From assembly GCF_053078305.1 (NCBI RefSeq), contig NZ_CP166879.1: a stretch of 64,000 nucleotides of DNA; one strand, written 5' to 3'. The position numbers and the translations under genes were made by a program. Shown here piece by piece: positions 1-64,000 of the stretch. Under the pieces are notes generated by a model. That model was not told the origin of the DNA, did not search any database, and was given only the letters and a program-made list of their open reading frames with translations. How positions within the stretch are numbered: position 1 is the first letter of the stretch; each line of letters begins with the position of its first letter.

Positions 1-203
1 CTGGCGATGGGGGCCATAACGCCAATCGTCAGAATGATTATCCCGATACTTAGCCCCTGTTTTTCAATCCACGGGAAAAAGGTGCTTAACGGTGTGACGC
101 GGACAATGATCAACACCAGAATTGAAACGGCGACAGTGGTGTTATGACTGATAAAGCCCAGCGCAGCTAACCCGAGCAGGATCAGCAAAGTGACATCAAA
201 CAT
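1..203 (-). CDS. yeaL: UPF0756 inner-membrane protein YeaL, N-terminal part only; the gene runs off the window start
   Basis: Reverse-strand translation from the ATG at 203..201 reads [68 protein letters not shown], matching remembered YeaL. Absent from the ORF track because it is truncated. Confidence 0.8.
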
Positions 204-372
204 CGTGGTTTCCTTGCCAAAAAATAATAAGCCTGCTTACTTTACGCTTGCTGCAGGAAGGAAGTAGAAAATCTTTACGTTTTTTGCATAAAAAATCAGG
301 CGAACTGTCATCAAACTGCCATTTGTGCACGCTAACAATAACGTGAAAACAGCTATCTCCCGGGGGCATGCT

Positions 373-477
373 ATGAACGATCAAATGTTCGTCGAGACAC
401 TGATTATCACGTCATCGTTTTTTGCCATTGCTGTTGTGCTGGTTTTGTCCGTTCTGCTTATTGAACGGACAGGCTAG
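373..477 (+). CDS. yoaI: Small 34-aa membrane protein YoaI
   Basis: ATG at 373 to TAG at 475-477 translates to [34 protein letters not shown], a single hydrophobic helix. Below the ORF-track size cutoff; read directly from the sequence. Confidence 0.7.
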
Positions 478-981
478 TTACGCAGTGCGGCGGAAATTGA
501 CCAGTTCTGGTTGCGCAATGCGCAAATAATCCGCGGTTTTCAAAATAACGGATTTATCCAGCATGCCTGCATTGAAGGCGATTTCATCAAATCGTTCGAA
601 GAGTAGGGGGTCGGCAACCAGTTTGAGTTTTGGATGGAAGCTGAAAGGGGGGATCGCGCCGAAGACACAGCCTGTGAGTTCATCGACTTCCGCCGGGCTG
701 GCCAACGAAGCGCGTAATCCGCCTATATGGCTGGCGAGTTGGCTCAGATCGGCCTGTTGATCGGCAGCGAGGATCGCCAGAACATGTTGATTTACGCCAT
801 TGCCTTTGACTTTACATACCAGTGCCTTAGCCCCCTGGCCTAAAGCGGTGCCACGAATTTCTGACACCGCTTCACATTTACCTACCGCTTCATGGGTAAC
901 GACGCGGAAGTCTGCACCTTCTTGTGATAATAAAGCGATTAACCGCTGATGCGTCACGCTTCCTTTAGCCATTTCAGTCAT
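478..981 (-). CDS. yeaK: YbaK/ProX-family aminoacyl-tRNA deacylase (167 aa)
   Basis: 167-aa ORF recognised as YeaK; length matches. Confidence 0.9.
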   Translation of the reverse strand: MTEMAKGSVTHQRLIALLSQEGADFRVVTHEAVGKCEAVSEIRGTALGQGAKALVCKVKGNGVNQHVLAILAADQQADLSQLASHIGGLRASLASPAEVDELTGCVFGAIPPFSFHPKLKLVADPLLFERFDEIAFNAGMLDKSVILKTADYLRIAQPELVNFRRTA

Positions 982-1023
982 TTCATGCTCCTGAGATTAC
1001 AAGCAAACAACCACAGAAGGTTA

Positions 1024-2514
1024 TCATGAACGGCTGTTTTTGTTCTGCTTATTGACATATAAACGCTCATCGGAAGCTTTATACGCATCATGTAACGTAT
1101 CGTTTTCTTTCATCGCGTAAATACCGGAAGAGAAGCCGATCTCTTTCTGCGGCGCGATATGTTGCAGACGTTTTTCGATACGTTCAGGCAGTTGTGATGC
1201 AATTTGCGGCGTCGAATCGACAAGAATGATGCAGAATTCATCGCCACCGAGTCGGATGGCATAATCACTTTTACGAATCGATTGTTTAATCGCCTGAGCT
1301 AACAACGTAATCGCTAAATCCCCTTCCTGATGACCGAGGGTGTCATTTATTAGCTTTAACTTGTCCATGTCAATTGCAATAAACATCACCGAAGAACCGG
1401 ATTGCACCAGTTTCTGCAACCGCTGCTCCAGTTCAGGGGTTAAAATTTTGCGATTATACAGTCCAGTCATCGCATCACTAATATTTTCTCGCGACACATT
1501 TTGGTATAAGCGGAAGTGCATCCGCACCATATTCAGCAAAATTAACGCCGTCAAAATCCAGAACAGAACGCTTTTCCACGAAGACGTGATAAAGTAAAGA
1601 ATATCAATGGATAACGAGACACGAATGCCGCCCGGTAAGTCATGGACGTAACTGACATACTGGAACAGATTATCTTCGCTCTGGTTGATGATAATGTCGC
1701 GCCCCGAATCTGTATCGGTTAGCGTGACATTGAGAAAACGCCAGAGGAGAGGGCGGTCATGAGTGTAAAAGATATTCCGCAGATTGTTTTTGTTAATATC
1801 CAGCAGCACAATCCCTTTTAGCTGCCCTGCAACATACACCGGCGTCAGCAAACTCATCACGTTCTGTTTAGTACGCTGATCCTGGTAAATGCTCGACAAT
1901 ACGGTACGCCCGGTAAATACCTTTTCAATATCTTTGCGATCGATGCCAATACTTCCTGACTGCAGGAAGGACCAGTTATTCATCGCAAAGTATTCAACAT
2001 TAACCGGCTCATAAAAATAGACATAGCGGTCATTGAGATCGAGATAATAGTGAAATTTCTCTTCGGCCATCCCAAGACCTGAACCGTAATCATCCTGGTG
2101 GCGGTTGCCTTCCACTGCCTGATCAAAAGCGGGTAATAGTGCTGCAGCTTCCACAATTGTGTCGCAGTCAGTGGATGCGGTTTGTAGTGTGCCGCGTAAG
2201 CCCGGGTATTTATGGGCAGTCAGGTTTAAGCCATGGGTATTATTGGCAGACTCAAAAGCCTCGCAGATGGCGCGCCGCTGTTCTGGCGACACTTCCGACT
2301 GCTCAGCAGCGAGAGCGCGCATCACATGCGCGGCAATACTCTGATTCTGATACTTATCATAAAGAAAGGAGGAGTCTGCTTTCTGCACGATATAGCGCAG
2401 ATAGGCACTCATTGCTCTGTCGCTGGCGACAAGTTCAAAAATAAGGAAGGAAGATGTCAGCACAATGACACTTGCGGCGATAAAATGCCGGAGCATTCTA
2501 TGGTGCAATTTCAT
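1024..2514 (-). CDS. dgcJ: Diguanylate cyclase DgcJ (496 aa) with canonical GGDEF motif
   Basis: The track ORF (1024..2694) contains RLGGDEF near its C-terminus. Start chosen at the internal ATG (MKLHHRMLRHF...) at 2514, giving the 496 aa remembered for YeaJ. Confidence 0.9.
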   Translation of the reverse strand: MKLHHRMLRHFIAASVIVLTSSFLIFELVASDRAMSAYLRYIVQKADSSFLYDKYQNQSIAAHVMRALAAEQSEVSPEQRRAICEAFESANNTHGLNLTAHKYPGLRGTLQTASTDCDTIVEAAALLPAFDQAVEGNRHQDDYGSGLGMAEEKFHYYLDLNDRYVYFYEPVNVEYFAMNNWSFLQSGSIGIDRKDIEKVFTGRTVLSSIYQDQRTKQNVMSLLTPVYVAGQLKGIVLLDINKNNLRNIFYTHDRPLLWRFLNVTLTDTDSGRDIIINQSEDNLFQYVSYVHDLPGGIRVSLSIDILYFITSSWKSVLFWILTALILLNMVRMHFRLYQNVSRENISDAMTGLYNRKILTPELEQRLQKLVQSGSSVMFIAIDMDKLKLINDTLGHQEGDLAITLLAQAIKQSIRKSDYAIRLGGDEFCIILVDSTPQIASQLPERIEKRLQHIAPQKEIGFSSGIYAMKENDTLHDAYKASDERLYVNKQNKNSRS

Positions 2515-2694
2515 GATAAATGGCACTCCTTCGGTTAGTGAAACGAGAAAACCAGATAAAGTTCGATTGCGGCCTGGCACAGGGGCGCTAATTATACTCA
2601 TCTCTGCGCCGCTGGGGAGGGGAAATTTAGGGGTAATAGTAATAAATTGTATGCAAAAGCCACGCAAAAAGCATGGCTCTGAATATTTTTGCAC

Positions 2695-4170
2695 TTAAAT
2701 ATGATGAATAATCACTTTGTTGCCCCCCTCGCTTTTCGCTTCGCGTAAGGCTTTATCTGCTTCCGTCATGACAAGCGAGATATTACGCGTGTCACCCGTT
2801 GAAAAAACCGTGCCAATACTGATGGTCATTTGTTCAGGAACATCATATCTGTTACTAAAGCCGGTCAGGAGTTCGACATTTTTACGCATACGTTCCGCAA
2901 TGATTTTTGCCTGGGCACTATTGAGTTCGGTAAATAGCAAGCCAAACACCTCACCCTCCAGTCGCGCTAAAATATCATCGGGGCGGATGCTTTGCTGGAT
3001 AATATCGACAATTGAAACCAGCACTTTATCACCCACACGATGTCCCCATTGGGCATTGATGCGTTTGAACTGATTAATATCAACCAGCATGACACAGAAG
3101 TCCTTAACAACAGGTCGCGACAATAATGACTCTACGCTGTTGAAAAAGTAGCGCCGATTGTAAATATTGGTCAGCACATCATGAACTGCCAGTTTGCTGG
3201 AGAGTTGCAGCTCCTGAAAAATGTTATAAATCAGAAAAGACACAACAAACAGTTTACTGGAGACTTCAATCCCGCGACTGATATACCAGATGGTATAATT
3301 ATACTCATCCAGAGTCAGTAGAAGTAAGTTGCAGCATAGCGATGCCAGACATAATAATGCTATTAACGGCCATAGTTCGCTGGCTAATCGTGTACGCATG
3401 ATAATAAAGAACAGTAAAAATGCCCACAGACAAACCAATATTTTTGTATAGTTGATTCCCCAGGTCGCAGTATGGTTGTCCGGACAGTAATCGACGACAT
3501 ACAAAGAATAGTCAGCGTTATAACTGCTCAGATTGTGTGCCAGAAGGGGAAAAACTAAAAAAGGAATCAGCGCCAGCAACAGAATGCCAGTTTTTTTCTT
3601 ATTGTTGTCAAGGATGTTGTCTTTTCCATAACAAAAGAGCGCCAGCGAGGTTAAACAAATAAAACTGAGTTGGCGGAAAATATAGAAAATAGAAACATCA
3701 TTCGACTTTGTCTGGATCAGTGTACTGCCGTTAATTGGTTTATGGATAATTACAATGGTTTCAACTAAATAGATAAGGCCACTTAAAAATGCAAGGCTTA
3801 AAATGAGTGTTGGTAAAATTTGTTTGTTAGTGAAATATTTCATTAACATGAAAAGAAAAATGACGGCGTTAAGGAAAAACAAAGCCACAACAACCATCAG
3901 GTAATTCATCTGTGGGATGAGTTTTACATTTGTGTTTTCGTTATATAAGGTAGTAATGCAAAATAAAATTAACGTCAGCAATAAACTGAAAATAAAAAAG
4001 CTTTGAGCTTTTAATTTTTGTGTACCCATAGAAACCATAAAAAGGAGAGCAATGTGAGTGCTGGATTTTATTGATGGCAGAGATATATAGTTTTGACCAA
4101 GATCAATTTTCGTTAACGATAAAAAATATTTAAAGAATAACCCCAGGGAAATACGTGTTGACAGAATAAT
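2695..4170 (-). CDS. dgcI: GGDEF-domain protein DgcI/YeaI with degenerate active-site motif (EGEVF); membrane N-terminal domain
   Basis: The ATG-initiated ORF is 2695..4038 (447 aa) and carries RLEGEVF in place of GGDEF. The frame stays open upstream to 4284 with no in-frame ATG/GTG/TTG. The remembered 491-aa length would put the first codon at 4168-4170, which here reads ATT. The start coordinate is therefore uncertain; the stop at 2695 is firm. Confidence 0.8.
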   Translation of the reverse strand: MILSTRISLGLFFKYFLSLTKIDLGQNYISLPSIKSSTHIALLFMVSMGTQKLKAQSFFIFSLLLTLILFCITTLYNENTNVKLIPQMNYLMVVVALFFLNAVIFLFMLMKYFTNKQILPTLILSLAFLSGLIYLVETIVIIHKPINGSTLIQTKSNDVSIFYIFRQLSFICLTSLALFCYGKDNILDNNKKKTGILLLALIPFLVFPLLAHNLSSYNADYSLYVVDYCPDNHTATWGINYTKILVCLWAFLLFFIIMRTRLASELWPLIALLCLASLCCNLLLLTLDEYNYTIWYISRGIEVSSKLFVVSFLIYNIFQELQLSSKLAVHDVLTNIYNRRYFFNSVESLLSRPVVKDFCVMLVDINQFKRINAQWGHRVGDKVLVSIVDIIQQSIRPDDILARLEGEVFGLLFTELNSAQAKIIAERMRKNVELLTGFSNRYDVPEQMTISIGTVFSTGDTRNISLVMTEADKALREAKSEGGNKVIIHHI

Positions 4171-4316
4171 TTTTCCGAATGATTGTTTTCTGGAACTAAA
4201 TTGTGTAAAGGTTATGCTGTCATATTTAAAGCGATTGTAAGCTAATGTATGTAATAAATGAGATAATTTACAGTGAGCTAAAAATCAGCCAGGCGATAAT
4301 GACCCGGCTGATAGTT

Positions 4317-5612
<1,296 letters not shown>

Positions 5613-5712
5613 CTACATTTGCCAACTGTATGCTACGCCTGTGTTGCCATTTCTCTGGCCCACGGTTCGCTGTCGTTGTAGGCCCGGTAGCATGTGTACC
5701 GGGCCAGGGTTG

Positions 5713-7647
5713 TTAAGACGATTTACGTACGCGCAAATACCATTCGCACAGTAAACGCACCTGTTTACGGGTGTAGCCTTTTTCCATCATACGGTCGACA
5801 AAGTCGTCGTGTTTCTTCTGCTCGTCGGTTGACGTTTTGGCGTTAAACGAGATAACCGGCAACAGCTCCTCGGTATTGGAGAACATTTTCTTCTCGATAA
5901 CCGTGCGCAGTTTTTCATAGCTGGTCCAGTTCGGATTGCGTCCGCTGTTATTGGCTCTGGCGCGCAGTACGAAGTTAACAATCTCGTTGCGGAAATCTTT
6001 TGGATTACTGATCCCCGCCGGTTTCTCGATTTTCTCCAGCTCGGCGTTAAGAGACTCGCGGTCAAACAGCTGCCCGGTATCCGGATCGCGATACTCCTGA
6101 TCCTGAATCCAGAAATCCGCGTAGGTAACATAACGGTCGAAAATGTTTTGCCCATATTCGGAATAGGATTCAAGGTAGGCCGTCTGGATCTCTTTGCCAA
6201 TAAACTCGGCATATTTCGGGATCAGATAACCTTTCAGGAACTCCAGATAGCGTTCTGCCTGCTCTTGTGGGAACTGCTCGCGCTCGATCTGCTGTTCCAG
6301 GACGTAGAACAGATGGACCGGGTTTGCCGCCACTTCTACATGATCGAAGTTGAACACGCGGGAGAGGATCTTAAACGCAAAACGCGTCGACAGACCGTTC
6401 ATCCCTTCATCGACACCGGCGTAGTCACGATATTCCTGATACGACTTGGCTTTGGGATCGGTGTCTTTCAGACTTTCGCCATCATAAACCCGCATCTTTG
6501 AATAAATGCTGGAGTTTTCTGGCTCTTTCAGGCGCGAAAGAATGGAAAAACGTGACAGTGTTTCGAGCGTGCCAGGGGCGCATGGGGCGTGAGTCAATTC
6601 ACTGTGATTAAGCAATTTCTCGTAGATTTTTATCTCTTCGGAAATGCGCAAGCAATACGGCACCTTCACGATGTAAACACGATCGAGGAAGGCTTCGTTG
6701 TTTTTGTTATTACGGAAAGTGACCCATTCGGACTCGTTCGAGTGGGCAAGAATAATCCCGTTGAACGGCAGGGCGGAGATACCTTCCGTCCCGTTGTAGT
6801 TACCTTCCTGAGTGGCGGTTAACAGCGGATGCAGCACTTTAATCGGTGCTTTAAACATCTCAACGAATTCCATGATCCCCTGGTTGGCGCGGCACAGTGC
6901 GCCGGAATAGCCATAGGCGTCTGGGTCATTCTGCGCGTAGTGTTCGAGTTTACGAATATCGACTTTCCCTACCAGCGCGGAGATGTCCTGGTTGTTCTCA
7001 TCACCGGGCTCTGTTTTGGCGATAGCAATTTGTTGCAGAATGGACGGCCAGACCTTCACTACCCGGAACTTAGTAATATCGCCACCAAATTCATGCAGAC
7101 GTTTTGCCGCCCACGGCGACATGATGGTGCCGAGATAGCGGCGAGGAATGCCATACTCTTTTTCCAGAATCTGCGCATCTTCCTGCGGATTGAAAAGACA
7201 GAACGGATGATCGTTGACCGGGCTACGCTCACCGTTGGCGCTCAATACATAAATCGGTACGAGCTGCATTAATGATTTCAGTCGCTCAGCAAGCGATGAT
7301 TTACCCCCACCCACAGGCCCCAGCAGATACAGGATTTGTTTCTTCTCTTCCAGCCCCTGAGCCGCGTGTTTCAGATAAGAGACAATCTGTTCAATCGCGT
7401 CTTCCATGCCGTAAAACTCTTCAAATGCCGGATAACGTGCAATGACCCGGTTAGAAAAGAGTCGAGAAAGTCTGGGTTCCTGGGCTGTATCGACCATGAC
7501 AGGCTCACCGATAGCCATCAATAGCCGCTCAGCCGCGTTGGCATAAGCACTGCGATCTTGCCGACAAGTGGTAAGAAACTCCTGCAGTGTGAACTCTTCG
7601 TCCTTGGCAGCTTCATATCGCTGGCGATAGTGATCGAATATATTCAT
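5713..7647 (-). CDS. yeaG: PrkA-family serine protein kinase YeaG (644 aa)
   Basis: 644-aa ORF with a Walker-A-like GPVGGGKSS motif; recognised as YeaG. Confidence 0.95.
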   Translation of the reverse strand: MNIFDHYRQRYEAAKDEEFTLQEFLTTCRQDRSAYANAAERLLMAIGEPVMVDTAQEPRLSRLFSNRVIARYPAFEEFYGMEDAIEQIVSYLKHAAQGLEEKKQILYLLGPVGGGKSSLAERLKSLMQLVPIYVLSANGERSPVNDHPFCLFNPQEDAQILEKEYGIPRRYLGTIMSPWAAKRLHEFGGDITKFRVVKVWPSILQQIAIAKTEPGDENNQDISALVGKVDIRKLEHYAQNDPDAYGYSGALCRANQGIMEFVEMFKAPIKVLHPLLTATQEGNYNGTEGISALPFNGIILAHSNESEWVTFRNNKNNEAFLDRVYIVKVPYCLRISEEIKIYEKLLNHSELTHAPCAPGTLETLSRFSILSRLKEPENSSIYSKMRVYDGESLKDTDPKAKSYQEYRDYAGVDEGMNGLSTRFAFKILSRVFNFDHVEVAANPVHLFYVLEQQIEREQFPQEQAERYLEFLKGYLIPKYAEFIGKEIQTAYLESYSEYGQNIFDRYVTYADFWIQDQEYRDPDTGQLFDRESLNAELEKIEKPAGISNPKDFRNEIVNFVLRARANNSGRNPNWTSYEKLRTVIEKKMFSNTEELLPVISFNAKTSTDEQKKHDDFVDRMMEKGYTRKQVRLLCEWYLRVRKSS

Positions 7648-8082
7648 GGTATGCCGTCCTTTCGTTTTTTAGCACAGGTTAAGAGCCGTTCATATGAATA
7701 GTAGAGGCTCCCGGAAGAGGTAAACTGAACGACGTCTCTTGCTAAAACACAGCAACTCTCATGCCATTTTATCGACGATGAGAACAACGTGCCCGGTGAT
7801 ACACCTTCAAAATTAAGCGTAGATGGCAAATGGAAAACTTGCCTGCACGGCTTTCTTAATTTCAATGGCATATCAACAACTCATCCATAAATTTTGCATA
7901 ATTAATGTAAAGACCAGGGTCGCCAGTAACGTTAAATTCATTTGGCTGTAAGCGCGGTGTCATCCGCGTCAGGAAAATTAAACAGTTACTTTAAAAAATG
8001 AAAACGTAAAAAGGTTGGGTTTCGATGTATTGACGGGTAAACTTTGTCGCCCGCTAAACATTTGTTTAAGGAATGATTAATT

Positions 8083-8829
8083 GTGACCAAACTCAAACTT
8101 CTGGCACTTGGAGTGCTTATCGCAACGTCTGCAGGCGTAGCGCACGCTGAAGGTAAATTTTCCCTGGGCGCAGGCGTAGGTGTCGTTGAACACCCATATA
8201 AAGATTACGATACCGATGTTTACCCAGTACCGGTAATCAACTATGAAGGCGATAACTTCTGGTTCCGTGGCTTAGGTGGTGGTTACTACCTGTGGAATGA
8301 CGCAACGGATAAACTTTCAATTACCGCTTACTGGTCGCCGCTTTACTTCAAAGCTAAAGACAGTGGCGATCACCAAATGCGTCACCTGGATGACCGTAAG
8401 AGCACCATGATGGCTGGTCTGTCTTATGCTCACTTTACCCAGTACGGTTACCTGCGTACCACCCTGGCTGGCGATACCCTGGATAACAGCAACGGCATCG
8501 TCTGGGATATGGCCTGGTTGTATCGTTACACCAACGGTGGCCTGACCGTGACTCCGGGTATTGGTGTGCAGTGGAACAGCGAAAACCAGAACGAATACTA
8601 TTATGGCGTATCGCGCAAAGAGTCCGCTCGCAGCGGTCTGCGTGGCTATAACCCGAACGACAGCTGGAGCCCTTACCTGGAGCTGAGCGCCAGCTACAAC
8701 TTCCTCGGCGACTGGAGTGTTTACGGTACCGCGCGCTACACCCGTCTGTCTGATGAAGTTACTGACAGCCCGATGGTGGATAAATCCTGGACTGGCCTGA
8801 TTTCTACCGGGATCACCTACAAATTCTGA
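8083..8829 (+). CDS. mipA: MltA-interacting outer-membrane scaffold protein MipA (248 aa)
   Basis: GTG-initiated 248-aa ORF with an N-terminal signal peptide (MTKLKLLALGVLIATSAGVAHA) and beta-barrel-like composition ending in aromatic F. Confidence 0.9.
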   Translation: MTKLKLLALGVLIATSAGVAHAEGKFSLGAGVGVVEHPYKDYDTDVYPVPVINYEGDNFWFRGLGGGYYLWNDATDKLSITAYWSPLYFKAKDSGDHQMRHLDDRKSTMMAGLSYAHFTQYGYLRTTLAGDTLDNSNGIVWDMAWLYRYTNGGLTVTPGIGVQWNSENQNEYYYGVSRKESARSGLRGYNPNDSWSPYLELSASYNFLGDWSVYGTARYTRLSDEVTDSPMVDKSWTGLISTGITYKF

Positions 8830-8860
8830 TAATGCATCTTTCCAGGGCATTTTGTGCATA

Positions 8861-8886
8861 AAAACAGGGCGTCACGCCCTGTTTTG
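8861..8886 (+). terminator. Rho-independent terminator downstream of mipA
   Basis: Stem aacagggcg / cgccctgtt with loop tca, flanked by an A-run and a T-run; 32 nt after the mipA stop. Confidence 0.65.
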
Positions 8887-8918
8887 CATTACGGTGGTGC
8901 AATACCTGGGAGGAAACA

Positions 8919-9773
8919 ATGCAACAAAAAATGATTCAATTTAGTGGCGATGTCTCACTGCCAGCCATAGGGCAGGGAACATGGTATATGGGCGAAGATG
9001 CCAGTAAGTGTAAAACAGAAGTTGCTGCACTACGCGCGGGCATTGAGCTCGGTTTAACCCTCATTGATACCGCCGAAATGTATGCCGATGGTGGTGCCGA
9101 AAAGGTGGTTGGGGAAGCATTAACCGGTCTGCGTGATAACGTCTTTCTCGTCTCTAAAGTCTATCCGTGGAATGCTGGCGGGCAAAAAGCGATAAATGCA
9201 TGCGAAGCCAGTTTACGCCGTCTCAATACTGATTATCTCGATCTCTACTTATTACACTGGTCTGGCAGTTTCGCTTTTGAAGAGACTGTCGCAGCGATGG
9301 AAAAATTGATCGCCCAAGGAAAAATCCGCCGCTGGGGCGTTTCGAACCTTGATTATGCTGATATGCAGGAACTCTGGCAGCTGACGGGGGGAAATCAGTG
9401 TGCCACTAATCAGGTGCTTTACCATCTCGGTTCACGAGGGATTGAGTACGATCTACTCCCCTGGTGCCAGCAACAGCAGATGCCGGTGATGGCTTACAGT
9501 CCGTTAGCCCAGGCCGGGCGGTTGCGCAATGGACTGTTAAAAAACGCGGTAGTCAACGAAATTGCACATGCTCACAATATCAGCGCGGCACAAGTATTGT
9601 TGGCGTGGGTAATCAGCCATCAGGGTGTGATGGCGATTCCAAAAGCGGCCACGATTGCCCATGTCCAACAGAATGCGGCTGTGCTTGAGGTCGAACTTTC
9701 GTCAGCGGAATTAGCCATGCTGGACAAAGCATATCCGGCACCAAAAGGAAAAACTGCGCTGGATATGGTGTGA
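8919..9773 (+). CDS. yeaE: Aldo-keto reductase YeaE (284 aa)
   Basis: 284-aa ORF of the aldo-keto reductase family, recognised as YeaE. Confidence 0.9.
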   Translation: MQQKMIQFSGDVSLPAIGQGTWYMGEDASKCKTEVAALRAGIELGLTLIDTAEMYADGGAEKVVGEALTGLRDNVFLVSKVYPWNAGGQKAINACEASLRRLNTDYLDLYLLHWSGSFAFEETVAAMEKLIAQGKIRRWGVSNLDYADMQELWQLTGGNQCATNQVLYHLGSRGIEYDLLPWCQQQQMPVMAYSPLAQAGRLRNGLLKNAVVNEIAHAHNISAAQVLLAWVISHQGVMAIPKAATIAHVQQNAAVLEVELSSAELAMLDKAYPAPKGKTALDMV

Positions 9774-9823
9774 TGTTGATACGTGCCGGATGCATCGCAC
9801 CCGGCACACAACATTAACGTAAA

Positions 9824-10708
9824 TTAACGTTTCGCAACGCGAATGGATTGCGCCAGATGTGCAGGTTTTTCTTTGGTCACTTTTTGCGTTTCTGAAGCGT
9901 AAGCCGTTTCTACACAAACAAAGGTCTTGTAGCCATCGTCCGGCATATCGCCCATGCTAACTGAAAGCGCCGGTCCCGGGTTCCAGCCTACAACGTTCAG
10001 ATGATGCTGGTGGCCTACGGCGATAATACGATTCAGCGCTTCATCATTAATCACGCTGCAATCTTGCGGATTCAGATATACGCGATCGGTACGGTCAGGG
10101 AAGGTCTGAATACCGTCGATCAGTACATCTTCTTTCGCGTCATTTACTTTATCAATGAAGCGATCGCCCAGCCCACTGACGCTTACCTTAGCGATATCAC
10201 CCACGTTAAAGTAGGTATGCAGGGCAGAGGTGGTTTCAAATTCGCCGTGTGCTTCAAGATCGATTTCACAGGTTTTACCCACGCGGAAATGCGCTAACAG
10301 CGTAAAGTCGTGCGGCCAGAATTTTTTCGTCTCTTCGCTTTGTGTCAATTCAAAAGTCAGCGCTACGCCATCAGCATCTTCACGATGTGATTTCAGCGTC
10401 CACGGCAGGTTGCGGGCAAAACCGTGCGCAGGCAGGCCTTGTTGTGCCGCCGGACCAAACCACGGCCAGCAAACCGGTACGCCACCGCGAATAGCGACGC
10501 CATTTTTGAACGGTGTGTTGTTGCTCAACCACAGAACTTCTTCTTCACCCGCAGGTTTCCACGAGAGAAGGTGTGCGCCCTGTAATGCAAAAGAGGCTTT
10601 TACCTGGGGATGATCGACCACAATGAGGTCCAGTTCATCCAGTTTACGACGGGAGAGGACAGGGGAGATTTGTTCGATGACCGGAAGGGCAAAAATTTTC
10701 TTAATCAT
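9824..10708 (-). CDS. yeaD: Putative glucose-6-phosphate 1-epimerase YeaD (294 aa)
   Basis: Track ORF 9824..10729; start chosen at the internal ATG (MIKKIFALPV...) at 10708 to give 294 aa. Confidence 0.85.
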   Translation of the reverse strand: MIKKIFALPVIEQISPVLSRRKLDELDLIVVDHPQVKASFALQGAHLLSWKPAGEEEVLWLSNNTPFKNGVAIRGGVPVCWPWFGPAAQQGLPAHGFARNLPWTLKSHREDADGVALTFELTQSEETKKFWPHDFTLLAHFRVGKTCEIDLEAHGEFETTSALHTYFNVGDIAKVSVSGLGDRFIDKVNDAKEDVLIDGIQTFPDRTDRVYLNPQDCSVINDEALNRIIAVGHQHHLNVVGWNPGPALSVSMGDMPDDGYKTFVCVETAYASETQKVTKEKPAHLAQSIRVAKR

Positions 10709-10738
10709 GACGCAGTCCTTTAACTTCATTTTATCAGG

Positions 10739-10771
10739 TAAAAAAAAGAGCGACCGAAGTCGCTCTTTTTA
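10739..10771 (-). terminator. Intrinsic terminator hairpin immediately downstream of gapA, bidirectional in shape
   Basis: aaaaaaaaGAGCGACcgaaGTCGCTCttttt; on the gapA strand the hairpin is followed by a T8 run. Confidence 0.7.
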
Positions 10772-10791
10772 GATCACAGTGTCATCTCAAC

Positions 10792-11799
<1,008 letters not shown>

Positions 11800-12128
11800 C
11801 TATTTGTTAGTGAATAAAAGGTTGCCTGTAAAATTACAAAAACCTTACGCAGCGTCAAGCGGAATCGTGTCAATCATTGCGACAAATCAATCCTGTGCCT
11901 AAGCATTACGCGACTGACTCGCCTCACTCTTCCTTTGGGCTTGAGACCACATGGGGTCGGCGCCCCGAATTTTAAAGGGCAATTACGATAAAAATGTGAT
12001 TTTCATCACGATTTAGGTGCAGCCATTTCGTCGAGATCAAGTTTAGGACAAAATTTTGCCAGTTGGTGTTAATGTTTTGTTAGAATCAGTCACGTAATGT
12101 GAGCACGATTAAAGTGAGATGTGAGCAA

Positions 12129-12542
12129 ATGGCTAATAAACCTTCGGCAGAAGAACTGAAAAAAAATTTGTCCGAGATGCAGTTTTACGTGACGCAGAAT
12201 CATGGGACAGAGCCGCCATTTACGGGTCGTTTACTCCATAACAAGCGTGACGGCGTATATCACTGTTTGATCTGCGATGCCCCGCTGTTTCATTCCCAAA
12301 CCAAGTATGATTCCGGCTGTGGCTGGCCCAGTTTCTACGAACCGGTGAGTGAAGAATCCATTCGTTATATCAAAGACTTGTCACATGGAATGCAGCGCAT
12401 AGAAATTCGTTGCGGTAACTGTGATGCCCATCTGGGGCATGTCTTCCCTGACGGGCCGCAGCCAACGGGCGAACGTTATTGTGTTAACTCTGCTTCTTTA
12501 CGCTTCACTGATGGTGAAAACGGCGAAGAAATCAACGGTTGA
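12129..12542 (+). CDS. msrB: Peptide methionine-R-sulfoxide reductase MsrB (137 aa)
   Basis: Internal ATG at 12129 gives [12 protein letters not shown]... with the two CxxC zinc motifs (CLICDAP, CGNCDAH). Confidence 0.9.
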
Positions 12543-12583
12543 AAAAACGATTCAGCAACTTATTCCACAGGAGCGGAAAAATT

Positions 12584-12856
12584 ATGAATCTTGATGACAT
12601 TATCAACAGCATGACGCCTGAGGTATACCAGCGTTTGTCGACCGCTGTTGAACTGGGGAAATGGCCTGATGGCGTTGCGTTGACCGAGGAACAAAAAGAG
12701 AACTGCCTGCAACTGGTAATGCTGTGGCAAGCCCGCAATAATACCGAAGCACAGCATATGACAATTGACACAAATGGTCAGATGGTCATGAAGAGCAAAC
12801 AGCAGTTAAAAGAAGATTTTGGTATCTCAGCAAAGCCTATTGCCATGTTTAAGTAA
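12584..12856 (+). CDS. yeaC: DUF1315 protein YeaC (90 aa)
   Basis: ATG at 12584 preceded by a CAGGAG Shine-Dalgarno; MNLDDIINSMTPEVYQ... Confidence 0.8.
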   Translation: MNLDDIINSMTPEVYQRLSTAVELGKWPDGVALTEEQKENCLQLVMLWQARNNTEAQHMTIDTNGQMVMKSKQQLKEDFGISAKPIAMFK

Positions 12857-13225
12857 GTGGTTCATCCCCTTTTTGCCGCGGCTATGAAGGGGATAGCCAA
12901 CAATGACCCCACGACTCATCTCAATTATCTCGCCATGACCTGGCTAAGTCCCAGTCCGATCTCTTGCCGTCGCGTTCACGCCTGAATGACTTCTCCTGAA
13001 CTTAAGTCTCAGACCTATTTGGCCGGTAATCCCTCTCAAATTTGCTCCTTTTGCGTTCCGCCTTCCATCAACCTGTAACAGAACCAGCCATTTTTTGCGT
13101 AATTGTGATCTGAGTTGTAAAACGCAGATCATTATCTGTGTTTTACAGATTTAATGTTGACCTCAAAAATCATGTGGGTAAGTATGATGACCATCTAAGC
13201 AAAACAAAACACAGAGGATGACGCA

Positions 13226-14302
13226 ATGAAAGCACTGGCTCGGTTTGGCAAGGCCTTTGGCAGCTACAAGATGATTGATGTCCCACAACCCATGTGTGGC
13301 CCGGAAGATGTAGTGATTGAAATTAAAGCCGCGGCAATCTGCGGCGCAGACATGAAGCACTACAATGTCGATAGCGGTTCTGATGAGTTTAACTCTATCC
13401 GCGGCCATGAGTTCGCAGGTTGTATTGCGCAGGTTGGTGAAAAAGTCAAAGACTGGAAAGTGGGGCAACGCGTCGTGTCGGATAACAGCGGTCACGTTTG
13501 CGGCGTTTGTCCGGCCTGTGAACAGGGTGATTTTCTGTGTTGTACAGAAAAAGTAAACCTTGGTCTGGATAACAATACCTGGGGCGGTGGTTTTTCCAAA
13601 TATTGTCTGGTTCCTGGTGAAATTCTCAAAATTCATCGTCATGCCTTGTGGGAAATCCCTGATGGTGTTGATTATGAGGACGCAGCCGTACTTGACCCTA
13701 TCTGTAATGCCTACAAATCCATCGCGCAGCAATCGAAATTCCTTCCTGGTCAGGATGTGGTCGTCATCGGCACTGGCCCACTCGGGTTGTTCTCCGTACA
13801 AATGGCGCGGATTATGGGGGCGGTAAATATCGTCGTCGTTGGTCTGCAAGAAGATGTGGCGGTCCGCTTCCCGGTTGCAAAAGAACTGGGTGCGACGGCA
13901 GTAGTAAATGGTTCTACCGAAAATGTGGTGGCGCGCTGCCAGCAAATATGTGGCAAAGACAATCTGGGACTGGTGATTGAATGCTCCGGTGCCAATATCG
14001 CATTGAAACAAGCCATCGAAATGCTCCGCCCGAACGGGGAAGTGGTACGCGTTGGAATGGGCTTCAAACCTCTTGATTTCTCGATTAATGACATTACCGC
14101 CTGGAACAAAAGCATCATTGGGCATATGGCCTATGACTCAACCTCATGGCGTAACGCTATCAGGCTATTAGCCAGCGGCGCTATCAAAGTCAAACCGATG
14201 ATCACGCATCGTATCGGCCTGTCGCAATGGCGCGAAGGGTTTGATGCGATGGTCGATAAAACCGCAATCAAAGTGATCATGACTTACGACTTTGATGAAT
14301 AA
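13226..14302 (+). CDS. ydjL: Zn-dependent medium-chain alcohol/polyol dehydrogenase YdjL (358 aa)
   Basis: 358-aa ORF with a GHEFAG zinc-binding motif and a GTGPLG Rossmann motif. Confidence 0.9.
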   Translation: MKALARFGKAFGSYKMIDVPQPMCGPEDVVIEIKAAAICGADMKHYNVDSGSDEFNSIRGHEFAGCIAQVGEKVKDWKVGQRVVSDNSGHVCGVCPACEQGDFLCCTEKVNLGLDNNTWGGGFSKYCLVPGEILKIHRHALWEIPDGVDYEDAAVLDPICNAYKSIAQQSKFLPGQDVVVIGTGPLGLFSVQMARIMGAVNIVVVGLQEDVAVRFPVAKELGATAVVNGSTENVVARCQQICGKDNLGLVIECSGANIALKQAIEMLRPNGEVVRVGMGFKPLDFSINDITAWNKSIIGHMAYDSTSWRNAIRLLASGAIKVKPMITHRIGLSQWREGFDAMVDKTAIKVIMTYDFDE

Positions 14303-14328
14303 CAACTTTCCTGAAGGAACGTTATCGC

Positions 14329-15708
14329 ATGGAACAGATAACAAAACCGCATTGTGGTGCACGGCTGGATCGCTTACCGGATTGCCGCTGGCATTCATCA
14401 ATGTTTGCCATCGTCGCGTTTGGCTTGCTTGTCTGCTGGAGTAATGCCGTTGGTGGCTTGATCCTCGCGCAGCTGAAAGCGTTGGGCTGGACAGATAATT
14501 CCACCACAGCCACATTCTCAGCAATCACGACCGCCGGAATGTTTCTCGGTGCGCTGGTGGGCGGCATCATTGGCGACAAAACCGGTCGCAGAAATGCGTT
14601 CATCCTCTATGAGGCCATTCATATTGCCTCGATGGTTGTCGGTGCTTTCTCACCGAATATGGATTTCCTTATTGCCTGCCGTTTTGTGATGGGAGTTGGG
14701 CTGGGAGCTTTACTGGTTACGCTGTTTGCTGGTTTCACCGAATATATGCCCGGTAGAAATCGTGGAACGTGGTCAAGTCGGGTTTCCTTTATTGGCAACT
14801 GGTCATATCCGCTCTGTTCATTGATAGCGATGGGACTCACGCCGCTGATTAGTGCAGAGTGGAACTGGCGGGTACAACTGCTTATCCCTGCAATATTGTC
14901 GCTTATCGCTACGGCGCTGGCCTGGCGCTACTTTCCTGAATCCCCGCGCTGGCTGGAATCGCGCGGACGGTATCAGGAAGCCGAGAAAGTCATGCGGAGT
15001 ATAGAAGAAGGCGTCATACGCCAGACAGGTAAACCTTTGCCGCCCGTGGTTATTGCTGATGACGGTAAAGCACCACAAGCGGTGCCATATTCAGCCTTAC
15101 TGACAGGAGTATTACTGAAACGCGTGATATTAGGCTCTTGTGTGCTGATTGCCATGAACGTTGTGCAGTACACACTAATTAACTGGTTGCCAACGATATT
15201 CATGACCCAGGGGATTAATTTAAAAGACTCGATTGTTTTAAATACCATGAGTATGTTTGGCGCGCCATTTGGCATTTTTATTGCCATGCTGGTGATGGAT
15301 AAAATTCCGCGTAAAACAATGGGTGTGGGGCTATTAATCCTGATTGCGGTGCTCGGATATATCTATTCACTGCAAACCAGCATGTTGCTCATAACGTTGA
15401 TTGGTTTCTTCCTGATTACTTTCGTCTATATGTACGTTTGCTATGCCTCGGCAGTGTATGTCCCTGAGATCTGGCCGACAGAGGCCAAACTCCGTGGCTC
15501 CGGTCTGGCGAATGCGGTAGGGCGAGTCAGTGGTATTGCCGCACCTTATGCCGTTGCAGTGCTGCTCAGTAGTTATGGCGTTACGGGAGTCTTTATTCTT
15601 CTGGGGGCGGTTTCAATTATTGTCGCAATTGCTATCGCCACCATTGGAATCGAAACCAAAGGTGTCTCCGTTGAAAGTTTAAGTATTGATGCAGTAGCCA
15701 ATAAATAA
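14329..15708 (+). CDS. ydjK: MFS-family sugar transporter YdjK (459 aa)
   Basis: 459-aa polytopic membrane protein, recognised as YdjK. Confidence 0.9.
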   Translation: MEQITKPHCGARLDRLPDCRWHSSMFAIVAFGLLVCWSNAVGGLILAQLKALGWTDNSTTATFSAITTAGMFLGALVGGIIGDKTGRRNAFILYEAIHIASMVVGAFSPNMDFLIACRFVMGVGLGALLVTLFAGFTEYMPGRNRGTWSSRVSFIGNWSYPLCSLIAMGLTPLISAEWNWRVQLLIPAILSLIATALAWRYFPESPRWLESRGRYQEAEKVMRSIEEGVIRQTGKPLPPVVIADDGKAPQAVPYSALLTGVLLKRVILGSCVLIAMNVVQYTLINWLPTIFMTQGINLKDSIVLNTMSMFGAPFGIFIAMLVMDKIPRKTMGVGLLILIAVLGYIYSLQTSMLLITLIGFFLITFVYMYVCYASAVYVPEIWPTEAKLRGSGLANAVGRVSGIAAPYAVAVLLSSYGVTGVFILLGAVSIIVAIAIATIGIETKGVSVESLSIDAVANK

Positions 15709-15724
15709 TACGGGTGGATTCAAA

Positions 15725-16768
15725 ATGAAAAATTCAAAAGCAATATTGCAGGTGCCGGGCACAATGAAAATTATTTCAGCAGAAATACCAGTGCCTAAAG
15801 AAGATGAAGTTTTGATTAAAGTAGAATATGTCGGTATTTGTGGTTCAGATGTACATGGTTTTGAATCAGGTCCGTTTATTCCGCCTAAAGACCCAAATCA
15901 AGAAATTGGCCTGGGTCATGAATGCGCCGGGACGGTTGTGGCTGTGGGAAGCCGCGTGCGCAAATTTAAACCGGGGGATCGGGTAAATATCGAACCTGGC
16001 GTTCCTTGCGGTCACTGTCGTTACTGTCTGGAAGGCAAATATAACATCTGCCCGGACGTTGATTTTATGGCGACACAACCCAACTACCGCGGCGCATTAA
16101 CGCACTATCTGTGTCATCCGGAGAGCTTTACTTACAAACTGCCCGACAATATGGACACGATGGAAGGGGCGCTGGTGGAGCCTGCCGCAGTCGGGATGCA
16201 TGCCGCGATGCTGGCAGATGTTAAACCGGGTAAGAAGATAATTATTCTGGGAGCGGGTTGTATTGGTTTGATGACGTTGCAAGCGTGCAAATGCCTGGGA
16301 GCAACGGAAATTGCCGTCGTTGATGTGCTGGAAAAACGTCTGACAATGGCGGAACAGCTTGGTGCGACAGTGGTTATTAACGGCGCAAAAGAAGACACTA
16401 TTGCACGCTGTCAGCAATTTACCGAAGACATGGGCGCAGATATTGTTTTCGAAACAGCGGGTTCTGCGGTCACCGTTAAACAGGCACCTTATCTGGTAAT
16501 GCGCGGCGGTAAAATTATGATTGTTGGTACTGTACCCGGCGATTCGGCAATCAATTTCCTCAAAATCAATCGCGAAGTCACTATCCAGACGGTATTCCGC
16601 TATGCCAATCGTTATCCGGTCACGATTGAAGCTATTTCTTCAGGGCGATTCGATGTGAAATCGATGGTGACACATATTTACGATTACCGTGATGTACAAC
16701 AGGCATTTGAAGAGTCGGTTAACAACAAACGCGACATTATTAAAGGCGTTATTAAAATTAGCGATTAA
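15725..16768 (+). CDS. ydjJ: Zn-dependent alcohol dehydrogenase YdjJ (347 aa)
   Basis: 347-aa ORF with GHECAG and GAGCIG motifs. Confidence 0.9.
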   Translation: MKNSKAILQVPGTMKIISAEIPVPKEDEVLIKVEYVGICGSDVHGFESGPFIPPKDPNQEIGLGHECAGTVVAVGSRVRKFKPGDRVNIEPGVPCGHCRYCLEGKYNICPDVDFMATQPNYRGALTHYLCHPESFTYKLPDNMDTMEGALVEPAAVGMHAAMLADVKPGKKIIILGAGCIGLMTLQACKCLGATEIAVVDVLEKRLTMAEQLGATVVINGAKEDTIARCQQFTEDMGADIVFETAGSAVTVKQAPYLVMRGGKIMIVGTVPGDSAINFLKINREVTIQTVFRYANRYPVTIEAISSGRFDVKSMVTHIYDYRDVQQAFEESVNNKRDIIKGVIKISD

Positions 16769-16788
16769 TTAATACGGGAGAACAGAAC

Positions 16789-17625
16789 ATGCTCGCAGAT
16801 ATCAGATATTGGGAAAACGATGCCACAAATAAACATTATGCAATTGCCCATTTTAACGTATGGAATGCAGAAATGTTGATGGGCGTTATCGACGCAGCCG
16901 AAGAAGCGAAATCCCCGGTTATTATTTCTTTTGGTACAGGTTTTGTCGGCAACACCTCATTTGAAGATTTCTCTCACATGATGGTATCAATGGCACGAAA
17001 AGCAACTGTGCCGGTAATAACTCATTGGGATCATGGTCGGAGTATGGAGATTATTCATAACGCCTGGACTCATGGTATGAATTCATTAATGCGTGATGCT
17101 TCCGCATTTGATTTCGAAGAAAATATTCGTTTAACCAAAGAGGCTGTTGATTTCTTCCATCCGCTGGGTATTCCGGTAGAGGCGGAATTAGGGCATGTCG
17201 GTAATGAAACCGTTTATGAGGAAGCTCTGGCGGGCTATCACTATACCGATCCTGACCAGGCGGCTGAATTTGTTGAACGTACGGGCTGTGACTCATTGGC
17301 TGTCGCCATCGGCAACCAGCATGGGGTTTATACGTCAGAGCCACAATTGAACTTTGAGGTCGTCAAACGCGTACGCGATGCCGTGTCTGTTCCGCTGGTT
17401 TTGCATGGCGCATCGGGGATCAGTGATGCCGACATTAAAACTGCAATTTCGTTAGGTATCGCGAAAATCAACATCCATACGGAGCTCTGTCAGGCCGCAA
17501 TGGTCGCAGTGAAAGAAAACCAGGATCAGCCTTTCCTGCATTTAGAACGTGAAGTACGTAAAGCTGTAAAAGAACGGGCATTGGAAAAAATTAAACTGTT
17601 CGGTTCTGATGGCAAAGCGGAATAA
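16789..17625 (+). CDS. ydjI: Class II ketose-bisphosphate aldolase family protein YdjI (278 aa)
   Basis: 278-aa ORF, recognised as YdjI. Confidence 0.9.
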   Translation: MLADIRYWENDATNKHYAIAHFNVWNAEMLMGVIDAAEEAKSPVIISFGTGFVGNTSFEDFSHMMVSMARKATVPVITHWDHGRSMEIIHNAWTHGMNSLMRDASAFDFEENIRLTKEAVDFFHPLGIPVEAELGHVGNETVYEEALAGYHYTDPDQAAEFVERTGCDSLAVAIGNQHGVYTSEPQLNFEVVKRVRDAVSVPLVLHGASGISDADIKTAISLGIAKINIHTELCQAAMVAVKENQDQPFLHLEREVRKAVKERALEKIKLFGSDGKAE

Positions 17626-17629
17626 TGAT

Positions 17630-18577
17630 ATGGATAATCTCGACGTTATTTGTATAGGTGCCGCTATTGTTGATATTCCATTGCAACCGGTCAGTAAAAA
17701 TATCTTTGATGTGGATTCTTATCCTCTTGAAAGAATCGCAATGACCACCGGGGGTGATGCAATAAATGAAGCAACAATTATTTCTCGTCTGGGCCATCGT
17801 ACAGCATTAATGAGTCGTGTTGGTAAAGATGCCGCAGGACAATTTATTCTCGACCATTGCCGCAAAGAGAATATTGATATTCAAAGCCTGAAACAGGACG
17901 TCAGCATAGATACCTCTATTAACGTTGGACTGGTGACGGAGGATGGCGAGCGGACGTTTGTCACAAACCGTAACGGCAGTCTGTGGAAATTGAATATTGA
18001 CGATGTTGATTTTTCGCGGTTTTCTCAGGCGAAATTATTATCACTGGCCAGTATTTTCAACAGTCCTCTATTGGATGGTAGAGCGCTAACAGAAATTTTT
18101 ACGCAAGCTAAAGCCCGGCAGATGATTATCTGTGCCGATATGATCAAACCGCGGTTGAATGAAACGCTGGATGATATTTGCGAAGCATTGAGTTATGTCG
18201 ATTATCTGTTTCCTAATTTTGCCGAGGCAAAATTACTCACCGGGAAAGAGAGACTGGATGAAATTGCTGACTGCTTTCTTGCGTGCGGCGTAAAAACGGT
18301 GGTGATTAAAACGGGTAAAGACGGCTGCTTTATCAAGCGTGGTGACATGACGATAAAGGTGCCAGCGGTCGCAGGAATAACCGCCATCGACACCATTGGC
18401 GCGGGCGATAACTTTGCTTCAGGTTTTATTGCGGCACTGTTAGAAGGCAAAAATCTGCGTGAATGCGCACGCTTTGCCAATGCAACGGCGGCTATCTCAG
18501 TTCTAAGCGTCGGTGCCACCACCGGTGTAAAAAACAGAAAGCTGGTCGAACAATTGCTGGAAGAATACGAAGGATAA
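17630..18577 (+). CDS. ydjH: PfkB-family sugar kinase YdjH (315 aa)
   Basis: Start at the ATG at 17630 (MDNLDVICIGAA...), 4 nt after the ydjI stop; GAGD motif near the C-terminus. Confidence 0.9.
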   Translation: MDNLDVICIGAAIVDIPLQPVSKNIFDVDSYPLERIAMTTGGDAINEATIISRLGHRTALMSRVGKDAAGQFILDHCRKENIDIQSLKQDVSIDTSINVGLVTEDGERTFVTNRNGSLWKLNIDDVDFSRFSQAKLLSLASIFNSPLLDGRALTEIFTQAKARQMIICADMIKPRLNETLDDICEALSYVDYLFPNFAEAKLLTGKERLDEIADCFLACGVKTVVIKTGKDGCFIKRGDMTIKVPAVAGITAIDTIGAGDNFASGFIAALLEGKNLRECARFANATAAISVLSVGATTGVKNRKLVEQLLEEYEG

Positions 18578-18586
18578 TGAAGGCAA

Positions 18587-19567
18587 ATGAAAAAGATACC
18601 TTTAGGCACAACGGATATAACGCTTTCGCGAATGGGTTTGGGGACATGGGCCATTGGCGGCGGTCCTGCATGGAATGGCGATCTCGATCGGCAAATATGT
18701 ATTGATACGATTCTTGAAGCCCATCGTTGCGGCATTAATCTGATTGATACTGCACCAGGATATAACTTTGGCAATAGTGAAGTTATCGTCGGTCAGGCGT
18801 TAAAAAAACTGCCCCGTGAACAGGTTGTAGTAGAAACCAAATGCGGCATTGTCTGGGAACGAAAAGGAAGTTTATTCAACAAAGTTGGCGATCGGCAGTT
18901 GTATAAAAACCTTTCCCCGGAATCTATCCGCGAAGAGGTAGAAGCCAGCTTGCAACGTCTGGGTATTGATTACATCGATATCTACATGACGCACTGGCAG
19001 TCGGTGCCGCCATTTTATACGCCGATCGCTGAAACTGTCGCAGTGCTTAATGAGTTAAAGGCTGAAGGGAAAATTCGCGCTATAGGCGCTGCTAACGTCG
19101 ATGCTGACCATATCCGCGAGTATCTGCAATATGGTGAACTGGATATTATTCAGGCGAAATACAGTATCCTCGACCGGGCAATGGAAAACGAACTGCTGCC
19201 GCTATGTCGTGATAATGGCATTGTGGTTCAGGTTTATTCCCCGCTAGAGCAGGGATTGTTGACCGGCACCATCACTCGTGATTACGTTCCGGGCGGCGCT
19301 CGGGCAAATAAAGTCTGGTTCCAGCGTGAAAACATGCTGAAAGTGATTGATATGCTTGAACAGTGGCAGCCACTTTGTGCTCGTTATCAGTGCACAATTC
19401 CCACTCTGGCACTGGCGTGGATATTAAAACAGAGTGATTTAATCTCCATTCTTAGTGGGGCTACTGCACCGGAACAGGTACGCGAAAATGTCGCGGCACT
19501 GAATATCAACTTATCGGATGCAGACGCAACATTGATGAGGGAAATGGCAGAGGCCCTGGAGCGTTAA
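18587..19567 (+). CDS. ydjG: Aldo-keto reductase YdjG (326 aa)
   Basis: 326-aa ORF of the aldo-keto reductase family, recognised as YdjG. Confidence 0.9.
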   Translation: MKKIPLGTTDITLSRMGLGTWAIGGGPAWNGDLDRQICIDTILEAHRCGINLIDTAPGYNFGNSEVIVGQALKKLPREQVVVETKCGIVWERKGSLFNKVGDRQLYKNLSPESIREEVEASLQRLGIDYIDIYMTHWQSVPPFYTPIAETVAVLNELKAEGKIRAIGAANVDADHIREYLQYGELDIIQAKYSILDRAMENELLPLCRDNGIVVQVYSPLEQGLLTGTITRDYVPGGARANKVWFQRENMLKVIDMLEQWQPLCARYQCTIPTLALAWILKQSDLISILSGATAPEQVRENVAALNINLSDADATLMREMAEALER

Positions 19568-19703
19568 ATACTCAACACGATTCACCTCTGTTTCTGTGAA
19601 AACTGTGATGAAAATCTGTGATTCAAACAGGTTATTTTGAAAGTAAACATCGGTTATGCGATAATCGCGCTAATGTGATGTAAAAAGATACAGGGGTGTA
19701 ATC

Positions 19704-20462
19704 GTGGCGGCAAAAGACAGGATTCAGGCAATTAAGCAAATGGTTGCCAACGATAAAAAGGTGACAGTCTCAAATTTGAGTGGGATTTTTCAGGTAACCG
19801 AAGAAACCATTCGCCGCGATCTTGAGAAGCTGGAAGATGAAGGCTTTTTGACCAGAACCTATGGTGGTGCTGTTTTAAATACAGCGATGTTGACGGAGAA
19901 TATCCATTTTTATAAGCGCGCTTCATCGTTTTATGAAGAGAAGCAGCTTATTGCACGCAAGGCACTACCCTTTATCGACAATAAAACCACCATGGCAGCC
20001 GATTCCAGTAGTACCGTAATGGAATTGCTCAAATTGTTACAGGACCGTAGTGACCTGACGTTGCTAACCAACTCGGCGGAAGCGATTCATGTTCTGGCTC
20101 AGTCAGAAATTAAAGTCGTTTCAACGGGTGGGGAACTAAACAAAAATACACTTTCACTGCAAGGAAGAATTACTAAAGAGATCATCAGCCGCTATCATGT
20201 CGATATCATGGTAATGAGTTGTAAAGGTCTTGATATTAACAGCGGCGCGCTGGACTCTAATGAAGCGGAAGCTGAAATCAAAAAGACAATGATCCGTCAG
20301 GCGACAGAAGTTGCGTTATTGGTTGATCACTCTAAGTTTGATCGCAAAGCTTTTGTCCAGTTAGCTGACTTTAGTCATATTAATTACATAATAACTGATA
20401 AATCACCGGGTGCAGAGTGGATAGCATTTTGCAAAGACAATAATATCCAGCTGGTGTGGTAA
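19704..20462 (+). CDS. ydjF: DeoR-family transcriptional regulator YdjF (252 aa)
   Basis: GTG-initiated 252-aa ORF; an N-terminal helix-turn-helix region followed by a sugar-binding domain. Confidence 0.9.
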   Translation: MAAKDRIQAIKQMVANDKKVTVSNLSGIFQVTEETIRRDLEKLEDEGFLTRTYGGAVLNTAMLTENIHFYKRASSFYEEKQLIARKALPFIDNKTTMAADSSSTVMELLKLLQDRSDLTLLTNSAEAIHVLAQSEIKVVSTGGELNKNTLSLQGRITKEIISRYHVDIMVMSCKGLDINSGALDSNEAEAEIKKTMIRQATEVALLVDHSKFDRKAFVQLADFSHINYIITDKSPGAEWIAFCKDNNIQLVW

Positions 20463-20579
20463 TTTAAGCACACGTTGTCAATATTATTTGTTCCTGCGCC
20501 TGGAAATAAAATGATGATAAAGATGCGGCAAGTGAATTTGCCGCAATTGCTACCTTTTTTAGCAAATCCGAGGCACCCA

Positions 20580-21938
20580 ATGGAACAATATGATCAAATT
20601 GGCGCAAGACTGGACCGCTTGCCTTTGGCCCGGTTTCATTATCGTATATTTGGTATTATAAGCTTTAGTCTGTTATTAACAGGGTTTTTGAGTTACTCCG
20701 GTAATGTCGTCTTAGCAAAGCTGGTAAGCAATGGATGGTCAAATAATTTCCTCAATGCCGCCTTTACCTCGGCATTAATGTTTGGTTATTTCATCGGCTC
20801 TCTTACCGGTGGGTTCATCGGTGATTACTTTGGGCGGCGCAGGGCGTTTCGCATAAATCTTCTCATCGTCGGTATTGCTGCAACAGGGGCCACTTTTGTC
20901 CCTGATATGTACTGGCTCATCTTCTTTCGCTTCCTGATGGGAACAGGAATGGGTGCGCTGATTATGGTTGGCTATGCCTCATTTACGGAGTTTATCCCCG
21001 CGACGGTGCGTGGAAAATGGTCCGCGCGGCTCTCATTTGTTGGTAACTGGTCGCCCATGCTGTCTGCGGCGATAGGTGTGGTGGTTATCGCTTTTTTTAG
21101 TTGGCGGATAATGTTTCTGCTGGGTGGTATTGGCATACTGTTAGCCTGGTTTCTTTCAGGTAAATACTTTATTGAGTCGCCACGATGGCTGGCAGGGAAA
21201 GGGCAAATCGCAGGTGCAGAAAGCCAACTTCGTGAAGTAGAGCAGCAAATTGAAAGAGAGAAGAGTATTCGTTTACCCCCGCTTACTTCGTATCAGAGCA
21301 ACAGCAAGGTTAAAGTAATCAAGGGTACTTTCTGGCTCCTGTTTAAAGGTGAAATGTTACGACGTACATTAGTCGCGATTACTGTTTTAATTGCAATGAA
21401 CATTTCGCTTTATACCATCACCGTATGGATACCGACCATATTTGTTAACTCCGGCATTGATGTCGATAAATCAATATTAATGACCGCTGTTATTATGATT
21501 GGCGCTCCGGTAGGAATATTTATTGCGGCATTAATTATTGATCATTTTCCTCGTCGGTTATTTGGCTCCACCTTACTTATTATTATTGCCGTGTTAGGCT
21601 ATATCTATTCAATTCAGACTACAGAGTGGGCGATTTTAATCTATGGCCTGGTGATGATCTTCTTTTTATACATGTATGTTTGCTTCGCGTCGGCGGTTTA
21701 TATCCCGGAGCTTTGGCCAACGCATTTACGCCTGCGCGGTTCGGGTTTCGTTAATGCCGTCGGACGGATCGTCGCAGTCTTCACGCCCTATGGCGTTGCG
21801 GCATTATTAACACATTATGGGTCGATCACGGTGTTTATGGTACTTGGTGTCATGTTATTGCTCTGTGCGCTGGTTCTCTCCATTTTTGGCATCGAAACGC
21901 GGAAGGTGTCGTTGGAAGAGATTTCTGAGGTGAATTAA
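20580..21938 (+). CDS. ydjE: MFS-family transporter YdjE (452 aa)
   Basis: Track ORF 20475..21938; start chosen at the ATG at 20580 (MEQYDQIGARLDRLP...) to give 452 aa. Confidence 0.85.
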   Translation: MEQYDQIGARLDRLPLARFHYRIFGIISFSLLLTGFLSYSGNVVLAKLVSNGWSNNFLNAAFTSALMFGYFIGSLTGGFIGDYFGRRRAFRINLLIVGIAATGATFVPDMYWLIFFRFLMGTGMGALIMVGYASFTEFIPATVRGKWSARLSFVGNWSPMLSAAIGVVVIAFFSWRIMFLLGGIGILLAWFLSGKYFIESPRWLAGKGQIAGAESQLREVEQQIEREKSIRLPPLTSYQSNSKVKVIKGTFWLLFKGEMLRRTLVAITVLIAMNISLYTITVWIPTIFVNSGIDVDKSILMTAVIMIGAPVGIFIAALIIDHFPRRLFGSTLLIIIAVLGYIYSIQTTEWAILIYGLVMIFFLYMYVCFASAVYIPELWPTHLRLRGSGFVNAVGRIVAVFTPYGVAALLTHYGSITVFMVLGVMLLLCALVLSIFGIETRKVSLEEISEVN

Positions 21939-21990
21939 ATCTTTCGTTGATGGCATCAATTGCCAGATGTGCCACTGACGTGTTTTATTT

Positions 21991-22021
21991 GGCCTACAAT
22001 GCCAGTACAGAATTGTAGGCC
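21991..22021. terminator. Hairpin between the convergent ydjE and pncA genes
   Basis: Perfect 10-bp inverted repeat GGCCTACAAT ... ATTGTAGGCC with an 11-nt loop, lying between the two stop codons. Confidence 0.45.
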
Positions 22022-22030
22022 AGCGTAAAA

Positions 22031-22528
22031 TTACCCCTGTGTCTCTTCCCAGTCTGCCAGCGTATATAGCGTTGCCCCAGCAGCTGACATCTCCATAAAC
22101 GCGTGCGCACTGTCCTGTGGCTGGATATTCACGCCACGACAACCATCGGTAATCACGTTTACCTTATAACCTAACTGTAACGCGTCCAGCACGGTAAACT
22201 TCACGCAATAGTCAGTAGCCAGGCCCATAACGATCAATTCATCGATTTCATGATCGCGTAACCAGTCATCGAGAGAGGTTTTCTGCCGACGGCCGTTATC
22301 AAAAAAGGCACTGTAACTGTCAACTAAAGGATTTTCGCCTTTATGGAACACCGCTGCGATCGCTTTTTGGTGCAGTAACGGATGTAATACCGCTTCACCG
22401 CGCGACTGGCACCAGTCAATCAGGCGGTTAGCGACATCCACCGTACTGTCACCTTCCGGCACGGCGAGCGCGCCACCAGCACAGAAATCATTTTGTAAAT
22501 CGACCAGTAACAGGGCGCGAGGGGGCAT
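22031..22528 (-). CDS. pncA: Nicotinamidase/pyrazinamidase PncA, shortened allele of 165 codons that lacks the central metal-binding loop
   Basis: Starts MPPRALLLVDLQNDFCAGG... and is preceded by an AGGAGA Shine-Dalgarno. The ORF jumps from ...QSRGEAV directly to LHPLLHQKAIAAVFHKG..., so the roughly 48-residue segment of the remembered 213-aa PncA is absent. See findings. Confidence 0.85.
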   Translation of the reverse strand: MPPRALLLVDLQNDFCAGGALAVPEGDSTVDVANRLIDWCQSRGEAVLHPLLHQKAIAAVFHKGENPLVDSYSAFFDNGRRQKTSLDDWLRDHEIDELIVMGLATDYCVKFTVLDALQLGYKVNVITDGCRGVNIQPQDSAHAFMEMSAAGATLYTLADWEETQG

Positions 22529-22538
22529 TGCAGTCTCC

Positions 22539-23555
22539 TTAATCATCCGGCGTCAGTTCGCCGCGCAGGTTTTGGCTCATGGCCTTGCGAATGGTTTCAG
22601 TATCCAGTTCCTGGCTAAGCAGGTAATGCAGTTTGGTTAGCGTGGCTTCTACAGTCATATCTGCACCGCCAATAACGCCAGCATGGGCGAGGGCGTTACC
22701 GGTGGCATAACCACCCATATTCACTTTACCGGACATACATTGTGTCAGGTTGACCACCACAATACCGCGATCGCTGGCTTCTTGTAATTCCTGCAGGAAG
22801 GCTTTGTTTTGTGGCGCATTACCCACGCCATATGAGCGCAGAATCAATGCTTTCACCGGTTGGCGCAGAAAATTGCGCACGACGTCAGCAGAAATCCCTG
22901 GATAAATCGTCACTACGCCAATTGGTTGTGGGGTGATTGGATGAACGATTAATTCCCCTTCACCGTGCGGGGCGGGTGGCGTATTCAAACGACGAATATG
23001 GATACCTGCTTCCAGTAACGGAGGAAGGTTTGGAGAGGCAAACGCATCAAAACCATCGGCATGGGCTTTGGTAGTGCGGTTGCCGCGATACAATCGGTTA
23101 TTGAAAAAGAGCGTTACTTCGTTGATCGGATAATTCGCCGCAACGTACAACGCATTCAGGAGATTAATTTGTCCGTCAGAGCGTAACTCAGCTAGCGGGA
23201 TTTGTGACCCTGTCACAATGACCGGTTTACCGAGATTTTCGAGCATGAACGACAGCGCAGAGGCGGTATACGCCATCGTGTCGGTGCCGTGCAGAATGAC
23301 AAAACCATCATAGTCGTCATAGTGCGCTTTAATATCTTCAGCAATATGCTGCCAGTCTTCCGGCGTCATATCTGAAGAATCCATCAGCGGCGTATATTCA
23401 TGAATGGTGAAATCTGGCATCTCCGGGCGATGGAATTCCGGCATCAGCGCCAGTTGGCGTTGTAGATGACCTGACACCGGAATATAACCCTGCTCGGAAC
23501 GCTGCATCCCGATGGTCCCGCCCGTGTAGGCAACGTAAATTGATTTCTTTTGCAT
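22539..23555 (-). CDS. ansA: Cytoplasmic L-asparaginase I (338 aa)
   Basis: Start at the internal ATG at 23555 (MQKKSIYVAYTGGTIGM...). Confidence 0.95.
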   Translation of the reverse strand: MQKKSIYVAYTGGTIGMQRSEQGYIPVSGHLQRQLALMPEFHRPEMPDFTIHEYTPLMDSSDMTPEDWQHIAEDIKAHYDDYDGFVILHGTDTMAYTASALSFMLENLGKPVIVTGSQIPLAELRSDGQINLLNALYVAANYPINEVTLFFNNRLYRGNRTTKAHADGFDAFASPNLPPLLEAGIHIRRLNTPPAPHGEGELIVHPITPQPIGVVTIYPGISADVVRNFLRQPVKALILRSYGVGNAPQNKAFLQELQEASDRGIVVVNLTQCMSGKVNMGGYATGNALAHAGVIGGADMTVEATLTKLHYLLSQELDTETIRKAMSQNLRGELTPDD

Positions 23556-23708
23556 GATATTGATATGAATGATATCGAAAGAGCAAAAGTATATACGTGA
23601 GGCAGGGGGAGCGCACCTGATACTATGCGGATAAGGAAATATGGGGCGAGACAGCGGGAAGAGGATTAAAAATATGGCCGACGATCTGTCGGCCACTCAG
23701 TACAAGAC

Positions 23709-25565
23709 TTAACGCACGTTGGCGCAGGTCAGGCAAAACGCATAACGGTTTTGTGGGTCGTTAAACGCGGCCAGCTTGTCACTTTCACTTTTAACGATAG
23801 AGGCTACCGAGGCAAGCGGTGCAGGTAACATGGCCTGGAACGCATCTGGCAACATTGCCCGGACAGAACCAGACATGTTGTCCATCACTTTGTCGAAGAA
23901 GGTCGGTTCATCAACGTAATATTCCAGATGCCACTGTTTCACTTTTGCCAGCTCTGCTGCTTTGGCGACCGCATCATCGAAATCCCCGAGACTATCGACC
24001 AGCCCATTAGCTTTTGCATCCTGACCGGTCCAGACGTGGCCCTGGGCGATTTTATCAATCTGCTCCGGCGTCGAATGACGCGCATCAGCAACCAGCGTGA
24101 TAAAGCGTTTATAGCCATTCTCAATGCTTAACTGCATCATCTGCTGCGCTTCCGGCGGCAGTGCCCTGGTGATAGAAACATCTGCCAGCGGTGAAGTTGA
24201 GACACCATCAGTATGAACACCAATCGAATCCAGACTATTTTCTACGGTGGTGATCACGCCGAAGATACCGATAGAACCGGTCAGGGTGCTGGGGTTAGCC
24301 ACAATGTAATTAGCTGGCGTAGAAATCCAGTAACCACCAGATGCCGCCATGCCGCCCATCGATACAACCACAGGCTTACCCGCTGCCCGGGCTGCTGCCA
24401 GTTCAGCGCGAATCACTTCAGACGCGGTAACGCTGCCGCCTGGGCTATTAACACGCAGGACAATCGCTTTCACTTTCGGGTCAAGGCGAGCGTCGCGGAT
24501 TTGTGCCGCAGTGGTATCACCGCCAACATTCCCCTGAGTTTCCTCGCCATCCATAATTGCGCCATTAGCGAAGACGACACCGATGCTGTCACCGGTATCT
24601 GCCGGCGTTTTCAATGCGTAATCGTAATAACTGATGGCGCGATAATTTTTATCAGTCTTACTCCAGCCGAACTCTTTGGTCAGTGCTTTTTCGATTTCCG
24701 CACTCGATGCCAGTGCATCGACCAGCTTGTTTTCCAGTGCATATTTCGCGGTATCGCCACCGGTTTTGGTTAAACCCTCAAGCAACCCTTGCGCGCCAGG
24801 GAATACCTGCTGAGCAGGGATCTGCCGGTTAGCGGCAACAGTATTCAGATAGTTTTGCCACAGCTCACCAATCCAGCGGCTGTCAGCTTCGCGGGCTGCC
24901 GGTGACATGTCATCACGAATAAACGGTTCAACGGCAGATTTATACGTACCCACGCGGAACACATGGGTGGAAACTTTCAGCTTATCCAGCAACGATTTGT
25001 AGTACAGACCGTTGGTAGCAAAACCGTGCAAATCCACCACGCCTTGCGGTGACAGCCAAATTTTATTGGCGAAACTGGCGAGATAATATTGCCCCTGGCT
25101 GTAGTTCTCGCCAACGGCATAAACCGGTTTCCCGCTGTCACGAAACTCTTTCAGGGCTTTGCCGATGTACTGCATAGACGGCTGGTCGCCGCCTGCGAAG
25201 TTTTTCAGATCCATCACGATACCGGTGATATTGCGGTCGTCCTTCGCCTGGCGAATGGTGTTGACGATATCAAACAGTGAGTTTTCCTGCAGACGATCGG
25301 AACTGGCACCAAGTAGTTGGCGGCTTAATTTACTAAACCGCTGAGAACTGTCGGGTTTATCGACGATTACACCAGAAATGTCCAGCAGCAGTGCACCACG
25401 ACTGGCCGTTTCTTTCGAATCACCACCACTGACCTGCATCCAGATCCCCACACCAACCAGCACGAGAAAAATAAAGAACAGGTTAAGTACCATTTCACGG
25501 ACGAAATTCAGCAGACGCCACGTCCATTTAAAAAATCCGGCAATAAATCGCCAAAGGGTTCGCAT
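23709..25565 (-). CDS. sppA: Signal peptide peptidase A / protease IV (618 aa)
   Basis: Start at the internal ATG at 25565 ([14 protein letters not shown]...). Confidence 0.95.
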
Positions 25566-25725
25566 GTATTCTCCCAACTTAAGGTCACACCTGTCACAGG
25601 CGCAATAGATGTGGTTATCGTAATGACCCAACCGACACTTGTCAGCAGGAATTGCGGACTGTGCTGTAACAAAATCCACTCTCGTGTTAATTTTGTGAAT
25701 AAATATCATGACAGGAGTTAATCAA

Positions 25726-26277
25726 ATGGATGCACTCGAACTATTGATCAATCGCCGTAGCGCCTCCCGCCTGGCTGAACCCGCGCCAACGGGTGAACAA
25801 CTGCAAAACATCCTGCGTGCGGGTATGCGTGCGCCGGACCATAAGTCCATGCAACCGTGGCATTTTTTTGTGATTGAAGGGGAAGGGCGCGAGCGTTTCA
25901 GCGCCGTACTGGAGCAGGGGGCGATTGCTGCCGGTAGTGATGACAAAGCCATCGACAAAGCGCGTAATGCGCCGTTCCGCGCACCGCTCATCATCACGGT
26001 GGTGGCGAAATGCGAAGAAAATCATAAAGTCCCGCGCTGGGAACAGGAAATGTCTGCCGGATGCGCGGTCATGGCGATGCAAATGGCAGCCGTTGCCCAG
26101 GGTTTTGGCGGCATCTGGCGCAGTGGCGCATTAACTGAAAGCCCGGTAGTGCGTGAAGCATTCGGTTGCCGTGAGCAGGATAAAATTGTCGGTTTTCTCT
26201 ACCTCGGTACGCCGCAGTTGAAAGCATCTACGTCGATAAACGTCCCGGACCCGACGCCGTTTGTGACTTATTTCTGA
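25726..26277 (+). CDS. ydjA: Nitroreductase-family protein YdjA (183 aa)
   Basis: ATG at 25726 preceded by an ACAGGAG Shine-Dalgarno; [15 protein letters not shown]... Confidence 0.9.
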
Positions 26278-26393
26278 TAATTGTCGCGAAACTGTCTGGA
26301 TTGTGAGCAAAGGCGCAGGAATTCAGACACTCTCACTTATCACTTCACGGAATGAGGGTTACCATACCCGGATTGCATTGACAGGAGATGTCC

Positions 26394-27437
26394 ATGAGCG
26401 AGAACTCGATTCGTTTGACCCAATACAGCCACGGAGCTGGTTGCGGCTGTAAAATTTCCCCAAAAGTGTTGGAAACCATCCTGCACAGTGAGCAGGCGAA
26501 GTTTGTTGATCCGAATTTGCTTGTGGGTAATGAAACCCGCGACGATGCGGCGGTGTACGATCTGGGCAATGGCACCAGCGTTATCAGTACCACCGACTTC
26601 TTTATGCCGATCGTTGATAATCCTTTCGATTTTGGCCGCATTGCGGCGACTAACGCCATCAGCGATATCTTCGCGATGGGGGGCAAACCGATTATGGCGA
26701 TTGCGATCCTCGGCTGGCCGATTAACAAACTTTCCCCAGAAATTGCCCGCGAAGTAACCGAAGGTGGACGCTATGCATGCCGTCAGGCGGGTATTGCGCT
26801 GGCTGGCGGTCACTCCATCGATGCGCCGGAGCCGATTTTTGGTCTGGCGGTAACGGGGATCGTACCGACCGAGCGGGTGAAGAAAAACAGTACCGCACAA
26901 GCCGGATGCAAACTGTTCCTGACGAAACCGCTGGGGATCGGCGTTCTTACCACGGCTGAGAAAAAATCACTGTTGAAACCAGAACATCAGGGACTGGCGA
27001 CGGAAGTGATGTGCCGGATGAACATCGCAGGTGCGTCCTTTGCCAACATCGAAGGCGTAAAAGCGATGACCGACGTTACTGGTTTTGGTCTGCTGGGCCA
27101 TTTGAGCGAAATGTGTCAGGGCGCAGGTGTGCAGGCGCGCGTTGACTATGACGCGATCCCGAAATTGCCGGGGGTTGAAGAGTACATTAAGTTGGGCGCA
27201 GTGCCTGGCGGCACCGAACGTAACTTTGCCAGCTACGGTCATCTGATGGGTGAAATGCCGCGTGAAGTGCGCGATTTGCTGTGCGATCCGCAAACTTCTG
27301 GCGGTTTGCTGCTGGCGGTCATGCCGGGAGCAGAAAATGAGGTTAAAACTACAGCCGCCGAGTTTGGCATTGAACTGACGGCGATTGGCGAACTGGTGCC
27401 AGCGCGCGGCGGTCGTGCCATGGTTGAGATCCGTTAA
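26394..27437 (+). CDS. selD: Selenide, water dikinase / selenophosphate synthetase (347 aa)
   Basis: [25 protein letters not shown]...; a Cys codon at the active-site position, with no in-frame TGA. Confidence 0.95.
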
Positions 27438-27441
27438 TTCA

Positions 27442-29403
27442 ATGCGGTTGTTTATTGCCGAAAAACCGAGTCTGGCGCGCGCCATTGCGGATGTCCTGCC
27501 CAAACCGCACCGTAAAGGCGATGGCTTTATCGAGTGCGGTAATGGTCAGGTGGTGACCTGGTGTATCGGTCACCTGCTTGAGCAGGCGCAGCCAGACGCC
27601 TACGACAGCCGCTATGCGCGCTGGAATCTTGCGGATTTGCCGATTGTCCCGGAAAAGTGGCAATTACAGCCCCGACCCTCCGTGACCAAACAACTTAACG
27701 TCATCAAACGGTACCTGCATGAAGCCAGCGAAATCGTTCACGCCGGGGACCCGGATCGCGAAGGGCAACTGCTGGTGGATGAAGTGCTGGACTATCTACA
27801 ACTGGCACCGGAAAAGCGCCAGCAGGTGCAGCGTTGCTTGATAAACGACCTGAACCCGCAGGCGGTTGAGCGGGCGATCGACCGTCTTCGTTCCAACAGT
27901 GAGTTTGTACCGCTGTGCGTTTCTGCGCTGGCGCGAGCGCGTGCCGACTGGCTATACGGCATCAACATGACCCGTGCGTATACCATTCTCGGTCGCAATG
28001 CCGGTTATCAGGGCGTACTTTCCGTGGGACGCGTGCAGACACCCGTGCTCGGGCTGGTGGTGCGCCGCGATGAAGAGATTGAAAACTTCGTGGCGAAAGA
28101 CTTCTTTGAAGTCAAAGCGCATATCGTGACACCTGCCGATGAGCGGTTTACCGCTATCTGGCAACCGAGCGAAGCGTGTGAACCGTACCAGGATGAAGAA
28201 GGGCGCTTGTTACATCGTCCACTGGCGGAGCATGTGGTTAACCGCATTAGTGGTCAACCGGCTATAGTCACTAGCTATAACGATAAACGGGAATCAGAAT
28301 CCGCGCCGCTGCCTTTTTCGCTTTCGGCGTTGCAGATTGAAGCGGCAAAACGTTTTGCTCTGAGTGCGCAGAACGTGCTTGATATCTGCCAGAAGCTGTA
28401 CGAAACACACAAGCTAATCACTTATCCGCGTTCCGATTGTCGCTATTTGCCAGAAGAACATTTTGCCGGACGCCACGCGGTGATGAATGCCATCAGCGTT
28501 CATGCACCAGATCTGTTGCCGCAGCCAGTGGTAGATCCAGATATACGCAACCGCTGTTGGGATGACAAAAAGGTCGATGCGCACCACGCCATCATCCCGA
28601 CCGCACGGAGTTCTGCGATCAACCTGACGGAGAACGAAGCGAAGGTCTATAACCTTATTGCCCGTCAGTACTTGATGCAGTTCTGCCCGGATGCGGTGTT
28701 CCGCAAGTGTGTTATCGAACTGGACATTGCCAAAGGCAAATTTGTCGCTAAAGCGCGTTTTCTTGCTGAAGCAGGTTGGCGCGCGCTGTTAGGCAGCAAA
28801 GAGCGCGATGAAGAAAACGACGGCACGCCACTGCCTGTGGTGGCGAAAGGCGATGAGTTGCTGTGTGAAAAAGGTGAAGTGGTAGAGCGGCAAACCCAGC
28901 CGCCTCGCCATTTTACCGATGCAACACTGCTTTCGGCGATGACCGGGATCGCGCGCTTTGTGCAGGACAAAGATCTGAAAAAGATCCTTCGTGCGACCGA
29001 TGGTCTGGGGACAGAAGCAACGCGTGCCGGGATTATTGAACTGTTGTTCAAGCGTGGTTTCCTCACCAAAAAAGGGCGCTATATCCACTCCACCGACGCC
29101 GGAAAAGCGTTATTCCATTCGCTGCCAGAAATGGCTACGCGACCGGACATGACCGCGCACTGGGAATCGGTGCTGACGCAAATCAGCGAAAAGCAGTGTC
29201 GCTATCAGGACTTTATGCAGCCGCTGGTGGGGACGCTATATCAGCTTATTGATCAAGCCAAACGTACTCCGGTGCGGCAGTTTCGCGGCATTGTGGCTCC
29301 GGGCAGTGGTGGCAGTGCTGATAAGAAAAAGGCTGCACCGCGTAAACGTAGTGCGAAAAAAAGTCCGCCAGCAGATGAAGCCGGAAGCGGGGCGATAGCG
29401 TAA
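27442..29403 (+). CDS. topB: DNA topoisomerase III (653 aa)
   Basis: Start at the ATG at 27442 ([19 protein letters not shown]...), 4 nt after the selD stop. Confidence 0.95.
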
Positions 29404-29530
29404 GCGAGCGAATCTTTCGTGCTATTCGAGTCATATTCTGAAATATCCAGCGGATCAAGAAAATTCGTTGGATATTTTTTTTGCATGGATAAAATTATCG
29501 CCTCTAAAGTATGTAATAACAGGGAATGTG

Positions 29531-30571
29531 ATGAAAAAAGTTTTATTACAAAACCATCCTGGGAGCGAGAAGTATTCTTTTAATGGCTGGGAAATATTTA
29601 ATAGTAATTTTGAACGGATGATTAAAGAAAATAAGACCATGCTGCTTTGTAAGTGGGGGTTTTATTTAACATGTGTTGTCGCTGTAATGTTTGTATTCGC
29701 AGCGATAACATCCAACGGTTTGAATGAAAGAGGCCTGATTACCGCGGGATGCTCTTTTCTTTATCTATTAATTATGATGGGGCTTATTGTTCGGGCCGGT
29801 TTTAAAGCAAAAAAAGAACAGCTGCATTATTATCAGGCTAAAGGTATTGAGCCGCTCAGTATCGAGAAATTACAGGCGCTACAATTGATCGCACCTTATC
29901 GATTCTATCATAAGCAATGGTCTGAAACGCTGGAGTTCTGGCCGCGAAAGCCTGAACCTGGCAAAGATACCTTCCAATATCATGTGCTTCCTTTTGACTC
30001 GATCGATATCATAAGTAAAAGACGCGAGTCTTTAGAGGATCAATGGGGTATCGAAGATAGCGAAAGTTATTGTGCCTTAATGGAGCATTTTCTTTCTGGC
30101 GACCATGGAGCCAATACCTTTAAAGCAAACATGGAGGAAGCCCCAGAGCAGGTTATCGCCTTGTTGAATAAATTTGCTGTTTTTCCCTCAGACTATATCT
30201 CTGATTGCGCTAATAATCGCTCCGGTAAATCCTCGGCGAAGCTAATATGGGCGGCGGAATTATCATGGATGATCTCGATATCAAGCACAGCTTTTCAAAA
30301 CGGGACAATTGAAGAAGAACTGGCCTGGCATTATATAATGCTTGCTTCTCGAAAGGCGCACGAGTTGTTCGAAAGCGAAGAAGATGATCAAAAAAATAGT
30401 CTAATGGGATTTCTTTACTGGCATATCTGCTGCTATCGCAGAAAGTTAACGGATGCTGAACTTGAAGCGTGTTATCATTACGATAAGCAGTTTTGGGAGC
30501 ACTACAGTAAGAAATGCCGTTGGCCCATAAGAAATGTTCCCTGGGGAGCATCATCTGTTAAATACTCATAA
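29531..30571 (+). CDS. ynjI: DUF1266-family inner-membrane protein YnjI (346 aa)
   Basis: ATG at 29531 (MKKVLLQNHP...); visibly AT-rich coding sequence. Confidence 0.8.
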   Translation: MKKVLLQNHPGSEKYSFNGWEIFNSNFERMIKENKTMLLCKWGFYLTCVVAVMFVFAAITSNGLNERGLITAGCSFLYLLIMMGLIVRAGFKAKKEQLHYYQAKGIEPLSIEKLQALQLIAPYRFYHKQWSETLEFWPRKPEPGKDTFQYHVLPFDSIDIISKRRESLEDQWGIEDSESYCALMEHFLSGDHGANTFKANMEEAPEQVIALLNKFAVFPSDYISDCANNRSGKSSAKLIWAAELSWMISISSTAFQNGTIEEELAWHYIMLASRKAHELFESEEDDQKNSLMGFLYWHICCYRRKLTDAELEACYHYDKQFWEHYSKKCRWPIRNVPWGASSVKYS

Positions 30572-30585
30572 ACGCCTGAAATTTT

Positions 30586-30679
30586 GCCGGGGGCGCTGCG
30601 CTTGCCCGGCCTACATTAGAGCGTAACTGCAATGAATTGTGCCCATTTGTAGGCCTGATAAGCGTAGCGCCATCAGGCA
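30586..30679. repeat. REP/BIME-type palindromic repeats in the ynjI-gdhA intergenic region
   Basis: Two GC-rich imperfect palindromes of REP type: gccgggggcgctgcgcttgcccggcctaca and gtaggcctgataagcgtagcgccatcaggc. Confidence 0.6.
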
Positions 30680-30687
30680 TTTACAAC

Positions 30688-32031
30688 TTAAATCACACCC
30701 TGCGCCAGCATCGCATCGGCAACCTTCACAAAACCGGCAATGTTCGCGCCCTGAACGTAGTTGGTTTGCTCACCTTCACCACCATGCTCAACACAGGCAT
30801 GGTGGATATCCAGCATGATGTGATGCAAACGTGCATCAACTTTCTCGGCTTTCCAGCCCAGGCGCGCAGCGTTTTGTGCCATTTCCAGGCCTGACGTTGC
30901 TACACCGCCAGCATTAGCCGCTTTACCCGGTGCAAACAGTACGCCTGCCTGCTGGAACAGTTCAGTCGCTTCGATGGTGGTCGGCATATTTGCCCCTTCG
31001 GCGACGGCTTTAACGCCATTAGCGATAAGCTGATGCGCGGCGTCAACATCCAGTTCGTTCTGGGTAGCGCAAGGCAGGGCGATATCAACCGGTACAGACC
31101 ACGGCTGTTGGCCTTCGAGATAGACCAGACCAAATTCTTTGGCGTAATCTGCCACTCGACCATCGCGGCTGGCTTTGATTTCGATAAGACGTGCCAGTTT
31201 CTCTTTCGTGAATCCGCTTTCATCAACTACAGTGCCGCTGGAGTCTGACGCAGTGATCACACGAGCACCAAATTCCATCGCTTTTTCGATAGCGTACTGG
31301 GCGACGTTGCCGGAGCCAGAAACGGAAACGCGCATCCCTTCAAAACCCATACCGTGGCGTTTTAGCATTGCTTCTGTGAAATAAACCAGACCGTAGCCGG
31401 TAGCTTCCGGGCGAATAAGACTGCCGCCAAATGAAAGGCCCTTACCGGTGAAGACGCAGGCGGTATTGTTGGAGAGCTTTTTCATCATCCCCGCCATAAA
31501 GCCGACTTCACGACCACCAACCCCGATATCACCTGCCGGAACGTCGGTATCCGCGCCCAGGTGGCGATACAGTTCAGTCATCAGCGCCTGGCAAAAACGC
31601 ATCACTTCACCTTCGCTTTTTCCTTTCGGATCGAAATCGCTGCCGCCTTTACCACCGCCCATCGGCAGAGTAGTCAGGGCATTTTTGAAGGTTTGTTCAA
31701 AGCCGAGGAATTTGAGAATGGAAAGGTTAACTGACGGATGGAAGCGCATACCGCCTTTGTACGGGCCGATGGCAGAGCTGAACTGCACACGCCATGCACG
31801 GTTGACCTGTACCTGATTGCGATCATCAACCCATACCACGCGAAACTGGATCACGCGCTCCGGTTCAACCAGACGCTCCAGTAATGACATCTGGCGATAT
31901 TTTGGATTTTGTTCAAGAAAAGGCCAGAGTGTGGTCATTACTTCACGAACGGCTTGCGCGAACTCGGTTTGATTCGGGTCGCGCTTTTGGACATGGTTGA
32001 GGAATGACTCCAGAGAATATGTCTGATCCAT
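30688..32031 (-). CDS. gdhA: NADP-specific glutamate dehydrogenase (447 aa)
   Basis: MDQTYSLESFLNHVQKRDPNQTEFAQAVREV...; 447 aa. Confidence 0.97.
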   Translation of the reverse strand: MDQTYSLESFLNHVQKRDPNQTEFAQAVREVMTTLWPFLEQNPKYRQMSLLERLVEPERVIQFRVVWVDDRNQVQVNRAWRVQFSSAIGPYKGGMRFHPSVNLSILKFLGFEQTFKNALTTLPMGGGKGGSDFDPKGKSEGEVMRFCQALMTELYRHLGADTDVPAGDIGVGGREVGFMAGMMKKLSNNTACVFTGKGLSFGGSLIRPEATGYGLVYFTEAMLKRHGMGFEGMRVSVSGSGNVAQYAIEKAMEFGARVITASDSSGTVVDESGFTKEKLARLIEIKASRDGRVADYAKEFGLVYLEGQQPWSVPVDIALPCATQNELDVDAAHQLIANGVKAVAEGANMPTTIEATELFQQAGVLFAPGKAANAGGVATSGLEMAQNAARLGWKAEKVDARLHHIMLDIHHACVEHGGEGEQTNYVQGANIAGFVKVADAMLAQGVI

Positions 32032-32266
32032 AGATATAAAACCCTTATATATTAATACGATTGTGCTTATGTTGTTTATGTGATGTGCTTTTGCAGTTTT
32101 CGACTATACCATCAAGAATGTGACGGTAAGCAAGAAAAAAATGACCCAGGAAAGCAAATTAATAACGAGAGTAATCTCATAACCAAATGCGATAACTCAG
32201 ACGCTAAAGTTTTGCCACCCGGCTACCGTTATCAGTAGCAGAGACAATAACGTTAAGGAGTTCCCT

Positions 32267-32539
32267 GTGAGTCGAGCATTGTTCGCCGTAGTATTAGCAT
32301 TTCCATTAATTGCACTGGCTAACCCGCATTATCGTCCGGACGTGGAGGTAAACGTACCGCCAGAAGTGTTCAGTTCAGGCGGGCAGTCAGCGCAGCCCTG
32401 TACTCAGTGCTGCGTTTATCAGGATAAAAATTATTCTGAAGGGGCGGTAATTAAAGCCGAAGGAATACTGCTGCAATGCCAGCGGGATGACAAAACCCTT
32501 AGCACTAATCCGCTGGTCTGGCGGCGCGTAAAGCCATAA
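32267..32539 (+). CDS. ynjH: DUF1496 secreted small protein YnjH (90 aa)
   Basis: 90-aa ORF with a signal peptide (MSRALFAVVLAFPLIALA); its 3' end overlaps nudG. Confidence 0.75.
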   Translation: MSRALFAVVLAFPLIALANPHYRPDVEVNVPPEVFSSGGQSAQPCTQCCVYQDKNYSEGAVIKAEGILLQCQRDDKTLSTNPLVWRRVKP

Positions 32540-32912
32540 ACGCCTCTAATAATGGAATGTCAGCAGGGGCCAGCGGATATTGCTGCGCCTCTTCAGGTGA
32601 GCACCAGACCAGCGCCTGATGTTCATGTGCCTGTAACGTCCCGTGGAAGTCGGGTACGTGCCAGGCATGAAGATGGATAATCCGGCCCGAAACTTCTCGC
32701 TGATGGCTGGCAACATACTCACCCACAGTTGCTTCGATGCCCAGTTCTTCGCGTAACTCACGCACCAGCGCCTGCCGCTGGCTTTCATCCGGCTCGACTT
32801 TACCACCGGCAAACTCCCATAATCCCGCCTGATCGCTCTGGGCGGGGCGTTGCGCGAGTAAAATTTTGCCATCACGTTCAATGATGGCGGCAACAACTTC
32901 AATCATTTTCAT
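32505..32912 (-). CDS. nudG: Nudix hydrolase NudG, CTP/8-oxo-dGTP pyrophosphohydrolase (135 aa)
   Basis: Nudix box GGKVEPDESQRQALVRELREELGIE present. Confidence 0.9.
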   Translation of the reverse strand: MKMIEVVAAIIERDGKILLAQRPAQSDQAGLWEFAGGKVEPDESQRQALVRELREELGIEATVGEYVASHQREVSGRIIHLHAWHVPDFHGTLQAHEHQALVWCSPEEAQQYPLAPADIPLLEAFMALRAARPAD

Positions 32913-32998
32913 AAATTACACACGGGCAGATAAGCGAAAAATGCCATAATATCCGCACTGTTGCTCAATCAGAAAGGCTTTATATTTAAGGAGTGCCT

Positions 32999-33619
32999 GT
33001 GCTAGACCGCCATCTTCATCCCCGGATTAAACCGTTGTTGCATCAGTGCGTGCGGGTTCTTGATAAACCGGGCATTACGCCAGATGGTTTAACATTAGTG
33101 GGATTTGCCATCGGCGTGCTGGCACTGCCGTTTCTGGCACTGGGCTGGTATCTGGCGGCGCTAATCGTCATTTTGTTGAACAGGCTGCTTGATGGTCTGG
33201 ATGGCGCACTGGCGCGGCGCAGAGGGCTTACCGACGCGGGCGGCTTTCTCGATATTTCTCTCGATTTTCTCTTTTACGCGCTGGTGCCGTTTGGTTTTAT
33301 TCTTGCTGCACCGGAGCAAAATGCGCTGGCAGGCGGCTGGCTGCTGTTTGCGTTTATCGGCACGGGTAGCAGTTTTCTAGCTTTTGCTGCGCTGGCGGCG
33401 AAACATCAGATTGATAATCCCGGTTATGCGCATAAATCGTTTTATTATCTGGGGGGATTAACCGAAGGCACAGAAACGATCTTACTGTTTGTGCTGGGAT
33501 GTTTATTCCCTGCATGGTTTGCGTGGTTTGCGTGGATCTTCGGTGCGTTGTGCTGGATGACGACCTTTACGCGGGTGTGGAGTGGGTATCTGACGCTGAA
33601 GTCGCTCCAGCGTCAGTAA
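32999..33619 (+). CDS. ynjF: CDP-alcohol phosphatidyltransferase family membrane protein YnjF (about 206 aa)
   Basis: GTG starts at 32993 and 32999 are both possible; contains DGLDGALAR, the CDP-alcohol transferase signature. Confidence 0.8.
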   Translation: MLDRHLHPRIKPLLHQCVRVLDKPGITPDGLTLVGFAIGVLALPFLALGWYLAALIVILLNRLLDGLDGALARRRGLTDAGGFLDISLDFLFYALVPFGFILAAPEQNALAGGWLLFAFIGTGSSFLAFAALAAKHQIDNPGYAHKSFYYLGGLTEGTETILLFVLGCLFPAWFAWFAWIFGALCWMTTFTRVWSGYLTLKSLQRQ

Positions 33620-33627
33620 TTGCAATG

Positions 33628-34935
33628 TTATTTGCTGCTGTCCGGGCCGCGTTCACCGGTTGCTACCGGATTTTTTGGATCGCTGCTCCATTCGTACCAG
33701 CCGCCGTCGTAAACGGAGACGTTATTCCAGCCCATTGCTCGTGCGTACATAAAGGTTTCGGACGCGCGCCAGCCGGTGCCGCAGTAGAATGAAACTTGCT
33801 GATCTGGTTTGATATTCCATGCTTTCCACATAGCGGTAATATCATCGGCGCTACGCATGGTGCCATCCGGATTATGGAAATCTTCCATATGCGTCGAGTC
33901 GCTACCAGCGTGTCCCCAACGTGCTCCGGCTATTTCACCTTTTGGTTTAATATAGCTGTAACCGCTGGTCGTACCGATAAATTCTGGCCACGAACGAATG
34001 CTCACCAGCGATGCATCCTGGCGATGCAGCAGTCCACGGGCCTGTTCCATATCGAGCATCAGTTGCGGTTGTGCCGGGATCTTCACGCCGAAATCCGGTT
34101 CCGCTTTCACTTTCGGTGGCGTTCCTCGCTCAACAGGCAGTCCCGCGTCGGACCAGGTTTGCCAGCCGCCATCCAGCAGGCGCACATCTTTCACGCCTGC
34201 ATACAGCATAATCTGCGCCACACGCGCTGCAGCGTATACGTCACGCCCGTACAGAATGACCGTGGTGTCATGGCGAATGCCGTGTTTTGCCAGCATCGCT
34301 TTTAGTTGTTCATCAGAAACTTTGTTCCACAGCGGTTCGCTTTCCACTTCGTTGGTATCGATGTAGTCAGCACCGGGAATATGGCTGATAAGGTAAAGCT
34401 TAGGAGCGCCCCAGGCCGCTTCAATGACTTTCCAGTCACCGGCAGGTTTCGCCGTAACCTCTTTACCTTGTTGCAGGTCATGCAGCCATTGCGGATAAAC
34501 CAGCTGCTCAAAATGCGGCAGTTTTTGCAGACGGGAAGGTTCGCTTAGCGCGTCACTCAGAATGGAGATATGCGTAAAACCTGCTTTTTGCAGTCGCGTT
34601 TTGACGGCGTCGACATCTTTGTCATTACCGTACAGCGCCACCGGGGCATCGGCTTTCAGGTTATGTTGCTTGATCCACTCGTTGAGCTGTTCGGTGCTCA
34701 TTTTGTCGAGCCAGTTAGCAGAGAGGTTTAAGGCGGCAGGTTCATGACCAGAAGGGCCATTTAAGGTTTGTGGCCAGCCGTTATAAAACGCGCTGGGGCG
34801 AGTATCTAGCGCTTTGCCATTTTGTTGTTGAAGCTGGTCAAGTGTAAGAGGCTTCGCCAGTTCAGCGGCCCACGAAGAAGCGCAAGCCAGCCCTAAAGCC
34901 ATTGCCAGCGCGGTCATTTGAGAAACACGTTTCAT
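33628..34935 (-). CDS. ynjE: Periplasmic three-domain rhodanese, thiosulfate sulfurtransferase YnjE (435 aa)
   Basis: Start at the ATG at 34935 (MKRVSQMTALAMALGLACASSWA signal peptide); CGTGWR rhodanese active-site motif. Confidence 0.9.
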   Translation of the reverse strand: MKRVSQMTALAMALGLACASSWAAELAKPLTLDQLQQQNGKALDTRPSAFYNGWPQTLNGPSGHEPAALNLSANWLDKMSTEQLNEWIKQHNLKADAPVALYGNDKDVDAVKTRLQKAGFTHISILSDALSEPSRLQKLPHFEQLVYPQWLHDLQQGKEVTAKPAGDWKVIEAAWGAPKLYLISHIPGADYIDTNEVESEPLWNKVSDEQLKAMLAKHGIRHDTTVILYGRDVYAAARVAQIMLYAGVKDVRLLDGGWQTWSDAGLPVERGTPPKVKAEPDFGVKIPAQPQLMLDMEQARGLLHRQDASLVSIRSWPEFIGTTSGYSYIKPKGEIAGARWGHAGSDSTHMEDFHNPDGTMRSADDITAMWKAWNIKPDQQVSFYCGTGWRASETFMYARAMGWNNVSVYDGGWYEWSSDPKNPVATGERGPDSSK

Positions 34936-35001
34936 CGAAAATCCCGACATTGTAGTTTTGAGTGCGCCATTCTGAACTGACGCATTGGGAAAAACTTTGC
35001 G

Positions 35002-35655
35002 TTATCGCAGTTTGTTGTAATTTTCTGACCACTGAGCCATATCCAGAACAGAGCTATCAGCAGGAACATCCTGGAGATCGTGCGTTACCTGAACGACGGG
35101 GATCGCCAGTTCGCGAACTTCGCTGAACACCCACTGGCGAAAATTATCGCGCAGAGCCACATCAAGACGGCTGAATGGCTCATCCAGTAGCAACGCTTTT
35201 GGCTGAGCGAGAAGGGCGCGAAGCAGAGCAACGCGCGCTCGCTGACCGCCAGACAAAGTGGCAGGATCCTGATGGAAAGCTCCGTCGAGGCCTGAACGCT
35301 CAAGTGCATCATTCACGGCATTACGTCGGGCATTCCCTTTAAGTGTCGCCGGTAGCGCCAGCAGTAAATTTTGCCCGACGCTGAACTGGTCAAATAACAG
35401 TGCATCCTGGAAAAGAATGCCAATCTGACGTTGTGCGGTGGATAGCATGTCAATCCGTTGCTCATTGAGCCATAGCTCACCTGTACAAGAAAACTGTCCA
35501 GCCAGTGCACCAATCATCCATGAAAACAGAGTGGATTTTCCACAGCCAGACGGCCCCATTAACGTGACAATGTCACCTTTATCCACCGTAAAGTTAACGT
35601 TTGTCAGCAAGCAACTTTCTGGTAAACGTAGCGAAACATTTTTCACGCAGAGCAT
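35002..35655 (-). CDS. ynjD: ABC transporter ATP-binding protein YnjD (217 aa)
   Basis: Walker A GPSGCGKST and signature LSGGQRARV; start at the ATG at 35655, overlapping the ynjC stop by 1 nt. Confidence 0.85.
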   Translation of the reverse strand: MLCVKNVSLRLPESCLLTNVNFTVDKGDIVTLMGPSGCGKSTLFSWMIGALAGQFSCTGELWLNEQRIDMLSTAQRQIGILFQDALLFDQFSVGQNLLLALPATLKGNARRNAVNDALERSGLDGAFHQDPATLSGGQRARVALLRALLAQPKALLLDEPFSRLDVALRDNFRQWVFSEVRELAIPVVQVTHDLQDVPADSSVLDMAQWSENYNKLR

Positions 35656-37190
35656 TAGCGGAGTCCTTGTCTGACATAACCTACCCATTTTGCGACTAAC
35701 GCGGTCAGGGCAAAAATAATAAGCGGTAATAGCAGTTGCCATAAAGCCTGGGCGGCGAGAATACCGTTGCTGCCGCCGCTGCTTAATGCCACCGCCTCAG
35801 TGGTGAGCGTCGGAAAACGCCCCGCGCCCAGCCACAGCGTCGGCATATACTGCGCAATACTGACTGAAAATCCCACTGCGAAGGCAATCAGCGTAGGGCG
35901 TAGCATAAGCGGACATTTCACGTAAAAGAAGATTTTGACACGCGACCAGCCCAGCGTTTGCGCAATCAAAATTAACCGTGAATCAATGCGCTGCCAGGCG
36001 GGTTGCAGGATAAACAGCATCCACGGTATTACCCACAGCAGATGCCCCCAGACCACCGCCGTCCAGCTCCCATCCAGGTTCAGCCAGAGCGCCAGCGTGT
36101 ACTGGCCCGCCACCAGCGGCAGTGCCGGTAATAAAATGGGCAACCATAACCACAACTGGCGACGCTGTGGCCCCCATTCCAGCCACAGCAGTAACAGGAG
36201 CAAAGCGATGAATGTCGCCACCAGCCCCATTGTCAGGCTGTTGAGCAGCGCCTCGTGATTGATCGTTGATTGATCCGCGAGGATCGCCAGCAGAACCACA
36301 CACAGCACACCGGTCAAGGGTAAAAAACTCGCCAGCGTAATGCCTGGCAATAAAGGCGTGGCAAGCTTGCGAACGCCATCTACGCGGGGAATAGTACGCC
36401 GCCAGCTACGCCATAGCAGATAGCCCAGCAAAACGTAGGCGGCGAGTAACAGCATCAGCAGCAGGCTGGCGAGTGCGCCTTTAATCTGTTGATCGGTATC
36501 GCCCTGGGTTAACCACTGCCAGCTAATTACCGCAAGCGTCGGTGGATTACCTGGCCCAAGAATAATCGCCACATCCACGACCGACAGCGACCAGGCAACA
36601 ATCGCCAGCATCGCCATTGCAAGTGCAGGAGCAACGGAGGGCAACAGCAGCCAGTTCAAACATTGCCAACGGCTGTAACCCAGCGAATCCAACACGATGA
36701 CCTGTTGCAAAAGCCGTTTTTCACTCAGTACCGCCGCTAAGATCCACAGCAGAAATGCGCTTTCTTTTACCGCCAGGGTGAAACCCAGACCGATGCCAAA
36801 TCGGTCCATCGGTGGGGTGAGAAAAGGAAAACAGTCATACAGCAACCCTCCGTCAGCAAAGAGCAGAAGGGTGCTGGTGGCAAAAGCCACATGGGGAATG
36901 GCGAGCAGCCACGGCAGACGGGCGCACATACGCTGCCATTTCGGCCCAGGCCACAGCGCCACAATCACCAGCAGGGCAATCAACAACGCCCCGACCGCCG
37001 CGATGGTTGTCGACACCAGCGTTGCCAGTAATGCCTGCGGTAACTGTGGATCGGCAAATAACGCCTGCCAGTGTGTCAACGACAAAGCAGGCGATATCAG
37101 CGTGAGAGCTGCCGGGATCAGCGGTGCATAAATCACCGCCACCATCGCCCACAGCAAAAAGATTAATGCGTACCGTAACGGTGTAGCCAT
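35655..37190 (-). CDS. ynjC: ABC transporter permease YnjC (511 aa, duplicated permease fold)
   Basis: Start at the ATG at 37190 (MATPLRYALIF...); polytopic membrane protein. Confidence 0.85.
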   Translation of the reverse strand: MATPLRYALIFLLWAMVAVIYAPLIPAALTLISPALSLTHWQALFADPQLPQALLATLVSTTIAAVGALLIALLVIVALWPGPKWQRMCARLPWLLAIPHVAFATSTLLLFADGGLLYDCFPFLTPPMDRFGIGLGFTLAVKESAFLLWILAAVLSEKRLLQQVIVLDSLGYSRWQCLNWLLLPSVAPALAMAMLAIVAWSLSVVDVAIILGPGNPPTLAVISWQWLTQGDTDQQIKGALASLLLMLLLAAYVLLGYLLWRSWRRTIPRVDGVRKLATPLLPGITLASFLPLTGVLCVVLLAILADQSTINHEALLNSLTMGLVATFIALLLLLLWLEWGPQRRQLWLWLPILLPALPLVAGQYTLALWLNLDGSWTAVVWGHLLWVIPWMLFILQPAWQRIDSRLILIAQTLGWSRVKIFFYVKCPLMLRPTLIAFAVGFSVSIAQYMPTLWLGAGRFPTLTTEAVALSSGGSNGILAAQALWQLLLPLIIFALTALVAKWVGYVRQGLR

Positions 37191-38329
37191 TCTTGTTCCA
37201 GCGCATTTACCCATCCTGCGTGCGGTTCAGCCAGTACCGGCGGCAGATCTTGCGGCATTCTTGATTGCAATGTTTCGCGCTGCCCATCAGGCAGTTTTTG
37301 CGGATCGAGAACAGAAGGATCGCCCCAGACAGCGGGATCTGCTTTACGCAATTGCGCATCGGGTGAGAGCAAGAAATTGGCAACTACCTTCGCCGCAGCA
37401 CTGGCATTCGCGTTGGCAGGAATGGTGACGAAATGCACGTTGCCAATCATCCCCTCGCGAAAGCCAAAACTGTAACTGCTTGCAGGCAAATCGCCGCTAG
37501 CGATTTTTTGCTGCGCATGCGCGGGGTTAAAGGTCAGCGACAGGCGCAATGTGCCGGATTTCAGCAGAGCATCCATCCGCGCGGGCGAAGGCGGGAAATC
37601 CTTTCCTTCGCGCCACAAATACGGATGCAGCGCATCAAGATATTGCCACAAGGGAGCAGTGACACGGGCGAAAGTCGCATCGTCCGGCGCTTCTTTTAAT
37701 GCGGCGGGATCGGGCGTCAGCATAATCAGCAACTGTTCAAGAAACGCCGTGCCGGTAAAGTCCGGTGGGCGCGGATAGGTAACCGTGCCGGGATTGGCTT
37801 TAGCAAACTCCAGTAAGGCTTGCGGCGTTTGTGGTGGCTGTGGCGTAACATCGCGGCGGGCGATAAATGTCAGTTGTGCGCCCCCCCAGGGCGATTCAGC
37901 CCCTTCTGTAGGCACTGAAAAATCTTCCCGCACCGGCAGCTGTGTGTCGACATAGCGCCAGTTGGGCAGAGTCTCTGCCCAGTCGGTTTGCAGTAAATTG
38001 GCCTCTTTTAAGGTGCGGAAGTTTTCGCCGTTCACCCAGAGCAGATCCACCGAGCCGCCCGTTTTACGTCCGGCTGCGGCTTCGGTCTGAATGCGCTTCA
38101 CCGCGTCTGCGGCATCCGCCAGACGGACAATCTTCAGGTTTATAGCGTAATGGGTTTTCATCTCGCCGCTCACCCAGTCGAGATAGCGGTTAATTGCGGT
38201 ATCGCCGCCCCAGGCGTTAAACCAGACAGTTTGCCCTTTGGCCTCATTTTTAATTTCTTGCCAGTCACTGGCATGTGTTGCCAGAGAAAACAGCGATAAC
38301 AATCCCAGCAACCACCCACAATGGCGCAT
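37163..38329 (-). CDS. ynjB: ABC transporter periplasmic substrate-binding protein YnjB (388 aa)
   Basis: Start at the ATG at 38329, with an AAGGAG Shine-Dalgarno 5 nt upstream; signal peptide MRHCGWLLGLLSLFSLATHA. Confidence 0.85.
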   Translation of the reverse strand: MRHCGWLLGLLSLFSLATHASDWQEIKNEAKGQTVWFNAWGGDTAINRYLDWVSGEMKTHYAINLKIVRLADAADAVKRIQTEAAAGRKTGGSVDLLWVNGENFRTLKEANLLQTDWAETLPNWRYVDTQLPVREDFSVPTEGAESPWGGAQLTFIARRDVTPQPPQTPQALLEFAKANPGTVTYPRPPDFTGTAFLEQLLIMLTPDPAALKEAPDDATFARVTAPLWQYLDALHPYLWREGKDFPPSPARMDALLKSGTLRLSLTFNPAHAQQKIASGDLPASSYSFGFREGMIGNVHFVTIPANANASAAAKVVANFLLSPDAQLRKADPAVWGDPSVLDPQKLPDGQRETLQSRMPQDLPPVLAEPHAGWVNALEQEWLHRYGTH

Positions 38330-38338
38330 CATCTCTCC

Positions 38339-38887
38339 TTAAGAACGTTTTTCCGGAATACGGCACAGCCCCTGAGCGGGAATGTCCATGGCAGAATTAA
38401 AACGGGCTGACAGATTTTGCAAGCCGATCAATGCCGTCAGTTCGGTGAGCGCCTGAGCGTCAAAATGCGTAGCCAGTCGGGTGCGCAGGGCATCATCGAC
38501 CGTAGGCGGTGTGACGCTTGCGGCTTCGGCGTACTCCAGCGCCAGCCGTTCTTCATCGCTGAAGAGCGGGCTTTGCCGCCAGTCAGCCACTGCCAGCAGT
38601 TTATCGCTGCTGCCGGTGCGCTCGGCGACTTTCATACTGGTGATATCCACGCAAAACTCACACAGGCACATTTGCGCAATGCGCGCGCTGACAAGCGATC
38701 GTACTACCGGATCGAGCGGTGAGCGTTTGCGCTCCAGCCAGCCAACAAACATCGACACCAGATAAAAGATAAACGGGATCCGCCCCCACCAGCGAATGGG
38801 GCTTAGCACCTCGCCGTAATGGCGACGATGCAGCCACGCCTGCGGACGTAAAATGAAAGGAATTTTGCTAAGCGGCGGTAAACCCAT
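38339..38887 (-). CDS. ynjA: Carboxymuconolactone decarboxylase / AhpD-like family protein YnjA (182 aa)
   Basis: 182-aa ORF, recognised as YnjA. Confidence 0.85.
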   Translation of the reverse strand: MGLPPLSKIPFILRPQAWLHRRHYGEVLSPIRWWGRIPFIFYLVSMFVGWLERKRSPLDPVVRSLVSARIAQMCLCEFCVDITSMKVAERTGSSDKLLAVADWRQSPLFSDEERLALEYAEAASVTPPTVDDALRTRLATHFDAQALTELTALIGLQNLSARFNSAMDIPAQGLCRIPEKRS

Positions 38888-39594
38888 CAGGCATTCCTCT
38901 TCTGGCGCTCAAGCCATATTTTCTTCGCCATAAAAATCACCACGGTCAGGGCAAACAGAATAAACAGTCCGGTGACAAACCAGAAGGTACCGCCTGTTAA
39001 CATGCTGCCCGCCCAGGAATAAACAATAGTCGCCGGTAACTGACCAAGCCCGGTGGCGATAAAAAACGAGCGAAAACGGATTGAAGTCAAACCGGCAGCA
39101 TAGCTGATTGGATCGAAAGGGACAAAAGGCAATAACCGACAGACCAGGATAGTGTGATTGCCGTAGCGAGTGAAAAAGCCGTCCATACTGTCAAGTACGG
39201 TTTTGCCGGTTAATTTTTCCACCACTTCGCGGCCCATCACTCTGGCGATAAAAAAGCACAGCGCCGCGCCGGCCATCGAACTGGTCCACGACAGCAAGCC
39301 GCCCCAGAACGCGCCAAACAGCGACGCATTGGCAAAGGTGATCAAAAACGCAGGTAGCGGTGCAGCAATGGCCTGTAAAATCATCAACAAGAACGAGACA
39401 ACTGCCGCCAGTGCGCCGTAAGACTGAATAAAGCGTTCTATACCCTGTTGGTCCACGGCGGCAAACGCCGCAACGCTGCGATTGATAAACTCATGGACGC
39501 CGGGAAGCAGCGCCCATGCCAGCAGCATAGCGAACAACAGGATGATGAGGGTTATACGGTAGTACCAGATTTTACGCGATTGCATCTTCATCAT
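38887..39594 (-). CDS. ydjZ: DedA/TVP38-family inner-membrane protein YdjZ (235 aa)
   Basis: 235-aa polytopic membrane ORF, recognised as YdjZ. Confidence 0.85.
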   Translation of the reverse strand: MMKMQSRKIWYYRITLIILLFAMLLAWALLPGVHEFINRSVAAFAAVDQQGIERFIQSYGALAAVVSFLLMILQAIAAPLPAFLITFANASLFGAFWGGLLSWTSSMAGAALCFFIARVMGREVVEKLTGKTVLDSMDGFFTRYGNHTILVCRLLPFVPFDPISYAAGLTSIRFRSFFIATGLGQLPATIVYSWAGSMLTGGTFWFVTGLFILFALTVVIFMAKKIWLERQKRNA

Positions 39595-39608
39595 CCTTTA
39601 TCCTGGCT

Positions 39609-40286
39609 TTATTCGGTGATTTTAAAGGTAACCGTTGCCAGCGTGTTATCCGCCGGGAGAACCGAGGCATTGCCTTTGAATTTAACTTCACCTCGTTTTT
39701 CAACCGCACCATAAGTGTATGTTGCATTGCTGACGATGCCGACCGGGCAGCTATCCAGACACACCAGGCAACCCGTTTTCTTCTCTTCTGCTGCCGTTAA
39801 ATTACCGCCAAAGCGCATGTCCAGTTTCTTGCCATTACTGTCAACAATCACTTCATCGAAGGAATACGTTTTTGCCGCCCCTTGCCAGTTGACCGAAATA
39901 TCCAGTTTGCTGCCCGTGACATGAGTCGTTTCTTTATTATCCATCGTCATGTTTTCGCCCGGCGTACCACCTGCCTCTTTCAGGGCTTCATAAAATGCTT
40001 TCGGGGTCGCATAACCCATAAACAGCGATTTATGTCCGTTGGAGCCATCTTTAAACACAATACCGTGACGAGTGTCGTCGGTGAGGAAACGACCATTAAT
40101 TTGCACCAGCATGGTTACCGTATGGTTATTGGCATCGACGCGCAGCGGTTGGCTGTTCGAAAGTCCGTCGTATTCCACTTTTGCCGCCGCATTCTCTTTT
40201 TGATCACAGCCGCTAAGCCCAGCAACAGCCAGTAAGCAGAGTGCAGTCAGTCCTTTTTTCCATGACACTGAATAATGTTGCAACAT
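39609..40286 (-). CDS. ydjY: Lipoprotein-like Cys-rich protein YdjY (225 aa)
   Basis: Start at the ATG at 40286 (MLQHYSVSWKKGLTALCLLAVAGLSGC, lipobox-like); CLVCLDSCPVG Cys cluster. Confidence 0.8.
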   Translation of the reverse strand: MLQHYSVSWKKGLTALCLLAVAGLSGCDQKENAAAKVEYDGLSNSQPLRVDANNHTVTMLVQINGRFLTDDTRHGIVFKDGSNGHKSLFMGYATPKAFYEALKEAGGTPGENMTMDNKETTHVTGSKLDISVNWQGAAKTYSFDEVIVDSNGKKLDMRFGGNLTAAEEKKTGCLVCLDSCPVGIVSNATYTYGAVEKRGEVKFKGNASVLPADNTLATVTFKITE

Positions 40287-40290
40287 CGTT

Positions 40291-41001
40291 CTATCCTTCA
40301 TTTTTTGGGTGAGTAAGTGGGTTGCGGCGCGAAGCAGACAGATCCACATGTTTGTGTCGGGCGTAGAGTTTGGCGAGCTGGACGAGAATAAACAGCGCCA
40401 GGCCCGCCAGACAGAGTTGTAAAATAAAGCGCAGCGTAATGCCTTCATTGGCGAGATCGCTCGCCATCACGGTATAAATAACAATACCGGGCAGGGTCGT
40501 GAGTGCCGAAATAAGGGTATAAGGCCAGAAGGCGATTGTGGTTAATCCGTAAGCGTAATTTTGAATATTGTAAGGAAACAACGGGATTAAGCGGGTCAGA
40601 ATAAGAAAATCAATACCGTTACGCGCAATGCCTTTTTCAATGGCCTGGAAGGTATGGCTATGGCCAACGTATTTCAGCAGTAAATCACGTCCCAGCCAGC
40701 GCGCCAGCAGGAATGAGCACGAGGAGGCCAGCGTGGCGGCAATTAATGAGAGTAGTGTCCCTAAGAGCGGGCCAAAAACTATTCCTCCCGCGATCACCAG
40801 TATGCTTCCTGGTAACAGAAAGAGGGTGGCAATGATGAATAACAGAATATAGAGGCTATAACCGAACAATCCGCTCTGGCGGATGAGTGTCTGTAAGTGG
40901 GATAAATCGGTGAGCAGATCGAATAAACCGAAAGCGTGGATAGCGTAAATGGCCAGCGCAAAAATAAGACAGGCAAAAAGAAATTTACGCTCAGCGTTCA
41001 T
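40291..41001 (-). CDS. ydjX: TVP38/TMEM64 (DedA-related) inner-membrane protein YdjX (236 aa)
   Basis: Start at the ATG at 41001 (MNAERKFLFACLIFALAIYA...). Confidence 0.85.
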   Translation of the reverse strand: MNAERKFLFACLIFALAIYAIHAFGLFDLLTDLSHLQTLIRQSGLFGYSLYILLFIIATLFLLPGSILVIAGGIVFGPLLGTLLSLIAATLASSCSFLLARWLGRDLLLKYVGHSHTFQAIEKGIARNGIDFLILTRLIPLFPYNIQNYAYGLTTIAFWPYTLISALTTLPGIVIYTVMASDLANEGITLRFILQLCLAGLALFILVQLAKLYARHKHVDLSASRRNPLTHPKNEG

Positions 41002-41167
41002 CGTGGAGTTTCCTATATCAAACTTGATAATAGAGAAGTGGTCAGACAACTAAAAACGCAGTGACGGTATAACAAAGGACGGCAGGCAACAAATCATTAC
41101 TGACAGTTTGTTGATTTTTCTCAAGGTTAATTCTCCTGACCCAGTTTGAGCCAGGAGAGCTGCTAAA

Positions 41168-41974
41168 TTAGCGGCGGAAGGTCGCCCAGACGGGGGCGTG
41201 ATCGGACGGTTTTTCCATGCTGCGGATTTCATAGTCGATGCCGGTTTCTACGCAACATTCTGCCAGCGGTTGGCTGGCGAGCAGCAGGTCGATGCGCAGA
41301 CCACGGTTATCGTCAAAACCTTTTGAGCGGTAATCAAACCATGAGAAACGATCTGCTGTTTGCGGATTCGCATGGCGGAAGGTATCAACCAATCCCCAGC
41401 TCATCAGTCTCTCCATCCATTCGCGTTCCTCCGGAAGGAAAGAACATTTTCCGGTACGCAGCCAGCGCTTACGGTTCTCTTCGCCAATGCCAATATCCAG
41501 GTCGCCAGGACTGATATTCATATCGCCCATAATCAGCACCGGATTTTCACGCTTGAGTTCGGTTTCCAGGTAGTTTTGCAGGTTCTGATAAAACTGCGCT
41601 TTTGCCGGGAATTTTATCGGATGGTCGCGGCTTTCACCCTGCGGGAAGTAACCGTTGATCACGGTGACATTACCCAGCGGTGAGGGGATTTCCGCCATAA
41701 TAATCCGCCGCTGCGCCTCTTCGTCGTCACCGGGAAAGCCGCGACGCACGGCAATCGGCGTCTCTTTGGTCAGCAGCGCCACGCCATAATGGCCTTTCTG
41801 CCCGTGATAAAACACGTTGTAGCCGAGCTTCGCCACCTCTTCGAGCGGAAACATATCGTCATGAACTTTTGTCTCCTGCAGGCCAATCACATCCGGTTGG
41901 TGCTTTTCGACGATGGCTTCAAGCTGGTGAGGTCTGGCGCGCAGGCCGTTGATATTAAAAGAGACAAATTTCAT
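41168..41974 (-). CDS. xthA: Exodeoxyribonuclease III (268 aa)
   Basis: Start at the ATG at 41974 ([21 protein letters not shown]...). Confidence 0.95.
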
Positions 41975-42214
41975 AGTCGCTGCCATTTATTCAGATAAAG
42001 AGTGCGTGGATGGTAGCAGAATTTCGCTTTGCTTACCGCCTGTTGTTAAGTGATTTGATCGATGGTTGTTAATGATGTCAACGATGGAGCAAAAAATGCC
42101 CGCTGTTGGTGCGCGCTGCGTCAGAATGGCGCAGTAATTTCCAGTAAATTTCGTCAATGATCACAATTCCAGAATTATATTTTACTTCTGCATAACATTG
42201 CGTTTTTTATTCTT

Positions 42215-42290
42215 TTTATTCACCCACATCGCAAACGTATTCACTTAATATGCACTTTAAATGCATATGGTTTGGTTATAACTCCTTGAT
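42215..42290 (+). promoter_or_regulatory. AT-rich upstream activator region of astC with ARG-box-like and NtrC-like palindromic motifs
   Basis: Motifs cgtATTCActtaatATGCActttaaaTGCATat lie upstream of the sigma-54 promoter. Assignment rests on established ast-operon regulation; exact site boundaries are not resolved. Confidence 0.35.
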
Positions 42291-42331
42291 TTCCAATTAG
42301 CCTCCGCCGTTTATGCACTTTTATCACTGGC

Positions 42332-42347
42332 TGGCACGAACCCTGCA
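42332..42347 (+). promoter_or_regulatory. Sigma-54 (-24/-12) promoter of the ast operon
   Basis: TGGCAC-N5-CTGCA at 42332..42347, about 73 nt upstream of the astC ATG; matches the GG-N10-GC spacing of the sigma-54 consensus. Confidence 0.6.
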
Positions 42348-42383
42348 ATCTACATTTACAGCGAAAACATTACTTATTATTAA

Positions 42384-48447
<6,064 letters not shown>

Positions 48448-48776
48448 TACTTACCCGCAGAAATCATTCTGCGGGTATTAAGTTGCTTTCTTATAAATTA
48501 ATACAGATTAATCCTGGTTATTTGCTTTATTTATCACCAGTCATCCGGTATAGTTCTTCATAATCTCTGCAAAATCATCGTGTTGTAATATTCGCTCATC
48601 ACTCTCCATCAAATTTTCTTTTTTTCTCCATAATTGGCGCAAAAGTGTTTTTTACACTTTCATTGTTTTACCGTTGCTCTGATTAATTGACGCTAAAGTC
48701 AGTAAAGTTAATCTCGTCAACACGGCACGCTACTTAAGAAAGCCGTAATAAATAACTGAAAGGAAGGATATAGAAT

Positions 48777-49262
48777 ATGCGTAAATTAACTGCACTGTTT
48801 GTTGCCTCTACCCTGGCTCTTGGCGCGGCTAACCTGGCCCATGCCGCAGACACCACTACCGCAGCACCGGCTGACGCGAAGCCGATGATGCACCACAAAG
48901 GCAAGTTCGGTCCGCATCAGGACATGATGTTCAAAGACCTGAACCTGACCGACGCGCAGAAACAGCAGATCCGCGAAATCATGAAAGGCCAGCGTGACCA
49001 GATGAAACGTCCGCCGCTGGAAGAACGCCGCGCAATGCATGACATCATTGCCAGCGATACCTTCGATAAAGCAAAAGCTGAAGCGCAGATCGCAAAAATG
49101 GAAGAACAGCGCAAAGCTAACATGCTGGCGCACATGGAAACCCAGAACAAAATTTACAACATCCTGACGCCGGAACAGAAAAAGCAATTTAATGCTAATT
49201 TTGAGAAGCGTCTGACAGAACGTCCAGCGGCAAAAGGTAAAATGCCTGCAACTGCTGAATAA
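48777..49262 (+). CDS. spy: Periplasmic ATP-independent chaperone Spy (161 aa)
   Basis: Signal peptide followed by a charged, helix-rich repeat sequence, recognised as Spy. Confidence 0.95.
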   Translation: MRKLTALFVASTLALGAANLAHAADTTTAAPADAKPMMHHKGKFGPHQDMMFKDLNLTDAQKQQIREIMKGQRDQMKRPPLEERRAMHDIIASDTFDKAKAEAQIAKMEEQRKANMLAHMETQNKIYNILTPEQKKQFNANFEKRLTERPAAKGKMPATAE

Positions 49263-49281
49263 TCTTTCAGCCAAAAAACTT

Positions 49282-49345
49282 AAGACCGCCGGTCTTGTCC
49301 ACTACCTTGCAGTAATGCGGTGGACAGGATCGGCGGTTTTCTTTT
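49282..49345 (+). terminator. Rho-independent terminator downstream of spy
   Basis: Long imperfect inverted repeat (aagaccgccggtcttgtccac ... gtggacaggatcggcggt) followed by ttttcttttc. Confidence 0.6.
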
Positions 49346-49386
49346 CTCTTCTCAAACAGTTGTAAAAAAAGCCTGATCACCACTAA

Positions 49387-50887
<1,501 letters not shown>

Positions 50888-50900
50888 TGTTGACTCCGAA

Positions 50901-50920
50901 TGCTGGTTATCTATCCAGTG
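50901..50920 (-). promoter_or_regulatory. Candidate non-canonical LexA (SOS) box upstream of cho
   Basis: CTGG-N8-CCAG palindrome (ctggatagataaccag on the cho strand), 15-35 nt upstream of the cho start. Resembles, but deviates from, the CTGT-N8-ACAG consensus. Confidence 0.4.
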
Positions 50921-50970
50921 TAACAGGCGGGAAGCGATTAAAAAAGAGGCGGGTCGATGACAAAGGTTAC

Positions 50971-51075
50971 ACCGTCTGACGTGCTACGCCTGTCAGGCCT
51001 ATTCGACTCCTGCAATGTATTGAATTTGCATAGTTTTGTAGGTCGAATAAGGCGTTCACGCCGCATCCGGCGTGA
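50971..51075. repeat. REP/BIME-type palindromic repeats between cho and nadE
   Basis: REP-like units acgcctgtcaggcctat and gtaggtcgaataaggcgttcacgccgcatccggcgtgaac. Confidence 0.6.
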
Positions 51076-51116
51076 ACAAATTACTCTTTTTCGCACAATC
51101 CAATATGTGCAAATTA

Positions 51117-51944
51117 TTACTTTTTCCAGAAATCATCGAAAACGGTAATTGGCGGACGGCGTTTATGTTCGGTTTTCAGATACCAGTTCTCTATTGTTCT
51201 GGCGACCTGTTCAGGTACGTTTTTCCCTTCCAGATAGTCGTCGATATTGTCATAGGTCACGCCGAGTGCCACTTCATCTGGCAGAGAAGGGCGATCATCT
51301 TCCAGATCGGCCGTTGGCGCTTTCTTATAAAGGTGTTCCGGGCAACCTAATGCCGCCAGTAACTGTTTACCCTGACGTTTGTTGAGACGATACAGCGGAT
51401 TAATGTCCGTACCGCCGTCACCATATTTAGTGAAGAATCCGGTAATGGCTTCTGCTGCATGATCGGTGCCCACCACGACACCGCTGGTCATACCCGCAAT
51501 GCTATATTGTGCTTTCATCCGCTCACGCGCTTTTTCATTGCCACGGACAAAATCGCTCAGTTCAATGCCTGCTTCCCGCAATGCCTGCTCGCTAGCCAAT
51601 ACCGCGCCCTTGATATTAACGGTTAATACGCGATCCGGTTGAATAAAGGCAATGGCATCCTGGCAATCTTGTTCGTCGGCCTGAACACCATAGGGCAGGC
51701 GTACGGCAATAAATTGCAGTGATTCGTTGTCGGTTTCCTGGCGCAGCTCATTAATCGCCATCTGGCACAGCTTTCCGGCAAGCGTGGAGTCCTGACCGCC
51801 GCTGATCCCGAGCACCAGTGATTTAATGAACGGATAAGTTTGCAGGTAGCTTTTCAGAAAATCGATACTACGACGAATTTCCTCTTCAGCATTAATCTGC
51901 GGTTTTGCGCCCAGCGCCTTTATTATTTGTTGTTGCAATGTCAT
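51117..51944 (-). CDS. nadE: NH3-dependent NAD+ synthetase (275 aa)
   Basis: 275-aa ORF with the SGGQDS PP-loop motif. Confidence 0.95.
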
Positions 51945-52145
51945 TGAACCCCTCCAGACAGAAAAGACAAAACTTCCTTAAAGCTAACCCGTTGCTACTG
52001 AAACGACAAGCGACAGCGGGCTGAATGGTGGTTAAAACGTCATACAGGAATCCTCTGAAAGCGGAGCCGTTTCGTTCACGGGCTTGAAAAAGCGCCCAAT
52101 GTATTCCAGGCTTATCTAACACGCTGATAAACAAGAGGACGGAAT

Positions 52146-52484
52146 ATGAACAAGAATATGGCAGGAATTCTGAGTGCAGCGGCGGTATTAACCATGCTGG
52201 CGGGTTGTACGGCTTATGATCGTACCAAAGACCAGTTTGTACAGCCTGTGGTGAAAGACGTCAAAAAAGGCATGAGCCGGGCGCAGGTTGCACAAATTGC
52301 GGGTAAACCTTCGTCTGAAGTGAGCATGATCCATGCTCGTGGTACTTGCCAGACCTACATCCTGGGTCAACGTGATGGTAAAGCAGAAACCTACTTTGTC
52401 GCGTTAGATGATACCGGACATGTCATCAACTCCGGTTATCAGACCTGTGCTGAATACGACACTGATCCACAGGCTGCGAAGTAA
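52146..52484 (+). CDS. osmE: Osmotically inducible lipoprotein OsmE (112 aa)
   Basis: Lipoprotein signal peptide with lipobox (LAGC); 112 aa. Confidence 0.9.
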
Positions 52485-52514
52485 TCACTTCGTCTGAAAG
52501 CTTGAGTAACAACG

Positions 52515-52543
52515 GAAACCGGCCATTGCGCCGGTTTTTTTTG
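52515..52543 (+). terminator. Rho-independent terminator downstream of osmE
   Basis: Stem accggc / gccggt with loop cattgc, followed by a T8 run. Confidence 0.65.
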
Positions 52544-52582
52544 GTCTGAGTTCTTAATTATCTTCGCGAATTATTTGCCCGA

Positions 52583-52602
52583 AATGTGAAGAGGGTCATA
52601 AC
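52583..52602 (+). promoter_or_regulatory. Candidate CRP site in the chb operon control region
   Basis: TGTGA-N6-TCATA, about 180 nt upstream of chbB; consistent with known CRP dependence of the chb promoter, but not verified. Confidence 0.35.
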
Positions 52603-52782
52603 CGCAGGTCAAGGAGAGACAATTTATAAGGTCAAAGAAATACTATTGCTCAGGTCTATACCGTATACTCCTTTCAGCCACAAAAAAAGTCATGTTGGTT
52701 TCGCAAGTTACCCAGAGCATGGAAGCAGGTTAAGGCTTGCGGAGTGTCTGGCTGACAGATAATCGTCGATGAGGGCAGTTTT

Positions 52783-53103
52783 ATGGAAAAGAAACACATT
52801 TATCTGTTTTGTTCTGCGGGCATGTCTACCTCTTTACTGGTATCAAAAATGCGCGCACAGGCAGAAAAATATGAAGTTCCGGTCATTATTGAAGCATTTC
52901 CGGAAACACTGGCTGGTGAAAAAGGTCAGAATGCCGATGTCGTGTTATTAGGGCCGCAGATTGCTTATATGTTGCCCGAAATCCAGCGTTTGTTACCCAA
53001 CAAACCGGTTGAAGTAATTGACTCGCTGCTTTATGGCAAAGTCGATGGTTTAGGCGTGCTTAAGGCTGCGGTTGCAGCGATTAAAAAAGCCGCAGCAAAT
53101 TAA
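52783..53103 (+). CDS. chbB: PTS chitobiose-specific EIIB component (106 aa)
   Basis: 106-aa ORF with the phospho-Cys site near the N-terminus ([10 protein letters not shown]). Confidence 0.95.
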
Positions 53104-53187
53104 TTTATTTTAAATTTTCCCGTCAAAGAGTTATTTCATAAATCAATACCGCAATATTTAAATTGCGGTTTTTAAGGGTATTTTTCT

Positions 53188-54546
53188 ATGAGTAATGTTA
53201 TTGCATCGCTTGAAAAGGTACTCCTCCCTTTTGCAGTTAAAATAGGAAAGCAACCACACGTTAATGCAATCAAAAATGGCTTTATTCGCTTAATGCCGTT
53301 AACCCTTGCGGGGGCCATGTTTGTATTAATTAACAACGTTTTTCTAAGCTTTGGGGAGGGGGCGTTTTTTTATTCCTTAGGTATTCGCCTCGACGCCTCA
53401 ACCATTGAAACACTTAATGGTCTGAAAGGTATTGGCGGCAACGTATATAACGGAACATTAGGGATAATGTCTTTAATGGCACCGTTCTTTATTGGCATGG
53501 CGCTGGCAGAAGAGCGTAAAGTCGATGCGCTGGCGGCTGGGTTGTTATCCGTTGCAGCATTTATGACCGTCACCCCATATAGTGTCGGTGAGGCCTATGC
53601 GGTTGGCGCAAACTGGTTAGGTGGGGCGAATATCATCTCCGGGATTATTATTGGCCTGGTGGTGGCAGAAATGTTTACCTTTATTGTCCGCCGCAATTGG
53701 GTCATTAAACTGCCCGACAGCGTACCTGCTTCAGTATCGCGTTCCTTCTCGGCATTAATTCCCGGCTTTATTATTCTTTCCGTGATGGGGATTATTGCCT
53801 GGGCGTTGAATACCTGGGGCACCAACTTCCATCAGATCATTATGGATACCATCTCAACCCCACTTGCATCGTTGGGTAGCGTGGTGGGCTGGGCCTATGT
53901 GATCTTTGTTCCACTGCTCTGGTTCTTCGGTATTCATGGCGCGCTGGCGCTGACCGCACTGGACAACGGCATTATGACGCCGTGGGCGCTGGAAAATATC
54001 GCGACCTATCAGCAATATGGTTCCGTCGAAGCGGCGCTGGCAGCCGGTAAGACCTTCCATATTTGGGCCAAGCCGATGCTGGACTCCTTTATTTTCCTTG
54101 GGGGCAGTGGTGCGACTTTAGGCCTGATCCTGGCTATCTTTATCGCCTCTCGCCGTGCTGATTATCGTCAGGTGGCAAAACTGGCGCTGCCGTCCGGCAT
54201 CTTCCAGATTAACGAACCGATTCTGTTTGGTCTGCCAATTATCATGAACCCGGTGATGTTTATCCCGTTTGTACTGGTACAACCGATTCTGGCGGCAATC
54301 ACCCTCGCAGCGTACTACATGGGCATTATTCCTCCGGTGACCAATATTGCACCGTGGACCATGCCAACCGGTCTGGGAGCCTTCTTTAACACCAACGGTA
54401 GCGTCGCCGCATTGCTGGTTGCACTCTTCAACCTTGGTATCGCAACGTTAATTTATCTGCCCTTTGTTGTGGTGGCTAACAAAGCACAAAACGCGATTGA
54501 TAAAGAAGAGAGCGAAGAAGATATCGCTAACGCCCTGAAATTTTAA
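53188..54546 (+). CDS. chbC: PTS chitobiose-specific EIIC permease (452 aa)
   Basis: 452-aa polytopic membrane protein, recognised as ChbC. Confidence 0.95.
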
Positions 54547-54596
54547 TCGATGCCGGTACGGGTAATCGTGCCGGTAAGAAAAGAGAGGAACGATGT

Positions 54597-54947
54597 ATGA
54601 TGGATCTCGATAACATTCCCGATACGCAAACGGAAGCTGAAGAGCTGGAAGAAGTGGTGATGGGGCTTATCATCAACTCCGGACAAGCGCGCAGCCTGGC
54701 GTATGCGGCACTGAAACAGGCGAAGCAGGGCGATTTTGCCGCAGCAAAAGCCATGATGGATCAGTCACGGATGGCATTGAATGAAGCGCATCTGGTACAG
54801 ACGAAACTGATTGAAGGCGATGCGGGCGAAGGTAAGATGAAAGTGAGTCTGGTGCTGGTCCACGCTCAGGATCATTTAATGACGTCCATGCTTGCGCGTG
54901 AACTGATTACCGAATTAATTGAGCTTCATGAAAAACTGAAGGCATAA
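54597..54947 (+). CDS. chbA: PTS chitobiose-specific EIIA component (116 aa)
   Basis: 116-aa helical ORF, recognised as ChbA. Confidence 0.95.
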
Positions 54948-54954
54948 GGAGTCG

Positions 54955-55797
54955 ATGATGCAGCCAGTGATTAACGCGCCGGAAATTGCCACTGCCCGAG
55001 AACAGCAGTTGTTTAATGGCAAAAACTTCCATGTGTTTATCTATAACAAAACTGAGAGTATCAGCGGACTGCATCAGCACGACTATTATGAATTTACTCT
55101 GGTATTAACCGGGCGTTATTTCCAGGAGATTAACGGTAAGCGCGTGTTACTGGAACGGGGCGATTTTGTTTTTATTCCGTTAGGTTCGCACCATCAAAGT
55201 TTTTATGAGTTTGGTGCCACGCGTATATTGAACGTTGGGATCAGTAAACGCTTTTTTGAGCAGCATTACCTGCCGTTGTTGCCTTATTGCTTTGTAGCTT
55301 CGCAGGTATACCGGACCAATAACGCTTTTCTCACCTATGTGGAAACAGTGATTTCTTCATTGAATTTCCGCGAAACAGGGCTGGAAGAGTTTGTTGAGAT
55401 GGTTACTTTTTATGTCATTAACCGTTTACGTCATTACCGCGAAGAACAGGTGATTGATGATGTACCGCAGTGGCTGAAAAGTACGGTAGAAAAGATGCAT
55501 GATAAAGAGCAGTTTAGTGAATCGGCGCTGGAGAATATGGTGACGTTGTCAGCCAAATCACAGGAATATTTGACGCGGGCGACTCAACGATATTATGGCA
55601 AAACGCCAATGCAGATTATTAATGAAATCCGTATTAATTTTGCCAAAAAACAACTGGAAATGACCAACTATTCAGTGACGGATATTGCGTTTGAGGCCGG
55701 TTATAGTAGCCCGAGTTTGTTTATTAAAACGTTTAAGAAATTAACGTCCTTTACGCCTAAGAGCTATCGTAAGAAATTGACTGAATTTAATCAGTAA
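54955..55797 (+). CDS. chbR: AraC-family dual regulator of the chb operon (280 aa)
   Basis: 280-aa ORF with a C-terminal AraC-type helix-turn-helix. Confidence 0.9.
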
Positions 55798-55902
55798 GTC
55801 GTTATACCTGACAATTCACATATCTGTCCTGTTGCTGGATTATTTATGTCCGGGGGGGGCAGATATGCCAGATATCAGTATTCTGTACTGAAGGGAGAAA
55901 TT

Positions 55903-57255
55903 ATGAGCCAGAAATTAAAAGTCGTCACTATTGGTGGCGGGAGCAGCTATACCCCGGAGTTACTGGAAGGATTTATTAAGCGTTATCACGAATTGCCGGT
56001 CAGCGAATTATGGCTGGTGGATGTCGAAGGTGGCAAAGCTAAACTGGATATTATTTTCGATCTCTGCCAACGGATGATTGATAACGCTGGCATCCCGATG
56101 AAGCTTTATAAAACGCTGGATCGCCGCGAAGCATTGAAAGATGCTGATTTCGTTACTACCCAACTGCGCGTAGGCCAATTACCGGCGCGCGAACTGGATG
56201 AACGTATTCCATTAAGTCATGGTTATCTTGGTCAGGAAACCAACGGCGCGGGCGGTCTGTTTAAAGGTCTGCGTACCATTCCGGTGATTTTTGACATCGT
56301 AAAAGATGTCGAAGAACTTTGTCCGAATGCATGGGTGATTAACTTCACTAACCCGGCGGGAATGGTCACTGAAGCCGTTTATCGTCATACCGGATTTAAA
56401 CGCTTTATCGGCGTGTGTAATATTCCGATCGGCATGAAGATGTTTATTCGCGATGTTCTGATGCTGAAAGACAGCGATGATTTATCTATCGATCTGTTCG
56501 GCCTCAACCATATGGTGTTCATTAAGGATGTGCTGGTAAATGGCAAATCTCGCTTTGCCGAATTACTTGATGGTGTGGCATCCGGGCAGTTAAAAGCATC
56601 TGGCGTTAAAAATATTTTCGATCTGCCATTTAGCGAAGGCTTAATTCGTTCTCTGAATCTGTTGCCGTGTTCTTATTTGCTTTATTACTTCAAGCAAAAA
56701 GAGATGCTGGCTATTGAAATGGGCGAATACTACAAAGGCGGCGCACGAGCGCAGGTAGTACAGAAAGTCGAGAAACAACTTTTTGAGCTGTATAAAAACC
56801 CGGAGTTGAAAGTTAAGCCGAAAGAACTGGAACAGCGCGGTGGGGCTTATTACTCTGATGCAGCGTGCGAAGTGATCAACGCTATCTACAACGATAAGCA
56901 AGCAGAACATTACGTTAATATCCCGCATCATGGGCATATTGATAATATTCCGGCAGACTGGGCGGTAGAAATGACCTGTACGCTGGGGCGCGATGGCGCG
57001 ACGCCACATCCGCGCATTACGCATTTCGATGATAAAGTGATGGGGCTGATTCACACCATTAAAGGCTTCGAGATTGCTGCCAGCAACGCCGCACTTAGCG
57101 GAGAATTTAACGATGTGTTACTGGCGCTAAACCTTAGTCCGTTGGTGCATTCCGATCGCGATGCTGAGCTGCTGGCACGCGAGATGATTCTGGCGCACGA
57201 GAAATGGCTGCCAAATTTTGCCGACTGCATCGCAGAGCTTAAAAAAGCACATTAA
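55903..57255 (+). CDS. chbF: Family-4 6-phospho-beta-glucosidase / chitobiose-6P hydrolase (450 aa)
   Basis: Start at the ATG at 55903, preceded by an AAGGGAG Shine-Dalgarno (MSQKLKVVTIGGGSSYTPE, NAD-binding motif). Confidence 0.9.
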   Translation: MSQKLKVVTIGGGSSYTPELLEGFIKRYHELPVSELWLVDVEGGKAKLDIIFDLCQRMIDNAGIPMKLYKTLDRREALKDADFVTTQLRVGQLPARELDERIPLSHGYLGQETNGAGGLFKGLRTIPVIFDIVKDVEELCPNAWVINFTNPAGMVTEAVYRHTGFKRFIGVCNIPIGMKMFIRDVLMLKDSDDLSIDLFGLNHMVFIKDVLVNGKSRFAELLDGVASGQLKASGVKNIFDLPFSEGLIRSLNLLPCSYLLYYFKQKEMLAIEMGEYYKGGARAQVVQKVEKQLFELYKNPELKVKPKELEQRGGAYYSDAACEVINAIYNDKQAEHYVNIPHHGHIDNIPADWAVEMTCTLGRDGATPHPRITHFDDKVMGLIHTIKGFEIAASNAALSGEFNDVLLALNLSPLVHSDRDAELLAREMILAHEKWLPNFADCIAELKKAH

Positions 57256-58026
<771 letters not shown>

Positions 58027-58036
58027 GTAAGGTGGT

Positions 58037-58064
58037 AAGGTCACTCCCCAGGGGACGTGACCTT
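58037..58064. terminator. Bidirectional hairpin between the convergent chbG and katE genes
   Basis: Inverted repeat aaggtcactcccc / ggggacgtgacctt placed between the two stop codons. Confidence 0.5.
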
Positions 58065-58072
58065 ATCCATAT

Positions 58073-60334
58073 TTACGCCGGAATTTTGTCAATCTTAGGA
58101 ATGCGTGACCACACGCGGTGTGCTGCCATCAGCGTTAACAGTTCATCCATAAAACTACCGTCGGCGCTGTCAGCTTCCACAATCCCTTCTTCACCCTGGT
58201 CAGCGACCTTGATTGTTGCTTTAAACTTGCGCGCGTCTCCCGCCAGCGCAATCGGTTTAAGGTGTTTGTAGGCTTCCATCAGGTAGTAGTTGGCATCGCC
58301 GTTGTCAGCGATATCCGCGATATTGCCGCAAGGGACAATGACCGCATCGACCGTCAGCGAAGGCGCACCGGCAAAGGTAGCGGCTATAGGCAACACCGTA
58401 CCGTCATCCGCAGTCACTTCACCCATTCGGGAGTAGAGCAGTTTGGCATGAACGCCTTTGGCCTTCAGGGCCTTGAGAATGGCCAGAAGGTCTGCCGATC
58501 TCACTTCATCATTAAGTAAAATCGCTACCACGCGACCTTTCACATCACCGTCAGGAATGGCGTACAAACTTAAGGATGGATCCTTTTTCAGACCGTTGAC
58601 GTCCGGAGGTGGGGTGATATTCAGCTGGTCATCAGTCAGTTCGATACCGAGATTTTTCGCCACCGCCTGGGCCAGAGTGAGATCAATATGCGCCAGCTGG
58701 TCAACAACGCGCTCACGAATATAGGGACGAACGACTTTGCTTAACTCAAAACTGAAGCCATCGACAATATGACGCTGCTCGAATGGCGTCTGACTTAGCC
58801 AGAACAGACGCGGATGGGAATAATATTCGCCAAAAGATGGACTGCGCTCGCGAACTTTATTTCCTTCCACGCGTTCCTGATATGATTCAAAACCGCCGCG
58901 TTTCGGTCCCGGCGGTGTTTCGCGCGGCCAGTTATCGTTGATCGAGTTCGGTTCGTAATTCGCCGGGTTAGTGTCGATCCCCATACGATGCATGCCATCA
59001 CGCTGGTAGTTGTGGTAAGGGCAGGTCGGACGGTTAATCGGAATCTCATGGAAATTCGGCCCACCAAGACGACTGATTTGTGTATCGGTATAGGAGAACA
59101 AACGTCCCTGCAACAGCGGATCGTTGGTGAAGTCCAGTCCCGGCACGATATGCCCAGGATGGAAAGCCGCCTGTTCGTTTTCAGCAAAGAAGTTATCCGG
59201 GTTGCGATTGAGCACCATTTTGCCGACACGCTGAACGGGCACCAGTTCTTCCGGGATAAGTTTGGTTGGATCGAGAAGATCGAAGTCGAACTTGAATTCA
59301 TCTTCTTCAGGAATCAACTGGAAGCCCAGTTCGTATTCCGGAAAATCACCTGCTTCAATGGCTTCCCACAACTCGCGGCGGTGGAAGTCCGGGTCACGTC
59401 CGGTTAGTTTTTGTGCTTCATCCCAAACGAGTGAGGCTTTACCTGCCAGTGGTTTCCAGTGGAAACGTACAAACGTTGCCTTCCCTTCGGCATTAATCAG
59501 GCGGAAGGTATGAATACCAAAGCCTTCCATGGTGCGGTAACTGCGGGGGATGCCGCGATCCGACATCGCCCACATCACGTTGTGCAGAGTTTCAGGTTGC
59601 AGAGAAACATAATCCCAGAAAGTATCGTGGGCGCTTTGCCCTTGTGGAATTGCCCAGTGTGGTTCTGGTTTTACCGCATGAACAAAATCGGGGAATTTAT
59701 GCGCATCCTGGATAAAGAAGATTGGCGTGTTATTGCCAACAAGGTCAAAAATACCCTCTTCGGTATAGAATTTGGTGGCAAAGCCACGGATATCACGCAC
59801 GGTATCGGCAGAGCCAGCACCACCCTGAACGGTAGAGAAACGTACAAATACTGGGGTGATTTTGTTCGGATCTGAGAGGAAATCCGCTTTGGTGATATCG
59901 CTTAAGCTTTTATATGGCTGGAAATAACCGTGAGCGGCTGATCCACGTGCATGAACAATACGTTCCGGGATGCGCTCATGGTCAAAGTGGGTGATTTTCT
60001 CGCGCAGAATAAAATCTTCCAGCAGCGTTGGACCACGGCTACCGGCACGCAGTGAGTTTTGATCGTCGGCGATGCGCACGCCCTGATTAGTGGTCAGCGC
60101 ATAATTTTCACTGCCTTTGCGTACGTCTTCCAGAGAATTAAGTTTTTCGTTACGCGTATCAGGGGCTTTCAGGCTCCCTGGGGCGGTAGGTTGTGCACCT
60201 GGCGGTGTTGGTTCAGCCGCTGGACGATGAGAGCCGTCCTCAGGTGCCAGTGAGTCCATCCCCGGTTTCGCTTCGCTGGAATCGTGTAGTGGTGACTGGT
60301 GCTGATGTGGGTTCTTTTCGTTTTGTTGCGACAT
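58073..60334 (-). CDS. katE: Catalase HPII (753 aa)
   Basis: 753-aa ORF, recognised as the large-subunit catalase KatE. Confidence 0.97.
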
Positions 60335-60537
60335 TGAACTCGTCTCCTTAATTTATTACTGAAAGGGCCGCTGTTTTGGTCAAAAAACTCTCTAACTATA
60401 GACCACCAGCCAGACCCCGCTTCGGAGACTATTCTGGAAACGGTGTTATGAAATACACGCAAAGCGGGACGTACAGGGGCTAAATCGGCTAAACTACAGT
60501 TTTTCTGATTTTTAATATGCGTTTAGTGAAGCCAGTA

Positions 60538-60780
60538 ATGAAGAAACCGCTCCGCCAGCAAAACCGCCAGATTATTAGCTATGTCCCACGCACGGAACCC
60601 GCGCCGCCAGAACATGCGATAAAGATGGATTCGTTTCGTGATGTCTGGATGCTGCGTGGCAAATATGTTGCGTTTGTACTGATGGGAGAGTCATTTCTGC
60701 GCTCACCGGCGTTTACTGTGCCTGAATCCGCCCAGCGTTGGGCAAATCAGATCCGCCAGGAAGGGGAAGTGACTGAGTAA
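60538..60780 (+). CDS. cedA: Cell-division modulator CedA (80 aa)
   Basis: Internal ATG at 60538 gives MKKPLRQQNRQIISYVPRTEP...; the track ORF starts 21 nt upstream. Confidence 0.8.
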   Translation: MKKPLRQQNRQIISYVPRTEPAPPEHAIKMDSFRDVWMLRGKYVAFVLMGESFLRSPAFTVPESAQRWANQIRQEGEVTE

Positions 60781-61068
60781 GGATTACGTACCTCCCGGTT
60801 TTGCCGGGAGTTACATGGCCTGAAATTTTGTATTTCATTGCTACATTCATTCAAACCACCTGTAACAAAAAGCTGCCTTTGACGATCTATTGCTATAAAT
60901 AAGTGATCTTTTTTCTTTAATTGTTTATTTATTTTAAAATGGTTAAGTTTTGCTAATCATGATGAGCTATTTTTGATAGTTCATCCTGTGGCGTCGCTCT
61001 TAAACTTATATTGTAAATGACTTAGATTTAAATGAGATAATAATTTTGTTAACAATATGAGGCGGGAG

Positions 61069-61872
61069 ATGTTTTCTACAAACTTAATACAGAGTAATTA
61101 TGGTGATTTAAATATTAAAAGCCTGGCTTTCGACTCTTTTAAAGAAAGGCTGCAGTCTACCATGGCGGCACTCACTTTCTTTATATCAACGGGTCAATGT
61201 GACTGCGATGAAATAGCAGAATCAAATTTTAATTATATGATTGCCTATATGTCTAACATTAACTATGATGCCTCAAAGCCAGGAGCGCCAGCACTTAGTT
61301 TTGATACATATCTGCAGGACAATGTTAAATATAGAGTAATAATTAATAATCTTTATGGTAGTGAAATTCGGATAAGAGGTATAAATAAAGATTTTATTGG
61401 AATGGATGTTACTTCTGTATTTCGCCCAGAAAAAATGACCAATTTGATCAGTATAAAAAACAGGTTGGTTATTCACTATTTAAGGACTATATACTATGAA
61501 CAAAATTATATACATCCTGTCGGGAGCATTTTTGCTGCGATTCAAAAAAATGAGAGTCTCCTAAAGTTTCCTTCGATAATATCAATGCTTAATATCAATC
61601 TTCTTTTTAATCCACTAAATCTTCCGGGAATGGGAAGTGGTATACTTGAAGATATTATGAGTATTCCAGATAGTTCACTTAGAAAACGTCTCGGGTATGA
61701 GGTTTTAAGCTTCTCGCTACAGGCACATTCATTGAGCCAGGAATGTATTGATAAGTTGGACATTTTTTTCGCTGACGATCTGTTTAAATATGAGTCAGTA
61801 TGCATCGCCGCGATGGAACATTTAAAAAGTAAGGCAACGGCCCCTATACAAAACGGACCGTTGCCAGCATAA
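61069..61872 (+). CDS. ydjO: Uncharacterized protein YdjO (about 267 aa), AT-rich orphan gene
   Basis: ATG at 61069 preceded by a GGCGGGAG Shine-Dalgarno (the track ORF starts at 61057); very AT-rich coding sequence. Confidence 0.75.
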   Translation: MFSTNLIQSNYGDLNIKSLAFDSFKERLQSTMAALTFFISTGQCDCDEIAESNFNYMIAYMSNINYDASKPGAPALSFDTYLQDNVKYRVIINNLYGSEIRIRGINKDFIGMDVTSVFRPEKMTNLISIKNRLVIHYLRTIYYEQNYIHPVGSIFAAIQKNESLLKFPSIISMLNINLLFNPLNLPGMGSGILEDIMSIPDSSLRKRLGYEVLSFSLQAHSLSQECIDKLDIFFADDLFKYESVCIAAMEHLKSKATAPIQNGPLPA

Positions 61873-61875
61873 GAA

Positions 61876-63267
61876 TTAATGGTGTGCCAGTTCGGCGTCG
61901 TCTTCGCTATCCAGAATGGCTTTATCGGTTTGCTTCAGCCACTGGCTGGTCAGCGTGCCAGCTGTCATCGAGCCACTAACGTTTAGCGCCGTACGGCCCA
62001 TGTCGATAAGCGGTTCAACGGAGATTAACAGCGCCACCAGGGTTACTGGCAGGCCCATCGCAGGCAGCACAATCAGTGCGGCGAAAGTTGCACCACCACC
62101 GACACCGGCAACGCCTGCGGAGCTAACGGTAACAATACCGACCAGCGTCGCAATCCACATCGGGTCCAGCGGGTTAATGCCAACCGTAGGCGCAACCATC
62201 ACCGCCAGCATTGCCGGATACAAACCGGCGCAGCCGTTCTGACCAATGGTCGCACCGAAAGAGGCGGCGAAACTGGCGATGGATTCAGGAACGCCCAGAC
62301 GACGCGTTTGTGCTTCCACATTCAGTGGGATAGACGCAGCACTGGAACGGCTGGTAAAGGCAAACGTCAGCACAGGCCATACCTTACGGAAGTACTTCAG
62401 CGGACTCACGCCATTAATGCCCAGCAGAATGCCATGCACTGCAAACATAATCAGCAGACCGAGGTAGGACGCGACAACGAAACTTCCCAGTTTGATGATG
62501 TCTTGCAGGTTAGAACCTGCAACCACTTTGGTCATTAGTGCCAGAACGCCGTAAGGGGTCAACTGCATGACCAGGCGAACTAGTTTCATCACCCAGCTTT
62601 GCAGGGTATCGATAGCGGTTAAGACGCGTTCACCTTTCGGCGCATCATCCTTCAGCAGTTTCAGCGCAGCTACACCGAGGAATGCGGCAAAAATTACCAC
62701 GCTGATAATTGACGTCGGATTGGCTCCGGTCAGATCGGCAAACGGGTTTTTCGGGATAAAGGACAAGACCAGCTGCGGAACGCTCAGGTCAGAGACTTTA
62801 CCAACATAGTTACTTTCGATGGCGTTCAGACGTGCAGTTTCTGCACCACCCTGAACCAGACCTTCAGCCGTCAAACCAAACAGGTTGGTGACCAGCACAC
62901 CGACCAGCGCCGCAATCAGCGTGGTAAACAAAAGCGTACCGATGGTCAGAAAACTGATTTTACCTAACTGAGATGCGTTATGCAGACGGGCAACCGCGCT
63001 CAGAATAGAGGCGAAGACTAACGGCATAACGATCATTTGCAGCAGTTGAACATAGCCGTTACCAACGATGTTAAACCACTGTACAGAATCTTTAAGTACC
63101 TGGCTGTCAGAACCATAAATGGTATGCAGGGCAAGGCCAAAAACCACACCCATCACCAGACCCACCAGCACTTTTTTCGCCAGACTCCACTGTTTATGGC
63201 GGGTCTGAGCCAGCGCAAACAGCAGTACAACGAACACCACGATGTTCGCAATTAATGGAAAGTTCAT
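61876..63267 (-). CDS. tcyP: L-cystine/H+ symporter TcyP (YdjN), dicarboxylate/amino-acid:cation symporter family (463 aa)
   Basis: 463-aa polytopic membrane ORF, recognised as YdjN/TcyP. Confidence 0.95.
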
Positions 63268-63399
63268 CCCCGTTCTCCTGATCTTATTATTTCTATCACT
63301 GCGTAGCAGTCATAGTGTTGGCGCAAGATTAACAGAACTGTGAGTTGGCTCTTATATTCAAATGGAATTGCTTATTCCAGAAAGGTGATTTTTGCCTTT

Positions 63400-63990
63400 T
63401 TAGTATTCAACCTGATGCTTAATAAGCCGATGAAACTGGATCTGCAAGGTATTGATCATTTGCGATGACCAACGAACAGCGCTGTTCTCGGGTAATGAAT
63501 GGGGCATCCATACCGACCAGACAAATAGTGCCATGCAGATAAAACGTTCCAGTTGGTTACCCTTTTGGGGAACCAGGATAGGCAAGCGGAAACGCCAGCG
63601 GCATGGCCAGAGCAGGGGAACACCGGCGGGTGTCAGCATATCGGCAAGTATGTGGCTTAAATAACCCAGCACCATTCCTTGTAGCGCATCAGCCGGAATG
63701 AACCAGCTTTCAGGAACCTTAAGGTAAAAGGTTGCCAGCAGCGCAAATACCGCCAGCAGACTGTGGGTAAAACCACGATGCCCAAAAGCGCGGGCGATCG
63801 GTTTTGATATCCACTTTAATCGCTGCCCAAGAAACGACTTTGGGTGATCGATGTCCGGTAACAAACACGTCAGGATTGCGGAAGGGACAATATGCCACCA
63901 GTCACCCTGTGCCAGCACGGGCGTCAGCTCGGCATTTTTGGCAAATACCGCACAAGCAATAGAAAAGAGAAGGTGACCTTCCGCCGTCAT
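63400..63990 (-). CDS. ydjM: LexA-regulated inner-membrane metal-dependent hydrolase-like protein YdjM (196 aa)
   Basis: 196-aa ORF; its promoter region is cut off by the window end. Confidence 0.85.
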   Translation of the reverse strand: MTAEGHLLFSIACAVFAKNAELTPVLAQGDWWHIVPSAILTCLLPDIDHPKSFLGQRLKWISKPIARAFGHRGFTHSLLAVFALLATFYLKVPESWFIPADALQGMVLGYLSHILADMLTPAGVPLLWPCRWRFRLPILVPQKGNQLERFICMALFVWSVWMPHSLPENSAVRWSSQMINTLQIQFHRLIKHQVEY

Positions 63991-64000
63991 GATAAAACTC

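Follow-up and report, generated by a model that had tools for sequence, protein, structure and literature searches.

CdgI (YeaI) of Escherichia coli K-12 has been described as a degenerate MASE4-GGDEF protein that binds c-di-GMP (Sarenko 2017, PMC5635695; Spurbeck 2012, PMC3484386), the binding having been demonstrated by Sarenko et al. 2017 (PMC5635695). It alone among the degenerate stand-alone GGDEF proteins of E. coli has been described as lacking a known expression condition, and the protein was not detectable in K-12 under standard laboratory conditions (PMC5635695). Published work has relied on the 491-aa model or on the cytoplasmic domain only, and the start was not addressed. The paralogues DgcT (YcdT) and DgcX share the architecture and total length of CdgI (443–452 aa). 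Their N-terminus aligns with the CdgI methionines M45 and M48 (491-aa numbering) and, like that of CdgI, holds one transmembrane helix before MASE4 (PMC10459773). Both paralogues keep GGEEF and are active cyclases, whereas CdgI has EGEVF. The c-di-GMP binding of CdgI and the occupancy by FNR in vivo in K-12 are results of others; the present analysis adds the distribution of the alleles, the missing coding constraint of the supposed extension, the N-termini of the orthologues and the conservation of the box, the -10 element and the ATG.

We analysed a window of 64,000 nt (contig NZ_CP166879.1), in which cdgI lies on the minus strand (Table 1). It is the same gene as in K-12, with 99% nucleotide identity and a shared yeaG-yeaH-yeaI-yeaJ-yeaK context, and a near full-length copy is present in 5411 of 5426 complete E. 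coli genomes. The product is comprised of the MASE4 membrane domain followed by the GGDEF domain, and the MASE4 match spans model positions 5–237 of 239, being complete in the short form. The motifs reported in the initial annotation, RLEGEVF in YeaI and the canonical RLGGDEF in the neighbouring YeaJ, are both found in the translations. Specifically, the A-site reads EGEVF (2958–2944) and departs from the GG(D/E)EF of active cyclases, and an intact RxxD I-site, RPDD (2985–2974, residues 396–399), lies five residues upstream of it. Neither R396 nor D399 varies among 15 homologues, and the invariant residues of MASE4 are also conserved. The A-site drifts among orthologues (EGEVF, EGEEF, DGEVF, EGDVF, EGNVF and EGKRF), a drift seen in Escherichia, and GGEEF is retained in the 57–62% orthologues and in CdgI orthologues of the Citrobacter type. 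Since the catalytic motif is lost and the I-site kept, CdgI would act as a c-di-GMP binder or as a partner of other GGDEF proteins, not as a cyclase. The prediction made at the outset, an inactive cyclase or a c-di-GMP binder, was right, and both the degenerate site and the binding had already been published (PMC5635695).

Table 1 Features of the cdgI region, in window coordinates
Feature	Position	Strand	Remark
dgcJ (yeaJ), GAPES1-GGDEF	1024..2514	-	NF040885, 745.8 bits; RLGGDEF
cdgI (yeaI) CDS as supported here	2695..4038	-	stop codon included; ORF from the first ATG/GTG/TTG; 447 aa, or 444 aa from 4029
GGDEF domain	2716..3189	-	residues 328–485 (491-aa numbering); PF00990, E = 9e-45
MASE4 integral-membrane sensor domain	3214..3909	-	residues 88–319 (491-aa numbering); PF17158, E = 1.2e-48
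ATG M48 (444-aa form)	4027..4029	-	only start codon invariant and in frame in every orthologue
ATG M45 (447-aa form)	4036..4038	-	first canonical ORF start; ATG in all Escherichia examined except E. albertii (GTG)
Predicted transcription start, FNR-type promoter	4058..4059	-	inferred from the FNR box centre (4099.5) and the -10 box
Predicted -10 hexamer	4065..4070	-	TAAAAT (TAGAAT in some orthologues); 22 nt after the FNR box; invariant A/T positions
FNR box TTGATCTTGGTCAA	4093..4106	-	9/10 half-site positions match TTGAT-N4-ATCAA
Supposed 44-codon N-terminal extension (491-aa annotation)	4039..4170	-	interpreted as regulatory, non-coding DNA
ATT at the annotated K-12 ATG (codon 1 of the 491-aa model)	4168..4170	-	derived SNP
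Conserved non-coding motif ATCATTCGGAAAAA	4171..4184	-	directly 5' of codon 1
Candidate upstream sigma-70 promoter	4182..4209	-	TTTACA-16-AACAAT; consensus scan; predicted start near 4175
yeaH intrinsic terminator	4284..4312	-	11-bp stem, then T-run; 1 found vs 0.1 expected

Lack of coding constraint upstream of the first ATG

We consider it likely, with a probability of about 0.8, that CdgI starts at the ATG at 4038 or 4029, that the annotated extension is a non-coding control region with an FNR-type promoter, and that the ATT at codon 1 is a neutral upstream SNP. As had been noted from the letters, the frame is open for 82 codons above ATG 4038 (up to 4284) and holds no in-frame ATG, GTG or TTG. 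A stop-free run of this length is rare in mononucleotide shuffles of the 30%-GC sequence (P ~0.004), and the remaining two frames hold 5 and 6 stops over the same stretch. The open frame alone is not coding evidence here, because 38 of the 82 codons precede codon 1, are startless and reach into the tail of the yeaH terminator, within which the frame begins and which is itself conserved in the alignments.

The 44 codons from codon 1 to M45 are probably not protein-coding. In the extension, the fractions of sites that vary at codon positions 1/2/3 amount to 0.39/0.36/0.48, as compared with 0.18/0.10/0.57 in the core and 0.34 in intergenic DNA, and extension and core differ at positions 1 and 2 with P = 3.5e-7. 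The extension displays neither codon periodicity nor an excess at position 3 and varies as intergenic DNA does, while the core is under strong purifying selection, with variability at position 3 far above position 1, and position 1 above position 2. The dN/dS ratio is about 0.3–1.6 (near 1) in the extension and 0.03–0.10 in the core. Between the window and K-12, the extension carries three non-synonymous and no synonymous differences in addition to the start change, as compared with eight synonymous and no non-synonymous differences in the core. Besides ATT, the lineage of the window has CTG at the supposed codon 3, where K-12 has CAG, and at the supposed codon 9, where K-12 has ATG.

Additionally, the extension is frameshifted or startless in E69, SCPM-O-B-8794 and PV15-279. 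E69 carries one additional T in the T-run of the extension, SCPM-O-B-8794 lacks the start and retains 13 open codons only, and a T5 run breaks the extension frame in nine E. coli genomes; in E69, SCPM-O-B-8794 and these nine genomes the core is intact. The orthologues outside E. coli proper, namely those of E. albertii and the cryptic clades and proteins of 77%, 64% and 62% identity, all syntenic between yeaH and yeaJ, are 445–448 aa long and align from M45/M48. Upstream of their starts, in-frame stops occur within 10–22 codons, with no alternative start between. The MASE4-GGDEF paralogues (443–448 aa) show the same N-terminal alignment, and none of the syntenic orthologues or MASE4-GGDEF paralogues compared has the 44-codon extension. 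The short form had initially been supposed to lack part of the membrane domain. This does not hold, for MASE4 is complete, a search of residues 1–44 of the 491-aa form for transmembrane-grade hydropathy found none, and the starts of all orthologues and paralogues coincide with that of the short form.

We infer that the start used is M45 or M48, 44–47 codons below codon 1. A second, invariant ATG at 4029–4027, three codons after 4038, corrects the earlier account, which had named 4038 only. M45 falls outside the frame in SCPM-O-B-8794, and the 62% orthologue lacks it; the ATG pair would form the start of the conserved CdgI, with 4029 alone being universally conserved. Shine-Dalgarno and local-folding scores of five candidate starts were all weak and did not discriminate between them, the Shine-Dalgarno energies being -3.5 kcal/mol at codon 1, the best of the candidates, +2.2 at M45 and -2.2 at M48, with a random-position mean of -2.45. 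TRAINSPOTTER lists no entry for yeaI, and among the data sets covered no Ribo-RET, Onc112 or N-terminomics entry for this gene was found.

The ATT allele and the 491-aa model

The start of the 491-aa protein reads ATT in the window, as first noted, and ATG at the equivalent position in K-12. The ATT is also found in strain A30 and O157:H7 Z570. At codon 1, the 5426 complete E. coli genomes include 319 with ATT (~6%, mostly O157:H7), 3273 with a K-12-type ATG and 1785 with a B2-type ATG. ATG is thereby present in at least 5058 genomes, or 94%. ATT is the derived allele, because ATG occurs in these 3273 + 1785 genomes and in the clade genomes MOD1-EC7003, E1V33 and E69, and TTG in E. whittamii. 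A K-12 inverted repeat around codon 1 (AATCAT...ATGATT) was considered and dropped, as it is not conserved in orthologues.

RefSeq annotates an ATT-started 491-aa protein in A30, in O157:H7 Z570 and in 10/10 sampled ATT genomes without a frameshift, and a protein of 447 aa in one O157:H7 genome in which the extension is frameshifted. References annotated with 447 aa exist for E. albertii, the cryptic clades and this O157:H7 genome, but the K-12 RefSeq entry has 491 aa. The initial annotation had offered three options, a rare AUU start, a start codon mutated in this strain, or the 447-aa ATG form as the real protein, of which the last is the best supported. The second survives by half, as the ATG is indeed ancestral (94% of genomes and the cryptic-clade outgroups), but the lost ATG was probably not a functional start. 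Because the supposed extension would be the control region of cdgI, with the protein starting further down, the ATT would be a neutral G-to-T SNP of an O157:H7-related lineage, and the ATG that it destroyed would never have been a functional start. The 491-aa K-12 model would have been carried over by the annotation pipeline via homology, creating an apparent AUU-initiated gene.

The alternative that fares best, though we regard it as unlikely, is that the 491-aa CdgI is real in most E. coli and that the change from ATG to ATT in the O157-related lineage led to a fallback to M45/M48 and a shorter functional protein. This would give a meaning to the improbably long open frame and to the ATG or TTG at codon 1 that is kept with an in-frame extension in E. 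coli, MOD1, E1V33 and E. whittamii, but the same 44 codons evolve neutrally (dN/dS ~1, without periodicity), tolerate frameshifts while the core stays intact, and are missing in every orthologue and paralogue. A weak GGA element resembling a Shine-Dalgarno sequence, 4 nt upstream of codon 1, is also in its favour. There may be an upstream promoter, given a sigma-70 peak and a promoter-like site described below, and yet the extension itself holds an FNR site occupied in vivo together with a conserved -10 box. Nothing indicates that a long isoform, if it exists, is important.

AUU serves as the start codon of the E. coli genes infC and pcnB, and it initiates at a small fraction of the efficiency of AUG. 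A genuine AUU start at ATT 4170 or the adjacent ATT 4167, yielding the full 491 aa at a low level as in these two genes, is very improbable for cdgI. The RefSeq models starting at ATT are in its favour, but that annotation appears to be inherited by homology and becomes 447 aa once the extension is frameshifted. The same weak GGA element precedes the ATT, as a match of 3 nt that exceeds random sequence by little, and the ATT is a recent derived SNP, not conserved, followed by 44 codons without coding constraint. Most likely, the ATT of cdgI is not a start codon at all.

Least probable of all is decay in the ATT lineage, with start loss as the first step to a pseudogene of a catalytically dead GGDEF protein: the drifting, degenerate A-site and the failure to detect CdgI in K-12 (PMC5635695) would suit it, but no break of the core ORF occurs in the window or in any of the 13 genomes compared, its dN/dS and its eight synonymous against zero non-synonymous differences from K-12 indicate strong purifying selection, conservation extends to the I-site and to the invariant residues of MASE4, and nearly all genomes retain the gene.

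An FNR box and predicted promoter elements

The K-12 counterpart of the FNR box is TTGATCCTGGTCAA, from which the window allele differs in the N4 spacer only. This sequence occurs once in the K-12 cdgI locus, at codons 22–26 of the annotation. It was listed by Myers 2013 (PMC3688515) as 'Within yeaI', with a PatSer score of 15.15, at an FNR ChIP-seq peak (Tables S5 and S6), and it also coincides with an FNR ChIP-chip peak (Tables S5–S7). Neither half-site varies across 11 orthologous upstream regions, and two orthologues match the consensus perfectly. The footprint of these 11 regions shows three islands without variation, formed by the FNR half-sites, the -10 hexamer and the ATG of M48. The spacing between the box and the -10 hexamer is constant at 22 nt (21 in E. 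albertii) despite a divergent spacer sequence.

With the predicted transcription start, the centre of the FNR box lies at -41.5, which fits class II geometry. The box (4106–4093) and the -10 hexamer (4070–4065) may therefore form a class II FNR-activated promoter inside the supposed extension, and the mRNA would start near 4058, about 20–30 nt before both ATGs. We infer FNR-dependent activation of cdgI, together with this start, from the arrangement of the elements. The FNR-type promoter went unreported in a consensus promoter scan, as would be expected of an activator-dependent promoter with no -35 box. The Kim 2012 TSS data contain no yeaI or b1785 entry, and Myers 2013 gave the yeaI TSS as 'Unknown' and observed no FNR-dependent change of yeaI expression in glucose minimal medium (Table S9, PMC3688515). 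In the same study, sigma-70 occupancy near yeaI doubled anaerobically, and a K-12 sigma-70 ChIP-seq peak was placed ~144 bp upstream of the FNR box (Table S2, PMC3688515).

Further upstream, the scan returned the candidate sigma-70 promoter TTTACA-16-AACAAT, which is not significant by itself (1 match vs 2.2 expected in shuffles) and whose predicted start lies only 4–6 nt before codon 1. An SrsR box, GCATAACCTTT, has been mapped adjoining it (PMC9181523). It is possible that an upstream promoter gives transcripts covering codon 1, and hence also a 491-aa isoform in ATG strains. The motif ATCATTCGGAAAAA is exact in the syntenic orthologues of 77% and 62% protein identity and lies 63–64 nt from the FNR box. 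A 'promoter island' entry for yeaI (PMC3661553) is not used as evidence on the extension, for its coordinates, recalculated from the position of the FNR site, start near M45 and fall inside the core.

Significance and comparison with known systems

The outcome is a start-site correction and a regulatory lead, no new kind of system, and its interest is modest. RefSeq contains hundreds of genomes with an ATT-started CdgI model and thousands with a 491-aa one, of which the first 44 residues are probably never synthesized. Any construct, tag, deletion or structure model designed from the 491-aa form would treat a promoter as protein, and the label 'intragenic' appears to have obscured promoter elements in a conventional arrangement. 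The FNR box, conserved, verified by ChIP and placed at class II spacing, offers a concrete hypothesis on the anaerobic regulation of CdgI. We give even odds to the wider proposal that cdgI is misannotated across E. coli, with its start at 4029/4038 and a class II FNR promoter inside the annotated CDS, and that oxygen limitation, possibly together with H-NS/CsrA derepression or AppY/SrsR input, is the long-sought expression condition.

Among AUU-initiated genes, cdgI resembles infC and pcnB in having ATT at the first codon of a RefSeq-annotated CDS. The AUU of infC is conserved and is itself a regulatory device through IF3 discrimination, unlike the ATT of cdgI, a young SNP in 6% of genomes that is followed by 44 codons without coding constraint. 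A further comparison is with the class II FNR promoters narG, ydhY and yfgF/pdeF in the Myers 2013 site list. The cdgI site differs from them in that its start is a predicted one, that no FNR-dependent change was seen in the single condition examined and that it was catalogued as intragenic. It shares with them the ChIP occupancy (in K-12), a predicted -10 box exactly 22 nt downstream and a conserved arrangement, and its PatSer score of 15.15 falls within the range of the known sites.

Locus and reading frame

The 1.8-kb yeaI region matches 5,424 of 5,426 complete E. coli genomes at 95-100% identity, which identifies the window as E. coli; strain A30 and O157:H7 strains match it best. The minus-strand gene order yeaG, yeaH, yeaI (cdgI), yeaJ (dgcJ), yeaK is the RefSeq order in K-12, A30 and O157:H7 Z570. 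The factual statements of the initial annotation all proved correct. The earliest canonical start of the yeaI frame is the ATG at 4038 (M45 in the numbering of the 491-aa K-12 model), which opens a 447-aa ORF, and the 82 codons above it, reaching 4284, are open and contain no ATG, GTG or TTG. At codon 1, the start of the annotated 491-aa CDS, K-12 reads ATG, and the window, A30 and Z570 read ATT. The motifs translate as RLEGEVF in YeaI and RLGGDEF in YeaJ, the latter protein scoring 746 bits against the DgcJ equivalog model. A second ATG three codons past 4038 (M48, 444 aa) had been missed.

Feature coordinates in the window
Feature	Position	Strand	Remark
yeaG	5713-7647	minus	
yeaH	4317-5600	minus	
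TTTACA-16-AACAAT	4209-4182		promoter-like; near sigma-70 peak and mapped SrsR box
ATCATTCGGAAAAA	4171-4184	minus	directly 5' of annotated start
Codon 1	4170-4168	minus	ATT
Extension	4170-4039	minus	44 codons
T6 run	4126-4131		
FNR box	4106-4093	minus	TTGATCTTGGTCAA
FNR spacer SNP	4100	minus	
-10 hexamer	4070-4065	minus	TAAAAT
M45	4038-4036	minus	ATG
M48	4029-4027	minus	ATG
Converted ChIP positions	3270-3330		MASE4-coding part
CTGATA-16-TATACT	3278-3305	plus	antisense
CdgI A-site alignment	2944-2964		residues 403-409
yeaJ/dgcJ	1024-2514	minus	

An 82-codon stop-free run in this frame has P of about 0.004 by shuffling, with 5 and 6 stops in the other frames. It is not evidence of translation, because the open frame continues 38 codons past codon 1 into a terminator tail that lacks a start codon. 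K-12-type genomes carry a TAA 11 codons upstream of the annotated ATG. The dgcJ frame is likewise open above its annotated ATG up to the yeaI stop codon (2515-2694, minus), and mechanical ORF calling starts it at a GTG, giving 556 aa versus 496 aa annotated.

Coding status of the N-terminal extension

We compared substitutions among 13 Escherichia sequences. The fraction of variable sites at codon positions 1/2/3 is 0.18/0.10/0.57 in the core (M45 to stop) and 0.39/0.36/0.48 in the extension, which is indistinguishable from the intergenic spacer (0.34 over all sites); extension and core differ at positions 1 and 2 with P = 3.5e-7. Nei-Gojobori dN/dS is 0.03-0.10 in the core versus 0.3-1.6 in the extension. 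Between K-12 and the window, the core shows 8 synonymous and 0 non-synonymous changes, and the extension 0 synonymous and, besides the altered start, 3 non-synonymous ones. The 444-codon core is also intact where the upstream frame is broken: in E69 an additional T shifts the upstream ATG out of frame, and in SCPM-O-B-8794 the upstream start is absent, only 13 codons are open and M45 is out of frame.

Orthologues outside E. coli proper (E. albertii, clade proteins of 87-89%, and those of 77%, 64%, 62% and 57% identity) are all 445-448 aa, and those checked for synteny lie between yeaH and yeaJ. MASE4-GGDEF paralogues are all 443-448 aa, and orthologues and paralogues alike align from M45/M48. 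Four distant orthologues have an in-frame stop 10-22 codons above the called start, with no alternative start in the interval. The short form was suspected to lack part of the membrane domain; it keeps the whole of it, since MASE4 spans residues 88-319, almost the full model length, and all transmembrane-grade hydropathy peaks lie at residue 52 or beyond. Four independent lines (substitutions, frame integrity, homologues and domains) thus say that the 44-codon extension is probably non-coding.

To follow the ATT allele, we counted exact matches to three 35-mers across the first codons in the 5,426 complete genomes, finding the K-12 type (ATG ATT CAG) in 3,273, the B2 type (ATG ATT CGG) in 1,785 and the window type (ATT ATT CTG) in 319, nearly all O157:H7 and relatives. 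Codon 1 is ATG in the species-level outgroups MOD1-EC7003, E1V33 and E69 and TTG in E. whittamii. Outgroup codons and haplotype counts together indicate that ATT is the derived state; about 6% of sequenced E. coli carry it.

The FNR box and start-site alternatives

Across 11 aligned orthologous upstream regions, conservation is lost save for three islands: TTGATC....TCAA, CAATA(A/G)AAT and the ATG at 4029. The first corresponds to the FNR consensus TTGAT-N4-ATCAA, and two orthologues have it as a perfect palindrome; the second is a -10 hexamer, TAGAAT in some orthologues. They are separated by exactly 22 nt, except in E. albertii (21 nt), despite a diverged spacer sequence. This places a predicted transcription start near 4058, so that the FNR box is centred at -41.5, which is the class II arrangement. 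The mRNA would have a leader of 20 nt to M45 or 29 nt to M48 and would exclude codon 1.

In K-12, TTGATCCTGGTCAA is a predicted FNR site 'Within yeaI' (PatSer 15.15) that coincides with an FNR ChIP-seq peak free of nucleoid-associated protein overlap (Myers et al. 2013, PMC3688515 Tables S5, S6); its single occurrence in the locus falls at annotated codons 22-26. In that table (PMC3688515), sites assigned 'within' a gene are nearly all unoccupied; it is only the annotated start position that makes the occupied yeaI site appear intragenic. FNR-dependent change in yeaI expression was not seen in glucose minimal medium, and the TSS is given as 'Unknown' (PMC3688515 Table S9); no TSS, ribosome-profiling or N-terminal data for cdgI were found in the published datasets searched. 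Relative to the K-12 box, the window has a C-to-T substitution in the spacer, which FNR does not contact; it turns the Dcm site CCTGG, at its methylated inner C, into CTTGG (4097-4101), and the Dcm site overlaps a GATC Dam site. This variant is present in about 1,020-1,060 of 5,426 genomes of several lineages, which suggests either recurrent deamination or a polymorphism of long standing; under the 491-aa model it would be a Pro-to-Leu polymorphism.

Taken together, we put at roughly 80% the probability that the conserved MASE4-GGDEF protein starts at 4029 or 4038 and is 444/447 aa long. ATT would then be a neutral SNP within upstream regulatory DNA.

Most of the residual probability goes to a long isoform that ATG strains do make but can dispense with, and that the window lineage has lost. 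A sigma-70 ChIP-seq peak is located some 144 bp 5' of the FNR box, its occupancy doubling anaerobically (PMC3688515 Table S2), and an SrsR box has been mapped close to it (PMC9181523). Together with the promoter-like site, these allow for transcripts that begin at an upstream promoter and contain codon 1, from which ATG strains could make a long isoform alongside the short one; the substitution pattern of the extension argues otherwise.

ATCATTCGGAAAAA is exact in the 77% and 62% identity orthologues (upstream regions L014 and L016), where 63-64 nt consistently separate it from the FNR box. E. albertii and the 64% orthologue lack it. It may be an upstream promoter/TSS, or a transcription-factor or CsrA site. 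A sigma-70 ChIP peak 'within yeaI' with a 26-fold anaerobic rise (PMC3688515 Table S2) and the AppY ChIP summit for cdgI (PMC10057817) both convert to the MASE4-coding part, where the only consensus promoter match is antisense.

Genuine AUU initiation, the literal reading of RefSeq, is unlikely. RefSeq does give a 491-aa protein from ATT in A30, Z570 and 10/10 sampled frameshift-free ATT genomes, and codon 1 has the best ribosome-binding score (-3.5 kcal/mol, against -2.2 for M48 and +2.2 for M45), though with a random mean of -2.45 the scores are non-discriminating. O157:H7 PV15-279 has lost 1 bp of the T6 run, which disrupts the extension, and is annotated instead with 447 aa from the ATG at 4038. 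On the favoured short-form reading, the apparent AUU start is an artefact of the K-12 model transferred by homology. Pseudogenisation of cdgI, with ATT as a lost start, is also unlikely given the conserved core.

The T5 variant (about 1854 in locus L007) occurs in 9 complete genomes of unrelated strains, two of them O157:H7; it may be either a sequencing error in the homopolymer or a true polymorphism. T5 genomes mostly have no RefSeq CDS over the T-run stretch and no pseudogene; PV15-279, the only one checked, has 447 aa. The cdgI models of NZ_CP062771.1, NZ_CP028745.1 and NZ_AP018488.1 (L003, L002, L007) disagree: they start at ATT (491 aa) or, where a frameshift disrupts the extension, at ATG (447 aa). 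Product names vary between 'sensor domain-containing diguanylate cyclase' and 'GGDEF domain-containing protein', though the catalytic motif is absent.

CdgI function and relation to known systems

The CdgI A-site is EGEVF, with the RxxD I-site RPDD kept five residues upstream. Among Escherichia orthologues the A-site varies (EGEVF, EGEEF, DGEVF, EGDVF, EGNVF, EGKRF; alignment A4), while Citrobacter-type orthologues of 57-62% identity keep canonical GGEEF, and I-site R396 and D399 are invariant in the homologue alignment. Because the motif drifts within Escherichia and is canonical in the distant orthologues, catalysis was lost inside the Escherichia lineage, leaving the motif free to vary. The prediction of an inactive cyclase or c-di-GMP effector was right and already in print: c-di-GMP binding and contacts with several other GGDEF domains have been shown for the purified GGDEF domain of CdgI, and CdgI is undetectable under standard conditions, with CsrA repression reported (PMC5635695).

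The cdgI gene, its degenerate motif, c-di-GMP binding and FNR occupancy are thus already known. Added here are the history of the ATT allele, the observation that the annotated 44 N-terminal codons behave as non-coding DNA, and a footprint that recasts the 'intragenic' FNR site as a predicted class II promoter ahead of a shorter gene. Their use lies in an annotation correction and a testable lead on the timing of CdgI expression; nothing in the result is surprising, and it does not amount to a new kind of system.

Follow-up and report, generated by a model that had tools for sequence, protein, structure and literature searches.

The closest described parallels to the control region considered here are promoters at which a specific regulator and CRP act on the same DNA, and promoters whose operators extend into the first gene. 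GlpR recognizes the half-site WATGTTCGWT. Looping operators inside the first structural gene are exemplified by lacO2 at +401, by the GlpR operators in glpD and by the DeoR operators O1/O2/OE. In glpFK, the GlpR operators O1-O4 overlap two CRP sites and the promoter is CRP-dependent (PMC4117983). The region upstream of ydjL resembles glpFK in that a regulator of the DeoR/GlpR family accompanies a catabolic operon, tandem operators lie about two helical turns apart before the promoter, and CRP overlaps them. It differs in its half-site, AATCTGTG at ydjL versus WATGTTCGWT for GlpR, and in having two predicted dyads and one asymmetric CRP site, whereas at glpFK four operators have been footprinted and CRP has two sites. 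The likeness to lacO2, glpD and the DeoR operators lies in a copy of the promoter-proximal operator about 400 bp downstream in the ydjL coding sequence, with a spacing kept at 397-401 bp in 23/25 sequences; at ydjL, however, both looping and binding are predictions from sequence. At deoP2 and related promoters, CytR is likewise a specific repressor that lies over or between CRP sites and blocks CRP activation of a weak promoter. CytR, however, belongs to the LacI family and needs protein-protein contact with two flanking CRP dimers. ydjL has one CRP site, and the overlap of operator and CRP site there suggests simple competition.

The ydj cluster is among the better-studied "orphan" sugar pathways of Escherichia coli K-12, and several of its enzymes are active in vitro on unnatural substrates. 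The ydjL promoter was reported to be inactive in culture but active in the mouse gut (PMC6561318), the behavior expected of an inducible promoter. In this study, we analyzed the spacer between yeaC and ydjL in a window of 64 kb (the whole stretch of DNA under analysis). We consider it probable that YdjF operators, two adjacent dyads termed A and B, together with an overlapping CRP site, control a ydjL sigma-70 promoter whose -35 is good and whose -10 is weak.

Results

The window is an E. coli-type chromosome in the orientation opposite to K-12 (MG1655 position = 1874558 - p, where p is the window position). The gene order is gapA (minus strand), msrB, yeaC, ydjL, ydjK, J, I, H, G, ydjF and ydjE. 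The window sequence at 13096-13189 is identical in K-12, so the K-12 literature is applicable to it. Orthologues of ydjL were taken from one genome per species and the cluster was mapped in each. The eight-gene cluster is syntenic, following msrB-yeaC, in Escherichia, Citrobacter, the Klebsiella oxytoca group, Raoultella, Yokenella and others, and it occupies other gene contexts in Budvicia, Symbiopectobacterium, Enterobacillus and Serratia. In Citrobacter and Klebsiella, a YajD-like HNH gene and a GH18 chitinase gene lie between yeaC and ydjL. The idea that 12857-13099 is a remnant of the HNH/GH18 genes was rejected, as blastn (word size 7) found no similarity.

Among 25 Enterobacterales sequences from Escherichia to Serratia, the conserved part of the 369-nt spacer is restricted to its last 126 bp (13100-13225). 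In every genus, similarity to the window spacer begins sharply at about 13100 and reaches the ydjL start codon; positions 13039-13099 are common to Escherichia only, and 12857-13038 to E. coli only. What an earlier, sequence-only reading had described as a 370-bp untranslated region upstream of ydjL is thus an intergenic spacer and not one leader, since only 13100-13225 is conserved beyond Escherichia. If transcription begins at the conserved promoter, the predicted leader measures about 35 nt. We regard 13100-13225 as the stretch that probably controls the ydjLKJIHG operon of this sugar-acid catabolic cluster, and the first 240 bp of the spacer as a separate unit. The features are listed in Table 1.

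Table 1. Positions of genes and sequence features in the window
Feature	Position	Strand	Description
yeaC	12584-12856
yeaC 3' stem-loop	12858..12903	+	arms ATCCCCTT (12864-12871) and AAGGGGAT (12887-12894); without U-tract
C-rich, G-poor spacer	12904..13099	+	rut-like region, poorly conserved
CRP-like site	13101-13122		AAT TGTGA TCTGAG TTGTA AAA; core TGTGAtctgagTTGTA (13104-13119), centre 13111.5
Conserved block TTGTGATCT	13103-13111		TGTGA invariant in the 25-sequence alignment
Conserved block GTTGTGAAAT.CAGATC			Enterobacteriaceae only (25-sequence alignment)
Dyad B	13112-13130		GAGTTGTA-AAA-CGCAGATC, centre 13121; overlaps the CRP-like site by 11 bp
Large palindrome	13116-13129 and 13134-13147 (arms)		14-nt arms, 13/14 complementary, 4-nt gap, centre 13131.5
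Dyad A	13133-13151		TATCTGTG-TTT-TACAGATT, centre 13142; ends 5 bp before the -35
Conserved block (A)ATCTGTGTTT(T/C)A(A/C)AGATTT	13134-13152		in all 25 sequences aligned
Sigma-70-type promoter	13157..13185	+	-35 TTGACC (13157-13162), 17-nt spacer, weak -10 AAGTAT (13180-13185)
Other conserved blocks (25-sequence alignment)			-35 TTGAC(C); weak -10 AAGTAT or AATTAT after 17 nt; ribosome-binding region
ydjL ribosome-binding region	13206..13228	+	AAAACACAGAGGATGACGCA-ATG
ydjL	13226-14302
Internal dyad	13532-13550		TTTCTGTG-TTG-TACAGAAA, centre 13541; within the ydjL reading frame
ydjF promoter region	19585..19642	+	ACCTCTGTTTCTGTG (19585-19599); AAATCTGTGATTC from 19612; -35 TTGAAA (19637-19642)
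ydjF	19704-20462

The extended imperfect palindrome noticed earlier in the spacer is present, as AAAACGCAGAT-catt-ATCTGTGTTTT at 13119-13144. When the 369-nt spacer was shuffled 1000 times with its dinucleotides preserved, an inverted repeat as good (14 nt or more per arm, no more than 1 mismatch, up to 12 nt between the arms) turned up in 2 of the shuffles. Together with the sharp phylogenetic footprint across genera, and with the recurrence of the box at the ydjF promoter (PydjF) and inside ydjL, where it lies under the strongest synonymous constraint of the cluster, this makes it hardly credible that the palindromes are functionless chance products of A/T-rich intergenic DNA. That view can draw on the chance frequency of TGATCTG and of the CRP core, and on SNPs within the dyads of some E. 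coli strains.

The palindrome had been proposed to be the operator of a dimeric regulator. A conserved regulatory block before a conserved sigma-70-type promoter is indeed found, but the large palindrome is not the symmetry unit of this block. We assign that role to two adjacent 19-bp dyads of the form AATCTGTG-N3-CACAGATT. When the window was scored against this consensus (maximum 16), dyad A was the best match in the 64 kb, with 14/16. It is kept in 25/25 Enterobacterales sequences, and in Serratia and Enterobacillus the same position holds a perfect 21-bp palindrome, AAATCTGTG-TTT-CACAGATTT, that scores 16/16. SNPs lie inside dyad A in several of the 10 E. coli strains compared. Judged by its sequence, dyad A is the main candidate for a YdjF operator. 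Dyad B is a degenerate mirror copy of dyad A, with its centre 21 bp (two helical turns) upstream; its score is weak (10/16 in the window, 11/16 in other genera), and its core, compared on the minus strand, differs from that of dyad A at 3 positions. Dyad B is kept in Enterobacteriaceae and absent in Serratia, Enterobacillus and Symbiopectobacterium. Sites that match the dyad A core with no more than 3 mismatches, dyad B and the internal site in ydjL among them, numbered 5 against 1.3 expected, and none of 100 shuffles reached 5.

Because the two dyads are mirror images with A/T centres, a larger palindrome arises at their junction, composed of the right half of dyad B, the left half of dyad A and their A/T centres. 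The "nested palindromes" are dyads A and B side by side. Outside Escherichia, the large palindrome has 3-4 non-Watson-Crick positions, and several of its "pairs" are G-T in most genera. Across genera, its sequence is kept and not its pairing. The overlapping TGATCTG (13106-13112) and CAGATCA (13125-13131) do stand 12 nt apart, as had been pointed out, but they do not form a unit of their own: the arrangement pairs the flank of a CRP half-site with the right half of dyad B. TGATCTG alone occurs at chance frequency (8 found, 7.2 expected). What raises this element and the CRP core above chance is their conservation across species, not the match itself.

It was also considered whether the palindrome acts as RNA, with a hairpin at 13115-13148 of read-through transcripts serving as terminator or attenuator, or with 13129-13144 pairing to the ydjL ribosome-binding site at 13206-21 and silencing translation. 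The single strand of 13112-13152 has a predicted folding energy of -17.4 kcal/mol (z = -6.5), and ATTTAATGTT comes directly after the hairpin. The segments 13129-13144 and 13206-13221 are reverse complements in 14/16 positions. The same pattern is seen at the ydjF promoter, where ACCTCTGTTTC faces GAAACAGAGGT at the ribosome-binding site, and read-through RNA exists, which Rho ends inside ydjL. The complementarity of 13206-13221 could reflect either a third half-site, CACAGAGG, or base-pairing within read-through RNA by which the ribosome-binding site is masked. However, no RNA end was mapped to the hairpin by Term-seq, the sole 3' end in the spacer being at 12903. Pair counts across genera revealed no covariation above shuffles, either in the large hairpin or in the two dyads; for the large hairpin, between 364 and 462 of 500 shuffles did as well, according to the measure used. 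Conservation of the block is just as strong in Citrobacter and Klebsiella, in which the upstream gene is divergent and read-through is impossible, and the same sequence stands at untranscribed positions in other phyla. Moreover, the hairpin is absent from the operon's own mRNA because it lies upstream of the conserved promoter. A permissive Rfam scan of 12000-14000 returned only chance-level snoRNA and lncRNA matches (E > 4), so no known RNA family is present there. On this evidence, a function as RNA is improbable, and we continue to favor operators for a DNA-binding regulator.

A CRP-like site had also been suspected at this location. The ydjLKJIHG operon is a direct CRP target according to the study by Li et al. 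(PMC8085971), in which CRP-cAMP shifted the promoter fragment in EMSA and crp-deletion data showed crp-dependent expression. This evidence and the invariance of TGTGA in 25/25 Enterobacterales support the site, but its right half is poor. The left half agrees with the CRP consensus in 5/5 positions, or in 10/11 when the flanks are counted, while the right half agrees with TGTGA-N6-TCACA in 2/5 positions in the window and in 1/5 in other genera. TGTGATCT is nearly invariant, and the spacing TGTGATCT-N22-ATCTGTG is exactly kept from E. coli to Serratia and Enterobacillus. Pattern alone was discarded as evidence for the site, since matches to the CRP core with up to 3 mismatches occur at chance frequency (220 found, 222 expected). 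The centre of the site lies at about -80.5 from the predicted start (~13192); productive distances are near -41.5, -61.5, -71.5, -82.5 and -92.5.

One might ask whether CRP alone accounts for the region, the TGTG/CACA and CAGAT/ATCTG elements being poor tandem CRP sites with no specific regulator. The invariant TGTGA, the binding of the promoter fragment by CRP in vitro reported in PMC8085971, and a TGTG...CACA within dyad A of Serratia all fit such a reading. The spacing within the dyads (TGTG-N3-CACA), however, is far from the TGTGA-N6-TCACA of CRP, and neither the internal site nor the PydjF box has a CRP-like arrangement. The same dyads occur in Firmicutes and in an Atopobiaceae genome; Firmicutes are not known to possess CRP. 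Control by CRP alone is therefore very unlikely, and YdjF operators overlapped by a CRP site remain our preferred reading.

The plausible sigma-70 promoter that had been placed just downstream of the palindrome was borne out by the conservation of its -35, TTGACC, across genera. TTGA is invariant in the 25 sequences and TTGAC is found in 24/25, Budvicia having TTGAT. The -10 reads TAAGTAT or AATTAT and is likewise conserved, with its distance to the -35 unchanged. From this sequence, transcription is predicted to start near 13192; the only transcription start used in the literature sits inside yeaC. Two promoters proposed by a scan tool, TTTACA-17-AAAAAT (plus strand) and TCAACA-18-GATAAT (minus strand), were rejected since they are not conserved across genera, and the conserved TTGAC(C) was preferred as the -35 for that reason.

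A further dyad lies within ydjL, 399 bp downstream of dyad A. Its core, TCTGTGTTgTACAGA, is identical to the dyad A core in 14/15 positions. In 24 Enterobacterales it is nearly invariant, including synonymous positions, whereas neighboring codons vary; this conservation does not extend to Firmicutes. In a sliding-window scan of synonymous diversity over all eight genes in 23 sequences, the internal dyad had the lowest value, ranking first of 2731 windows from ydjL to ydjE (0.064; mean over all windows, 0.426). Dyad A was located correctly in 23/25 sequences, in which 397-401 bp separate it from the internal dyad; in the other two, the pattern search mislocated dyad A. The internal dyad could also be an RNA hairpin instead of an operator. 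A second palindrome in ydjL, AATCTGCGGCGCAGACATG at 13336-13354 (12/16), was rejected because its synonymous positions vary freely; its recurrence in Firmicutes is due solely to conservation of the protein.

The suggestion that a DeoR-type regulator is encoded in the cluster was confirmed by the domains of YdjF, HTH_DeoR (PF08220, 2.9e-17) and DeoRC (PF00455, 2.4e-49). YdjF is the only regulator in the cluster and travels with it in Proteobacteria, Firmicutes and Atopobiaceae. In the literature searched, YdjF is listed as an uncharacterized regulator, and no binding or ChIP-exo data for it were found. The helix-turn-helix of YdjF is highly conserved across phyla, which says little on operator specificity because the motif is family-wide.

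In the ydjG-ydjF spacer, the blocks ACCTCTGTTTCTGTG and AAATCTGTGATTCAGACATG are conserved among the 23 sequences aligned. ATCTGTG begins 23 nt before the -35 both at the ydjL promoter (PydjL; 13134 to 13157) and at PydjF (19614 to 19637), and similar boxes stand 23-24 nt before the -35 in homologous clusters of some Firmicutes and of an Atopobiaceae genome. In the GC-rich Atopobiaceae locus L039 (19 kb), only two sites score 11/16 or more; they stand in tandem, 20 bp from each other, immediately before the ydjL homologue. Tandem boxes like these, 23-24 nt before the -35, are also found in L026, L027 and L040. The boxes are clear in about 4 of 12 non-redundant Firmicute and Atopobiaceae loci, the others being too A-rich to judge. 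A k-mer enrichment test on the Firmicute upstream regions was uninformative because the signal was swamped by their A-rich composition.

As is found in DeoR/GlpR operator arrays, the locus has a linked DeoR-family regulator, a box at more than one promoter, including the regulator's own, and box conservation exceeding that of the flanking non-coding DNA. On sequence grounds, the dyads are most likely operators of the DeoR/GlpR-type YdjF that overlap a CRP site.

The operators lie upstream of the -35 at a distance fixed across phyla, a geometry that also suits an activator and that weighs against our explanation. The dyads may be real while YdjF is an activator, like FucR of the same family, or while another regulator binds them and the box recruits RNA polymerase. 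We consider this unlikely, yet it is the main rival because the distance from box to -35 is so strictly kept (23-24 nt, at two promoters and across phyla). A site centre at about -50, upstream of the core promoter, and the weak -10 of PydjL would also fit an activator. On the other hand, the -35 and -10 of Firmicutes are near-consensus and should need no activator, and TTGAAA-17-GATAAT is catalogued as the constitutive RpoD promoter of ydjF, recognized by RNA polymerase alone (PMC3946193). In addition, no second regulator travels with the cluster, and tandem sites with a distant internal site are typical of DeoR/GlpR-type repressors. Repression by YdjF thus remains the explanation that we prefer.

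Discussion

In the mechanism that we propose, YdjF would occupy dyads A and B when inducer is absent, and probably also the internal dyad 399 bp downstream by means of DNA looping. This occupancy would exclude CRP and the alpha subunit of RNA polymerase from the DNA upstream of the -35, and the weak ydjL promoter would therefore stay off. An inducer, probably a phosphorylated intermediate of the pathway, would release YdjF, and cAMP-CRP could then activate transcription. In this scheme we infer the binding of YdjF, repression rather than activation, looping and the transcription start.

A broader proposal may be put forward more tentatively, as one that we judge slightly less likely to be right than wrong. 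YdjF may recognize the 19-bp AATCTGTG-N3-CACAGATT dyad, and this dyad may have moved together with the ydj cluster among Proteobacteria, Firmicutes and Actinobacteria. YdjF of Enterobacterales may repress through a loop of about 400 bp that joins the promoter dyads to the operator inside ydjL, with frozen synonymous sites as its cost.

The kind of system described here is well known, and CRP control of the ydjL promoter has already been published. The general understanding of bacterial gene regulation is unchanged because the logic is that of glpFK. The literature searched contained no YdjF operator, no reading of the palindrome as two dyads and no mention of the constrained internal dyad. If true, the broader proposal would define for the first time the operator and regulon of this orphan E. 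coli regulator, and reporters built on it could lead to the natural substrate of the ydj pathway. The defined architecture offers a concrete test of YdjF binding and an inducer screen based on the release of YdjF from the dyads, and it could account for the dependence of the promoter on CRP as well as on a gut signal. The internal operator, still a candidate, would be a clean example of a regulatory site that constrains synonymous codons.

The first part of the spacer appears to belong to the 3' end of yeaC. The hairpin lacking a T-tract that had been noted directly after the yeaC stop (12856) is corroborated by its fold (-21.1 kcal/mol, z = -3.6) and by a coincident mapped RNA 3' end. The primary yeaC 3' end determined by Term-seq is at MG1655 1861655(-), which is window position 12903, in two data sets of Adams et al.; it lies 9 nt past the hairpin. 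The hairpin was not classed as an intrinsic terminator, since AGCCAACAATGACCCC follows it in place of a U-run and the terminator scan did not call it. It may nevertheless terminate transcription intrinsically in a non-canonical way.

The stretch that follows the hairpin, 12904-13099, contains 34% C and 16% G; with a C/G ratio of 2.06, it is more strongly skewed toward C over G than any other 196 nt in the 64-kb window. Its SNP density is the highest in E. coli (0.128 per site, 10 strains), and no homology to it was found outside Escherichia. Adams et al. reported a bicyclomycin-sensitive Rho termination region at MG1655 1861188, which corresponds to window position 13370, 144 nt into ydjL, and a more than 2-fold increase of a ydjL fusion in rhoR66S. 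The locus therefore presents the C-rich, G-poor untranslated RNA before bicyclomycin- and rho-sensitive ends that is characteristic of Rho-dependent termination, and 12904-13099 looks like a Rho loading (rut) region for yeaC read-through. Read-through RNA from yeaC would be untranslated across the spacer; Rho would load on the C-rich stretch and terminate transcription within ydjL. The simplest reading is that the terminated RNA would then be trimmed back to the protective 3' hairpin. In this respect yeaC resembles Rho-terminated mRNAs with stem-loop-protected 3' ends, which likewise combine a stable hairpin without a U-tract at a strong 3' end with a C-rich, G-poor stretch and a bicyclomycin-sensitive region downstream; it differs in that the trimming at the yeaC hairpin is a step that we only infer. 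Among the 10 E. coli strains, the SNPs in the yeaC hairpin keep its pairing, changing A-U to G-U and G-U to A-U.

Results and Discussion

The ydj genes encode a sugar-acid catabolic cluster whose distribution extends well beyond E. coli. YdjL of E. coli shares 76-84% identity with its counterparts in Lachnospiraceae, Eubacteriaceae, Enterococcus, Anaerococcus, Megamonas and Atopobiaceae (comparison loci L025-L048), and the gene order of most of the cluster is syntenic between E. coli and these loci. Together, this identity and synteny point to the pathway as a whole having moved recently among gut bacteria of different phyla. Within E. coli, the ydjLKJIHGFE block is absent, together with the 370-bp spacer between yeaC and ydjL (12857-22030 of the window), from about 1100 of the 5425 complete genomes. 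In genomes lacking the block (loci L002 and L003), yeaC and pncA are 160 bp apart, the junction contains about 100 bp of unrelated DNA, and the breakpoint lies exactly at the yeaC stop codon. In Citrobacter and the Klebsiella oxytoca group, yeaC is separated from ydjL by two additional genes (Table), and the ydjL control region is a divergent intergenic region.

In front of both ydjL and ydjF stands a conserved box that reads as the reverse complement of the ribosome-binding region of the respective gene. This complement could represent an additional operator half-site downstream of the transcription start. The same complementarity could also be read at the RNA level, as anti-Shine-Dalgarno pairing that silences read-through RNA. 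Dyad A, the main candidate operator for the regulator YdjF upstream of ydjL, carries internal changes in some E. coli strains. In strain OkiPb01699 (L061; window positions 13130 and 13148-13149), TACAGATT is replaced by TACATGTT, a sequence similar to GACATGTT, which forms the right half of the box at the ydjF promoter. The dyad A core is matched at two more places in the window, neither of which was prominent in the synonymous-constraint scan (sliding windows over ydjL-ydjE; 23 sequences, 2731 windows).

Table. Coordinates of features in the window and in comparison loci
Feature	Position	Strand	Remarks
YajD-like HNH protein gene and GH18 chitinase gene	L007 6963-9001; L014 6913-9001	minus	between yeaC and ydjL
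ydjL box and ribosome-binding region	13129-13144 vs 13206-13221		reverse complement, 14/16
ydjF box and ribosome-binding region	19585-19595 vs about 19688-19700		ACCTCTGTTTC against GAAACAGAGGT
Dyad A core match	18524-18538	minus	3 mismatches; inside ydjH
Dyad A core match	6458-6472		3 mismatches; outside the ydj cluster
Hairpin with T-run	20511-20579		GCGGCAAGTGAATTTGCCGC then ...CCTTTTTT; between ydjF and ydjE

The hairpin between ydjF and ydjE coincides in position with a Term-seq 3' end (MG1655 1854008), which makes separate transcription of ydjE and ydjF probable. At the other end of the cluster, the 'ydjL 5' UTR' of Adams et al. was cloned from a start inside yeaC, with a primer that begins at 12749, and an AATAAT hexamer resembling a -10 element lies upstream of this position. 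Given the strong 3' end at 12903, transcription from such a start would produce a putative short RNA, about 155 nt long, derived from the 3' end of yeaC (12749-12903).

In the divergent gapA-msrB spacer, TGTGATTTTCATCACG (11995-12010) matches the CRP core with one mismatch and is much nearer to the CRP consensus than the CRP-like site of ydjL. Elsewhere in the window, a C-over-G skew near that of the C-rich part of the yeaC-ydjL spacer (12904-13099) occurs only at 42161-42410.

Follow-up and report, generated by a model that had tools for sequence, protein, structure and literature searches.

Eight intact, co-oriented genes occupy positions 13226 to 21938 on the + strand of the window (the whole 64,000-nucleotide stretch of DNA that was analysed), in the order ydjL-K-J-I-H-G, ydjF, ydjE (Table 1). 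This arrangement, proposed in an earlier note on this DNA, was borne out by the open reading frames and by the RefSeq annotation of the best-matching genome (99.6% identity), which gives the names ydjL, ydjK, ydjJ, ydjI, ydjH, ydjG, ydjF and ydjE. The identities and family assignments proposed for the genes were all verified by annotation and by Pfam, NCBIfam and PDB matches. Intergenic gaps from ydjL through ydjE are, in order, 26, 16, 20, 4, 9, 136 and 117 nt, so that the 4-27 nt previously given for ydjL through ydjG was essentially right (measured, 4-26). Longer alternative starts are present in the mechanical ORF list for ydjH (17609) and ydjE (TTG, 20475).

The locus is the already described ydj cluster for carbohydrate catabolism on the E. 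coli chromosome. K-12 has the same locus, co-linear with the window, with the eight genes ydjL-K-J-I-H-G-F-E placed between yeaC and pncA. The window strain belongs to a different lineage, its DNA being about 99% identical, and nothing of substance differs. Over the cluster, 80 nucleotide and 17 amino-acid differences from K-12 were counted (1-5 residues per protein); that 17 of the 80 nucleotide changes alter an amino acid points to purifying selection on the cluster in the window. Already known are the cluster itself, the crystal structures of YdjI, YdjH and YdjJ (PDB), and the work of Huddleston, Raushel and co-workers (2019) on the enzymology of K-12 YdjI and YdjH. Added here are a 9.1-kb presence/absence block, loci in other phyla with AlsE-like and SDF additions, a candidate YdjF operator dyad with a copy inside ydjL, and a conserved ydjF promoter.

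Table 1. Features of the ydj locus (window coordinates).
Feature	Position	Strand	Basis or remark
Presence/absence block, 9.1 kb: ydjL upstream region and all eight ydj genes	~12855-21972		empty-site alignment
Conserved TTGTGATCTGAGTTGTAAAA block, possible CRP half-site TGTGA (13105-13109)	13101-13122	+	conserved in 16 Enterobacterales
Long palindrome upstream of ydjL promoter	13115-13148	+	palindrome scan; ~14-nt arms, 4-nt centre
O1, candidate YdjF operator TCTGTGTTTTACAGA	13135-13149	+	exact TCTGTG-N4-ACAGA; ends 7 nt upstream of -35
Probable ydjL promoter	13157-13185	+	-35 TTGACC (13157-13162), 17-nt spacer, weak -10 AAGTAT (13180-13185)
ydjL, Zn-dependent medium-chain dehydrogenase, 358 aa	13226-14302	+	ADH_N and ADH_zinc_N; 2 aa differences from K-12
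O2, second exact dyad copy TCTGTGTTGTACAGA, inside ydjL	13534-13548	+	399 bp from O1
ydjK, MFS transporter, 459 aa	14329-15708	+	MFS_1 and Sugar_tr
ydjJ, Zn-dependent polyol-type dehydrogenase, 347 aa	15725-16768	+	PDB 5VM2, 780 bits
ydjI, class II ketose-phosphate aldolase, 278 aa	16789-17625	+	PF01116, 298 bits; 1 aa difference from K-12
ydjH, PfkB-family sugar kinase, 315 aa	17630-18577	+	PfkB PF00294, 247 bits
ydjG, NADH-dependent aldo-keto reductase, 326 aa	18587-19567	+	NF049922 MethglyxlRedYdjG
Two TCTGTG boxes (19593, 19615) upstream of ydjF promoter	19590-19625	+	candidate autoregulation sites
ydjF promoter, TTGAAA, 17 nt, TG-n-GATAAT	19637-19665	+	10/12 match, extended -10
ydjF, DeoR-family regulator, 252 aa, GTG start	19704-20462	+	HTH_DeoR and DeoRC
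Conserved hairpin between ydjF and ydjE	20524-20545	+	hairpin scan; 8-bp stem
ydjE, MFS transporter, 452 aa	20580-21938	+	MFS_1 and Sugar_tr
Probable ydjE intrinsic terminator	21945-21990	+	hairpin 21945-21980, then UGUUUUAUUU

Families were called from Pfam and NCBIfam profile scans, the latter judged by their curated cut-offs. We counted as Zn-dependent medium-chain dehydrogenases proteins with both ADH domains, the Cys/His/Glu catalytic-zinc motif and the four-Cys structural-zinc loop. YdjL and YdjJ both carry ADH_N and ADH_zinc_N, and the motifs ICGxD, GHE and CxxCxxC...C are visible in their pairwise alignment; neither protein reaches any NCBIfam equivalog cut-off. After 5VM2, the next-best structures for YdjJ are ketose reductase and sorbitol, L-arabinitol and xylitol dehydrogenases. 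YdjL, which has no structure of its own in the PDB, is closer to threonine dehydrogenase than to sorbitol dehydrogenase, its nearest curated family being L-threonine 3-dehydrogenase with a score below the cut-off. Of the earlier description of both as Zn-dependent polyol dehydrogenases, the Zn-dependent type therefore stands for both and the polyol part for YdjJ only. YdjI matches the class II aldolase models over its full length, with 324.5 bits for TIGR00167 (cut-off 215.6), and matches PDB 6OFU, "YdjI aldolase", with 624 bits. Its assignment to the fructose-bisphosphate or the tagatose-bisphosphate aldolase equivalogs was rejected (best scores 246 and 245, cut-offs 343 and 384), and YdjI belongs to a subfamily separate from both. 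YdjH has a full-length PfkB domain, matches PDB 3H49/3IN1, "sugar kinase ydjH" (679 bits), and reaches no specific-kinase equivalog in NCBIfam. YdjG exceeds the cut-off of equivalog NF049922 (628.6 against 550 bits), its nearest structures being B. subtilis GSP69 and IolS. The two transporters, YdjK and YdjE, are paralogues, 43% identical.

The gene order was found in 80 loci of other species, 22 in Enterobacterales and 58 non-enterobacterial. The ydj locus is thus real and conserved, and a chance arrangement is ruled out; the fixed order argues for functional coupling. In the 58 loci of Firmicutes, Actinobacteria, Synergistaceae and Gilliamella the order is L-(K)-J-I-H-G-F, with identities of 73-87% for YdjI and 68-86% for YdjL; 37 of them have ydjK, and 49 have a ydjF linked to the genes for the enzymes. 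Alternative transporters were an SDF-family gene (30/58) and, in 12 loci, a LivHMGF-type ABC system with a Peripla_BP_6 binding protein, both kinds of match scoring far below the family cut-offs. An AlsE-like epimerase gene accompanies 31 of the non-enterobacterial clusters, whereas neither the window nor any Enterobacterales version has one; it scores 257 bits, against a cut-off of 271 for the equivalog of AlsE, the D-allulose-6-phosphate 3-epimerase of the D-allose operon. No deglycase or amidase was linked in any ydj-type locus. We infer that the unit is a horizontally mobile module common to gut bacteria of several phyla.

Such an order bears on whether ydj could be mainly a unit for aldehyde or methylglyoxal detoxification and stress, and no catabolic pathway. 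Methylglyoxal reduction is the sole activity demonstrated for YdjG (discussed in PMC6561318, which also reports higher salt tolerance on ydjK overexpression), and lactic-acid-resistant E. coli are enriched in ydj genes (PMC9602453). We consider this very improbable: a fixed order across phyla that combines transporters and a DeoR regulator with a kinase and a ketose-phosphate aldolase is typical of a sugar pathway, and YdjH and YdjI have specific sugar-acid activities (PMC9602453). It does count against the catabolic reading that no activity is reported in the accessible literature for YdjL, YdjJ, YdjK or YdjF, and that YdjG has been shown to act on methylglyoxal only.

Upstream of ydjL, the promoter elements GTTGAC and TAAGTAT are conserved among 16 Enterobacterales, and in Firmicutes the promoters of the ydjL type have TTGACA followed, after 17 nt, by a -10-like hexamer in the corresponding place. 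The TTGTGATCTGAGTTGTAAAA block is conserved in 16 Enterobacterales upstream regions, in which the sequence 5' of it is unalignable. With low confidence we regard it as a possible CRP half-site; ydjLKJIHG is listed as CRP-activated (PMC8085971), but the right half fits the CRP consensus poorly. The palindrome, which holds O1 within its right arm, has a folding energy of -18.4 kcal/mol (z = -3.3). Across the 64-kb window, with up to one mismatch allowed, the dyad matches the + strand at O1 and O2 only; both sites also count as one-mismatch matches on the - strand, the pattern being nearly palindromic. Among the 7-codon windows of the eight genes, compared over 22 Enterobacterales orthologues, the one that contains O2 shows the strongest synonymous constraint (rank 1/352; synonymous entropy 0.14, mean 1.02). 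When a relaxed pattern, TCTKTG-N4-AMAGA, was searched within 250 nt upstream of ydjL orthologues, it was found in 34 of 78 loci, with a background of 0.004 per 250 nt. The motif is enriched about 100-fold and its spacing to the -35 is fixed, the distance from site to TTGA being exactly 7 nt in 25 of 35 sites, in Enterobacterales and Firmicutes alike. Copies averaged 2.0 in loci with a linked ydjF orthologue and 0.1 in those without (p = 5e-5), counts which overstate independence, as the loci share phylogeny. We propose, from these patterns in the sequence, that the TCTGTG-N4-ACAGA dyad is a candidate YdjF operator.

Within ydjL-ydjG, a sequence scan of the gaps of 4-26 nt gave no promoter-like or terminator-like site, and ydjLKJIHG is annotated as an operon in the literature (PMC6561318, PMC8085971); the synteny across phyla likewise speaks, indirectly, for co-transcription. 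A rho R66S mutation more than doubles the expression of a ydjL fusion, which fits Rho-dependent termination in the 5' UTR or the ORF. The best promoter-like site of the region precedes ydjF; both of its hexamers are conserved in Enterobacterales, as are the ydjF GTG start and Shine-Dalgarno sequence. The ydjG-ydjF spacer is strongly conserved over 14 Enterobacterales, including CCTCTGTTTCTGTG and AAATCTGTGATTCA, and its 12-mer TCTGTGATTCAA was found again upstream of the ydjL orthologue in one locus (L081). The dyad spacing of the TCTGTG boxes at this promoter is unlike that of O1, a point against the proposed regulation. YdjF, listed as uncharacterised (PMC4797297), scores 62.6 bits for the N-terminal HTH_DeoR and 167.8 bits for the C-terminal DeoRC sensor domain. 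Around the hairpin between ydjF and ydjE, a stretch of 71 nt (20500-20570) folds at -18.2 kcal/mol (z = -2.8), and the stem is kept by compensating changes in other Enterobacterales, for example GCGGTAAA/TTTACCGC in Yokenella. This hairpin is no canonical terminator. The RNA just downstream of ydjE (21939-22030) folds at -29.7 kcal/mol (z = -3.8). Probably the cluster has three transcription units and not one: the ydjLKJIHG operon, ydjF, for which a conserved promoter of its own is present, and ydjE.

In E. coli, the ydj genes and the ydjL upstream region come and go as one unit. An empty-site strain aligns to the window through 12854 (the yeaC stop) and resumes at 21973, about 93 unrelated nt standing where the block would be. 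At least 80% of the region is carried by 4265 of 5426 complete E. coli genomes; the block is not complete in about 21%, and in about 20% the site is cleanly empty. Its GC content is 46.3%, against 50.0% in the rest of the window. IS elements disrupt the cluster in O157:H7, where an IS3-family element breaks ydjE, and in strain KFu024. These absences and disruptions, together with the weak -10 element at ydjL and the fact that no growth phenotype is known, could describe a decaying relic with no present function in E. coli. We find this scarcely credible given eight intact ORFs, few amino-acid changes relative to K-12, conserved operators and promoters, and a ydjL promoter that is active in vivo, the K-12 fragment driving expression in the mouse gut (PMC6561318).

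The cluster probably imports and splits an acidic sugar. The reading that we hold to be likely is that of a gut module, repressed by YdjF, for uptake, dehydrogenation, phosphorylation and aldol cleavage of an acidic ketose. YdjK would bring in an acidic polyol or ketose, and NAD-dependent YdjJ and/or YdjL would oxidise it to a 2-ketose with a negatively charged far end. YdjH would then phosphorylate the 2-ketose, as it does in vitro for K-12, reportedly at C1. YdjI would split the ketose-1-phosphate to dihydroxyacetone phosphate and an acidic aldehyde, a cleavage that the K-12 enzyme is reported to perform in vitro. The aldehyde would be reduced by NADH-specific YdjG, and the reduced acid may leave via a second transporter, YdjE in Enterobacterales or the SDF-family protein in Firmicutes. 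ydjLKJIHG would be one operon with a weak promoter needing activation; YdjF, made from its own promoter, would repress it via the TCTGTG/CACAGA dyads O1 and O2, and would also repress its own promoter.

This scheme agrees with published enzymology, in which YdjH and YdjI favour long 2-ketoses with a carboxylate end: PMC9602453, citing Huddleston et al. 2019, gives a preference of the K-12 enzymes in vitro for long-chain monosaccharides with a carboxylate terminus, and describes L-glycero-L-galacto-octuluronate, the substrate used best, as having "no natural abundance". The same K-12 data match the route put forward earlier, in which an unusual sugar or sugar acid is taken up, oxidised, phosphorylated and cleaved by an aldolase, and the accompanying remark that the natural substrate is not settled holds as well, no paper in the searchable literature settling it. 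The SDF-family and LivHMGF-type transporters in other phyla also suggest an anionic substrate. Points against the scheme are that this best in-vitro substrate is not known to occur naturally and that the AlsE-type family acts on ketose 6-phosphates, which is awkward beside a C1-kinase route.

The amino-acid type of these transporter families could also point to an amino-acid conjugate of a sugar or polyol (Amadori or opine-like), and not a free sugar acid, as the substrate. The best score of YdjL, against threonine dehydrogenase, a distant relationship of YdjH to fructoselysine 6-kinase (83 bits), shifts of amino-acid derivatives in YdjE mutants and activity of the ydjL promoter in chow-fed mice (PMC6561318) would be in keeping with this. 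It nevertheless seems improbable, as no locus has a linked deglycase or amidase, the transporter matches are far below cut-off, and free uronates are already good substrates of YdjH and YdjI (PMC9602453).

Another order of steps would place YdjG first, as an aldose reductase producing an alditol that YdjJ and YdjL re-oxidise to a ketose before the kinase and aldolase act. The fungal oxidoreductive pentose route works in this way with exactly the enzyme set of ydj, one aldo-keto reductase and two medium-chain dehydrogenases. The polyol dehydrogenases and ketose reductase among the closest solved relatives of YdjJ, and the conservation of YdjG, YdjJ and YdjL together across phyla, speak for this order. 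We think it unlikely: both its name and earlier work mark YdjG as NADH-specific, while aldose reductases usually employ NADPH, and the acid-type transporters and the preference of YdjH and YdjI for a carboxylate (PMC9602453) fit an acidic aldehyde needing disposal at least equally.

The uptake-to-cleavage scheme for an acidic ketose, with export of the reduced acid, would parallel sulfoglycolysis. In the sulfo-EMP pathway of E. coli (yihOPSTUVW), a PfkB kinase acts on an anionic-ended ketose and an aldolase releases DHAP and an anionic aldehyde, which is reduced by an NADH-dependent reductase and the product exported; a DeoR-family regulator and two transporters complete the set. The enzymes are not orthologous, YihT being a class I aldolase and YihU a beta-hydroxyacid dehydrogenase, and ydj has no isomerase and is fed by two dehydrogenases. 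The resemblance, drawn by analogy, appears to be one of mechanism only. More speculatively, and with more doubt than confidence, we suggest that a mobile gut module crossed phyla with its own promoter-operator cassette; that YdjF binds the dyad 7 nt from the -35 and, in Enterobacterales, the intra-ydjL site 399 bp away, in a loop-type repression; and that the pathway harvests DHAP from a gut acidic ketose in the manner of sulfoglycolysis, the reduced acid being excreted via the second transporter. The weakest member of the proposed pathway is ydjE, since it is found in 22/22 Enterobacterales loci and outside them only as weak ydjE-like matches (35-53% identity, 5 loci); the sole experimental hint on YdjE is export of acetophenone and 3-phenyllactate.

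Like ydj, the galactitol/tagatose-bisphosphate pathway of E. coli (gatYZABCDR) combines a Zn-dependent dehydrogenase with a class II aldolase and has a DeoR repressor. All scores between the two stay below the equivalog cut-offs: YdjI reaches 240-245 bits with models of tagatose-bisphosphate aldolase, and YdjJ reaches 168 bits with GatD. Uptake in ydj is by MFS and not PTS, and there is no GatZ partner; ydj has instead two dehydrogenases, an aldo-keto reductase and an in-cluster PfkB kinase, YdjH, which is said to act at C1 of the free ketose.

The ORF list gave eight same-strand frames filling 13226-21938, as the earlier note had claimed, and the best match (99.6% identical) carries the very names proposed there: ydjL, ydjK, ydjJ, ydjI, ydjH, ydjG, ydjF and ydjE. 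In that genome msrB-yeaC precedes the cluster and pncA-ansA follows it. With megablast, 13000-22200 matched 5,425 of the 5,426 complete genomes of E. coli. Two of the 5,454 sites matched in this species were plasmid-borne, not chromosomal. All eight ORFs are intact; compared with K-12 MG1655, they show 80 nucleotide differences altogether and only 17 amino-acid changes, a pattern expected under purifying selection. RefSeq starts were preferred to the longer mechanical ORFs because of the PDB sequence of YdjH, the conserved Shine-Dalgarno sequence and ATG of ydjE, and the GTG start of ydjF, conserved in 14 species. With these starts, the gaps from ydjL to ydjG are 26, 16, 20, 4 and 9 nt, and those before ydjF and ydjE are 136 and 117 nt. 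A 33-nt direct repeat (TAGC.A.TAA.TAATACGGG.G.A....A.ATG), whose copies at 15695-15727 and 16759-16791 are 73% identical, is common to the ydjK/ydjJ and ydjJ/ydjI junctions and spans stop codon, ribosome-binding site and start codon.

Each of the family assignments made previously was confirmed by Pfam and NCBIfam. YdjL and YdjJ are Zn-dependent medium-chain dehydrogenases with a mutual identity of only 28%. YdjJ is PDB 5VM2, its nearest solved relatives being ketose reductase and the sorbitol, L-arabinitol and xylitol dehydrogenases; for YdjL, no structure was found among PDB entries, and its best NCBIfam score, with the L-threonine 3-dehydrogenase model, was below cut-off. The class II aldolase YdjI (PDB 6OFU) passed only a generic 'ketose-bisphosphate aldolase' subfamily model and stayed below the cut-offs of the fructose- and tagatose-bisphosphate aldolase equivalogs (NCBIfam). 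YdjH is a PfkB kinase (PDB 3H49/3IN1), YdjG scored above cut-off for the NCBIfam equivalog of NADH-dependent methylglyoxal reductase YdjG, YdjF carries the DeoR helix-turn-helix and sensor domains (Pfam), and YdjK and YdjE are MFS paralogues, 43% identical.

The earlier finding was correct and its interpretation, as a complete catabolic pathway for an unusual sugar or sugar acid, sound, for a cluster already known and partly characterised. As summarised in one paper, YdjH and YdjI favour monosaccharides with a long chain that ends in a carboxylate; the best YdjI substrate, L-glycero-L-galacto-octuluronate, 'has no natural abundance' (PMC9602453). The ydjLKJIHG promoter is turned on during transit through the healthy mouse gut (PMC6561318), CRP activation is listed for the operon (PMC8085971), and YdjF is among the DeoR regulators listed as uncharacterised (PMC4797297). 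Metabolomics upon knockout or overexpression of YdjE (TCDB 2.A.1.1.92) indicated export of acetophenone and 3-phenyllactate (PMC10971958). No publication naming the natural substrate of the pathway or the YdjF regulon was found in the literature searched, in line with the earlier remark that the substrate was not settled. Few multi-enzyme pathways of E. coli K-12 still lack a known physiological substrate; the ydj cluster, which has solved structures for three of its proteins and a promoter active in the mouse gut, is among them.

The near-identical YdjH of K-12 has been shown to phosphorylate long 2-ketoses with an acidic end, the site being reportedly, in the primary enzymology papers, the C1 hydroxyl. 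YdjI of K-12 has likewise been shown to cleave the phosphate ester to DHAP and an acidic aldehyde, the 1-phosphate being reportedly split, in the primary papers, into DHAP and L-arabinuronate. Around these two steps, the substrate would be imported by YdjK, and a polyol or aldonate would be oxidised to the 2-ketose by YdjJ and/or YdjL in an NAD-dependent manner; the aldehyde would be reduced by YdjG with NADH, and the reduced acid possibly exported by the second transporter, YdjF repressing the system until a pathway intermediate builds up. Effectors of DeoR-type regulators are, as a rule, phosphorylated intermediates. The main alternative places YdjG at the first step, as an aldose reductase, like in the fungal polyol route. 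The order that we favour, in which YdjG would reduce the aldehyde, has a logic similar to that of E. coli sulfoglycolysis, which combines a PfkB kinase and an aldolase with an NADH-dependent aldehyde reductase, an exporter and a DeoR regulator; the two are analogous, not homologous.

A scan with YdjI, keeping one genome per species, yielded 80 loci onto which the eight window proteins were mapped by tblastn. The order L-K-J-I-H-G-F-E was kept in all 22 Enterobacterales loci (Escherichia, Citrobacter, Klebsiella, Raoultella, Yokenella, Budvicia and Enterobacillus included), except for one cut by a contig end and one without a ydjK hit. The arrangement L-(K)-J-I-H-G-F, on one strand, was found as well in 58 non-enterobacterial loci, from Lachnospiraceae, Clostridium, Blautia, Veillonella, Megamonas, Anaerococcus, Erysipelotrichaceae, Atopobiaceae, Synergistaceae and Gilliamella. 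Identities in these were unusually high: 73-87% for YdjI, 68-86% for YdjL, 54-81% for YdjJ, 46-74% for YdjH, 58-69% for YdjG, 50-75% for YdjK and approximately 31-62% for YdjF. Such identity between Proteobacteria and Firmicutes, together with the conserved order, points to a functionally coupled unit that has spread horizontally, and speaks against the possibility, raised in the earlier note, that the enzymes act in unrelated pathways. Only weak ydjE-like genes were detected outside Enterobacterales (5 loci, 35-53% identity), and ydjE is largely an enterobacterial add-on. Lachnospiraceae, Veillonella, Anaerococcus and Atopobiaceae of the mouse and human gut carry the module, with an aldolase 73-87% identical, which suggests a nutrient for which many gut bacteria compete.

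Additional genes of the 58 non-enterobacterial loci were searched by clustering all their ORFs and scanning representatives. A gene of the ribulose-phosphate 3-epimerase family was present in 31 of them (for instance at 6479-7174 (+) of L042, a Lachnospiraceae-type locus), between ydjL and ydjK in 30 cases; in Megamonas (L049) it separates ydjG from ydjF. Its nearest family is D-allulose-6-phosphate 3-epimerase, AlsE (257 bits versus a cut-off of 271), and neither the window nor any Enterobacterales version has it. Schaedlerella arabinosiphila DSM 106076 is one of the strains in which the epimerase accompanies the cluster. A pure C1-phosphate route does not accommodate the AlsE-like epimerase of the Firmicutes. 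A transporter of the sodium:dicarboxylate symporter family (SDF) was found in 30 of the 58 loci (L042:14464-15810 (+); L066:7383-8723 (+)), mostly directly after ydjF, which is the position of ydjE in E. coli, and at the ydjK position in loci L062 and L066. Twelve loci, most of them without ydjK, have a LivHMGF-type ABC system, and a Peripla_BP_6 binding protein is encoded in seven (six of these 12, plus locus L071). Neither the SDF transporter nor the ABC system is found in the window. Members of these two families mostly transport organic acids or amino acids, in keeping with an anionic substrate or product. An ECF transporter beside the Blautia version was rejected as a cluster member, being seen in that locus only. 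In 16 non-enterobacterial loci (L042, at ~5205-5235 (+), and 15 others of Lachnospiraceae type), the leader between promoter and ydjL orthologue contains a conserved palindromic hairpin, ACGTTTCCGGCCGGAAAACG, absent from the window, which may act in attenuation or in protein binding.

Across 16 Enterobacterales, the alignment upstream of ydjL is limited to the ~110 nt nearest the gene, and sequences farther upstream are unrelated. The aligned part holds TTGTGATCTGAGTTGTGAAAT, a palindrome, and the -35 and -10 boxes (see the table below). TTTACA-17-AAAAAT (13142-13170) was dropped as the main promoter, as it is less conserved than TTGACC/AAGTAT. The weak -10 might be offset by CRP or another activator; a CRP reading of TGTGATCTGAGTTGTA, whose right half is poor and no better in other species, was left as a weak lead.

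Position of putative control sites and of the presence/absence unit in the window
Feature	Position	Remark
ydj block	~12855 to ~21972	from within the yeaC stop codon to 34 nt past the ydjE stop; L002 spacer aligned to window
Palindrome	13115-13148	upstream of ydjL
O1, TCTGTG-N4-ACAGA dyad	13135-13149	candidate operator
ydjL -35, TTGACC	13157-13162	conserved in alignment of 16 Enterobacterales
ydjL -10, AAGTAT	13180-13185	weak; conserved in alignment of 16 Enterobacterales
O2, TCTGTGTTGTACAGA	13534-13548	inside ydjL; exact dyad copy, 399 bp from O1
Two TCTGTG boxes	19593, 19615	precede ydjF promoter-like site
ydjF promoter-like site, TTGAAA-17-GATAAT	19637-19665	extended -10; best promoter-like site of the region
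ydjF-ydjE spacer hairpin	20524-20545	
Hairpin and U-tract	21945-21990	at ydjE end

A 15-nt dyad, TCTGTG-N4-ACAGA, is common to the upstream regions of Enterobacterales and Firmicutes. The equivalent Firmicutes site reads AAATCT(T/G)TGAAACA(C/A)AGAAAAT-AATTGACA, often with the symmetric variant TCTTTG...CAAAGA, the dyad being kept. In its relaxed form (TCTKTG-N4-AMAGA), it is found in 34 of 78 loci no farther than 250 nt upstream from the ydjL orthologue, for a background of 0.004 per 250 nt in the same loci, and its end falls exactly 7 nt before the -35 TTGA in 25 of 35 sites, in both phyla. Dyad hexamers averaged 2.0 per 200 nt upstream when a ydjF orthologue was linked, versus 0.1 in the 8 loci without one (background 0.29; Mann-Whitney p = 5e-5). 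Since Firmicutes are not known to have CRP, we propose from these comparisons that the dyad is a YdjF operator. Such a candidate offers an experimental handle: YdjF, or a YdjF-controlled reporter, could fish the inducer from gut contents. The YdjF recognition helix VTEETIRRDLEKLE, invariant across phyla, was not retained as evidence for a shared operator, being a DeoR family signature. Overlapping the ydjL ribosome-binding site, AAAACACAGAGGATGA (13206-13221) is 88% complementary to 13129-13144, on the left side of O1. It holds the half-site CACAGA; the block AAACACA(G/A)AGGA is conserved in Enterobacterales. AAAACACAGAGGATGA might serve as one more repressor half-site beside the core promoter.

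With at most one mismatch, the dyad was found in two places only of the 64-kb window, O1 and O2, both exact and on the + strand. Among 22 Enterobacterales orthologues, the seven codons of O2 have a synonymous-codon entropy of 0.14 versus a gene mean of 1.02, the lowest of any window in the eight genes (rank 1 of 352), and adjacent codons vary freely. This constraint on an exact dyad makes O2 a candidate auxiliary operator in Enterobacterales; the site is absent from Firmicutes ydjL. DeoR and GlpR are known examples of multi-operator looping. Further TCTGTG hexamers occur in ydjJ (16108), ydjH (17980, 18129) and ydjE (21862). They show no synonymous constraint, including a stretch at 18118-18134 that repeats 16 of 17 positions of the operator core, and were rejected as operators.

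The ydjG-ydjF spacer is strongly conserved, and its promoter-like site preceded by two TCTGTG boxes suggests that ydjF is probably under its own, autoregulated promoter. As no terminator was found after ydjG, transcription may also read through into ydjF. The ydjF-ydjE spacer is poorly conserved, save for the hairpin and the ribosome-binding site. An Rfam scan of 12000-23000 gave no hit other than a miRNA match that was below threshold and without meaning.

At least 80% of 12000-23000 is covered in 4,265 of the 5,426 complete E. coli genomes (78.6%), and about 20%, judged from a sample evenly spaced along the match ranking, keep only msrB-yeaC and pncA-ansA. In the empty-site strain C2 (locus L002), yeaC and pncA are 160 nt apart, and ~93 nt (L002:2356-2448), between yeaC and the pncA-side hairpin, occupy the place of the block; they have no match in the ydj region of the window. 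From the block boundaries, we conclude that a single unit, made up of the ydjL control region and the eight genes with ydjE among them, is gained or lost. Its G+C content is 46.3%, versus 50.0% in the remaining window. This polymorphism matches the published phylogroup-dependent prevalence of 29.9% in B1, 50% in C and 96.6-100% in A, B2, D and E (PMC9602453), and provides ready comparison strains. Insertion sequences were also encountered: in O157:H7 an IS3-family element splits ydjE and leaves ydjL through ydjF intact (L085:8566-11237), and in the river isolate KFu024 (L004:4726-10948) two IS1 copies scramble the cluster, ydjJ, ydjH and ydjE being inverted and truncated and ydjI gone. The literature searched gave no mention of the exact indel boundaries, of the conserved cross-phylum gene order with its promoter and operator, of the constraint on O2 inside ydjL, of ydjE being largely an enterobacterial add-on, or of the accessory epimerase and the SDF and ABC transporters of ydj-like clusters; these points make the substrate question more directly testable.

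Next to the block, the pncA gene of the window (nicotinamidase/pyrazinamidase, 22031-22528 (-)) has an in-frame deletion of 144 bp, with its junction at 22388/22389, which removes K-12 codons 48-95 (IASQDWHPANHG...DHCVQNSEGAQ) and leaves 165 amino acids versus 213. None of the best matches listed, out of 4,685 matching genomes, was contiguous over this junction; they aligned in two pieces spanning the extra 144 bp. Because the lost segment takes in metal-binding residues of PncA enzymes, the PncA protein of the window is probably inactive.

Follow-up and report, generated by a model that had tools for sequence, protein, structure and literature searches.

The CTGTGA copies upstream of Escherichia coli ydjF as a probable composite of overlapping regulatory signals: a putative YdjF site, a CRP site, and an RNA helix

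Introduction

Among the closest described counterparts of the locus considered here are sugar operons under the control of regulators of the DeoR family. Some members of this family use direct repeats. The glp regulon has tandem and intragenic operators, and the half-site recognized by GlpR is of the TGTTCG type. The control of deoCABD by DeoR involves distant operators with DNA looping. DeoR-family repressors are commonly paired with CRP activation, and phosphorylated effectors and semi-palindromic sites are typical of them (PMC12632272).

The ydjLKJIHG genes of E. coli constitute an orphan sugar-acid pathway. The ydjL promoter was silent in culture and was switched on in the mouse gut (PMC6561318). 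The regulator gene ydjF follows ydjG. YdjF was still classed as uncharacterized in 2016, and none of the papers found that mention ydjF reports a binding site for it. A candidate YdjF operator sequence would provide a handle for finding the inducer of the pathway and would define a gut-responsive promoter for use in biosensors.

The window analyzed here is a stretch of 64,000 nucleotides of the E. coli chromosome (contig NZ_CP166879.1). In its ydjG-ydjF spacer, an initial annotation had noted three copies of CTGTGA and had proposed them as an autoregulatory or catabolite-control element. In this study, the three copies were compared with orthologous spacers, with a box motif derived from distant ydj clusters, with published CRP data, and with the predicted RNA structure of the spacer.

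Results

The genes ydjL-K-J-I-H-G, ydjF, and ydjE are all located on the plus strand of the window. The spacer between ydjG, which ends at 19567 with its TAA stop codon (19565-19567), and the GTG start codon of ydjF at 19704 is 136 bp long. The ydj locus was carried by 4329 of the 5426 complete genomes of E. coli and was plasmid-borne in one case. In strain 0H18, ydjG is a pseudogene with an internal stop.

A re-scan of the window confirmed the three copies of CTGTGA in the same orientation on the plus strand, at 19594-19599 (repeat 1), 19603-19608 (repeat 2), and 19616-19621 (repeat 3), with spacings of 9 and 13 nt. Repeats 1 and 3, which are 22 bp apart, are the only copies that extend to the 7-mer TCTGTGA, and a fourth TGTGA is present in the spacer at 19674-19678. 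The hexamer showed no overall enrichment in the window (18 matches versus 24.6 expected), and a same-strand CTGTGA triple within 30 bp was found in none of 2000 dinucleotide shuffles. When any hexamer was allowed, the real window contained 4 non-overlapping triples within 30 bp, compared with a mean of 1.17 in the shuffles, and 69% of the shuffles contained at least one. The repeat pattern is weak once the look-elsewhere effect is allowed for and is by itself not compelling. Since the pattern alone proves little, its meaning was sought in comparative and published data.

The three copies differ in their conservation in the alignment of ydjG-ydjF spacers from 16 gammaproteobacterial species. 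The TGTG columns of repeat 3 were invariant in all 16 orthologues, and the context of this repeat, AAATCTGTGATTCA(A/G)ACA (block 2), was nearly invariant, while the neighboring spacer varied. Repeat 1 lies in another block (block 1), and all non-E. coli orthologues that keep this block, namely, those of E. whittamii, Citrobacter, Klebsiella, and Budvicia, have CTGTGT instead; in more distant gammaproteobacteria the repeat is lost. Repeat 2 is a novelty of the E. coli lineage and falls in the variable part of the alignment, where other genera have unrelated sequence. The corresponding sequence is CTATGA in E. whittamii and CCGTGA in a single E. coli strain (MEW). The picture of three repeats is thereby corrected, in that one copy alone of the three is ancient.

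A sigma-70 promoter for ydjF was predicted on the plus strand at 19637-19665, with the -35 hexamer TTGAAA at 19637-19642, a TG extension at 19657-19658, and the -10 hexamer GATAAT at 19660-19665. The promoter has 10 of 12 matches and a spacing of 17 bp, and the predicted transcription start is near 19672. The -35, TG, and -10 columns were invariant in the alignment of the 16 gammaproteobacterial spacers. The same arrangement, TTGAAA-17-GATAAT, is given for ydjF among the RpoD "constitutive promoters" of Shimada et al. 2014 (PMC3946193), and the published data include capture of the spacer by RNA polymerase. The terminator scan predicted no terminator after ydjG, and on this basis ydjG and ydjF may be co-transcribed. 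Between the predicted start of the ydjF transcript and the Shine-Dalgarno (SD) sequence, window positions 19676-19695 (TGATGTAAAAAGATACAGGG) are the reverse complement of a degenerate LexA box proposed for the ChIP-chip target "ydjF, ydjK" (PMC3542263). This sequence is kept, with one substitution, in E. whittamii only.

The product of ydjF (19704-20462, plus strand) is a regulator of the DeoR/GlpR family with HTH_DeoR and DeoRC domains (Pfam matches PF08220 at 2.9e-17 and PF00455 at 2.4e-49), and the RefSeq annotation is concordant. A search with an alignment of YdjF orthologues yielded 80 loci, to which seven further gammaproteobacterial loci were added. Synteny of the ydjLKJIHG-ydjF cluster was seen in Citrobacter, Klebsiella, Budvicia, E. 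whittamii, and other gammaproteobacteria. It extends to many Lachnospiraceae, further Firmicutes, Veillonella, a member of the Pasteurellaceae, and a member of the Atopobiaceae. YdjF is the transcription factor encoded inside this conserved ydjL-ydjF gene block, and all these taxa have identical residues in its helix-turn-helix and wing. When window positions 13226-20462 of E. coli were compared with the loci of gut Firmicutes (L012-L081), the amino acid identity was 75-84% for YdjL and up to 86% for YdjI, and just about 53% for YdjF. The unusual similarity of the cluster enzymes points to a probable transfer of the cluster between phyla, in which the operator motif would have been retained.

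The box motif was learned with a Gibbs sampler from 21 non-proteobacterial ydjL upstream regions (Firmicutes and Actinobacteria), and the resulting matrix contains no proteobacterial sequence. The sampler arrived at TTTTCTGTGTTTCAAAGATTT, which has the palindromic form TCTGTG-N3-CAnAGA, and the complete motif is a 21-bp palindrome, AAATCTGTG-N3-CACAGATTT. A perfect TTCTGTGAAACACAGAA is present at the Atopobiaceae locus and a perfect AAATCTGTGTTTCACAGATTT in Serratia and Enterobacillus. The high-scoring boxes are inverted repeats in more than 35 genomes. Motif, regulator, and operon occur together: of 39 syntenic loci, which represent at least four phyla, nearly all have a box ahead of ydjL. 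We infer that this box serves the DeoR-family protein YdjF as its operator.

When the matrix was run over the 64-kb window, the top score was 26.5 bits at the ydjL promoter, the second 19.35 bits inside ydjL, and the third 10.9 bits. The maximum score in 300 shuffles averaged 14.1 bits; a score of 26.5 was reached once and a score of 19.35 thirteen times. The matrix scan found no YdjF boxes in the ydjF-ydjE spacer.

The top match, here called O1, is a strong putative YdjF box (TTATCTGTGTTTTACAGATTT, 13132-13152) whose downstream end lies 4 bp ahead of TTGACC (13157-13162), the -35 hexamer of ydjL. The box of the ydjL promoter is conserved at about -94 in most of the gammaproteobacteria. Box and -35 hexamer are separated by 4 bp in E. 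coli, at the ydjL as well as the ydjF promoter, and by 3-5 bp in most other loci in which a -35-like hexamer was found.

The second match, the intragenic putative box O2 (TTTTCTGTGTTGTACAGAAAA, 13531-13551), is located inside ydjL at +305, 399 bp from O1, in codons for FLCCTEK. An intragenic box was present at +305 in all gammaproteobacterial orthologues examined. In a comparison of 11 gammaproteobacteria whose ydjL DNA is 76-82% identical, O2 was the most conserved 21-nt window of the gene (rank 1 of 1030; 0.962 versus 0.777). The identity at its third codon positions was 0.912, compared with a gene mean of 0.469 (rank 1 of 344). Firmicutes have a near-identical peptide, DFLCCExK, encoded by other codons and with the box absent, apart from one partial exception (locus L027, 13.9 bits). 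Judged from these codon comparisons, O2 is not a by-product of the protein sequence. The conservation at synonymous positions and the use of other codons without a box in Firmicutes indicate that the box functions as a DNA motif and belongs with the ydj cluster. This suggests that O2 may serve as an intragenic operator and may loop with O1.

Further upstream, at window positions 13104-13131, TTTGTGATCT is kept ahead of ydjL in most gammaproteobacterial loci examined and is followed by a weak box, GTTGTAAAACGCAGAT. A conserved full CRP site at TTTGTGATCT was considered and rejected, as the scores were at most 5.9 bits in enterics and other gammaproteobacteria. The sequence could represent a degenerate half-site for CRP in combination with YdjF. 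In the Pasteurellaceae locus (L036), a perfect TGTGATCAAAATCACA lies about as far from ydjL. At 13115-13148, the weak box and the strong box downstream of it make up a 13/14 inverted repeat (TGTAAAACGCAGAT / ATCTGTGTTTTACA), which was flagged as terminator-like by the terminator scan. Paired operators are more likely than a terminator because the repeat is positioned upstream of the ydjL -35 hexamer.

Strong boxes (25-35 bits) were also found downstream of ydjF in Lachnospiraceae, at 8940-9060 of locus L047 and at equivalent positions in L014, L017, L020, L022, L023, L026, L028, L029, and L031. In L047, these boxes precede a gene for a sodium:dicarboxylate symporter (SDF), which is followed by an enolase-family gene. 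The downstream boxes suggest that the YdjF regulon may be larger in Lachnospiraceae, which would fit a carboxylate-bearing substrate. Upstream of ydjF in the same family, "TTTCAAAGGA direct repeats" were considered as half-sites. The region is ambiguous, being either an in-frame N-terminal extension with an SD sequence and an ATG (ORF L047 7902-8759) or a promoter, and hence was not used as evidence. The pattern TGTGnTTYnAA was present in just 4 of 23 spacers.

At the promoter of ydjF itself, one degenerate palindrome was found in E. coli, the putative YdjF operator AAATCTGTGATTCAAACAGGT at 19612-19632. It ends 4 bp before the -35 hexamer, and repeat 3 is its left arm. This box scored 6.46 bits, ranked 20th over all positions on both strands, and matched 11 of 14 consensus positions; about 0.03 such matches are expected per spacer. 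The aligned orthologous sites scored 14.6 bits in Phytobacter, 20.1 bits in Brenneria, 15.9 bits in Agarivorans, and about 9.2 bits in most Citrobacter, and the sites of E. whittamii and K. oxytoca were weak, at just 3.6-4.6 bits. The motif is thus strong at the orthologous position in three to four lineages and weak in Escherichia and K. oxytoca. When the three copies were scored as YdjF half-sites (consensus GTTTCTGTGA), repeat 3 reached 11.9 bits as the left-arm core of the box, the half-site-like repeat 1 reached 8.9 bits at its distance of 22 bp upstream of repeat 3, and repeat 2 reached 6.4 bits. An arrangement of three tandem 21-bp YdjF boxes (I, II, and III) across the spacer was rejected, since boxes I and III had scores of -8 to -25 bits in E. 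coli.

The E. coli region over the -35 hexamer also scored negative as a full box, and a true box at this place was found in Serratia only. In Firmicutes, a second box overlaps the -35 hexamer and the spacer, and this position favors repression. Positions from -60 to -40 are typical of activator sites no less than of repressor sites, and YdjF could also act as an activator from -50.

ydjF is among the CRP targets found by genomic SELEX (Shimada et al. 2011), and Table S3 of that study lists the peak "ydjF< <ydjG ACAGATTTTCATCACA 1.85297e6" (PMC3105977). The listed sequence ACAGATTTTCATCACA is the reverse complement of window positions 19604-19619, and the coordinate mapping to the published CRP box was confirmed via the LexA-like site. 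The box, TGTGATGAAAATCTGT, consists of the TGTGA of repeat 2 and the TCTGT of repeat 3. Compared with TGTGA-N6-TCACA, its left half is perfect and its right half (TCTGT) matches at 2 of 5 positions. A palindromic CRP matrix was built from 148 other boxes of Table S3 (PMC3105977). With this matrix the box scored 8.2 bits, which placed it 27th among about 64,000 positions. The score lies above the 10th percentile (5.1 bits) and below the median (11.1 bits) of the published training boxes. The CRP part of the spacer is already published, as an in vitro SELEX result.

The capture of the spacer by SELEX, the score within the range of published boxes, and the center of the box at 19611.5, about -60.5 to -61.5 relative to the predicted start of transcription and near the classical class I position, would agree with CRP-cAMP as the sole acting protein. 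The TGTGA copies would then be CRP half-sites, and the likeness to the ydjL box would be incidental. This explanation is unlikely, however. The 16-mer at 19604 alone exceeded 3 bits, and the remaining TGTGA copies scored at most 2.5 bits, so that a scheme in which every TGTGA is the left half of a full CRP site was rejected. The conserved repeats 1 and 3 form no CRP sites. The scoring site needs repeat 2, which is absent outside E. coli; the site scored 5.2 bits in E. whittamii, and other genera had no site at that position. In addition, the flanks of the conserved repeat 3 (AAATCTGTGATTCA) match a motif learned in Firmicutes, which are CRP-less. The earlier reading of TGTGA as a CRP half-site is supported for repeat 2, which is part of the published box, and not for repeats 1 and 3. 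CRP may be dispensable for ydjF because the ydjF promoter is near-consensus and listed as constitutive.

The spacer RNA had a folding z score of -3.9, driven by pairing between 19578-19596 and 19685-19703. The 5' (anti-SD) arm, CGATTCACCTCTGTTTCTG, lies shortly after the ydjG stop codon on the plus strand and has repeat 1 at its 3' edge, the first nucleotides of the repeat being inside the arm. The 3' arm, AAGATACAGGGGTGTAATC, on the same strand, covers the SD region of ydjF up to the GTG start. The duplex energy was -20.4 kcal/mol, compared with -9.6 ± 2.1 kcal/mol in shuffles, none of which (0 of 300) reached this value. The helix was also predicted by RNAalifold on the 16-species alignment.

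A duplex at the same position was found in 15 of the 16 species, in which the best partner of the SD region lies at -135 to -101 from the start, with energies of -14 to -24 kcal/mol. The helix was better than all 300 shuffles in 13 species and had a P value of ≤0.01 in 15. Paired cells amounted to 89.4%, compared with 54-66% when the partners were slid, and four pairs changed on both sides. Compensatory differences include GATT/AATC versus GATG/CATC, as well as AAACCTCC/GGAGGTTT. The complementarity is thus beyond chance, is conserved in position, and is accompanied by covariation. Among known RNA families, Rfam gave no match to the spacer at E ≤ 1. Block 2 takes part in a small conserved hairpin, TTCAAA/TTTGAA.

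The ydjF promoter is located between the two arms of the helix, and the anti-SD arm would be carried by the read-through operon mRNA only. Block 1, with repeat 1, is explained by the anti-SD helix at least as well as by a YdjF half-site. Any half-site role of repeat 1 would be inseparable from the RNA constraint on the same nucleotides.

Discussion

The 28-bp stretch with the three CTGTGA copies is probably a composite of overlapping signals, namely, a YdjF site, a CRP site, and an RNA helix, and not a single triple-repeat operator; we assign a probability of roughly 0.55 to this reading. Of the autoregulatory or catabolite-control element first proposed, the ideas of a YdjF operator and of CRP are each supported, for different repeats, but the copies do not qualify as equal units of a single direct-repeat operator. 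As control of a sugar operon, a DeoR-type operator together with CRP is of an ordinary kind. None of the literature found on this locus describes the putative YdjF box, the codon-embedded O2, or the anti-SD helix with its proposed read-through-specific mask of the ribosome-binding site.

The sequence patterns, their conservation, and the statistics are results of this study, and YdjF as the box-binding protein, the direction of regulation, the looping, and the masking of the ribosome-binding site are what we infer. In the composite reading, YdjF would occupy the weak 19612-19632 site at its own -35 hexamer, with the same geometry as O1 at ydjL. The box abuts the -35 hexamer of a strong and conserved promoter in the geometry seen at ydjL, from which weak autoregulation by YdjF, most likely negative, would follow. 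Relief would be brought about by a phosphorylated pathway intermediate, as in other members of the DeoR family. The main control would be exerted at ydjL through O1 and the intragenic O2, probably with looping over 399 bp.

Repeat 2, and with it a weak CRP site (19604-19619) centered near -61, would have arisen in E. coli and its lineage by point substitutions within the variable part of the spacer. Because this site overlaps the YdjF site, CRP and YdjF would compete or interact. In the read-through ydjLKJIHG mRNA, the anti-SD arm would pair with the ribosome-binding site of ydjF and mask it. The transcript from the ydjF promoter would start between the arms and would lack the anti-SD arm. The composite reading offers a testable model in which the synthesis of the regulator would be kept apart from the induction of the operon.

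A more elaborate arrangement of the same parts, a two-layer insulator for ydjF, is improbable. The CRP site, arisen de novo between the YdjF half-sites, would in that case set up a CytR-like anti-activation competition, the anti-SD helix would silence ydjF translation on the read-through mRNA of the induced operon, and a lac-like loop between O1 and O2 (399 bp) would be written into synonymous positions. If this were true, induction of ydjLKJIHG would not raise repressor levels, and the design would be unusually complete for the regulation of an orphan, gut-induced pathway.

It is decidedly improbable that no protein acts on the repeats, such that they arose by chance, block 1 being kept for the RNA helix and block 2 for a promoter-proximal (UP-like) function or for RNA structure. 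The helix does account for block 1, the TTCAAA/TTTGAA hairpin falls in block 2, triples of some hexamer are common by chance, and the E. coli box is weak. However, in 16 diverged species hardly any change is seen in repeat 3 and its flanks next to a variable stretch of spacer, a matrix derived independently gives the orthologous sites scores as high as 14-20 bits, and the capture by CRP in SELEX is published.

The model of the initial annotation, in which YdjF as a DeoR-type protein binds three equivalent CTGTGA direct repeats as one tandem autoregulatory operator, has in its favor the CTGTG half-site core in all three copies and the direct repeats used by some members of the family but is very unlikely, given that the spacing is irregular (9 and 13 nt), that repeat 2 is confined to E. 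coli and repeat 1 differs elsewhere in its last base, that the inferred box is an inverted repeat, as in the more than 35 genomes, and that the full-box score of the stretch with repeats 1 and 2 is negative.

The composite reading can be compared with four known systems. The ydj system resembles GlpR and the glp regulon in having a DeoR-family regulator with HTH_DeoR and DeoRC domains, and CRP co-control, with a phosphorylated effector, would be a further point of likeness, both being described for the family (PMC12632272). Palindromic operators of about 20 bp beside or over promoters, with extra operators inside a structural gene, are also shared, the ydj boxes being putative. The ydj box differs in its sequence, TCTGTG-N3-CACAGA, and the promoter of ydjF has just one putative box, which is degenerate.

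DeoR and deoCABD provide a second parallel, with a regulator of the same family, palindromic operators, more than one of them, separated by hundreds of base pairs (399 bp between the putative ydj operators), and the involvement of CRP. In contrast to deoCABD, the second ydj operator would be located inside the first structural gene, and the looping in ydj is suggested by conservation at synonymous sites alone.

The CRP site resembles those of class I promoters (lac-type, -61.5) in its TGTGA half-site, its 16-mer core, its center near -61 from the predicted start, and its published capture in vitro. It differs from them in that the right half of the ydjF site is poor (TCTGT), the promoter is near-consensus and listed as constitutive, and the site is found in E. 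coli only. Finally, the helix resembles systems of anti-SD masking and translational coupling, as the segment after the ydjG stop codon is complementary to the SD and start region of ydjF and compensatory changes occur between species. The difference is the internal promoter between the ydj arms, which would confine the masking to read-through transcripts.

Follow-up and report, generated by a model that had tools for sequence, protein, structure and literature searches.

The pncA gene in the stretch of DNA analysed here (64 kb, referred to below as the window) lacks 144 bp of its coding sequence, so that 48 of the 213 residues of the wild-type protein are missing in frame. There is a strong probability that this is the orthologous pncA of Escherichia coli strain 48 after a recent, strain-private deletion that arose by illegitimate recombination, would have cost the enzyme its function and is probably a matter of drift. 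Judging from the residues that are gone, the gene is almost certainly dead.

Extent of the pncA deletion and its genomic setting

When ORFs are called mechanically, a minus-strand reading frame of 171 aa (22031..22546) is obtained, whose ATG falls inside the end of ansA. The true start of pncA is the ATG at 22528, because all homologues begin with MxxRALLLVD, a GGAG motif lies 6 nt upstream, and the stop codon of ansA occupies 22541..22539. The gene therefore consists of 165 codons followed by a TAA stop codon, as a preliminary description of the window had proposed; the start codon chosen there is confirmed by the N-termini of the homologues.

Alignment with pncA of E. coli PS10-3 (642 bp, 213 aa) showed a single gap of 144 bp and nothing else, the 498 retained nucleotides being 100% identical to the wild-type allele. 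This agrees with the precise in-frame deletion of about 48 residues that had been suspected before any alignment was made. The missing block comprises coding nucleotides 141–284, that is residues I48 to Q95 (48 aa). In a script comparison with the wild-type gene, the shared prefix (140 nt) and the shared suffix (358 nt) added up to 498 nt, which is the entire mutant gene; the breakpoint is therefore uniquely placed, with 0 bp of microhomology. Where the wild type has GCGGT, then a block that begins with TATCGCC and ends with GGCGCACA, and then ATTACAT, the window has GCGGT directly followed by ATTACAT. The break falls inside the codon of Val47 (GTT changed to GTA, still Val) and inside that of Gln95, and at the protein level V47 is joined to L96 (GEAV followed by LHPLL). 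In a blastn comparison with K-12, the block boundary with its 144-bp gap was likewise found at 22388/22389. The junction had originally been placed between 22388 and 22387, which holds as the codon boundary between V47 and the following Leu but not as the DNA breakpoint, which is one base away, between 22389 and 22388. It should be noted that the preserved frame carries little weight alone, as about one-third of random deletions are in frame. The coordinates of all features are collected in Table 1.

Table 1. Features of the pncA deletion allele and of the adjacent genes (window coordinates).
Feature	Position	Strand	Basis or remark
pncA deletion allele, encoding PncA without residues 48–95	22031..22528	-	Exact protein WP_044191492.1 / KFD74888.1
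Deletion junction, 144 bp of wild-type sequence absent between two bases	22388..22389	-	Fused codon GTA = 22390..22388, Val47
Retained N-terminal part, residues 1–47 (strand β1, helix α1, first two residues of β2)	22388..22528	-	Translation, wild-type AlphaFold2 model, alignment
Codon of catalytic Asp10	22501..22499	-	Alignment to solved nicotinamidases
Retained C-terminal part, wild-type residues 96–213 and stop	22031..22387	-	Alignments
Codon of catalytic Lys111 (mutant K63)	22342..22340	-	Residue role from PMC3025910
Codon of nucleophile Cys156 (mutant C108)	22207..22205	-	Residue role from PMC3025910
pncA ribosome-binding site GGAG, intact, just past the ansA stop	22535..22538	-	Read from sequence
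ansA stop codon TAA	22541..22539	-	Sequence
ansA, asparaginase I, 338 aa, intact upstream gene, untouched by the deletion	22539..23555	-	ORF, K-12 and PS10-3 annotation, stop-to-stop comparison
ydjE, MFS transporter, 452 aa, intact, convergent downstream neighbour	20580..21938	+	ORF, reference annotation

The gene order ydjE-pncA-ansA-sppA is identical to that of K-12 and PS10-3, which puts the shortened gene in the orthologous pncA position. Because its ribosome-binding site is intact, it is expected to be transcribed together with ansA, as before, and translated. Polar effects are not expected, since pncA comes second in the ansA-pncA pair and the next gene, ydjE, is convergent. Upstream of ansA, in the spacer to sppA, the window shows a net 13-bp deletion with respect to K-12 (23668-23675; 10 + 1 + 2 bp), which falls in the putative ansA promoter region. 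On the other side of the locus, E. coli CP131_Sichuan (NZ_CP053720.1:1977903-1978600) carries an IS1B in the 92-bp spacer between pncA and ydjE, with pncA itself intact. This strain was considered as a comparable pncA null and rejected, given that the element is located between pncA and ydjE and not within pncA; insertions are tolerated in the spacer that follows pncA.

Outside pncA, the window runs collinear with K-12 between yeaL and ydjM (97.9–98.9% identity). No other broken gene was found in the 64 kb, and the statement that the remaining genes have their K-12 lengths was essentially right: apart from those in pncA and chbG, all indels with respect to K-12 are intergenic, and the only other coding one is a net gain of 9 bp (3 codons) at 57730-57745 in chbG (ORF 57256..58026, plus strand). 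The ChbG product is about 91% identical to K-12 ChbG, compared with about 98–99% for its neighbours, which may reflect allelic replacement or a patch of recombination. The chbG-katE spacer (58033-58076) measures 44 bp, as against 255 bp in K-12 MG1655, and contains a short GC-rich hairpin (GGTCAC...GTGACC); the K-12 spacer presumably has extra copies of a REP-like repeat. The only Rfam match above the gathering score in the whole window is the ES036 (CssrF) sRNA (50995-51037, minus strand, 42.9 bits), located near the cho-nadE region, by offset from the K-12 map.

Occurrence of the allele

An exact-sequence look-up retrieved the 165-aa protein from NCBI as KFD74888.1, WP_044191492.1 and YBJ05444.1. 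It forms a one-member cluster, and two NCBI contigs encode it, one of 383,853 bp and one of 5,941,328 bp, which belong to different assemblies that possibly share reads. The shorter contig is JPQG01000004.1, from assembly GCA_000736735.1, and the window is identical to it over all 6,498 bp compared. A synthetic edit was rejected on these grounds, as both the identical protein and 6.5 kb of DNA around its gene are in GenBank. JPQG00000000 belongs to E. coli strain 48, which was isolated from roe deer, came from a screen of Shiga toxin-producing E. coli (STEC) and yielded the first known subAB2-3, a subtilase cytotoxin variant (PMC5323612).

The distribution of the allele was examined in several collections. 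A megablast search with the 801 bp from 21900 to 22700 matched 5,425 of 5,426 complete E. coli genomes, and among the matches listed nearly all consist of two pieces spanning 945 bp, meaning that the references carry 144 extra bases. The full-length 642-bp gene (at least 80% coverage) is present in 5,418 of these genomes. The wild-type E. coli protein is therefore 213 aa long, as the preliminary description had it, and the outcome that had been named as fatal to the deletion, a wild-type PncA of about 165 aa, did not occur. In one complete genome nothing matches the pncA region, and seven more hold less than 80% of pncA in one place, for example NZ_LR536430.1, where the gene is split into two places; a handful of other natural pncA lesions thus exist among the complete E. 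coli genomes.

A junction-centred 54-mer, designed with halves too short to seed alone, gave no match covering the junction in the 5,426 complete genomes, the 1,547 hits being 28-base half matches. The nearest 25-kb match in that collection is 99.5% identical, the source genome itself being absent from it. A Shigella origin, considered in view of this imperfect match, was rejected, as the record proved to be that of E. coli strain 48. Exact searches with the junction 24-mer, GTGAAGCGGTATTACATCCGTTAC, returned zero matches both in metagenome contigs and in a collection of one genome per species. At the protein level, a search of 5.8 billion proteins was summarized by its best 120 homologue clusters, in which the query alone has 165 aa and the rest have 187–225 aa, nearly all 212–213. 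A natural short subfamily was rejected because no other entry of about 165 aa occurs among those 120 clusters. Within the data searched, then, the allele is private to one strain, and the gene is otherwise almost universally intact in E. coli. The 498 retained nucleotides show no further change with respect to the circulating wild-type allele, which points to a recent event. A literature search yielded no report of a natural E. coli pncA null allele, nor of the present deletion.

An allele with so narrow a distribution raises the question of an artefact, in which a wild isolate with an intact 642-bp pncA would have lost the 144 bp during assembly, sequencing or laboratory passage before it was sequenced. 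All the records of the allele are tied to a single strain, the junction was found nowhere else (complete E. coli genomes, metagenome contigs, representative genomes), and no independent read-level (Logan) record of the 165-aa protein appears in the collection searched. On the other hand, the same product was called on both of the assemblies mentioned above, the sequence of the region is unique and contains no repeats across the endpoints that could collapse, and the flanks are free of errors across 6.5 kb. It is rare for an assembler to lose 144 bp of unique sequence so cleanly. We consider an artefact very unlikely, and treat the deletion below as a genuine allele of strain 48.

Effect on the active site and the fold

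By descent, the gene is pncA: it occupies the same locus, its retained sequence is identical, and its product scores above the family cut-off. With the NCBIfam profile NF008623 (cut-off 174) the mutant protein obtained 292.8 bits in two stretches, as compared with 417.5 bits in one stretch for the wild type. The better stretch, residues 46–164, matches profile positions 94–212, and positions from about 48 to 93, metal ligands included, are missing. PF00857 (isochorismatase-like) is also recorded for the 165-aa protein. NCBI names WP_044191492.1 a bifunctional nicotinamidase/pyrazinamidase because the NF008623 score exceeds the cut-off; the equivalog label thus survives the loss of the active-site metal, and score thresholds miss an internal loss of active-site elements. 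As an enzyme, in contrast, the protein lacks three defining features of a nicotinamidase, namely the metal site, the substrate lid and, by prediction, the complete β-sheet.

The functional residues were located through solved homologues. E. coli PncA (213 aa) aligns end to end with the nicotinamidases of Acinetobacter baumannii (2wt9, E = 7e-42), Pyrococcus horikoshii (1ilw) and Mycobacterium tuberculosis (3pl1), the M. tuberculosis orthologue matching it with E = 2.3e-27, whereas the 165-aa protein aligns to solved nicotinamidases in two separate pieces. In the P. horikoshii enzyme the Zn ligands are D52, H54 and H71 and the catalytic triad is D10, K94 and C133; in M. tuberculosis PncA (MtPncA) the Fe ligands are D49, H51, H57 and H71, the triad is D8, K96 and C138, and W68 belongs to the lid (PMC3025910). 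Alignment to these two proteins places the E. coli equivalents of the metal ligands, D52, H54, (H58) and H86, all within the deleted residues 48–95. The lid tryptophan, W83 of the WPDHC motif, is deleted together with the whole loop between the His hinges. The metal-binding motifs (D52-W-H54, H58 and W83-P-D-H86-C87) are thus inside the missing block, just as the preliminary description had supposed, and its further remark that the catalytic Asp, Lys and Cys are kept is also correct, since D10, K111 and C156 are present in the mutant and do not vary in the alignments. The aligned homologues from Enterobacteriaceae (80–86% identical overall) conserve the block that is deleted here.

The deletion also reaches into the core of the protein. 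The strand β2 is an internal strand of the isochorismatase-like sheet. This sheet is six-stranded and parallel in the nicotinamidase fold (PMC3025910). In AlphaFold2 models, which do not predict stability and were both built here from shallow alignments of 19–20 sequences, the wild type (pLDDT 77.5) has β2 at residues 46–52, a helix at 61–64 and a β-hairpin at 71–82, while the mutant (pLDDT 70.3) has a 3-residue remnant of β2 and no strand call for β3, the strand carrying the catalytic lysine. A Foldseek search with the wild-type model gave nicotinamidases as the best PDB matches (2wta, E = 1.3e-16; 34% identity to 3pl1). Mapped on this model, the deletion takes five of the seven residues of β2 (48–52) and all of the following helix and hairpin. 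In the mutant model, pLDDT falls below 50 at residues 50–55 and 64–70, around the junction and beside K63, which may be read, if only weakly, as consistent with a local collapse.

Experiments on the orthologue are more telling: in MtPncA, each of the substitutions D49G, H51A, H57D and W68L, made singly, leaves little or no activity and reduces the melting temperature (PMC3025910). As any one of these changes is already sufficient there, and all the corresponding residues are lost here at once along with a core strand, a null enzyme is expected. If the 165-aa product accumulated, it would be unable to bind the catalytic metal or to form the nicotinamide pocket; the truncated polypeptide, which may still be translated, would be catalytically dead and probably unstable.

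It could be argued instead that the shortened protein folds and still acts as a cysteine hydrolase, independently of metal or with an altered activity, much as metal-free members of the isochorismatase-like superfamily do. The triad D10, K111 and C156, its surrounding motifs and the oxyanion-hole region are intact, the frame is preserved, the NF008623 score remains well above its cut-off, and the metal-free relatives YcaC, RutB and biuret hydrolase are detectable homologues. These relatives, however, still have strand β2 and the intervening region, and no natural homologue with an architecture like that of the mutant was found among the best 120 clusters. Moreover, the parallel sheet is deprived of one of its internal strands, the model of the mutant shows disorder near the junction and at the catalytic Lys, and MtPncA is destabilized even by point mutations in this region (PMC3025910). 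We attach next to no probability to a retained or altered activity, and a loss of function is preferred.

Origin, consequences and known parallels

A repeat search found no direct repeats bridging the endpoints of the deletion. A slipped-strand event was rejected: a GTGAAG hexamer is present near both ends, but its use would remove 141 bp and leave another junction, and the actual junction has 0 bp of microhomology. Nor is a hairpin-mediated deletion convincing, as no inverted-repeat pair joins the two ends; the inverted repeats observed are weak, a 10-nt arm that overlaps the left end but pairs with retained sequence upstream and not with the right end, and a 7-nt hairpin lying 9 nt inside the right end. 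With no shared bases and no bridging repeats, microhomology-independent illegitimate recombination or end joining is, by exclusion, the most likely origin.

The expected consequences can be outlined from the pathway and from the engineered K-12 knockout. Strain 48 would be without nicotinamidase/pyrazinamidase activity, and the prediction is that it tests pyrazinamidase-negative and cannot use nicotinamide. Neither imported nicotinamide nor that set free within the cell, e.g. by the sirtuin CobB, would any longer be converted into nicotinate for salvage through PncB, and the supply of NAD would depend on de novo synthesis or on nicotinate. The nutritional cost hinges on nadA, nadB and nadC, which are outside the 64-kb window, as is pncB. 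By analogy with the engineered K-12 ΔpncA strain, intracellular nicotinamide would rise and partly inhibit CobB. In that strain, intracellular nicotinamide is about 2–2.5-fold higher, growth on M9 glucose is slower (0.56 vs 0.72 per hour), and acetate overflow, flagellation and motility are increased, as in ΔcobB; nicotinamide inhibits the CobB sirtuin with an IC50 of about 52 µM (PMC5734772). The same phenotypes are predicted for strain 48.

Such phenotypes invite the question of whether the loss was selected, be it because nicotinamide damps CobB (with effects on motility and acetate), because the activation of a toxic nicotinamide analogue is blocked, or because of adaptation to a host niche as proposed for pig-adapted Salmonella. 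K-12 ΔpncA phenocopies ΔcobB and migrates about ten-fold further (PMC5734772), and in S. Typhimurium U288 the lineage-specific gene losses began with the disruption of pncA, which also occurs in S. Choleraesuis (PMC8065163). Against this stand the slower growth of ΔpncA on minimal glucose (PMC5734772) and the singleton status of the allele, which shows neither spread nor recurrence (0 of the 5,426 complete genomes, 5,418 of which keep the full gene); besides, nothing in the sequence separates selection from drift. We regard a selected loss of function as unlikely. The boldest readings, namely a stable miniature isochorismatase-fold protein that has the triad but no metal site and exerts a new hydrolase activity or a regulatory effect, or a loss positively selected in deer-associated STEC through damping of CobB, appear highly improbable. 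The allele is probably the product of neutral or mildly deleterious drift and not a designed feature. In itself it is of little consequence, being a strain-specific null of a non-essential NAD-salvage gene with effects that are predictable from the K-12 knockout.

When compared with known systems, the deletion is a rare but ordinary type of mutation with precedents in Salmonella and M. tuberculosis. The closest reference is PncA of E. coli K-12 (WP_001135066.1, 213 aa, a bifunctional nicotinamidase/pyrazinamidase, EC 3.5.1.19, and the same protein as in PS10-3): locus, start codon, ribosome-binding site and stop codon are the same and the 165 retained residues are identical, the difference being the absence of residues 48–95, with the metal ligands, the lid residue W83 and most of β2.

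In M. tuberculosis, resistance to pyrazinamide classically arises through lesions in pncA. These loss alleles concern the same protein family, and lesions at D49, H51, H57, H71 and W68 abolish activity and destabilize the enzyme (PMC3025910). They are, however, drug-selected and recurrent, whereas only one deletion is at issue in strain 48, a commensal/STEC E. coli for which no selective agent is known.

In S. Typhimurium U288 and S. [quoted passage not shown] That of strain 48, in contrast, is an in-frame deletion observed in one strain, and the window holds no further broken gene. Natural pncA nulls are rare in E. coli, and the allele joins these few enteric precedents.

Finally, the physiology expected of strain 48 is like that of the engineered K-12 ΔpncA strain, but the latter is a whole-gene laboratory knockout, whereas a truncated polypeptide is possibly made in a wild STEC. 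Strain 48 could therefore serve as a natural ΔpncA background, in a wild STEC, for the link between nicotinamide and CobB.

Follow-up and report, generated by a model that had tools for sequence, protein, structure and literature searches.

This locus raises the question of why ynjI, a gene set between two core genes, differs so markedly from them in base composition, and whether that difference means that it arrived recently. In the window, i.e., the whole stretch of 64,000 nucleotides (64 kb) that we analyzed, the ynjI coding sequence lies at 29531..30571 on the plus strand and encodes 346 aa, as supported by its open reading frame (ORF) and by Pfam and NCBIfam matches. On its left is topB (27442..29403, plus strand), encoding DNA topoisomerase III, and the right core flank is gdhA (30688..32031, minus strand), which encodes NADP-specific glutamate dehydrogenase and is convergent with ynjI; both flanks were assigned using ORFs and the RefSeq annotation. 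A first-pass annotation of this DNA had described ynjI as an AT-rich island between these genes, and our measurements bear out this description. From the nucleotide after the topB stop codon to the ynjI stop codon (29404-30571), GC content is 0.404, versus 0.495 for the entire 64 kb, and an equally low value is found in just 3.1% of 1168-bp windows across the 64 kb. The edges are sharp on both sides. At the left edge (29404), GC is 0.55 in the 200 bp to the left versus 0.34 in the 200 bp to the right, while at the right edge (30572) it is 0.395 to the left versus 0.535 to the right. The ynjI coding sequence itself has a GC content of 0.409, the third lowest among 53 ORFs, and a GC3 of 0.409, compared with 0.551 and 0.586 for topB and 0.531 and 0.538 for gdhA.

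Codon usage also sets ynjI apart from its flanks. Counting AGA, AGG, ATA, CTA, CGA, CGG, GGA and CCC as rare codons, the rare-codon fraction of ynjI is 7.8%, which is the highest among the 29 ORFs that reach 300 aa or more, for which the median is 3.4%. Its Karlin codon bias relative to the remainder of the window is 0.39, where other long ORFs have values of approximately 0.2-0.3 and a single outlier (the ORF at 10792-11787) reaches 0.82.

The ynjI island is not unique in the 64 kb, which contain two deeper AT troughs, at cdgI (GC 0.39) and ydjO (GC 0.35). The first of these genes is more AT-rich than ynjI, yet is carried by 5411 of 5426 complete Escherichia coli genomes.

One explanation is that ynjI is a recent foreign insertion between topB and gdhA, which is AT-rich because it has lacked the time to drift toward the host's composition, and which H-NS treats as xenogeneic DNA and silences. 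The contrast in GC content (0.41 versus 0.55 and 0.53) and the atypical codon usage are in its favor, as are the derepression of ynjI in an hns stpA mutant and its patchy distribution, both of which we discuss below. The YnjI family is also very small, with 8 clusters in a set of 5.8 billion proteins and 82 matches in one of 1.84 billion representatives, and its distant relatives are scattered over Hafnia, Ignatzschineria and Flavobacteriia. However, orthologs in other lineages speak against a recent insertion. Escherichia sp. MOD1-EC7003, which belongs to a cryptic lineage, and Pseudocitrobacter vendiensis both carry ynjI in the identical slot, with a GC content of 0.42-0.43 versus 0.53-0.58 in the flanks, and further orthologs on three gut-metagenome contigs have a GC content of 0.39-0.44. 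Synonymous divergence (dS) of ynjI from the cryptic Escherichia lineage is 0.29 (flanks 0.13-0.73), and from P. vendiensis it is 1.08 (flanks 0.93-2.3); sppA dN values against distant loci were set aside as alignment artefacts. Because these orthologs occupy the same slot, are equally low in GC and have a flank-like dS, we regard ynjI as old, with a composition that has not drifted to that of the host. Judged by these comparisons, the composition of ynjI looks foreign although the gene did not arrive recently, and its low GC (approximately 0.41, with GC3 also approximately 0.41) is shown to be an old and stable property across the lineages compared.

Signs of mobility are lacking as well. A repeat search found no flanking direct repeats at the island, there is no tRNA within 10 kb of ynjI, and the annotation of E. 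coli loci with an intact slot state lists neither an integrase nor a transposase. Searches for plasmid or phage copies of ynjI returned none that are genuine; of the only two matches, one was a record of 4.8 Mb that had been classed as a plasmid, and the other a 1.9-kb "phage" fragment with the same sequence as host DNA.

The distribution of ynjI within E. coli suggests a different kind of history. In a survey of the slot in 5426 complete E. coli genomes, the allele of this window (allele A) is present in 3485 and absent from 36%. The gene is strain-variable. The junction of topB and gdhA is empty in 1514 genomes, and in another 369 it is occupied by a cassette encoding an HscC-like Hsp70 and a J-domain/Sel1 protein. 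A mosaic allele (allele B), whose protein is 68% identical, is found in 13 genomes. In these, the segment corresponding to 29650..30575 (plus strand) has been replaced by DNA of 55-75% identity, where E. coli flanks are otherwise 97-100% identical; its synonymous divergence is saturated (pS 0.75-0.92) inside flanks with a pS of 0.01-0.13. The topB-gdhA slot in E. coli therefore has at least four alternative states. Beyond this species, the same Hsp70 and J/Sel1 cassette occupies the same slot in Klebsiella oxytoca, and an empty slot is seen in Salmonella and Pseudescherichia vulneris, two absences that can also be counted in favor of a recent import.

The variable block extends into topB. The final 200 bp or so of topB (roughly 29200-29403, plus strand) encode a Lys-rich C-terminal tail; their identity to the corresponding stretch of the empty-slot haplotype in E. 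coli is 67-82%, versus 95-99% for the sequence upstream. The TopB tail encoded in the window has an identity of 86% with its P. vendiensis counterpart, 68% with the tail of an empty-slot E. coli and 48% with that of the Hsp70 haplotype, and across genera the sequence of the tail co-segregates with the content of the slot. We infer from this pattern that presence and absence of ynjI reflect the exchange of whole divergent haplotype blocks, including the topB 3' end. Homologous recombination within the core genes on either side would exchange such blocks, and this exchange would proceed without any mobile element. The empty haplotype, moreover, does not provide the clean pre-insertion site that a recent import calls for, as its topB 3' end is no closer to the ynjI haplotype than that of another genus. 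Given the co-divergence data, which largely refute it, and the missing mobility signature, a recent insertion, as one reading of the horizontal acquisition suggested in the first-pass annotation, is in our estimation unlikely.

How the block came to be shared between genera is a separate matter. Almost no other species has ynjI according to our genome-collection and protein searches, although the genome-collection scan relied on two peptide patterns and sampled each species by a single genome, and thus undercounts strain-variable genes; it returned zero E. coli loci. Vertical descent from an ancestor of Escherichia and Pseudocitrobacter would require many independent losses, e.g., in Salmonella, P. 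vulneris and most other species representatives. Alternatively, the entire block may have passed between genera in ancient times.

If ynjI is old, it is natural to ask whether it still encodes a functional protein. An alternative account of its AT-richness and patchiness is that the gene is a decaying remnant, shaped by relaxed selection and a mutational bias toward AT. It is silent in laboratory conditions and often lost among E. coli genomes, it is interrupted by IS1 in strain 1008S19 and by IS10 in heat-evolved K-12, and a truncated 264-aa form recurs often among database proteins (P0004, comprising 752 sequences). Nevertheless, the full-length ORF is found in the 3485 genomes mentioned above and across genera, and dN/dS is 0.09-0.15 in ortholog comparisons that span long divergences. 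Across five orthologs with 58-100% identity, 122 of the 346 columns are invariant, and the AlphaFold2 (AF2) model of the protein has a pLDDT of 92 and a pTM of 0.89. By these measures ynjI is an intact gene under purifying selection, and we consider decay very improbable.

The first-pass annotation's view that ynjI encodes a DUF1266 membrane protein agrees well with our analysis of the protein. Residues 167-338 match the Pfam family DUF1266 (PF06889) over all 175 model positions (E-value 7.1e-24, 85.4 bits versus a cut-off of 27), and residues 1-346 match the NCBIfam equivalog PRK11380 (YnjI) with 663 bits versus a cut-off of 386. The conserved parts further include an N-terminal cytoplasmic motif, LQNHPG...SFNGWEIFN, and a linker, QWSETLEFWPRKP. 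The AF2 model has helices at residues 36-60 and 66-104, and two transmembrane (TM) helices at about residues 36-60 and 66-90 are predicted to form a hairpin, followed by a predicted cytosolic domain (residues 95-346); the DUF1266 part is all-helical. The sequence has hydrophobic stretches with flanks rich in Lys and Arg, and an experimental membrane assignment of YnjI is cited in PMC3950696. YnjI is predicted to be an inner-membrane protein that is anchored by the hairpin with both termini in the cytoplasm (N-in/C-in). A comparison of the predicted fold with solved structures yielded no match.

The expression of ynjI has been studied previously, and its silencing by H-NS/StpA and activation by BglJ-RcsB are already published. 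RNA-seq data in the supplement of PMC4288151 list b1762 with a log2 fold change of -4.63 (p 7e-43) for wild type versus hns stpA, which corresponds to an approximately 25-fold increase in the mutant; we confirmed that b1762 is ynjI. In the same supplement, gdhA and topB are barely altered. According to Salscheider et al. 2014 (PMC3950696), BglJ-RcsB strongly activates ynjI through a mapped site whose mutation abolishes activation, a lacZ fusion of the promoter between topB and ynjI is activated by BglJ-RcsB, and a triple mutant lacking hns, stpA and bglJ has "moderately increased" ynjI mRNA. Since derepression is just moderate once bglJ has been removed, direct silencing of ynjI may be modest, and the 25-fold derepression is probably in part indirect, via derepression of bglJ.

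According to these published data, H-NS/StpA keep the AT-rich promoter and body of ynjI nearly silent, presumably through direct binding of H-NS. The 1168-bp island contains seven sites resembling the H-NS motif, where about two would be expected from the window-wide density. We also looked for H-NS ChIP occupancy in the supplements of PMC4720273 and PMC11335895, which do not mention ynjI. The suggestion in the first-pass annotation that ynjI is probably silenced by H-NS therefore stands insofar as the literature establishes derepression in hns stpA, but the extent of this silencing must be qualified by the moderate effect seen without bglJ. A DUF1266 gene that is repressed by H-NS and H-NS2 in strain 042, where it is up 308-fold in an hns mutant at 25 °C, was considered as a further instance of ynjI regulation and rejected. 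Because the topB-gdhA slot of strain 042 holds the Hsp70 cassette and not ynjI, this gene is probably ybeR or ybeU.

Features that could mediate this regulation can be placed in the window. The region between topB and ynjI (29404..29530, plus strand), delimited by the step in GC, has a GC content of approximately 0.34 and comprises the ynjI promoter and leader. Within it, TATTCTGA at 29434..29441 (plus strand) exactly matches the wwTTCykA core of the BglJ-RcsB box. In placing this candidate box, we took the core motif and the spacing to the transcription start site (TSS) from PMC3950696, where the center of the site is 65-68 nt upstream of the ynjI TSS; the position itself was inferred from the sequence. 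A putative sigma-70 promoter spans 29468..29495 (plus strand), with a -35 element TTGGAT (29468-29473), a 16-bp spacer and a -10 element TAAAAT (29490-29495), although it was not called in a scan for strict consensus promoters. It would put the TSS near 29503, in agreement with the published spacing. An inverted repeat followed by a run of T residues (29440..29478, plus strand), with 15-nt arms at 29441-29455 and 29463-29477 that are 87% complementary, resembles a topB terminator and overlaps the putative -35 element of ynjI.

Downstream of ynjI, the REP/BIME repeats noted in the first-pass annotation are confirmed as a BIME of two inverted REP-like palindromic units that occupies 30585..30687, between the ynjI stop codon and the gdhA stop codon, and that was assigned to neither strand. 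It was located by an inverted-repeat search and by its sequence. Its two arms (30592-30615 and 30648-30671) show 83% complementarity and are separated by 32 nt, and the REP-like core GTAGGCC is present on both strands. The empty-slot haplotype has one single, different REP within a 76-bp spacer.

A slot with mutually exclusive cargo might also be a hotspot of the defense type, in which ynjI would be a gene of biological conflict (phage defense, or immunity/effector function) whose TM hairpin disrupts membranes and whose DUF1266 domain acts as a sensor. Allele B, in which a segment of the gene was replaced from a very remote lineage, is compatible with such a role, as are the AT-richness and silencing of the cargo. 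Relatives of ynjI in Ignatzschineria adjoin a YobI-type NTPase gene and unannotated genes, and those in Aquimarina lie inside arrays of small unannotated genes. However, in Escherichia and Hafnia the gene stands singly, without partners, and neither PADLOC nor PHROG gave a significant match for YnjI. The TM hairpin did weakly match PADLOC's DRT-associated SLATT model (RTasSLATT; E-value 0.017), but this match is at noise level, covers hydrophobic helices and is missing in allele B. The alternative Hsp70 cassette has no convincing matches to defense models either, and no ynjI phenotype is on record. Other papers that name ynjI (the first round of an alanine-exporter overexpression screen, a Dictyostelium-grazing list and an IS10 list) offer no functional information. 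We rejected a defense or phage origin of ynjI on the basis of the PADLOC and PHROG scans, and a conflict role in general appears quite unlikely to us.

The content of the slot nevertheless offers one lead to function. In K-12, a DUF1266 gene is followed by a J-protein gene in both ybeR-djlB and ybeU-djlC, with a 4-bp overlap in each case, and these pairs are located beside hscC. The alternative cassette in the topB-gdhA slot encodes an Hsp70 that is 43% identical to HscC and a J domain that is 33% identical to that of DjlC. Pairwise BLASTP detects no significant similarity of YnjI to YbeU or YbeR; a profile of the YnjI family aligns to YbeU with an hhalign probability of 94% (E-value 1e-7). 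The substrates suggested for HscC are membrane proteins, on whose cytosolic domains it would act (PMC8215388), and sensitivity to Cd2+ and UV has been reported as a phenotype of hscC/djlBC. Our best guess, held with low confidence, is that YnjI is a membrane-tethered adaptor or client module for an HscC-type Hsp70/J-protein machinery. It is important to emphasize that this link is drawn entirely from gene neighborhood and shared slot occupancy. No Hsp70 or J-protein gene adjoins ynjI in Escherichia, and none was found next to YnjI-like genes in Hafnia, Ignatzschineria or Aquimarina.

Combining these ideas, the slot might be a long-lived and possibly trans-species polymorphism, in which YnjI and the HscC-like Hsp70-J/Sel1 proteins are related modules, DUF1266 is an adaptor or client domain, and AT-richness is selected for gated expression. 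We hold this extended scheme to be doubtful. If it were true, HscC-type chaperones would have in DUF1266 an adaptor or client domain that has escaped recognition until now, as part of a specialised Hsp70 system associated with the membrane. In that case YnjI would correspond to the YbeR-DjlB and YbeU-DjlC pairs but carry its own anchor, and the AT-richness of ynjI would be kept by selection for H-NS-gated, BglJ-RcsB-dependent expression.

Overall, we consider it probable that ynjI is an intact, selected accessory gene that is silenced by H-NS/StpA, and that it is an old occupant of a topB-gdhA slot whose contents are exchanged as haplotype blocks. This reading leaves unchanged the published picture of a silent gene that is activated by BglJ-RcsB and modulated by H-NS/StpA. 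It also carries a caution: sharp-edged low GC is insufficient to call a gene a recent import, given that ynjI is at approximately 0.41 across genera and that cdgI is near-universal in E. coli. The locus provides a compact example of a core-flanked slot with several ancient alternative haplotypes, whose divergence extends into the end of a housekeeping gene. In addition, the occurrence of DUF1266 alongside HscC-type Hsp70, J-domain and Sel1 genes, at the hscC locus and in the alternative cargo, is a testable lead for the roles of DUF1266 and HscC.

Several known systems resemble ynjI in part. With classical genomic islands and targets of xenogeneic silencing, it shares low GC, atypical codons, strain variability and derepression in the absence of H-NS/StpA. 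Unlike them, ynjI comprises one gene in about 1.2 kb, lacks an integrase, tRNA, direct repeat or mobile-element copy, and has remained in one syntenic slot across genera with its low GC unchanged. Hotspot slots of pan-genomes likewise have two conserved core flanks and mutually exclusive contents, including an empty state. In contrast to usual hotspots, exchange at the topB-gdhA slot seems to extend into a core gene, taking in its 3' end (the tail of topB), and the haplotypes of the slot are diverged as much as different genera.

In its regulation, ynjI is like the K-12 loci that are silenced by H-NS/StpA and activated by BglJ-RcsB (bgl, leuO, chiA, yecT, ynbA and molR, among others) in that its mRNA is more abundant in hns stpA, and it is one of ten additional BglJ-RcsB target loci named in PMC3950696. 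That study leaves aside the composition, population distribution and protein of ynjI, and it describes H-NS/StpA repression of ynjI after bglJ deletion as "moderate", unlike that of chiA or yidL. Finally, the DUF1266 paralogs YbeR and YbeU of the hscC-djlC-djlB cluster have the Pfam DUF1266 core in common with YnjI. They are proteins of 235 aa whose genes overlap downstream genes for tail-anchored J-proteins by 4 bp, whereas YnjI has 346 aa, is encoded by a stand-alone gene and, unlike YbeR and YbeU, has its own N-terminal motif and TM hairpin. As judged from strain 042, the YbeR/YbeU cluster is probably likewise repressed by H-NS.

The AT-rich stretch between the core genes topB (27442-29403, plus strand) and gdhA (30688-32031, minus strand) runs from 29404, the base after the topB stop codon at 29403, to the ynjI stop codon at 30571 (1168 bp). 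The window is a piece of an E. coli chromosome, for which open reading frames and RefSeq names give the order ydjA, selD, topB, ynjI, gdhA, ynjH, nudG, ynjF, ynjE. GC content in the stretch is 0.404, versus 0.495 window-wide, a value equally low in only 3.1% of equal-sized windows within the 64 kb, and both edges are abrupt (0.55 to 0.34 at 29404; 0.395 to 0.535 at 30572). The ynjI coding sequence (29531-30571, 346 aa) has GC and GC3 of 0.409, versus 0.551 and 0.586 for topB and 0.531 and 0.538 for gdhA. Its codon bias against the remaining window is elevated, and its rare codons (7.8%, versus a median of 3.4%) are the most frequent among the 29 ORFs with 300 aa or more. YnjI matches Pfam DUF1266 (aa 167-338, E 7e-24) and the NCBIfam YnjI equivalog, and the interval from the ynjI stop codon to that of the convergent gdhA contains a BIME, consisting of two REP-like palindromes in inverted orientation. 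The first-pass annotation was thus accurate in describing a DUF1266 gene far more AT-rich than its flanks and followed by REP/BIME repeats. Two other ORFs are even more AT-rich, namely cdgI (2695-4038, GC 0.39) and ydjO (61057-61872, GC 0.354). Because cdgI is near-universal (5411 of 5426 complete E. coli genomes), AT-richness alone does not predict accessory status; ydjO is at least 80% covered in only 4240 of these genomes.

That annotation went on to propose that ynjI was horizontally acquired and is probably silenced by H-NS, an interpretation that proved about half right. The gene is strain-variable, and published mRNA data indicate modulation by H-NS/StpA. However, the evidence does not support recent horizontal acquisition. 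All orthologues have a GC content of 0.39-0.44, with flanks of 0.53-0.58 in Escherichia and Pseudocitrobacter. When the window is compared to a cryptic Escherichia lineage, ynjI has a dS of 0.29 (flanking genes 0.13-0.73) and a dN/dS of 0.15; compared to Pseudocitrobacter vendiensis, its dS is 1.08 (flanking genes 0.93-2.3) and its dN/dS 0.09. Synonymous divergence of ynjI therefore follows that of its flanks in both comparisons and, given the low dN/dS, we conclude that the gene is functional and has occupied the slot ever since these lineages diverged. Another possibility is that ynjI moved in ancient times along with its flanks. Under either history, its GC content has not come closer to that of the host. 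The evidence supports the view that ynjI is old and has been maintained by selection, in a polymorphic slot that is probably exchanged by recombination.

The slot is found in several states among the 5426 genomes. The ynjI form in the window, allele A, occurs in 3485, while 1514, among them strain SaT040, have an empty slot, in which a 76-bp spacer contains one REP. In 369 genomes, including CFT073, 042 and 83972, a cassette encodes an "Hsp70 family protein" and a "J domain-containing / SEL1-like repeat protein". Cassette loci, which correspond to window 29404-30687, include L023:305-3945 (E. coli WP3-W18-CRE-03), L024:5857-8252 (E. coli ECE170) and L021:12253-15923 (Klebsiella oxytoca). Another 13 genomes (e.g., NZ_CP090448.1) carry allele B, whose protein is 68% identical, leaving by subtraction about 45 in other states, such as IS-disrupted or rearranged. 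IS1 splits ynjI in strain 1008S19 (NZ_CP147050.1) and the cassette's J-domain gene in ECE170 (L024:8272-8969), where gdhA and further genes are apparently deleted and spy comes next. H-NS-bound AT-rich DNA is reported to attract transposition, and IS1 in slot cargo would fit this. IS10 insertions in both ydjO and ynjI have been described in one heat-evolved K-12 strain (PMC10044804).

YnjI-subfamily proteins are very rare outside E. coli. Among 5.8 billion protein clusters, 8 matched, and 1.84 billion representatives, searched exhaustively, gave 82 matches. Most of these are pieces of the E. coli protein, and the remainder are full-length proteins (340-400 aa, 22-34% identity), with named sources being Hafnia, Ignatzschineria, Sinomicrobium and Aquimarina. 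A scan of 100,044 species, each represented by a single genome and probed with two peptide patterns, detected ynjI in P. vendiensis (81% identity) and Escherichia sp. MOD1-EC7003 (90%); this design undercounts strain-variable genes, and no E. coli locus came up. Its third match, a YnjI fragment 98% identical to E. coli, is on a 926-bp contig of the Bacillus coahuilensis m4-4 draft (NZ_ABFU01000109.1), and is most likely E. coli contamination of the assembly. Three more alleles, with 80%, 61% and 58% identity, are on gut-metagenome contigs of other Enterobacteriaceae. Without exception, allele B and the orthologues from MOD1-EC7003, P. vendiensis and the gut metagenomes are located between topB and gdhA. 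Salmonella enterica and Pseudescherichia vulneris have an empty slot, and that of K. oxytoca holds the Hsp70 and J/Sel1 cassette.

Allele B (L003:6001-7032, in a locus with the rare form) is a mosaic in which window positions ~29650-30575 are replaced. Identity to the window is 94-100% in its flanks, which take in the promoter, the first ~40 codons and the BIME, and 55-75% in the body, which is synonymously saturated (pS 0.75-0.92, versus 0.01-0.13 in the flanks). The allele is nearest to no sampled lineage, the best being P. vendiensis with 69% amino-acid identity. Allele B shows that inter-lineage exchange is occurring at the slot. The empty haplotype represents neither a simple deletion nor a pre-insertion site; the last ~200 bp of its topB are just 67-82% identical to the window. 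This variable 3' end (29200-29403) encodes the Lys-rich C-terminal tail of TopB, which, in protein comparisons, differs according to slot content. For the window's tail, identity is 86% with ynjI-bearing P. vendiensis, 68% with empty-slot E. coli and 48% with Hsp70-cassette E. coli. Since the tail is conserved together with ynjI across genera and hypervariable among E. coli haplotypes, a piece of a housekeeping gene travels with the slot's content. Entire haplotype blocks would be swapped via homologous recombination in topB and gdhA. We found no direct repeats flanking ynjI and no tRNA within 10 kb of it. Intact-slot loci contain no mobility genes, and plasmid and phage records gave no genuine copy. 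Two apparent copies are database artefacts or host DNA: NZ_OL790696.1, which PLSDB files as a plasmid, is a 4.8-Mb E. coli record, and OR844794.1 in the phage collection ("Escherichia phage ECO111 5-P", 1937 bp) includes part of host ynjI at 100% identity.

The regulation of ynjI is already published. BglJ-RcsB activates a promoter in the topB-ynjI intergenic region, activation is lost upon mutation of the predicted BglJ-RcsB box, whose centre precedes the transcription start by 65-68 nt, and constitutive BglJ strongly raises ynjI mRNA (Salscheider et al. 2014, PMC3950696). This mRNA is "moderately increased" when hns, stpA and bglJ are all mutated (PMC3950696). An independent RNA-seq supplement comparing wild type to hns stpA lists b1762, which we confirmed to be ynjI, with a log2FC of -4.63 (p 7e-43), while the neighbours barely shift (gdhA -0.36, topB +1.0; PMC4288151). 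Because bglJ is itself H-NS-repressed (PMC3950696), part of this ~25-fold derepression is probably indirect. From the sequence, we tentatively place the box core TATTCTGA at 29434-29441, the -35 element TTGGAT at 29468-29473, the -10 element TAAAAT at 29490-29495 and the transcription start near 29503, in agreement with the published spacing. Just 3' of topB, an inverted repeat with 15-nt arms followed by a T run (29440-29478) looks like a topB terminator. It overlaps the predicted -35 element and the area beside the box, raising the possibility that topB termination is coupled with ynjI initiation. Sites resembling the H-NS high-affinity motif number 7 versus ~2 expected, but this ~3.5-fold excess is weak evidence, as AT-richness alone would give it. 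Based on K-12 gene order, we take the ORFs at 13226-21938 (GC 0.42-0.50, none exceeding the mean of 0.50 for the window) to be ydjLKJIHGFE, and b1769 to be ydjE (20511-21938). In the hns stpA comparison, b1769 is derepressed about as much as ynjI (log2FC -4.57; PMC4288151).

An AlphaFold2 model of YnjI from 55 family members is of high confidence (pLDDT 92, pTM 0.89) and all-helical. A conserved N-terminal motif, LQNHPG...SFNGWEIFN, is accompanied by a helical hairpin (~aa 36-60 and 66-104) holding both hydrophobic segments, a conserved linker, QWSETLEFWPRKP, and the DUF1266 bundle (aa 167-338 in the Pfam match). Positive residues beside the hairpin would place both termini in the cytoplasm. 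No solved structures resembling the model were found. Searches of defence and phage families gave only a weak PADLOC match of the hairpin (aa 44-118) to a DRT-associated SLATT model (E 0.017), absent for allele B, which probably stems from hydrophobic composition.

While the feature itself is largely known, the slot polymorphism and an association between DUF1266 and HscC present modest, testable leads. Gene context is the only functional lead for YnjI, and the link to HscC is one of association. Against this link, the relatives from Hafnia, Ignatzschineria and Aquimarina lack Hsp70 or J-protein neighbours. In Ignatzschineria (L025:318-3755 and neighbours), a YnjI-like gene is beside the gene for a YobI-type NTPase of 1145 aa and several genes without annotation, and in Aquimarina sp. 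BL5 such genes are within a same-strand array of small unannotated genes with GIY-YIG proteins; both sets have ~30% identity and the same architecture, and their surroundings look like variable or conflict-type regions. In favour of the link, the cassette Hsp70 is an HscC paralogue (43% identical to K-12 HscC), and its partner fuses a DjlC-like J domain to Sel1 repeats. HscC is thought to target cytosolic domains of membrane proteins (PMC8215388). The other two DUF1266 genes of K-12, ybeR and ybeU, each overlap a downstream J-protein gene, djlB and djlC respectively, by 4 bp, these pairs adjoin hscC and two Sel1-repeat genes, and in hhalign the profile of the YnjI family matches YbeU with a probability of 94%. 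The comparison suggests that DUF1266 proteins may work with HscC-type machinery, and that YnjI could be a self-anchored version of the K-12 arrangement.
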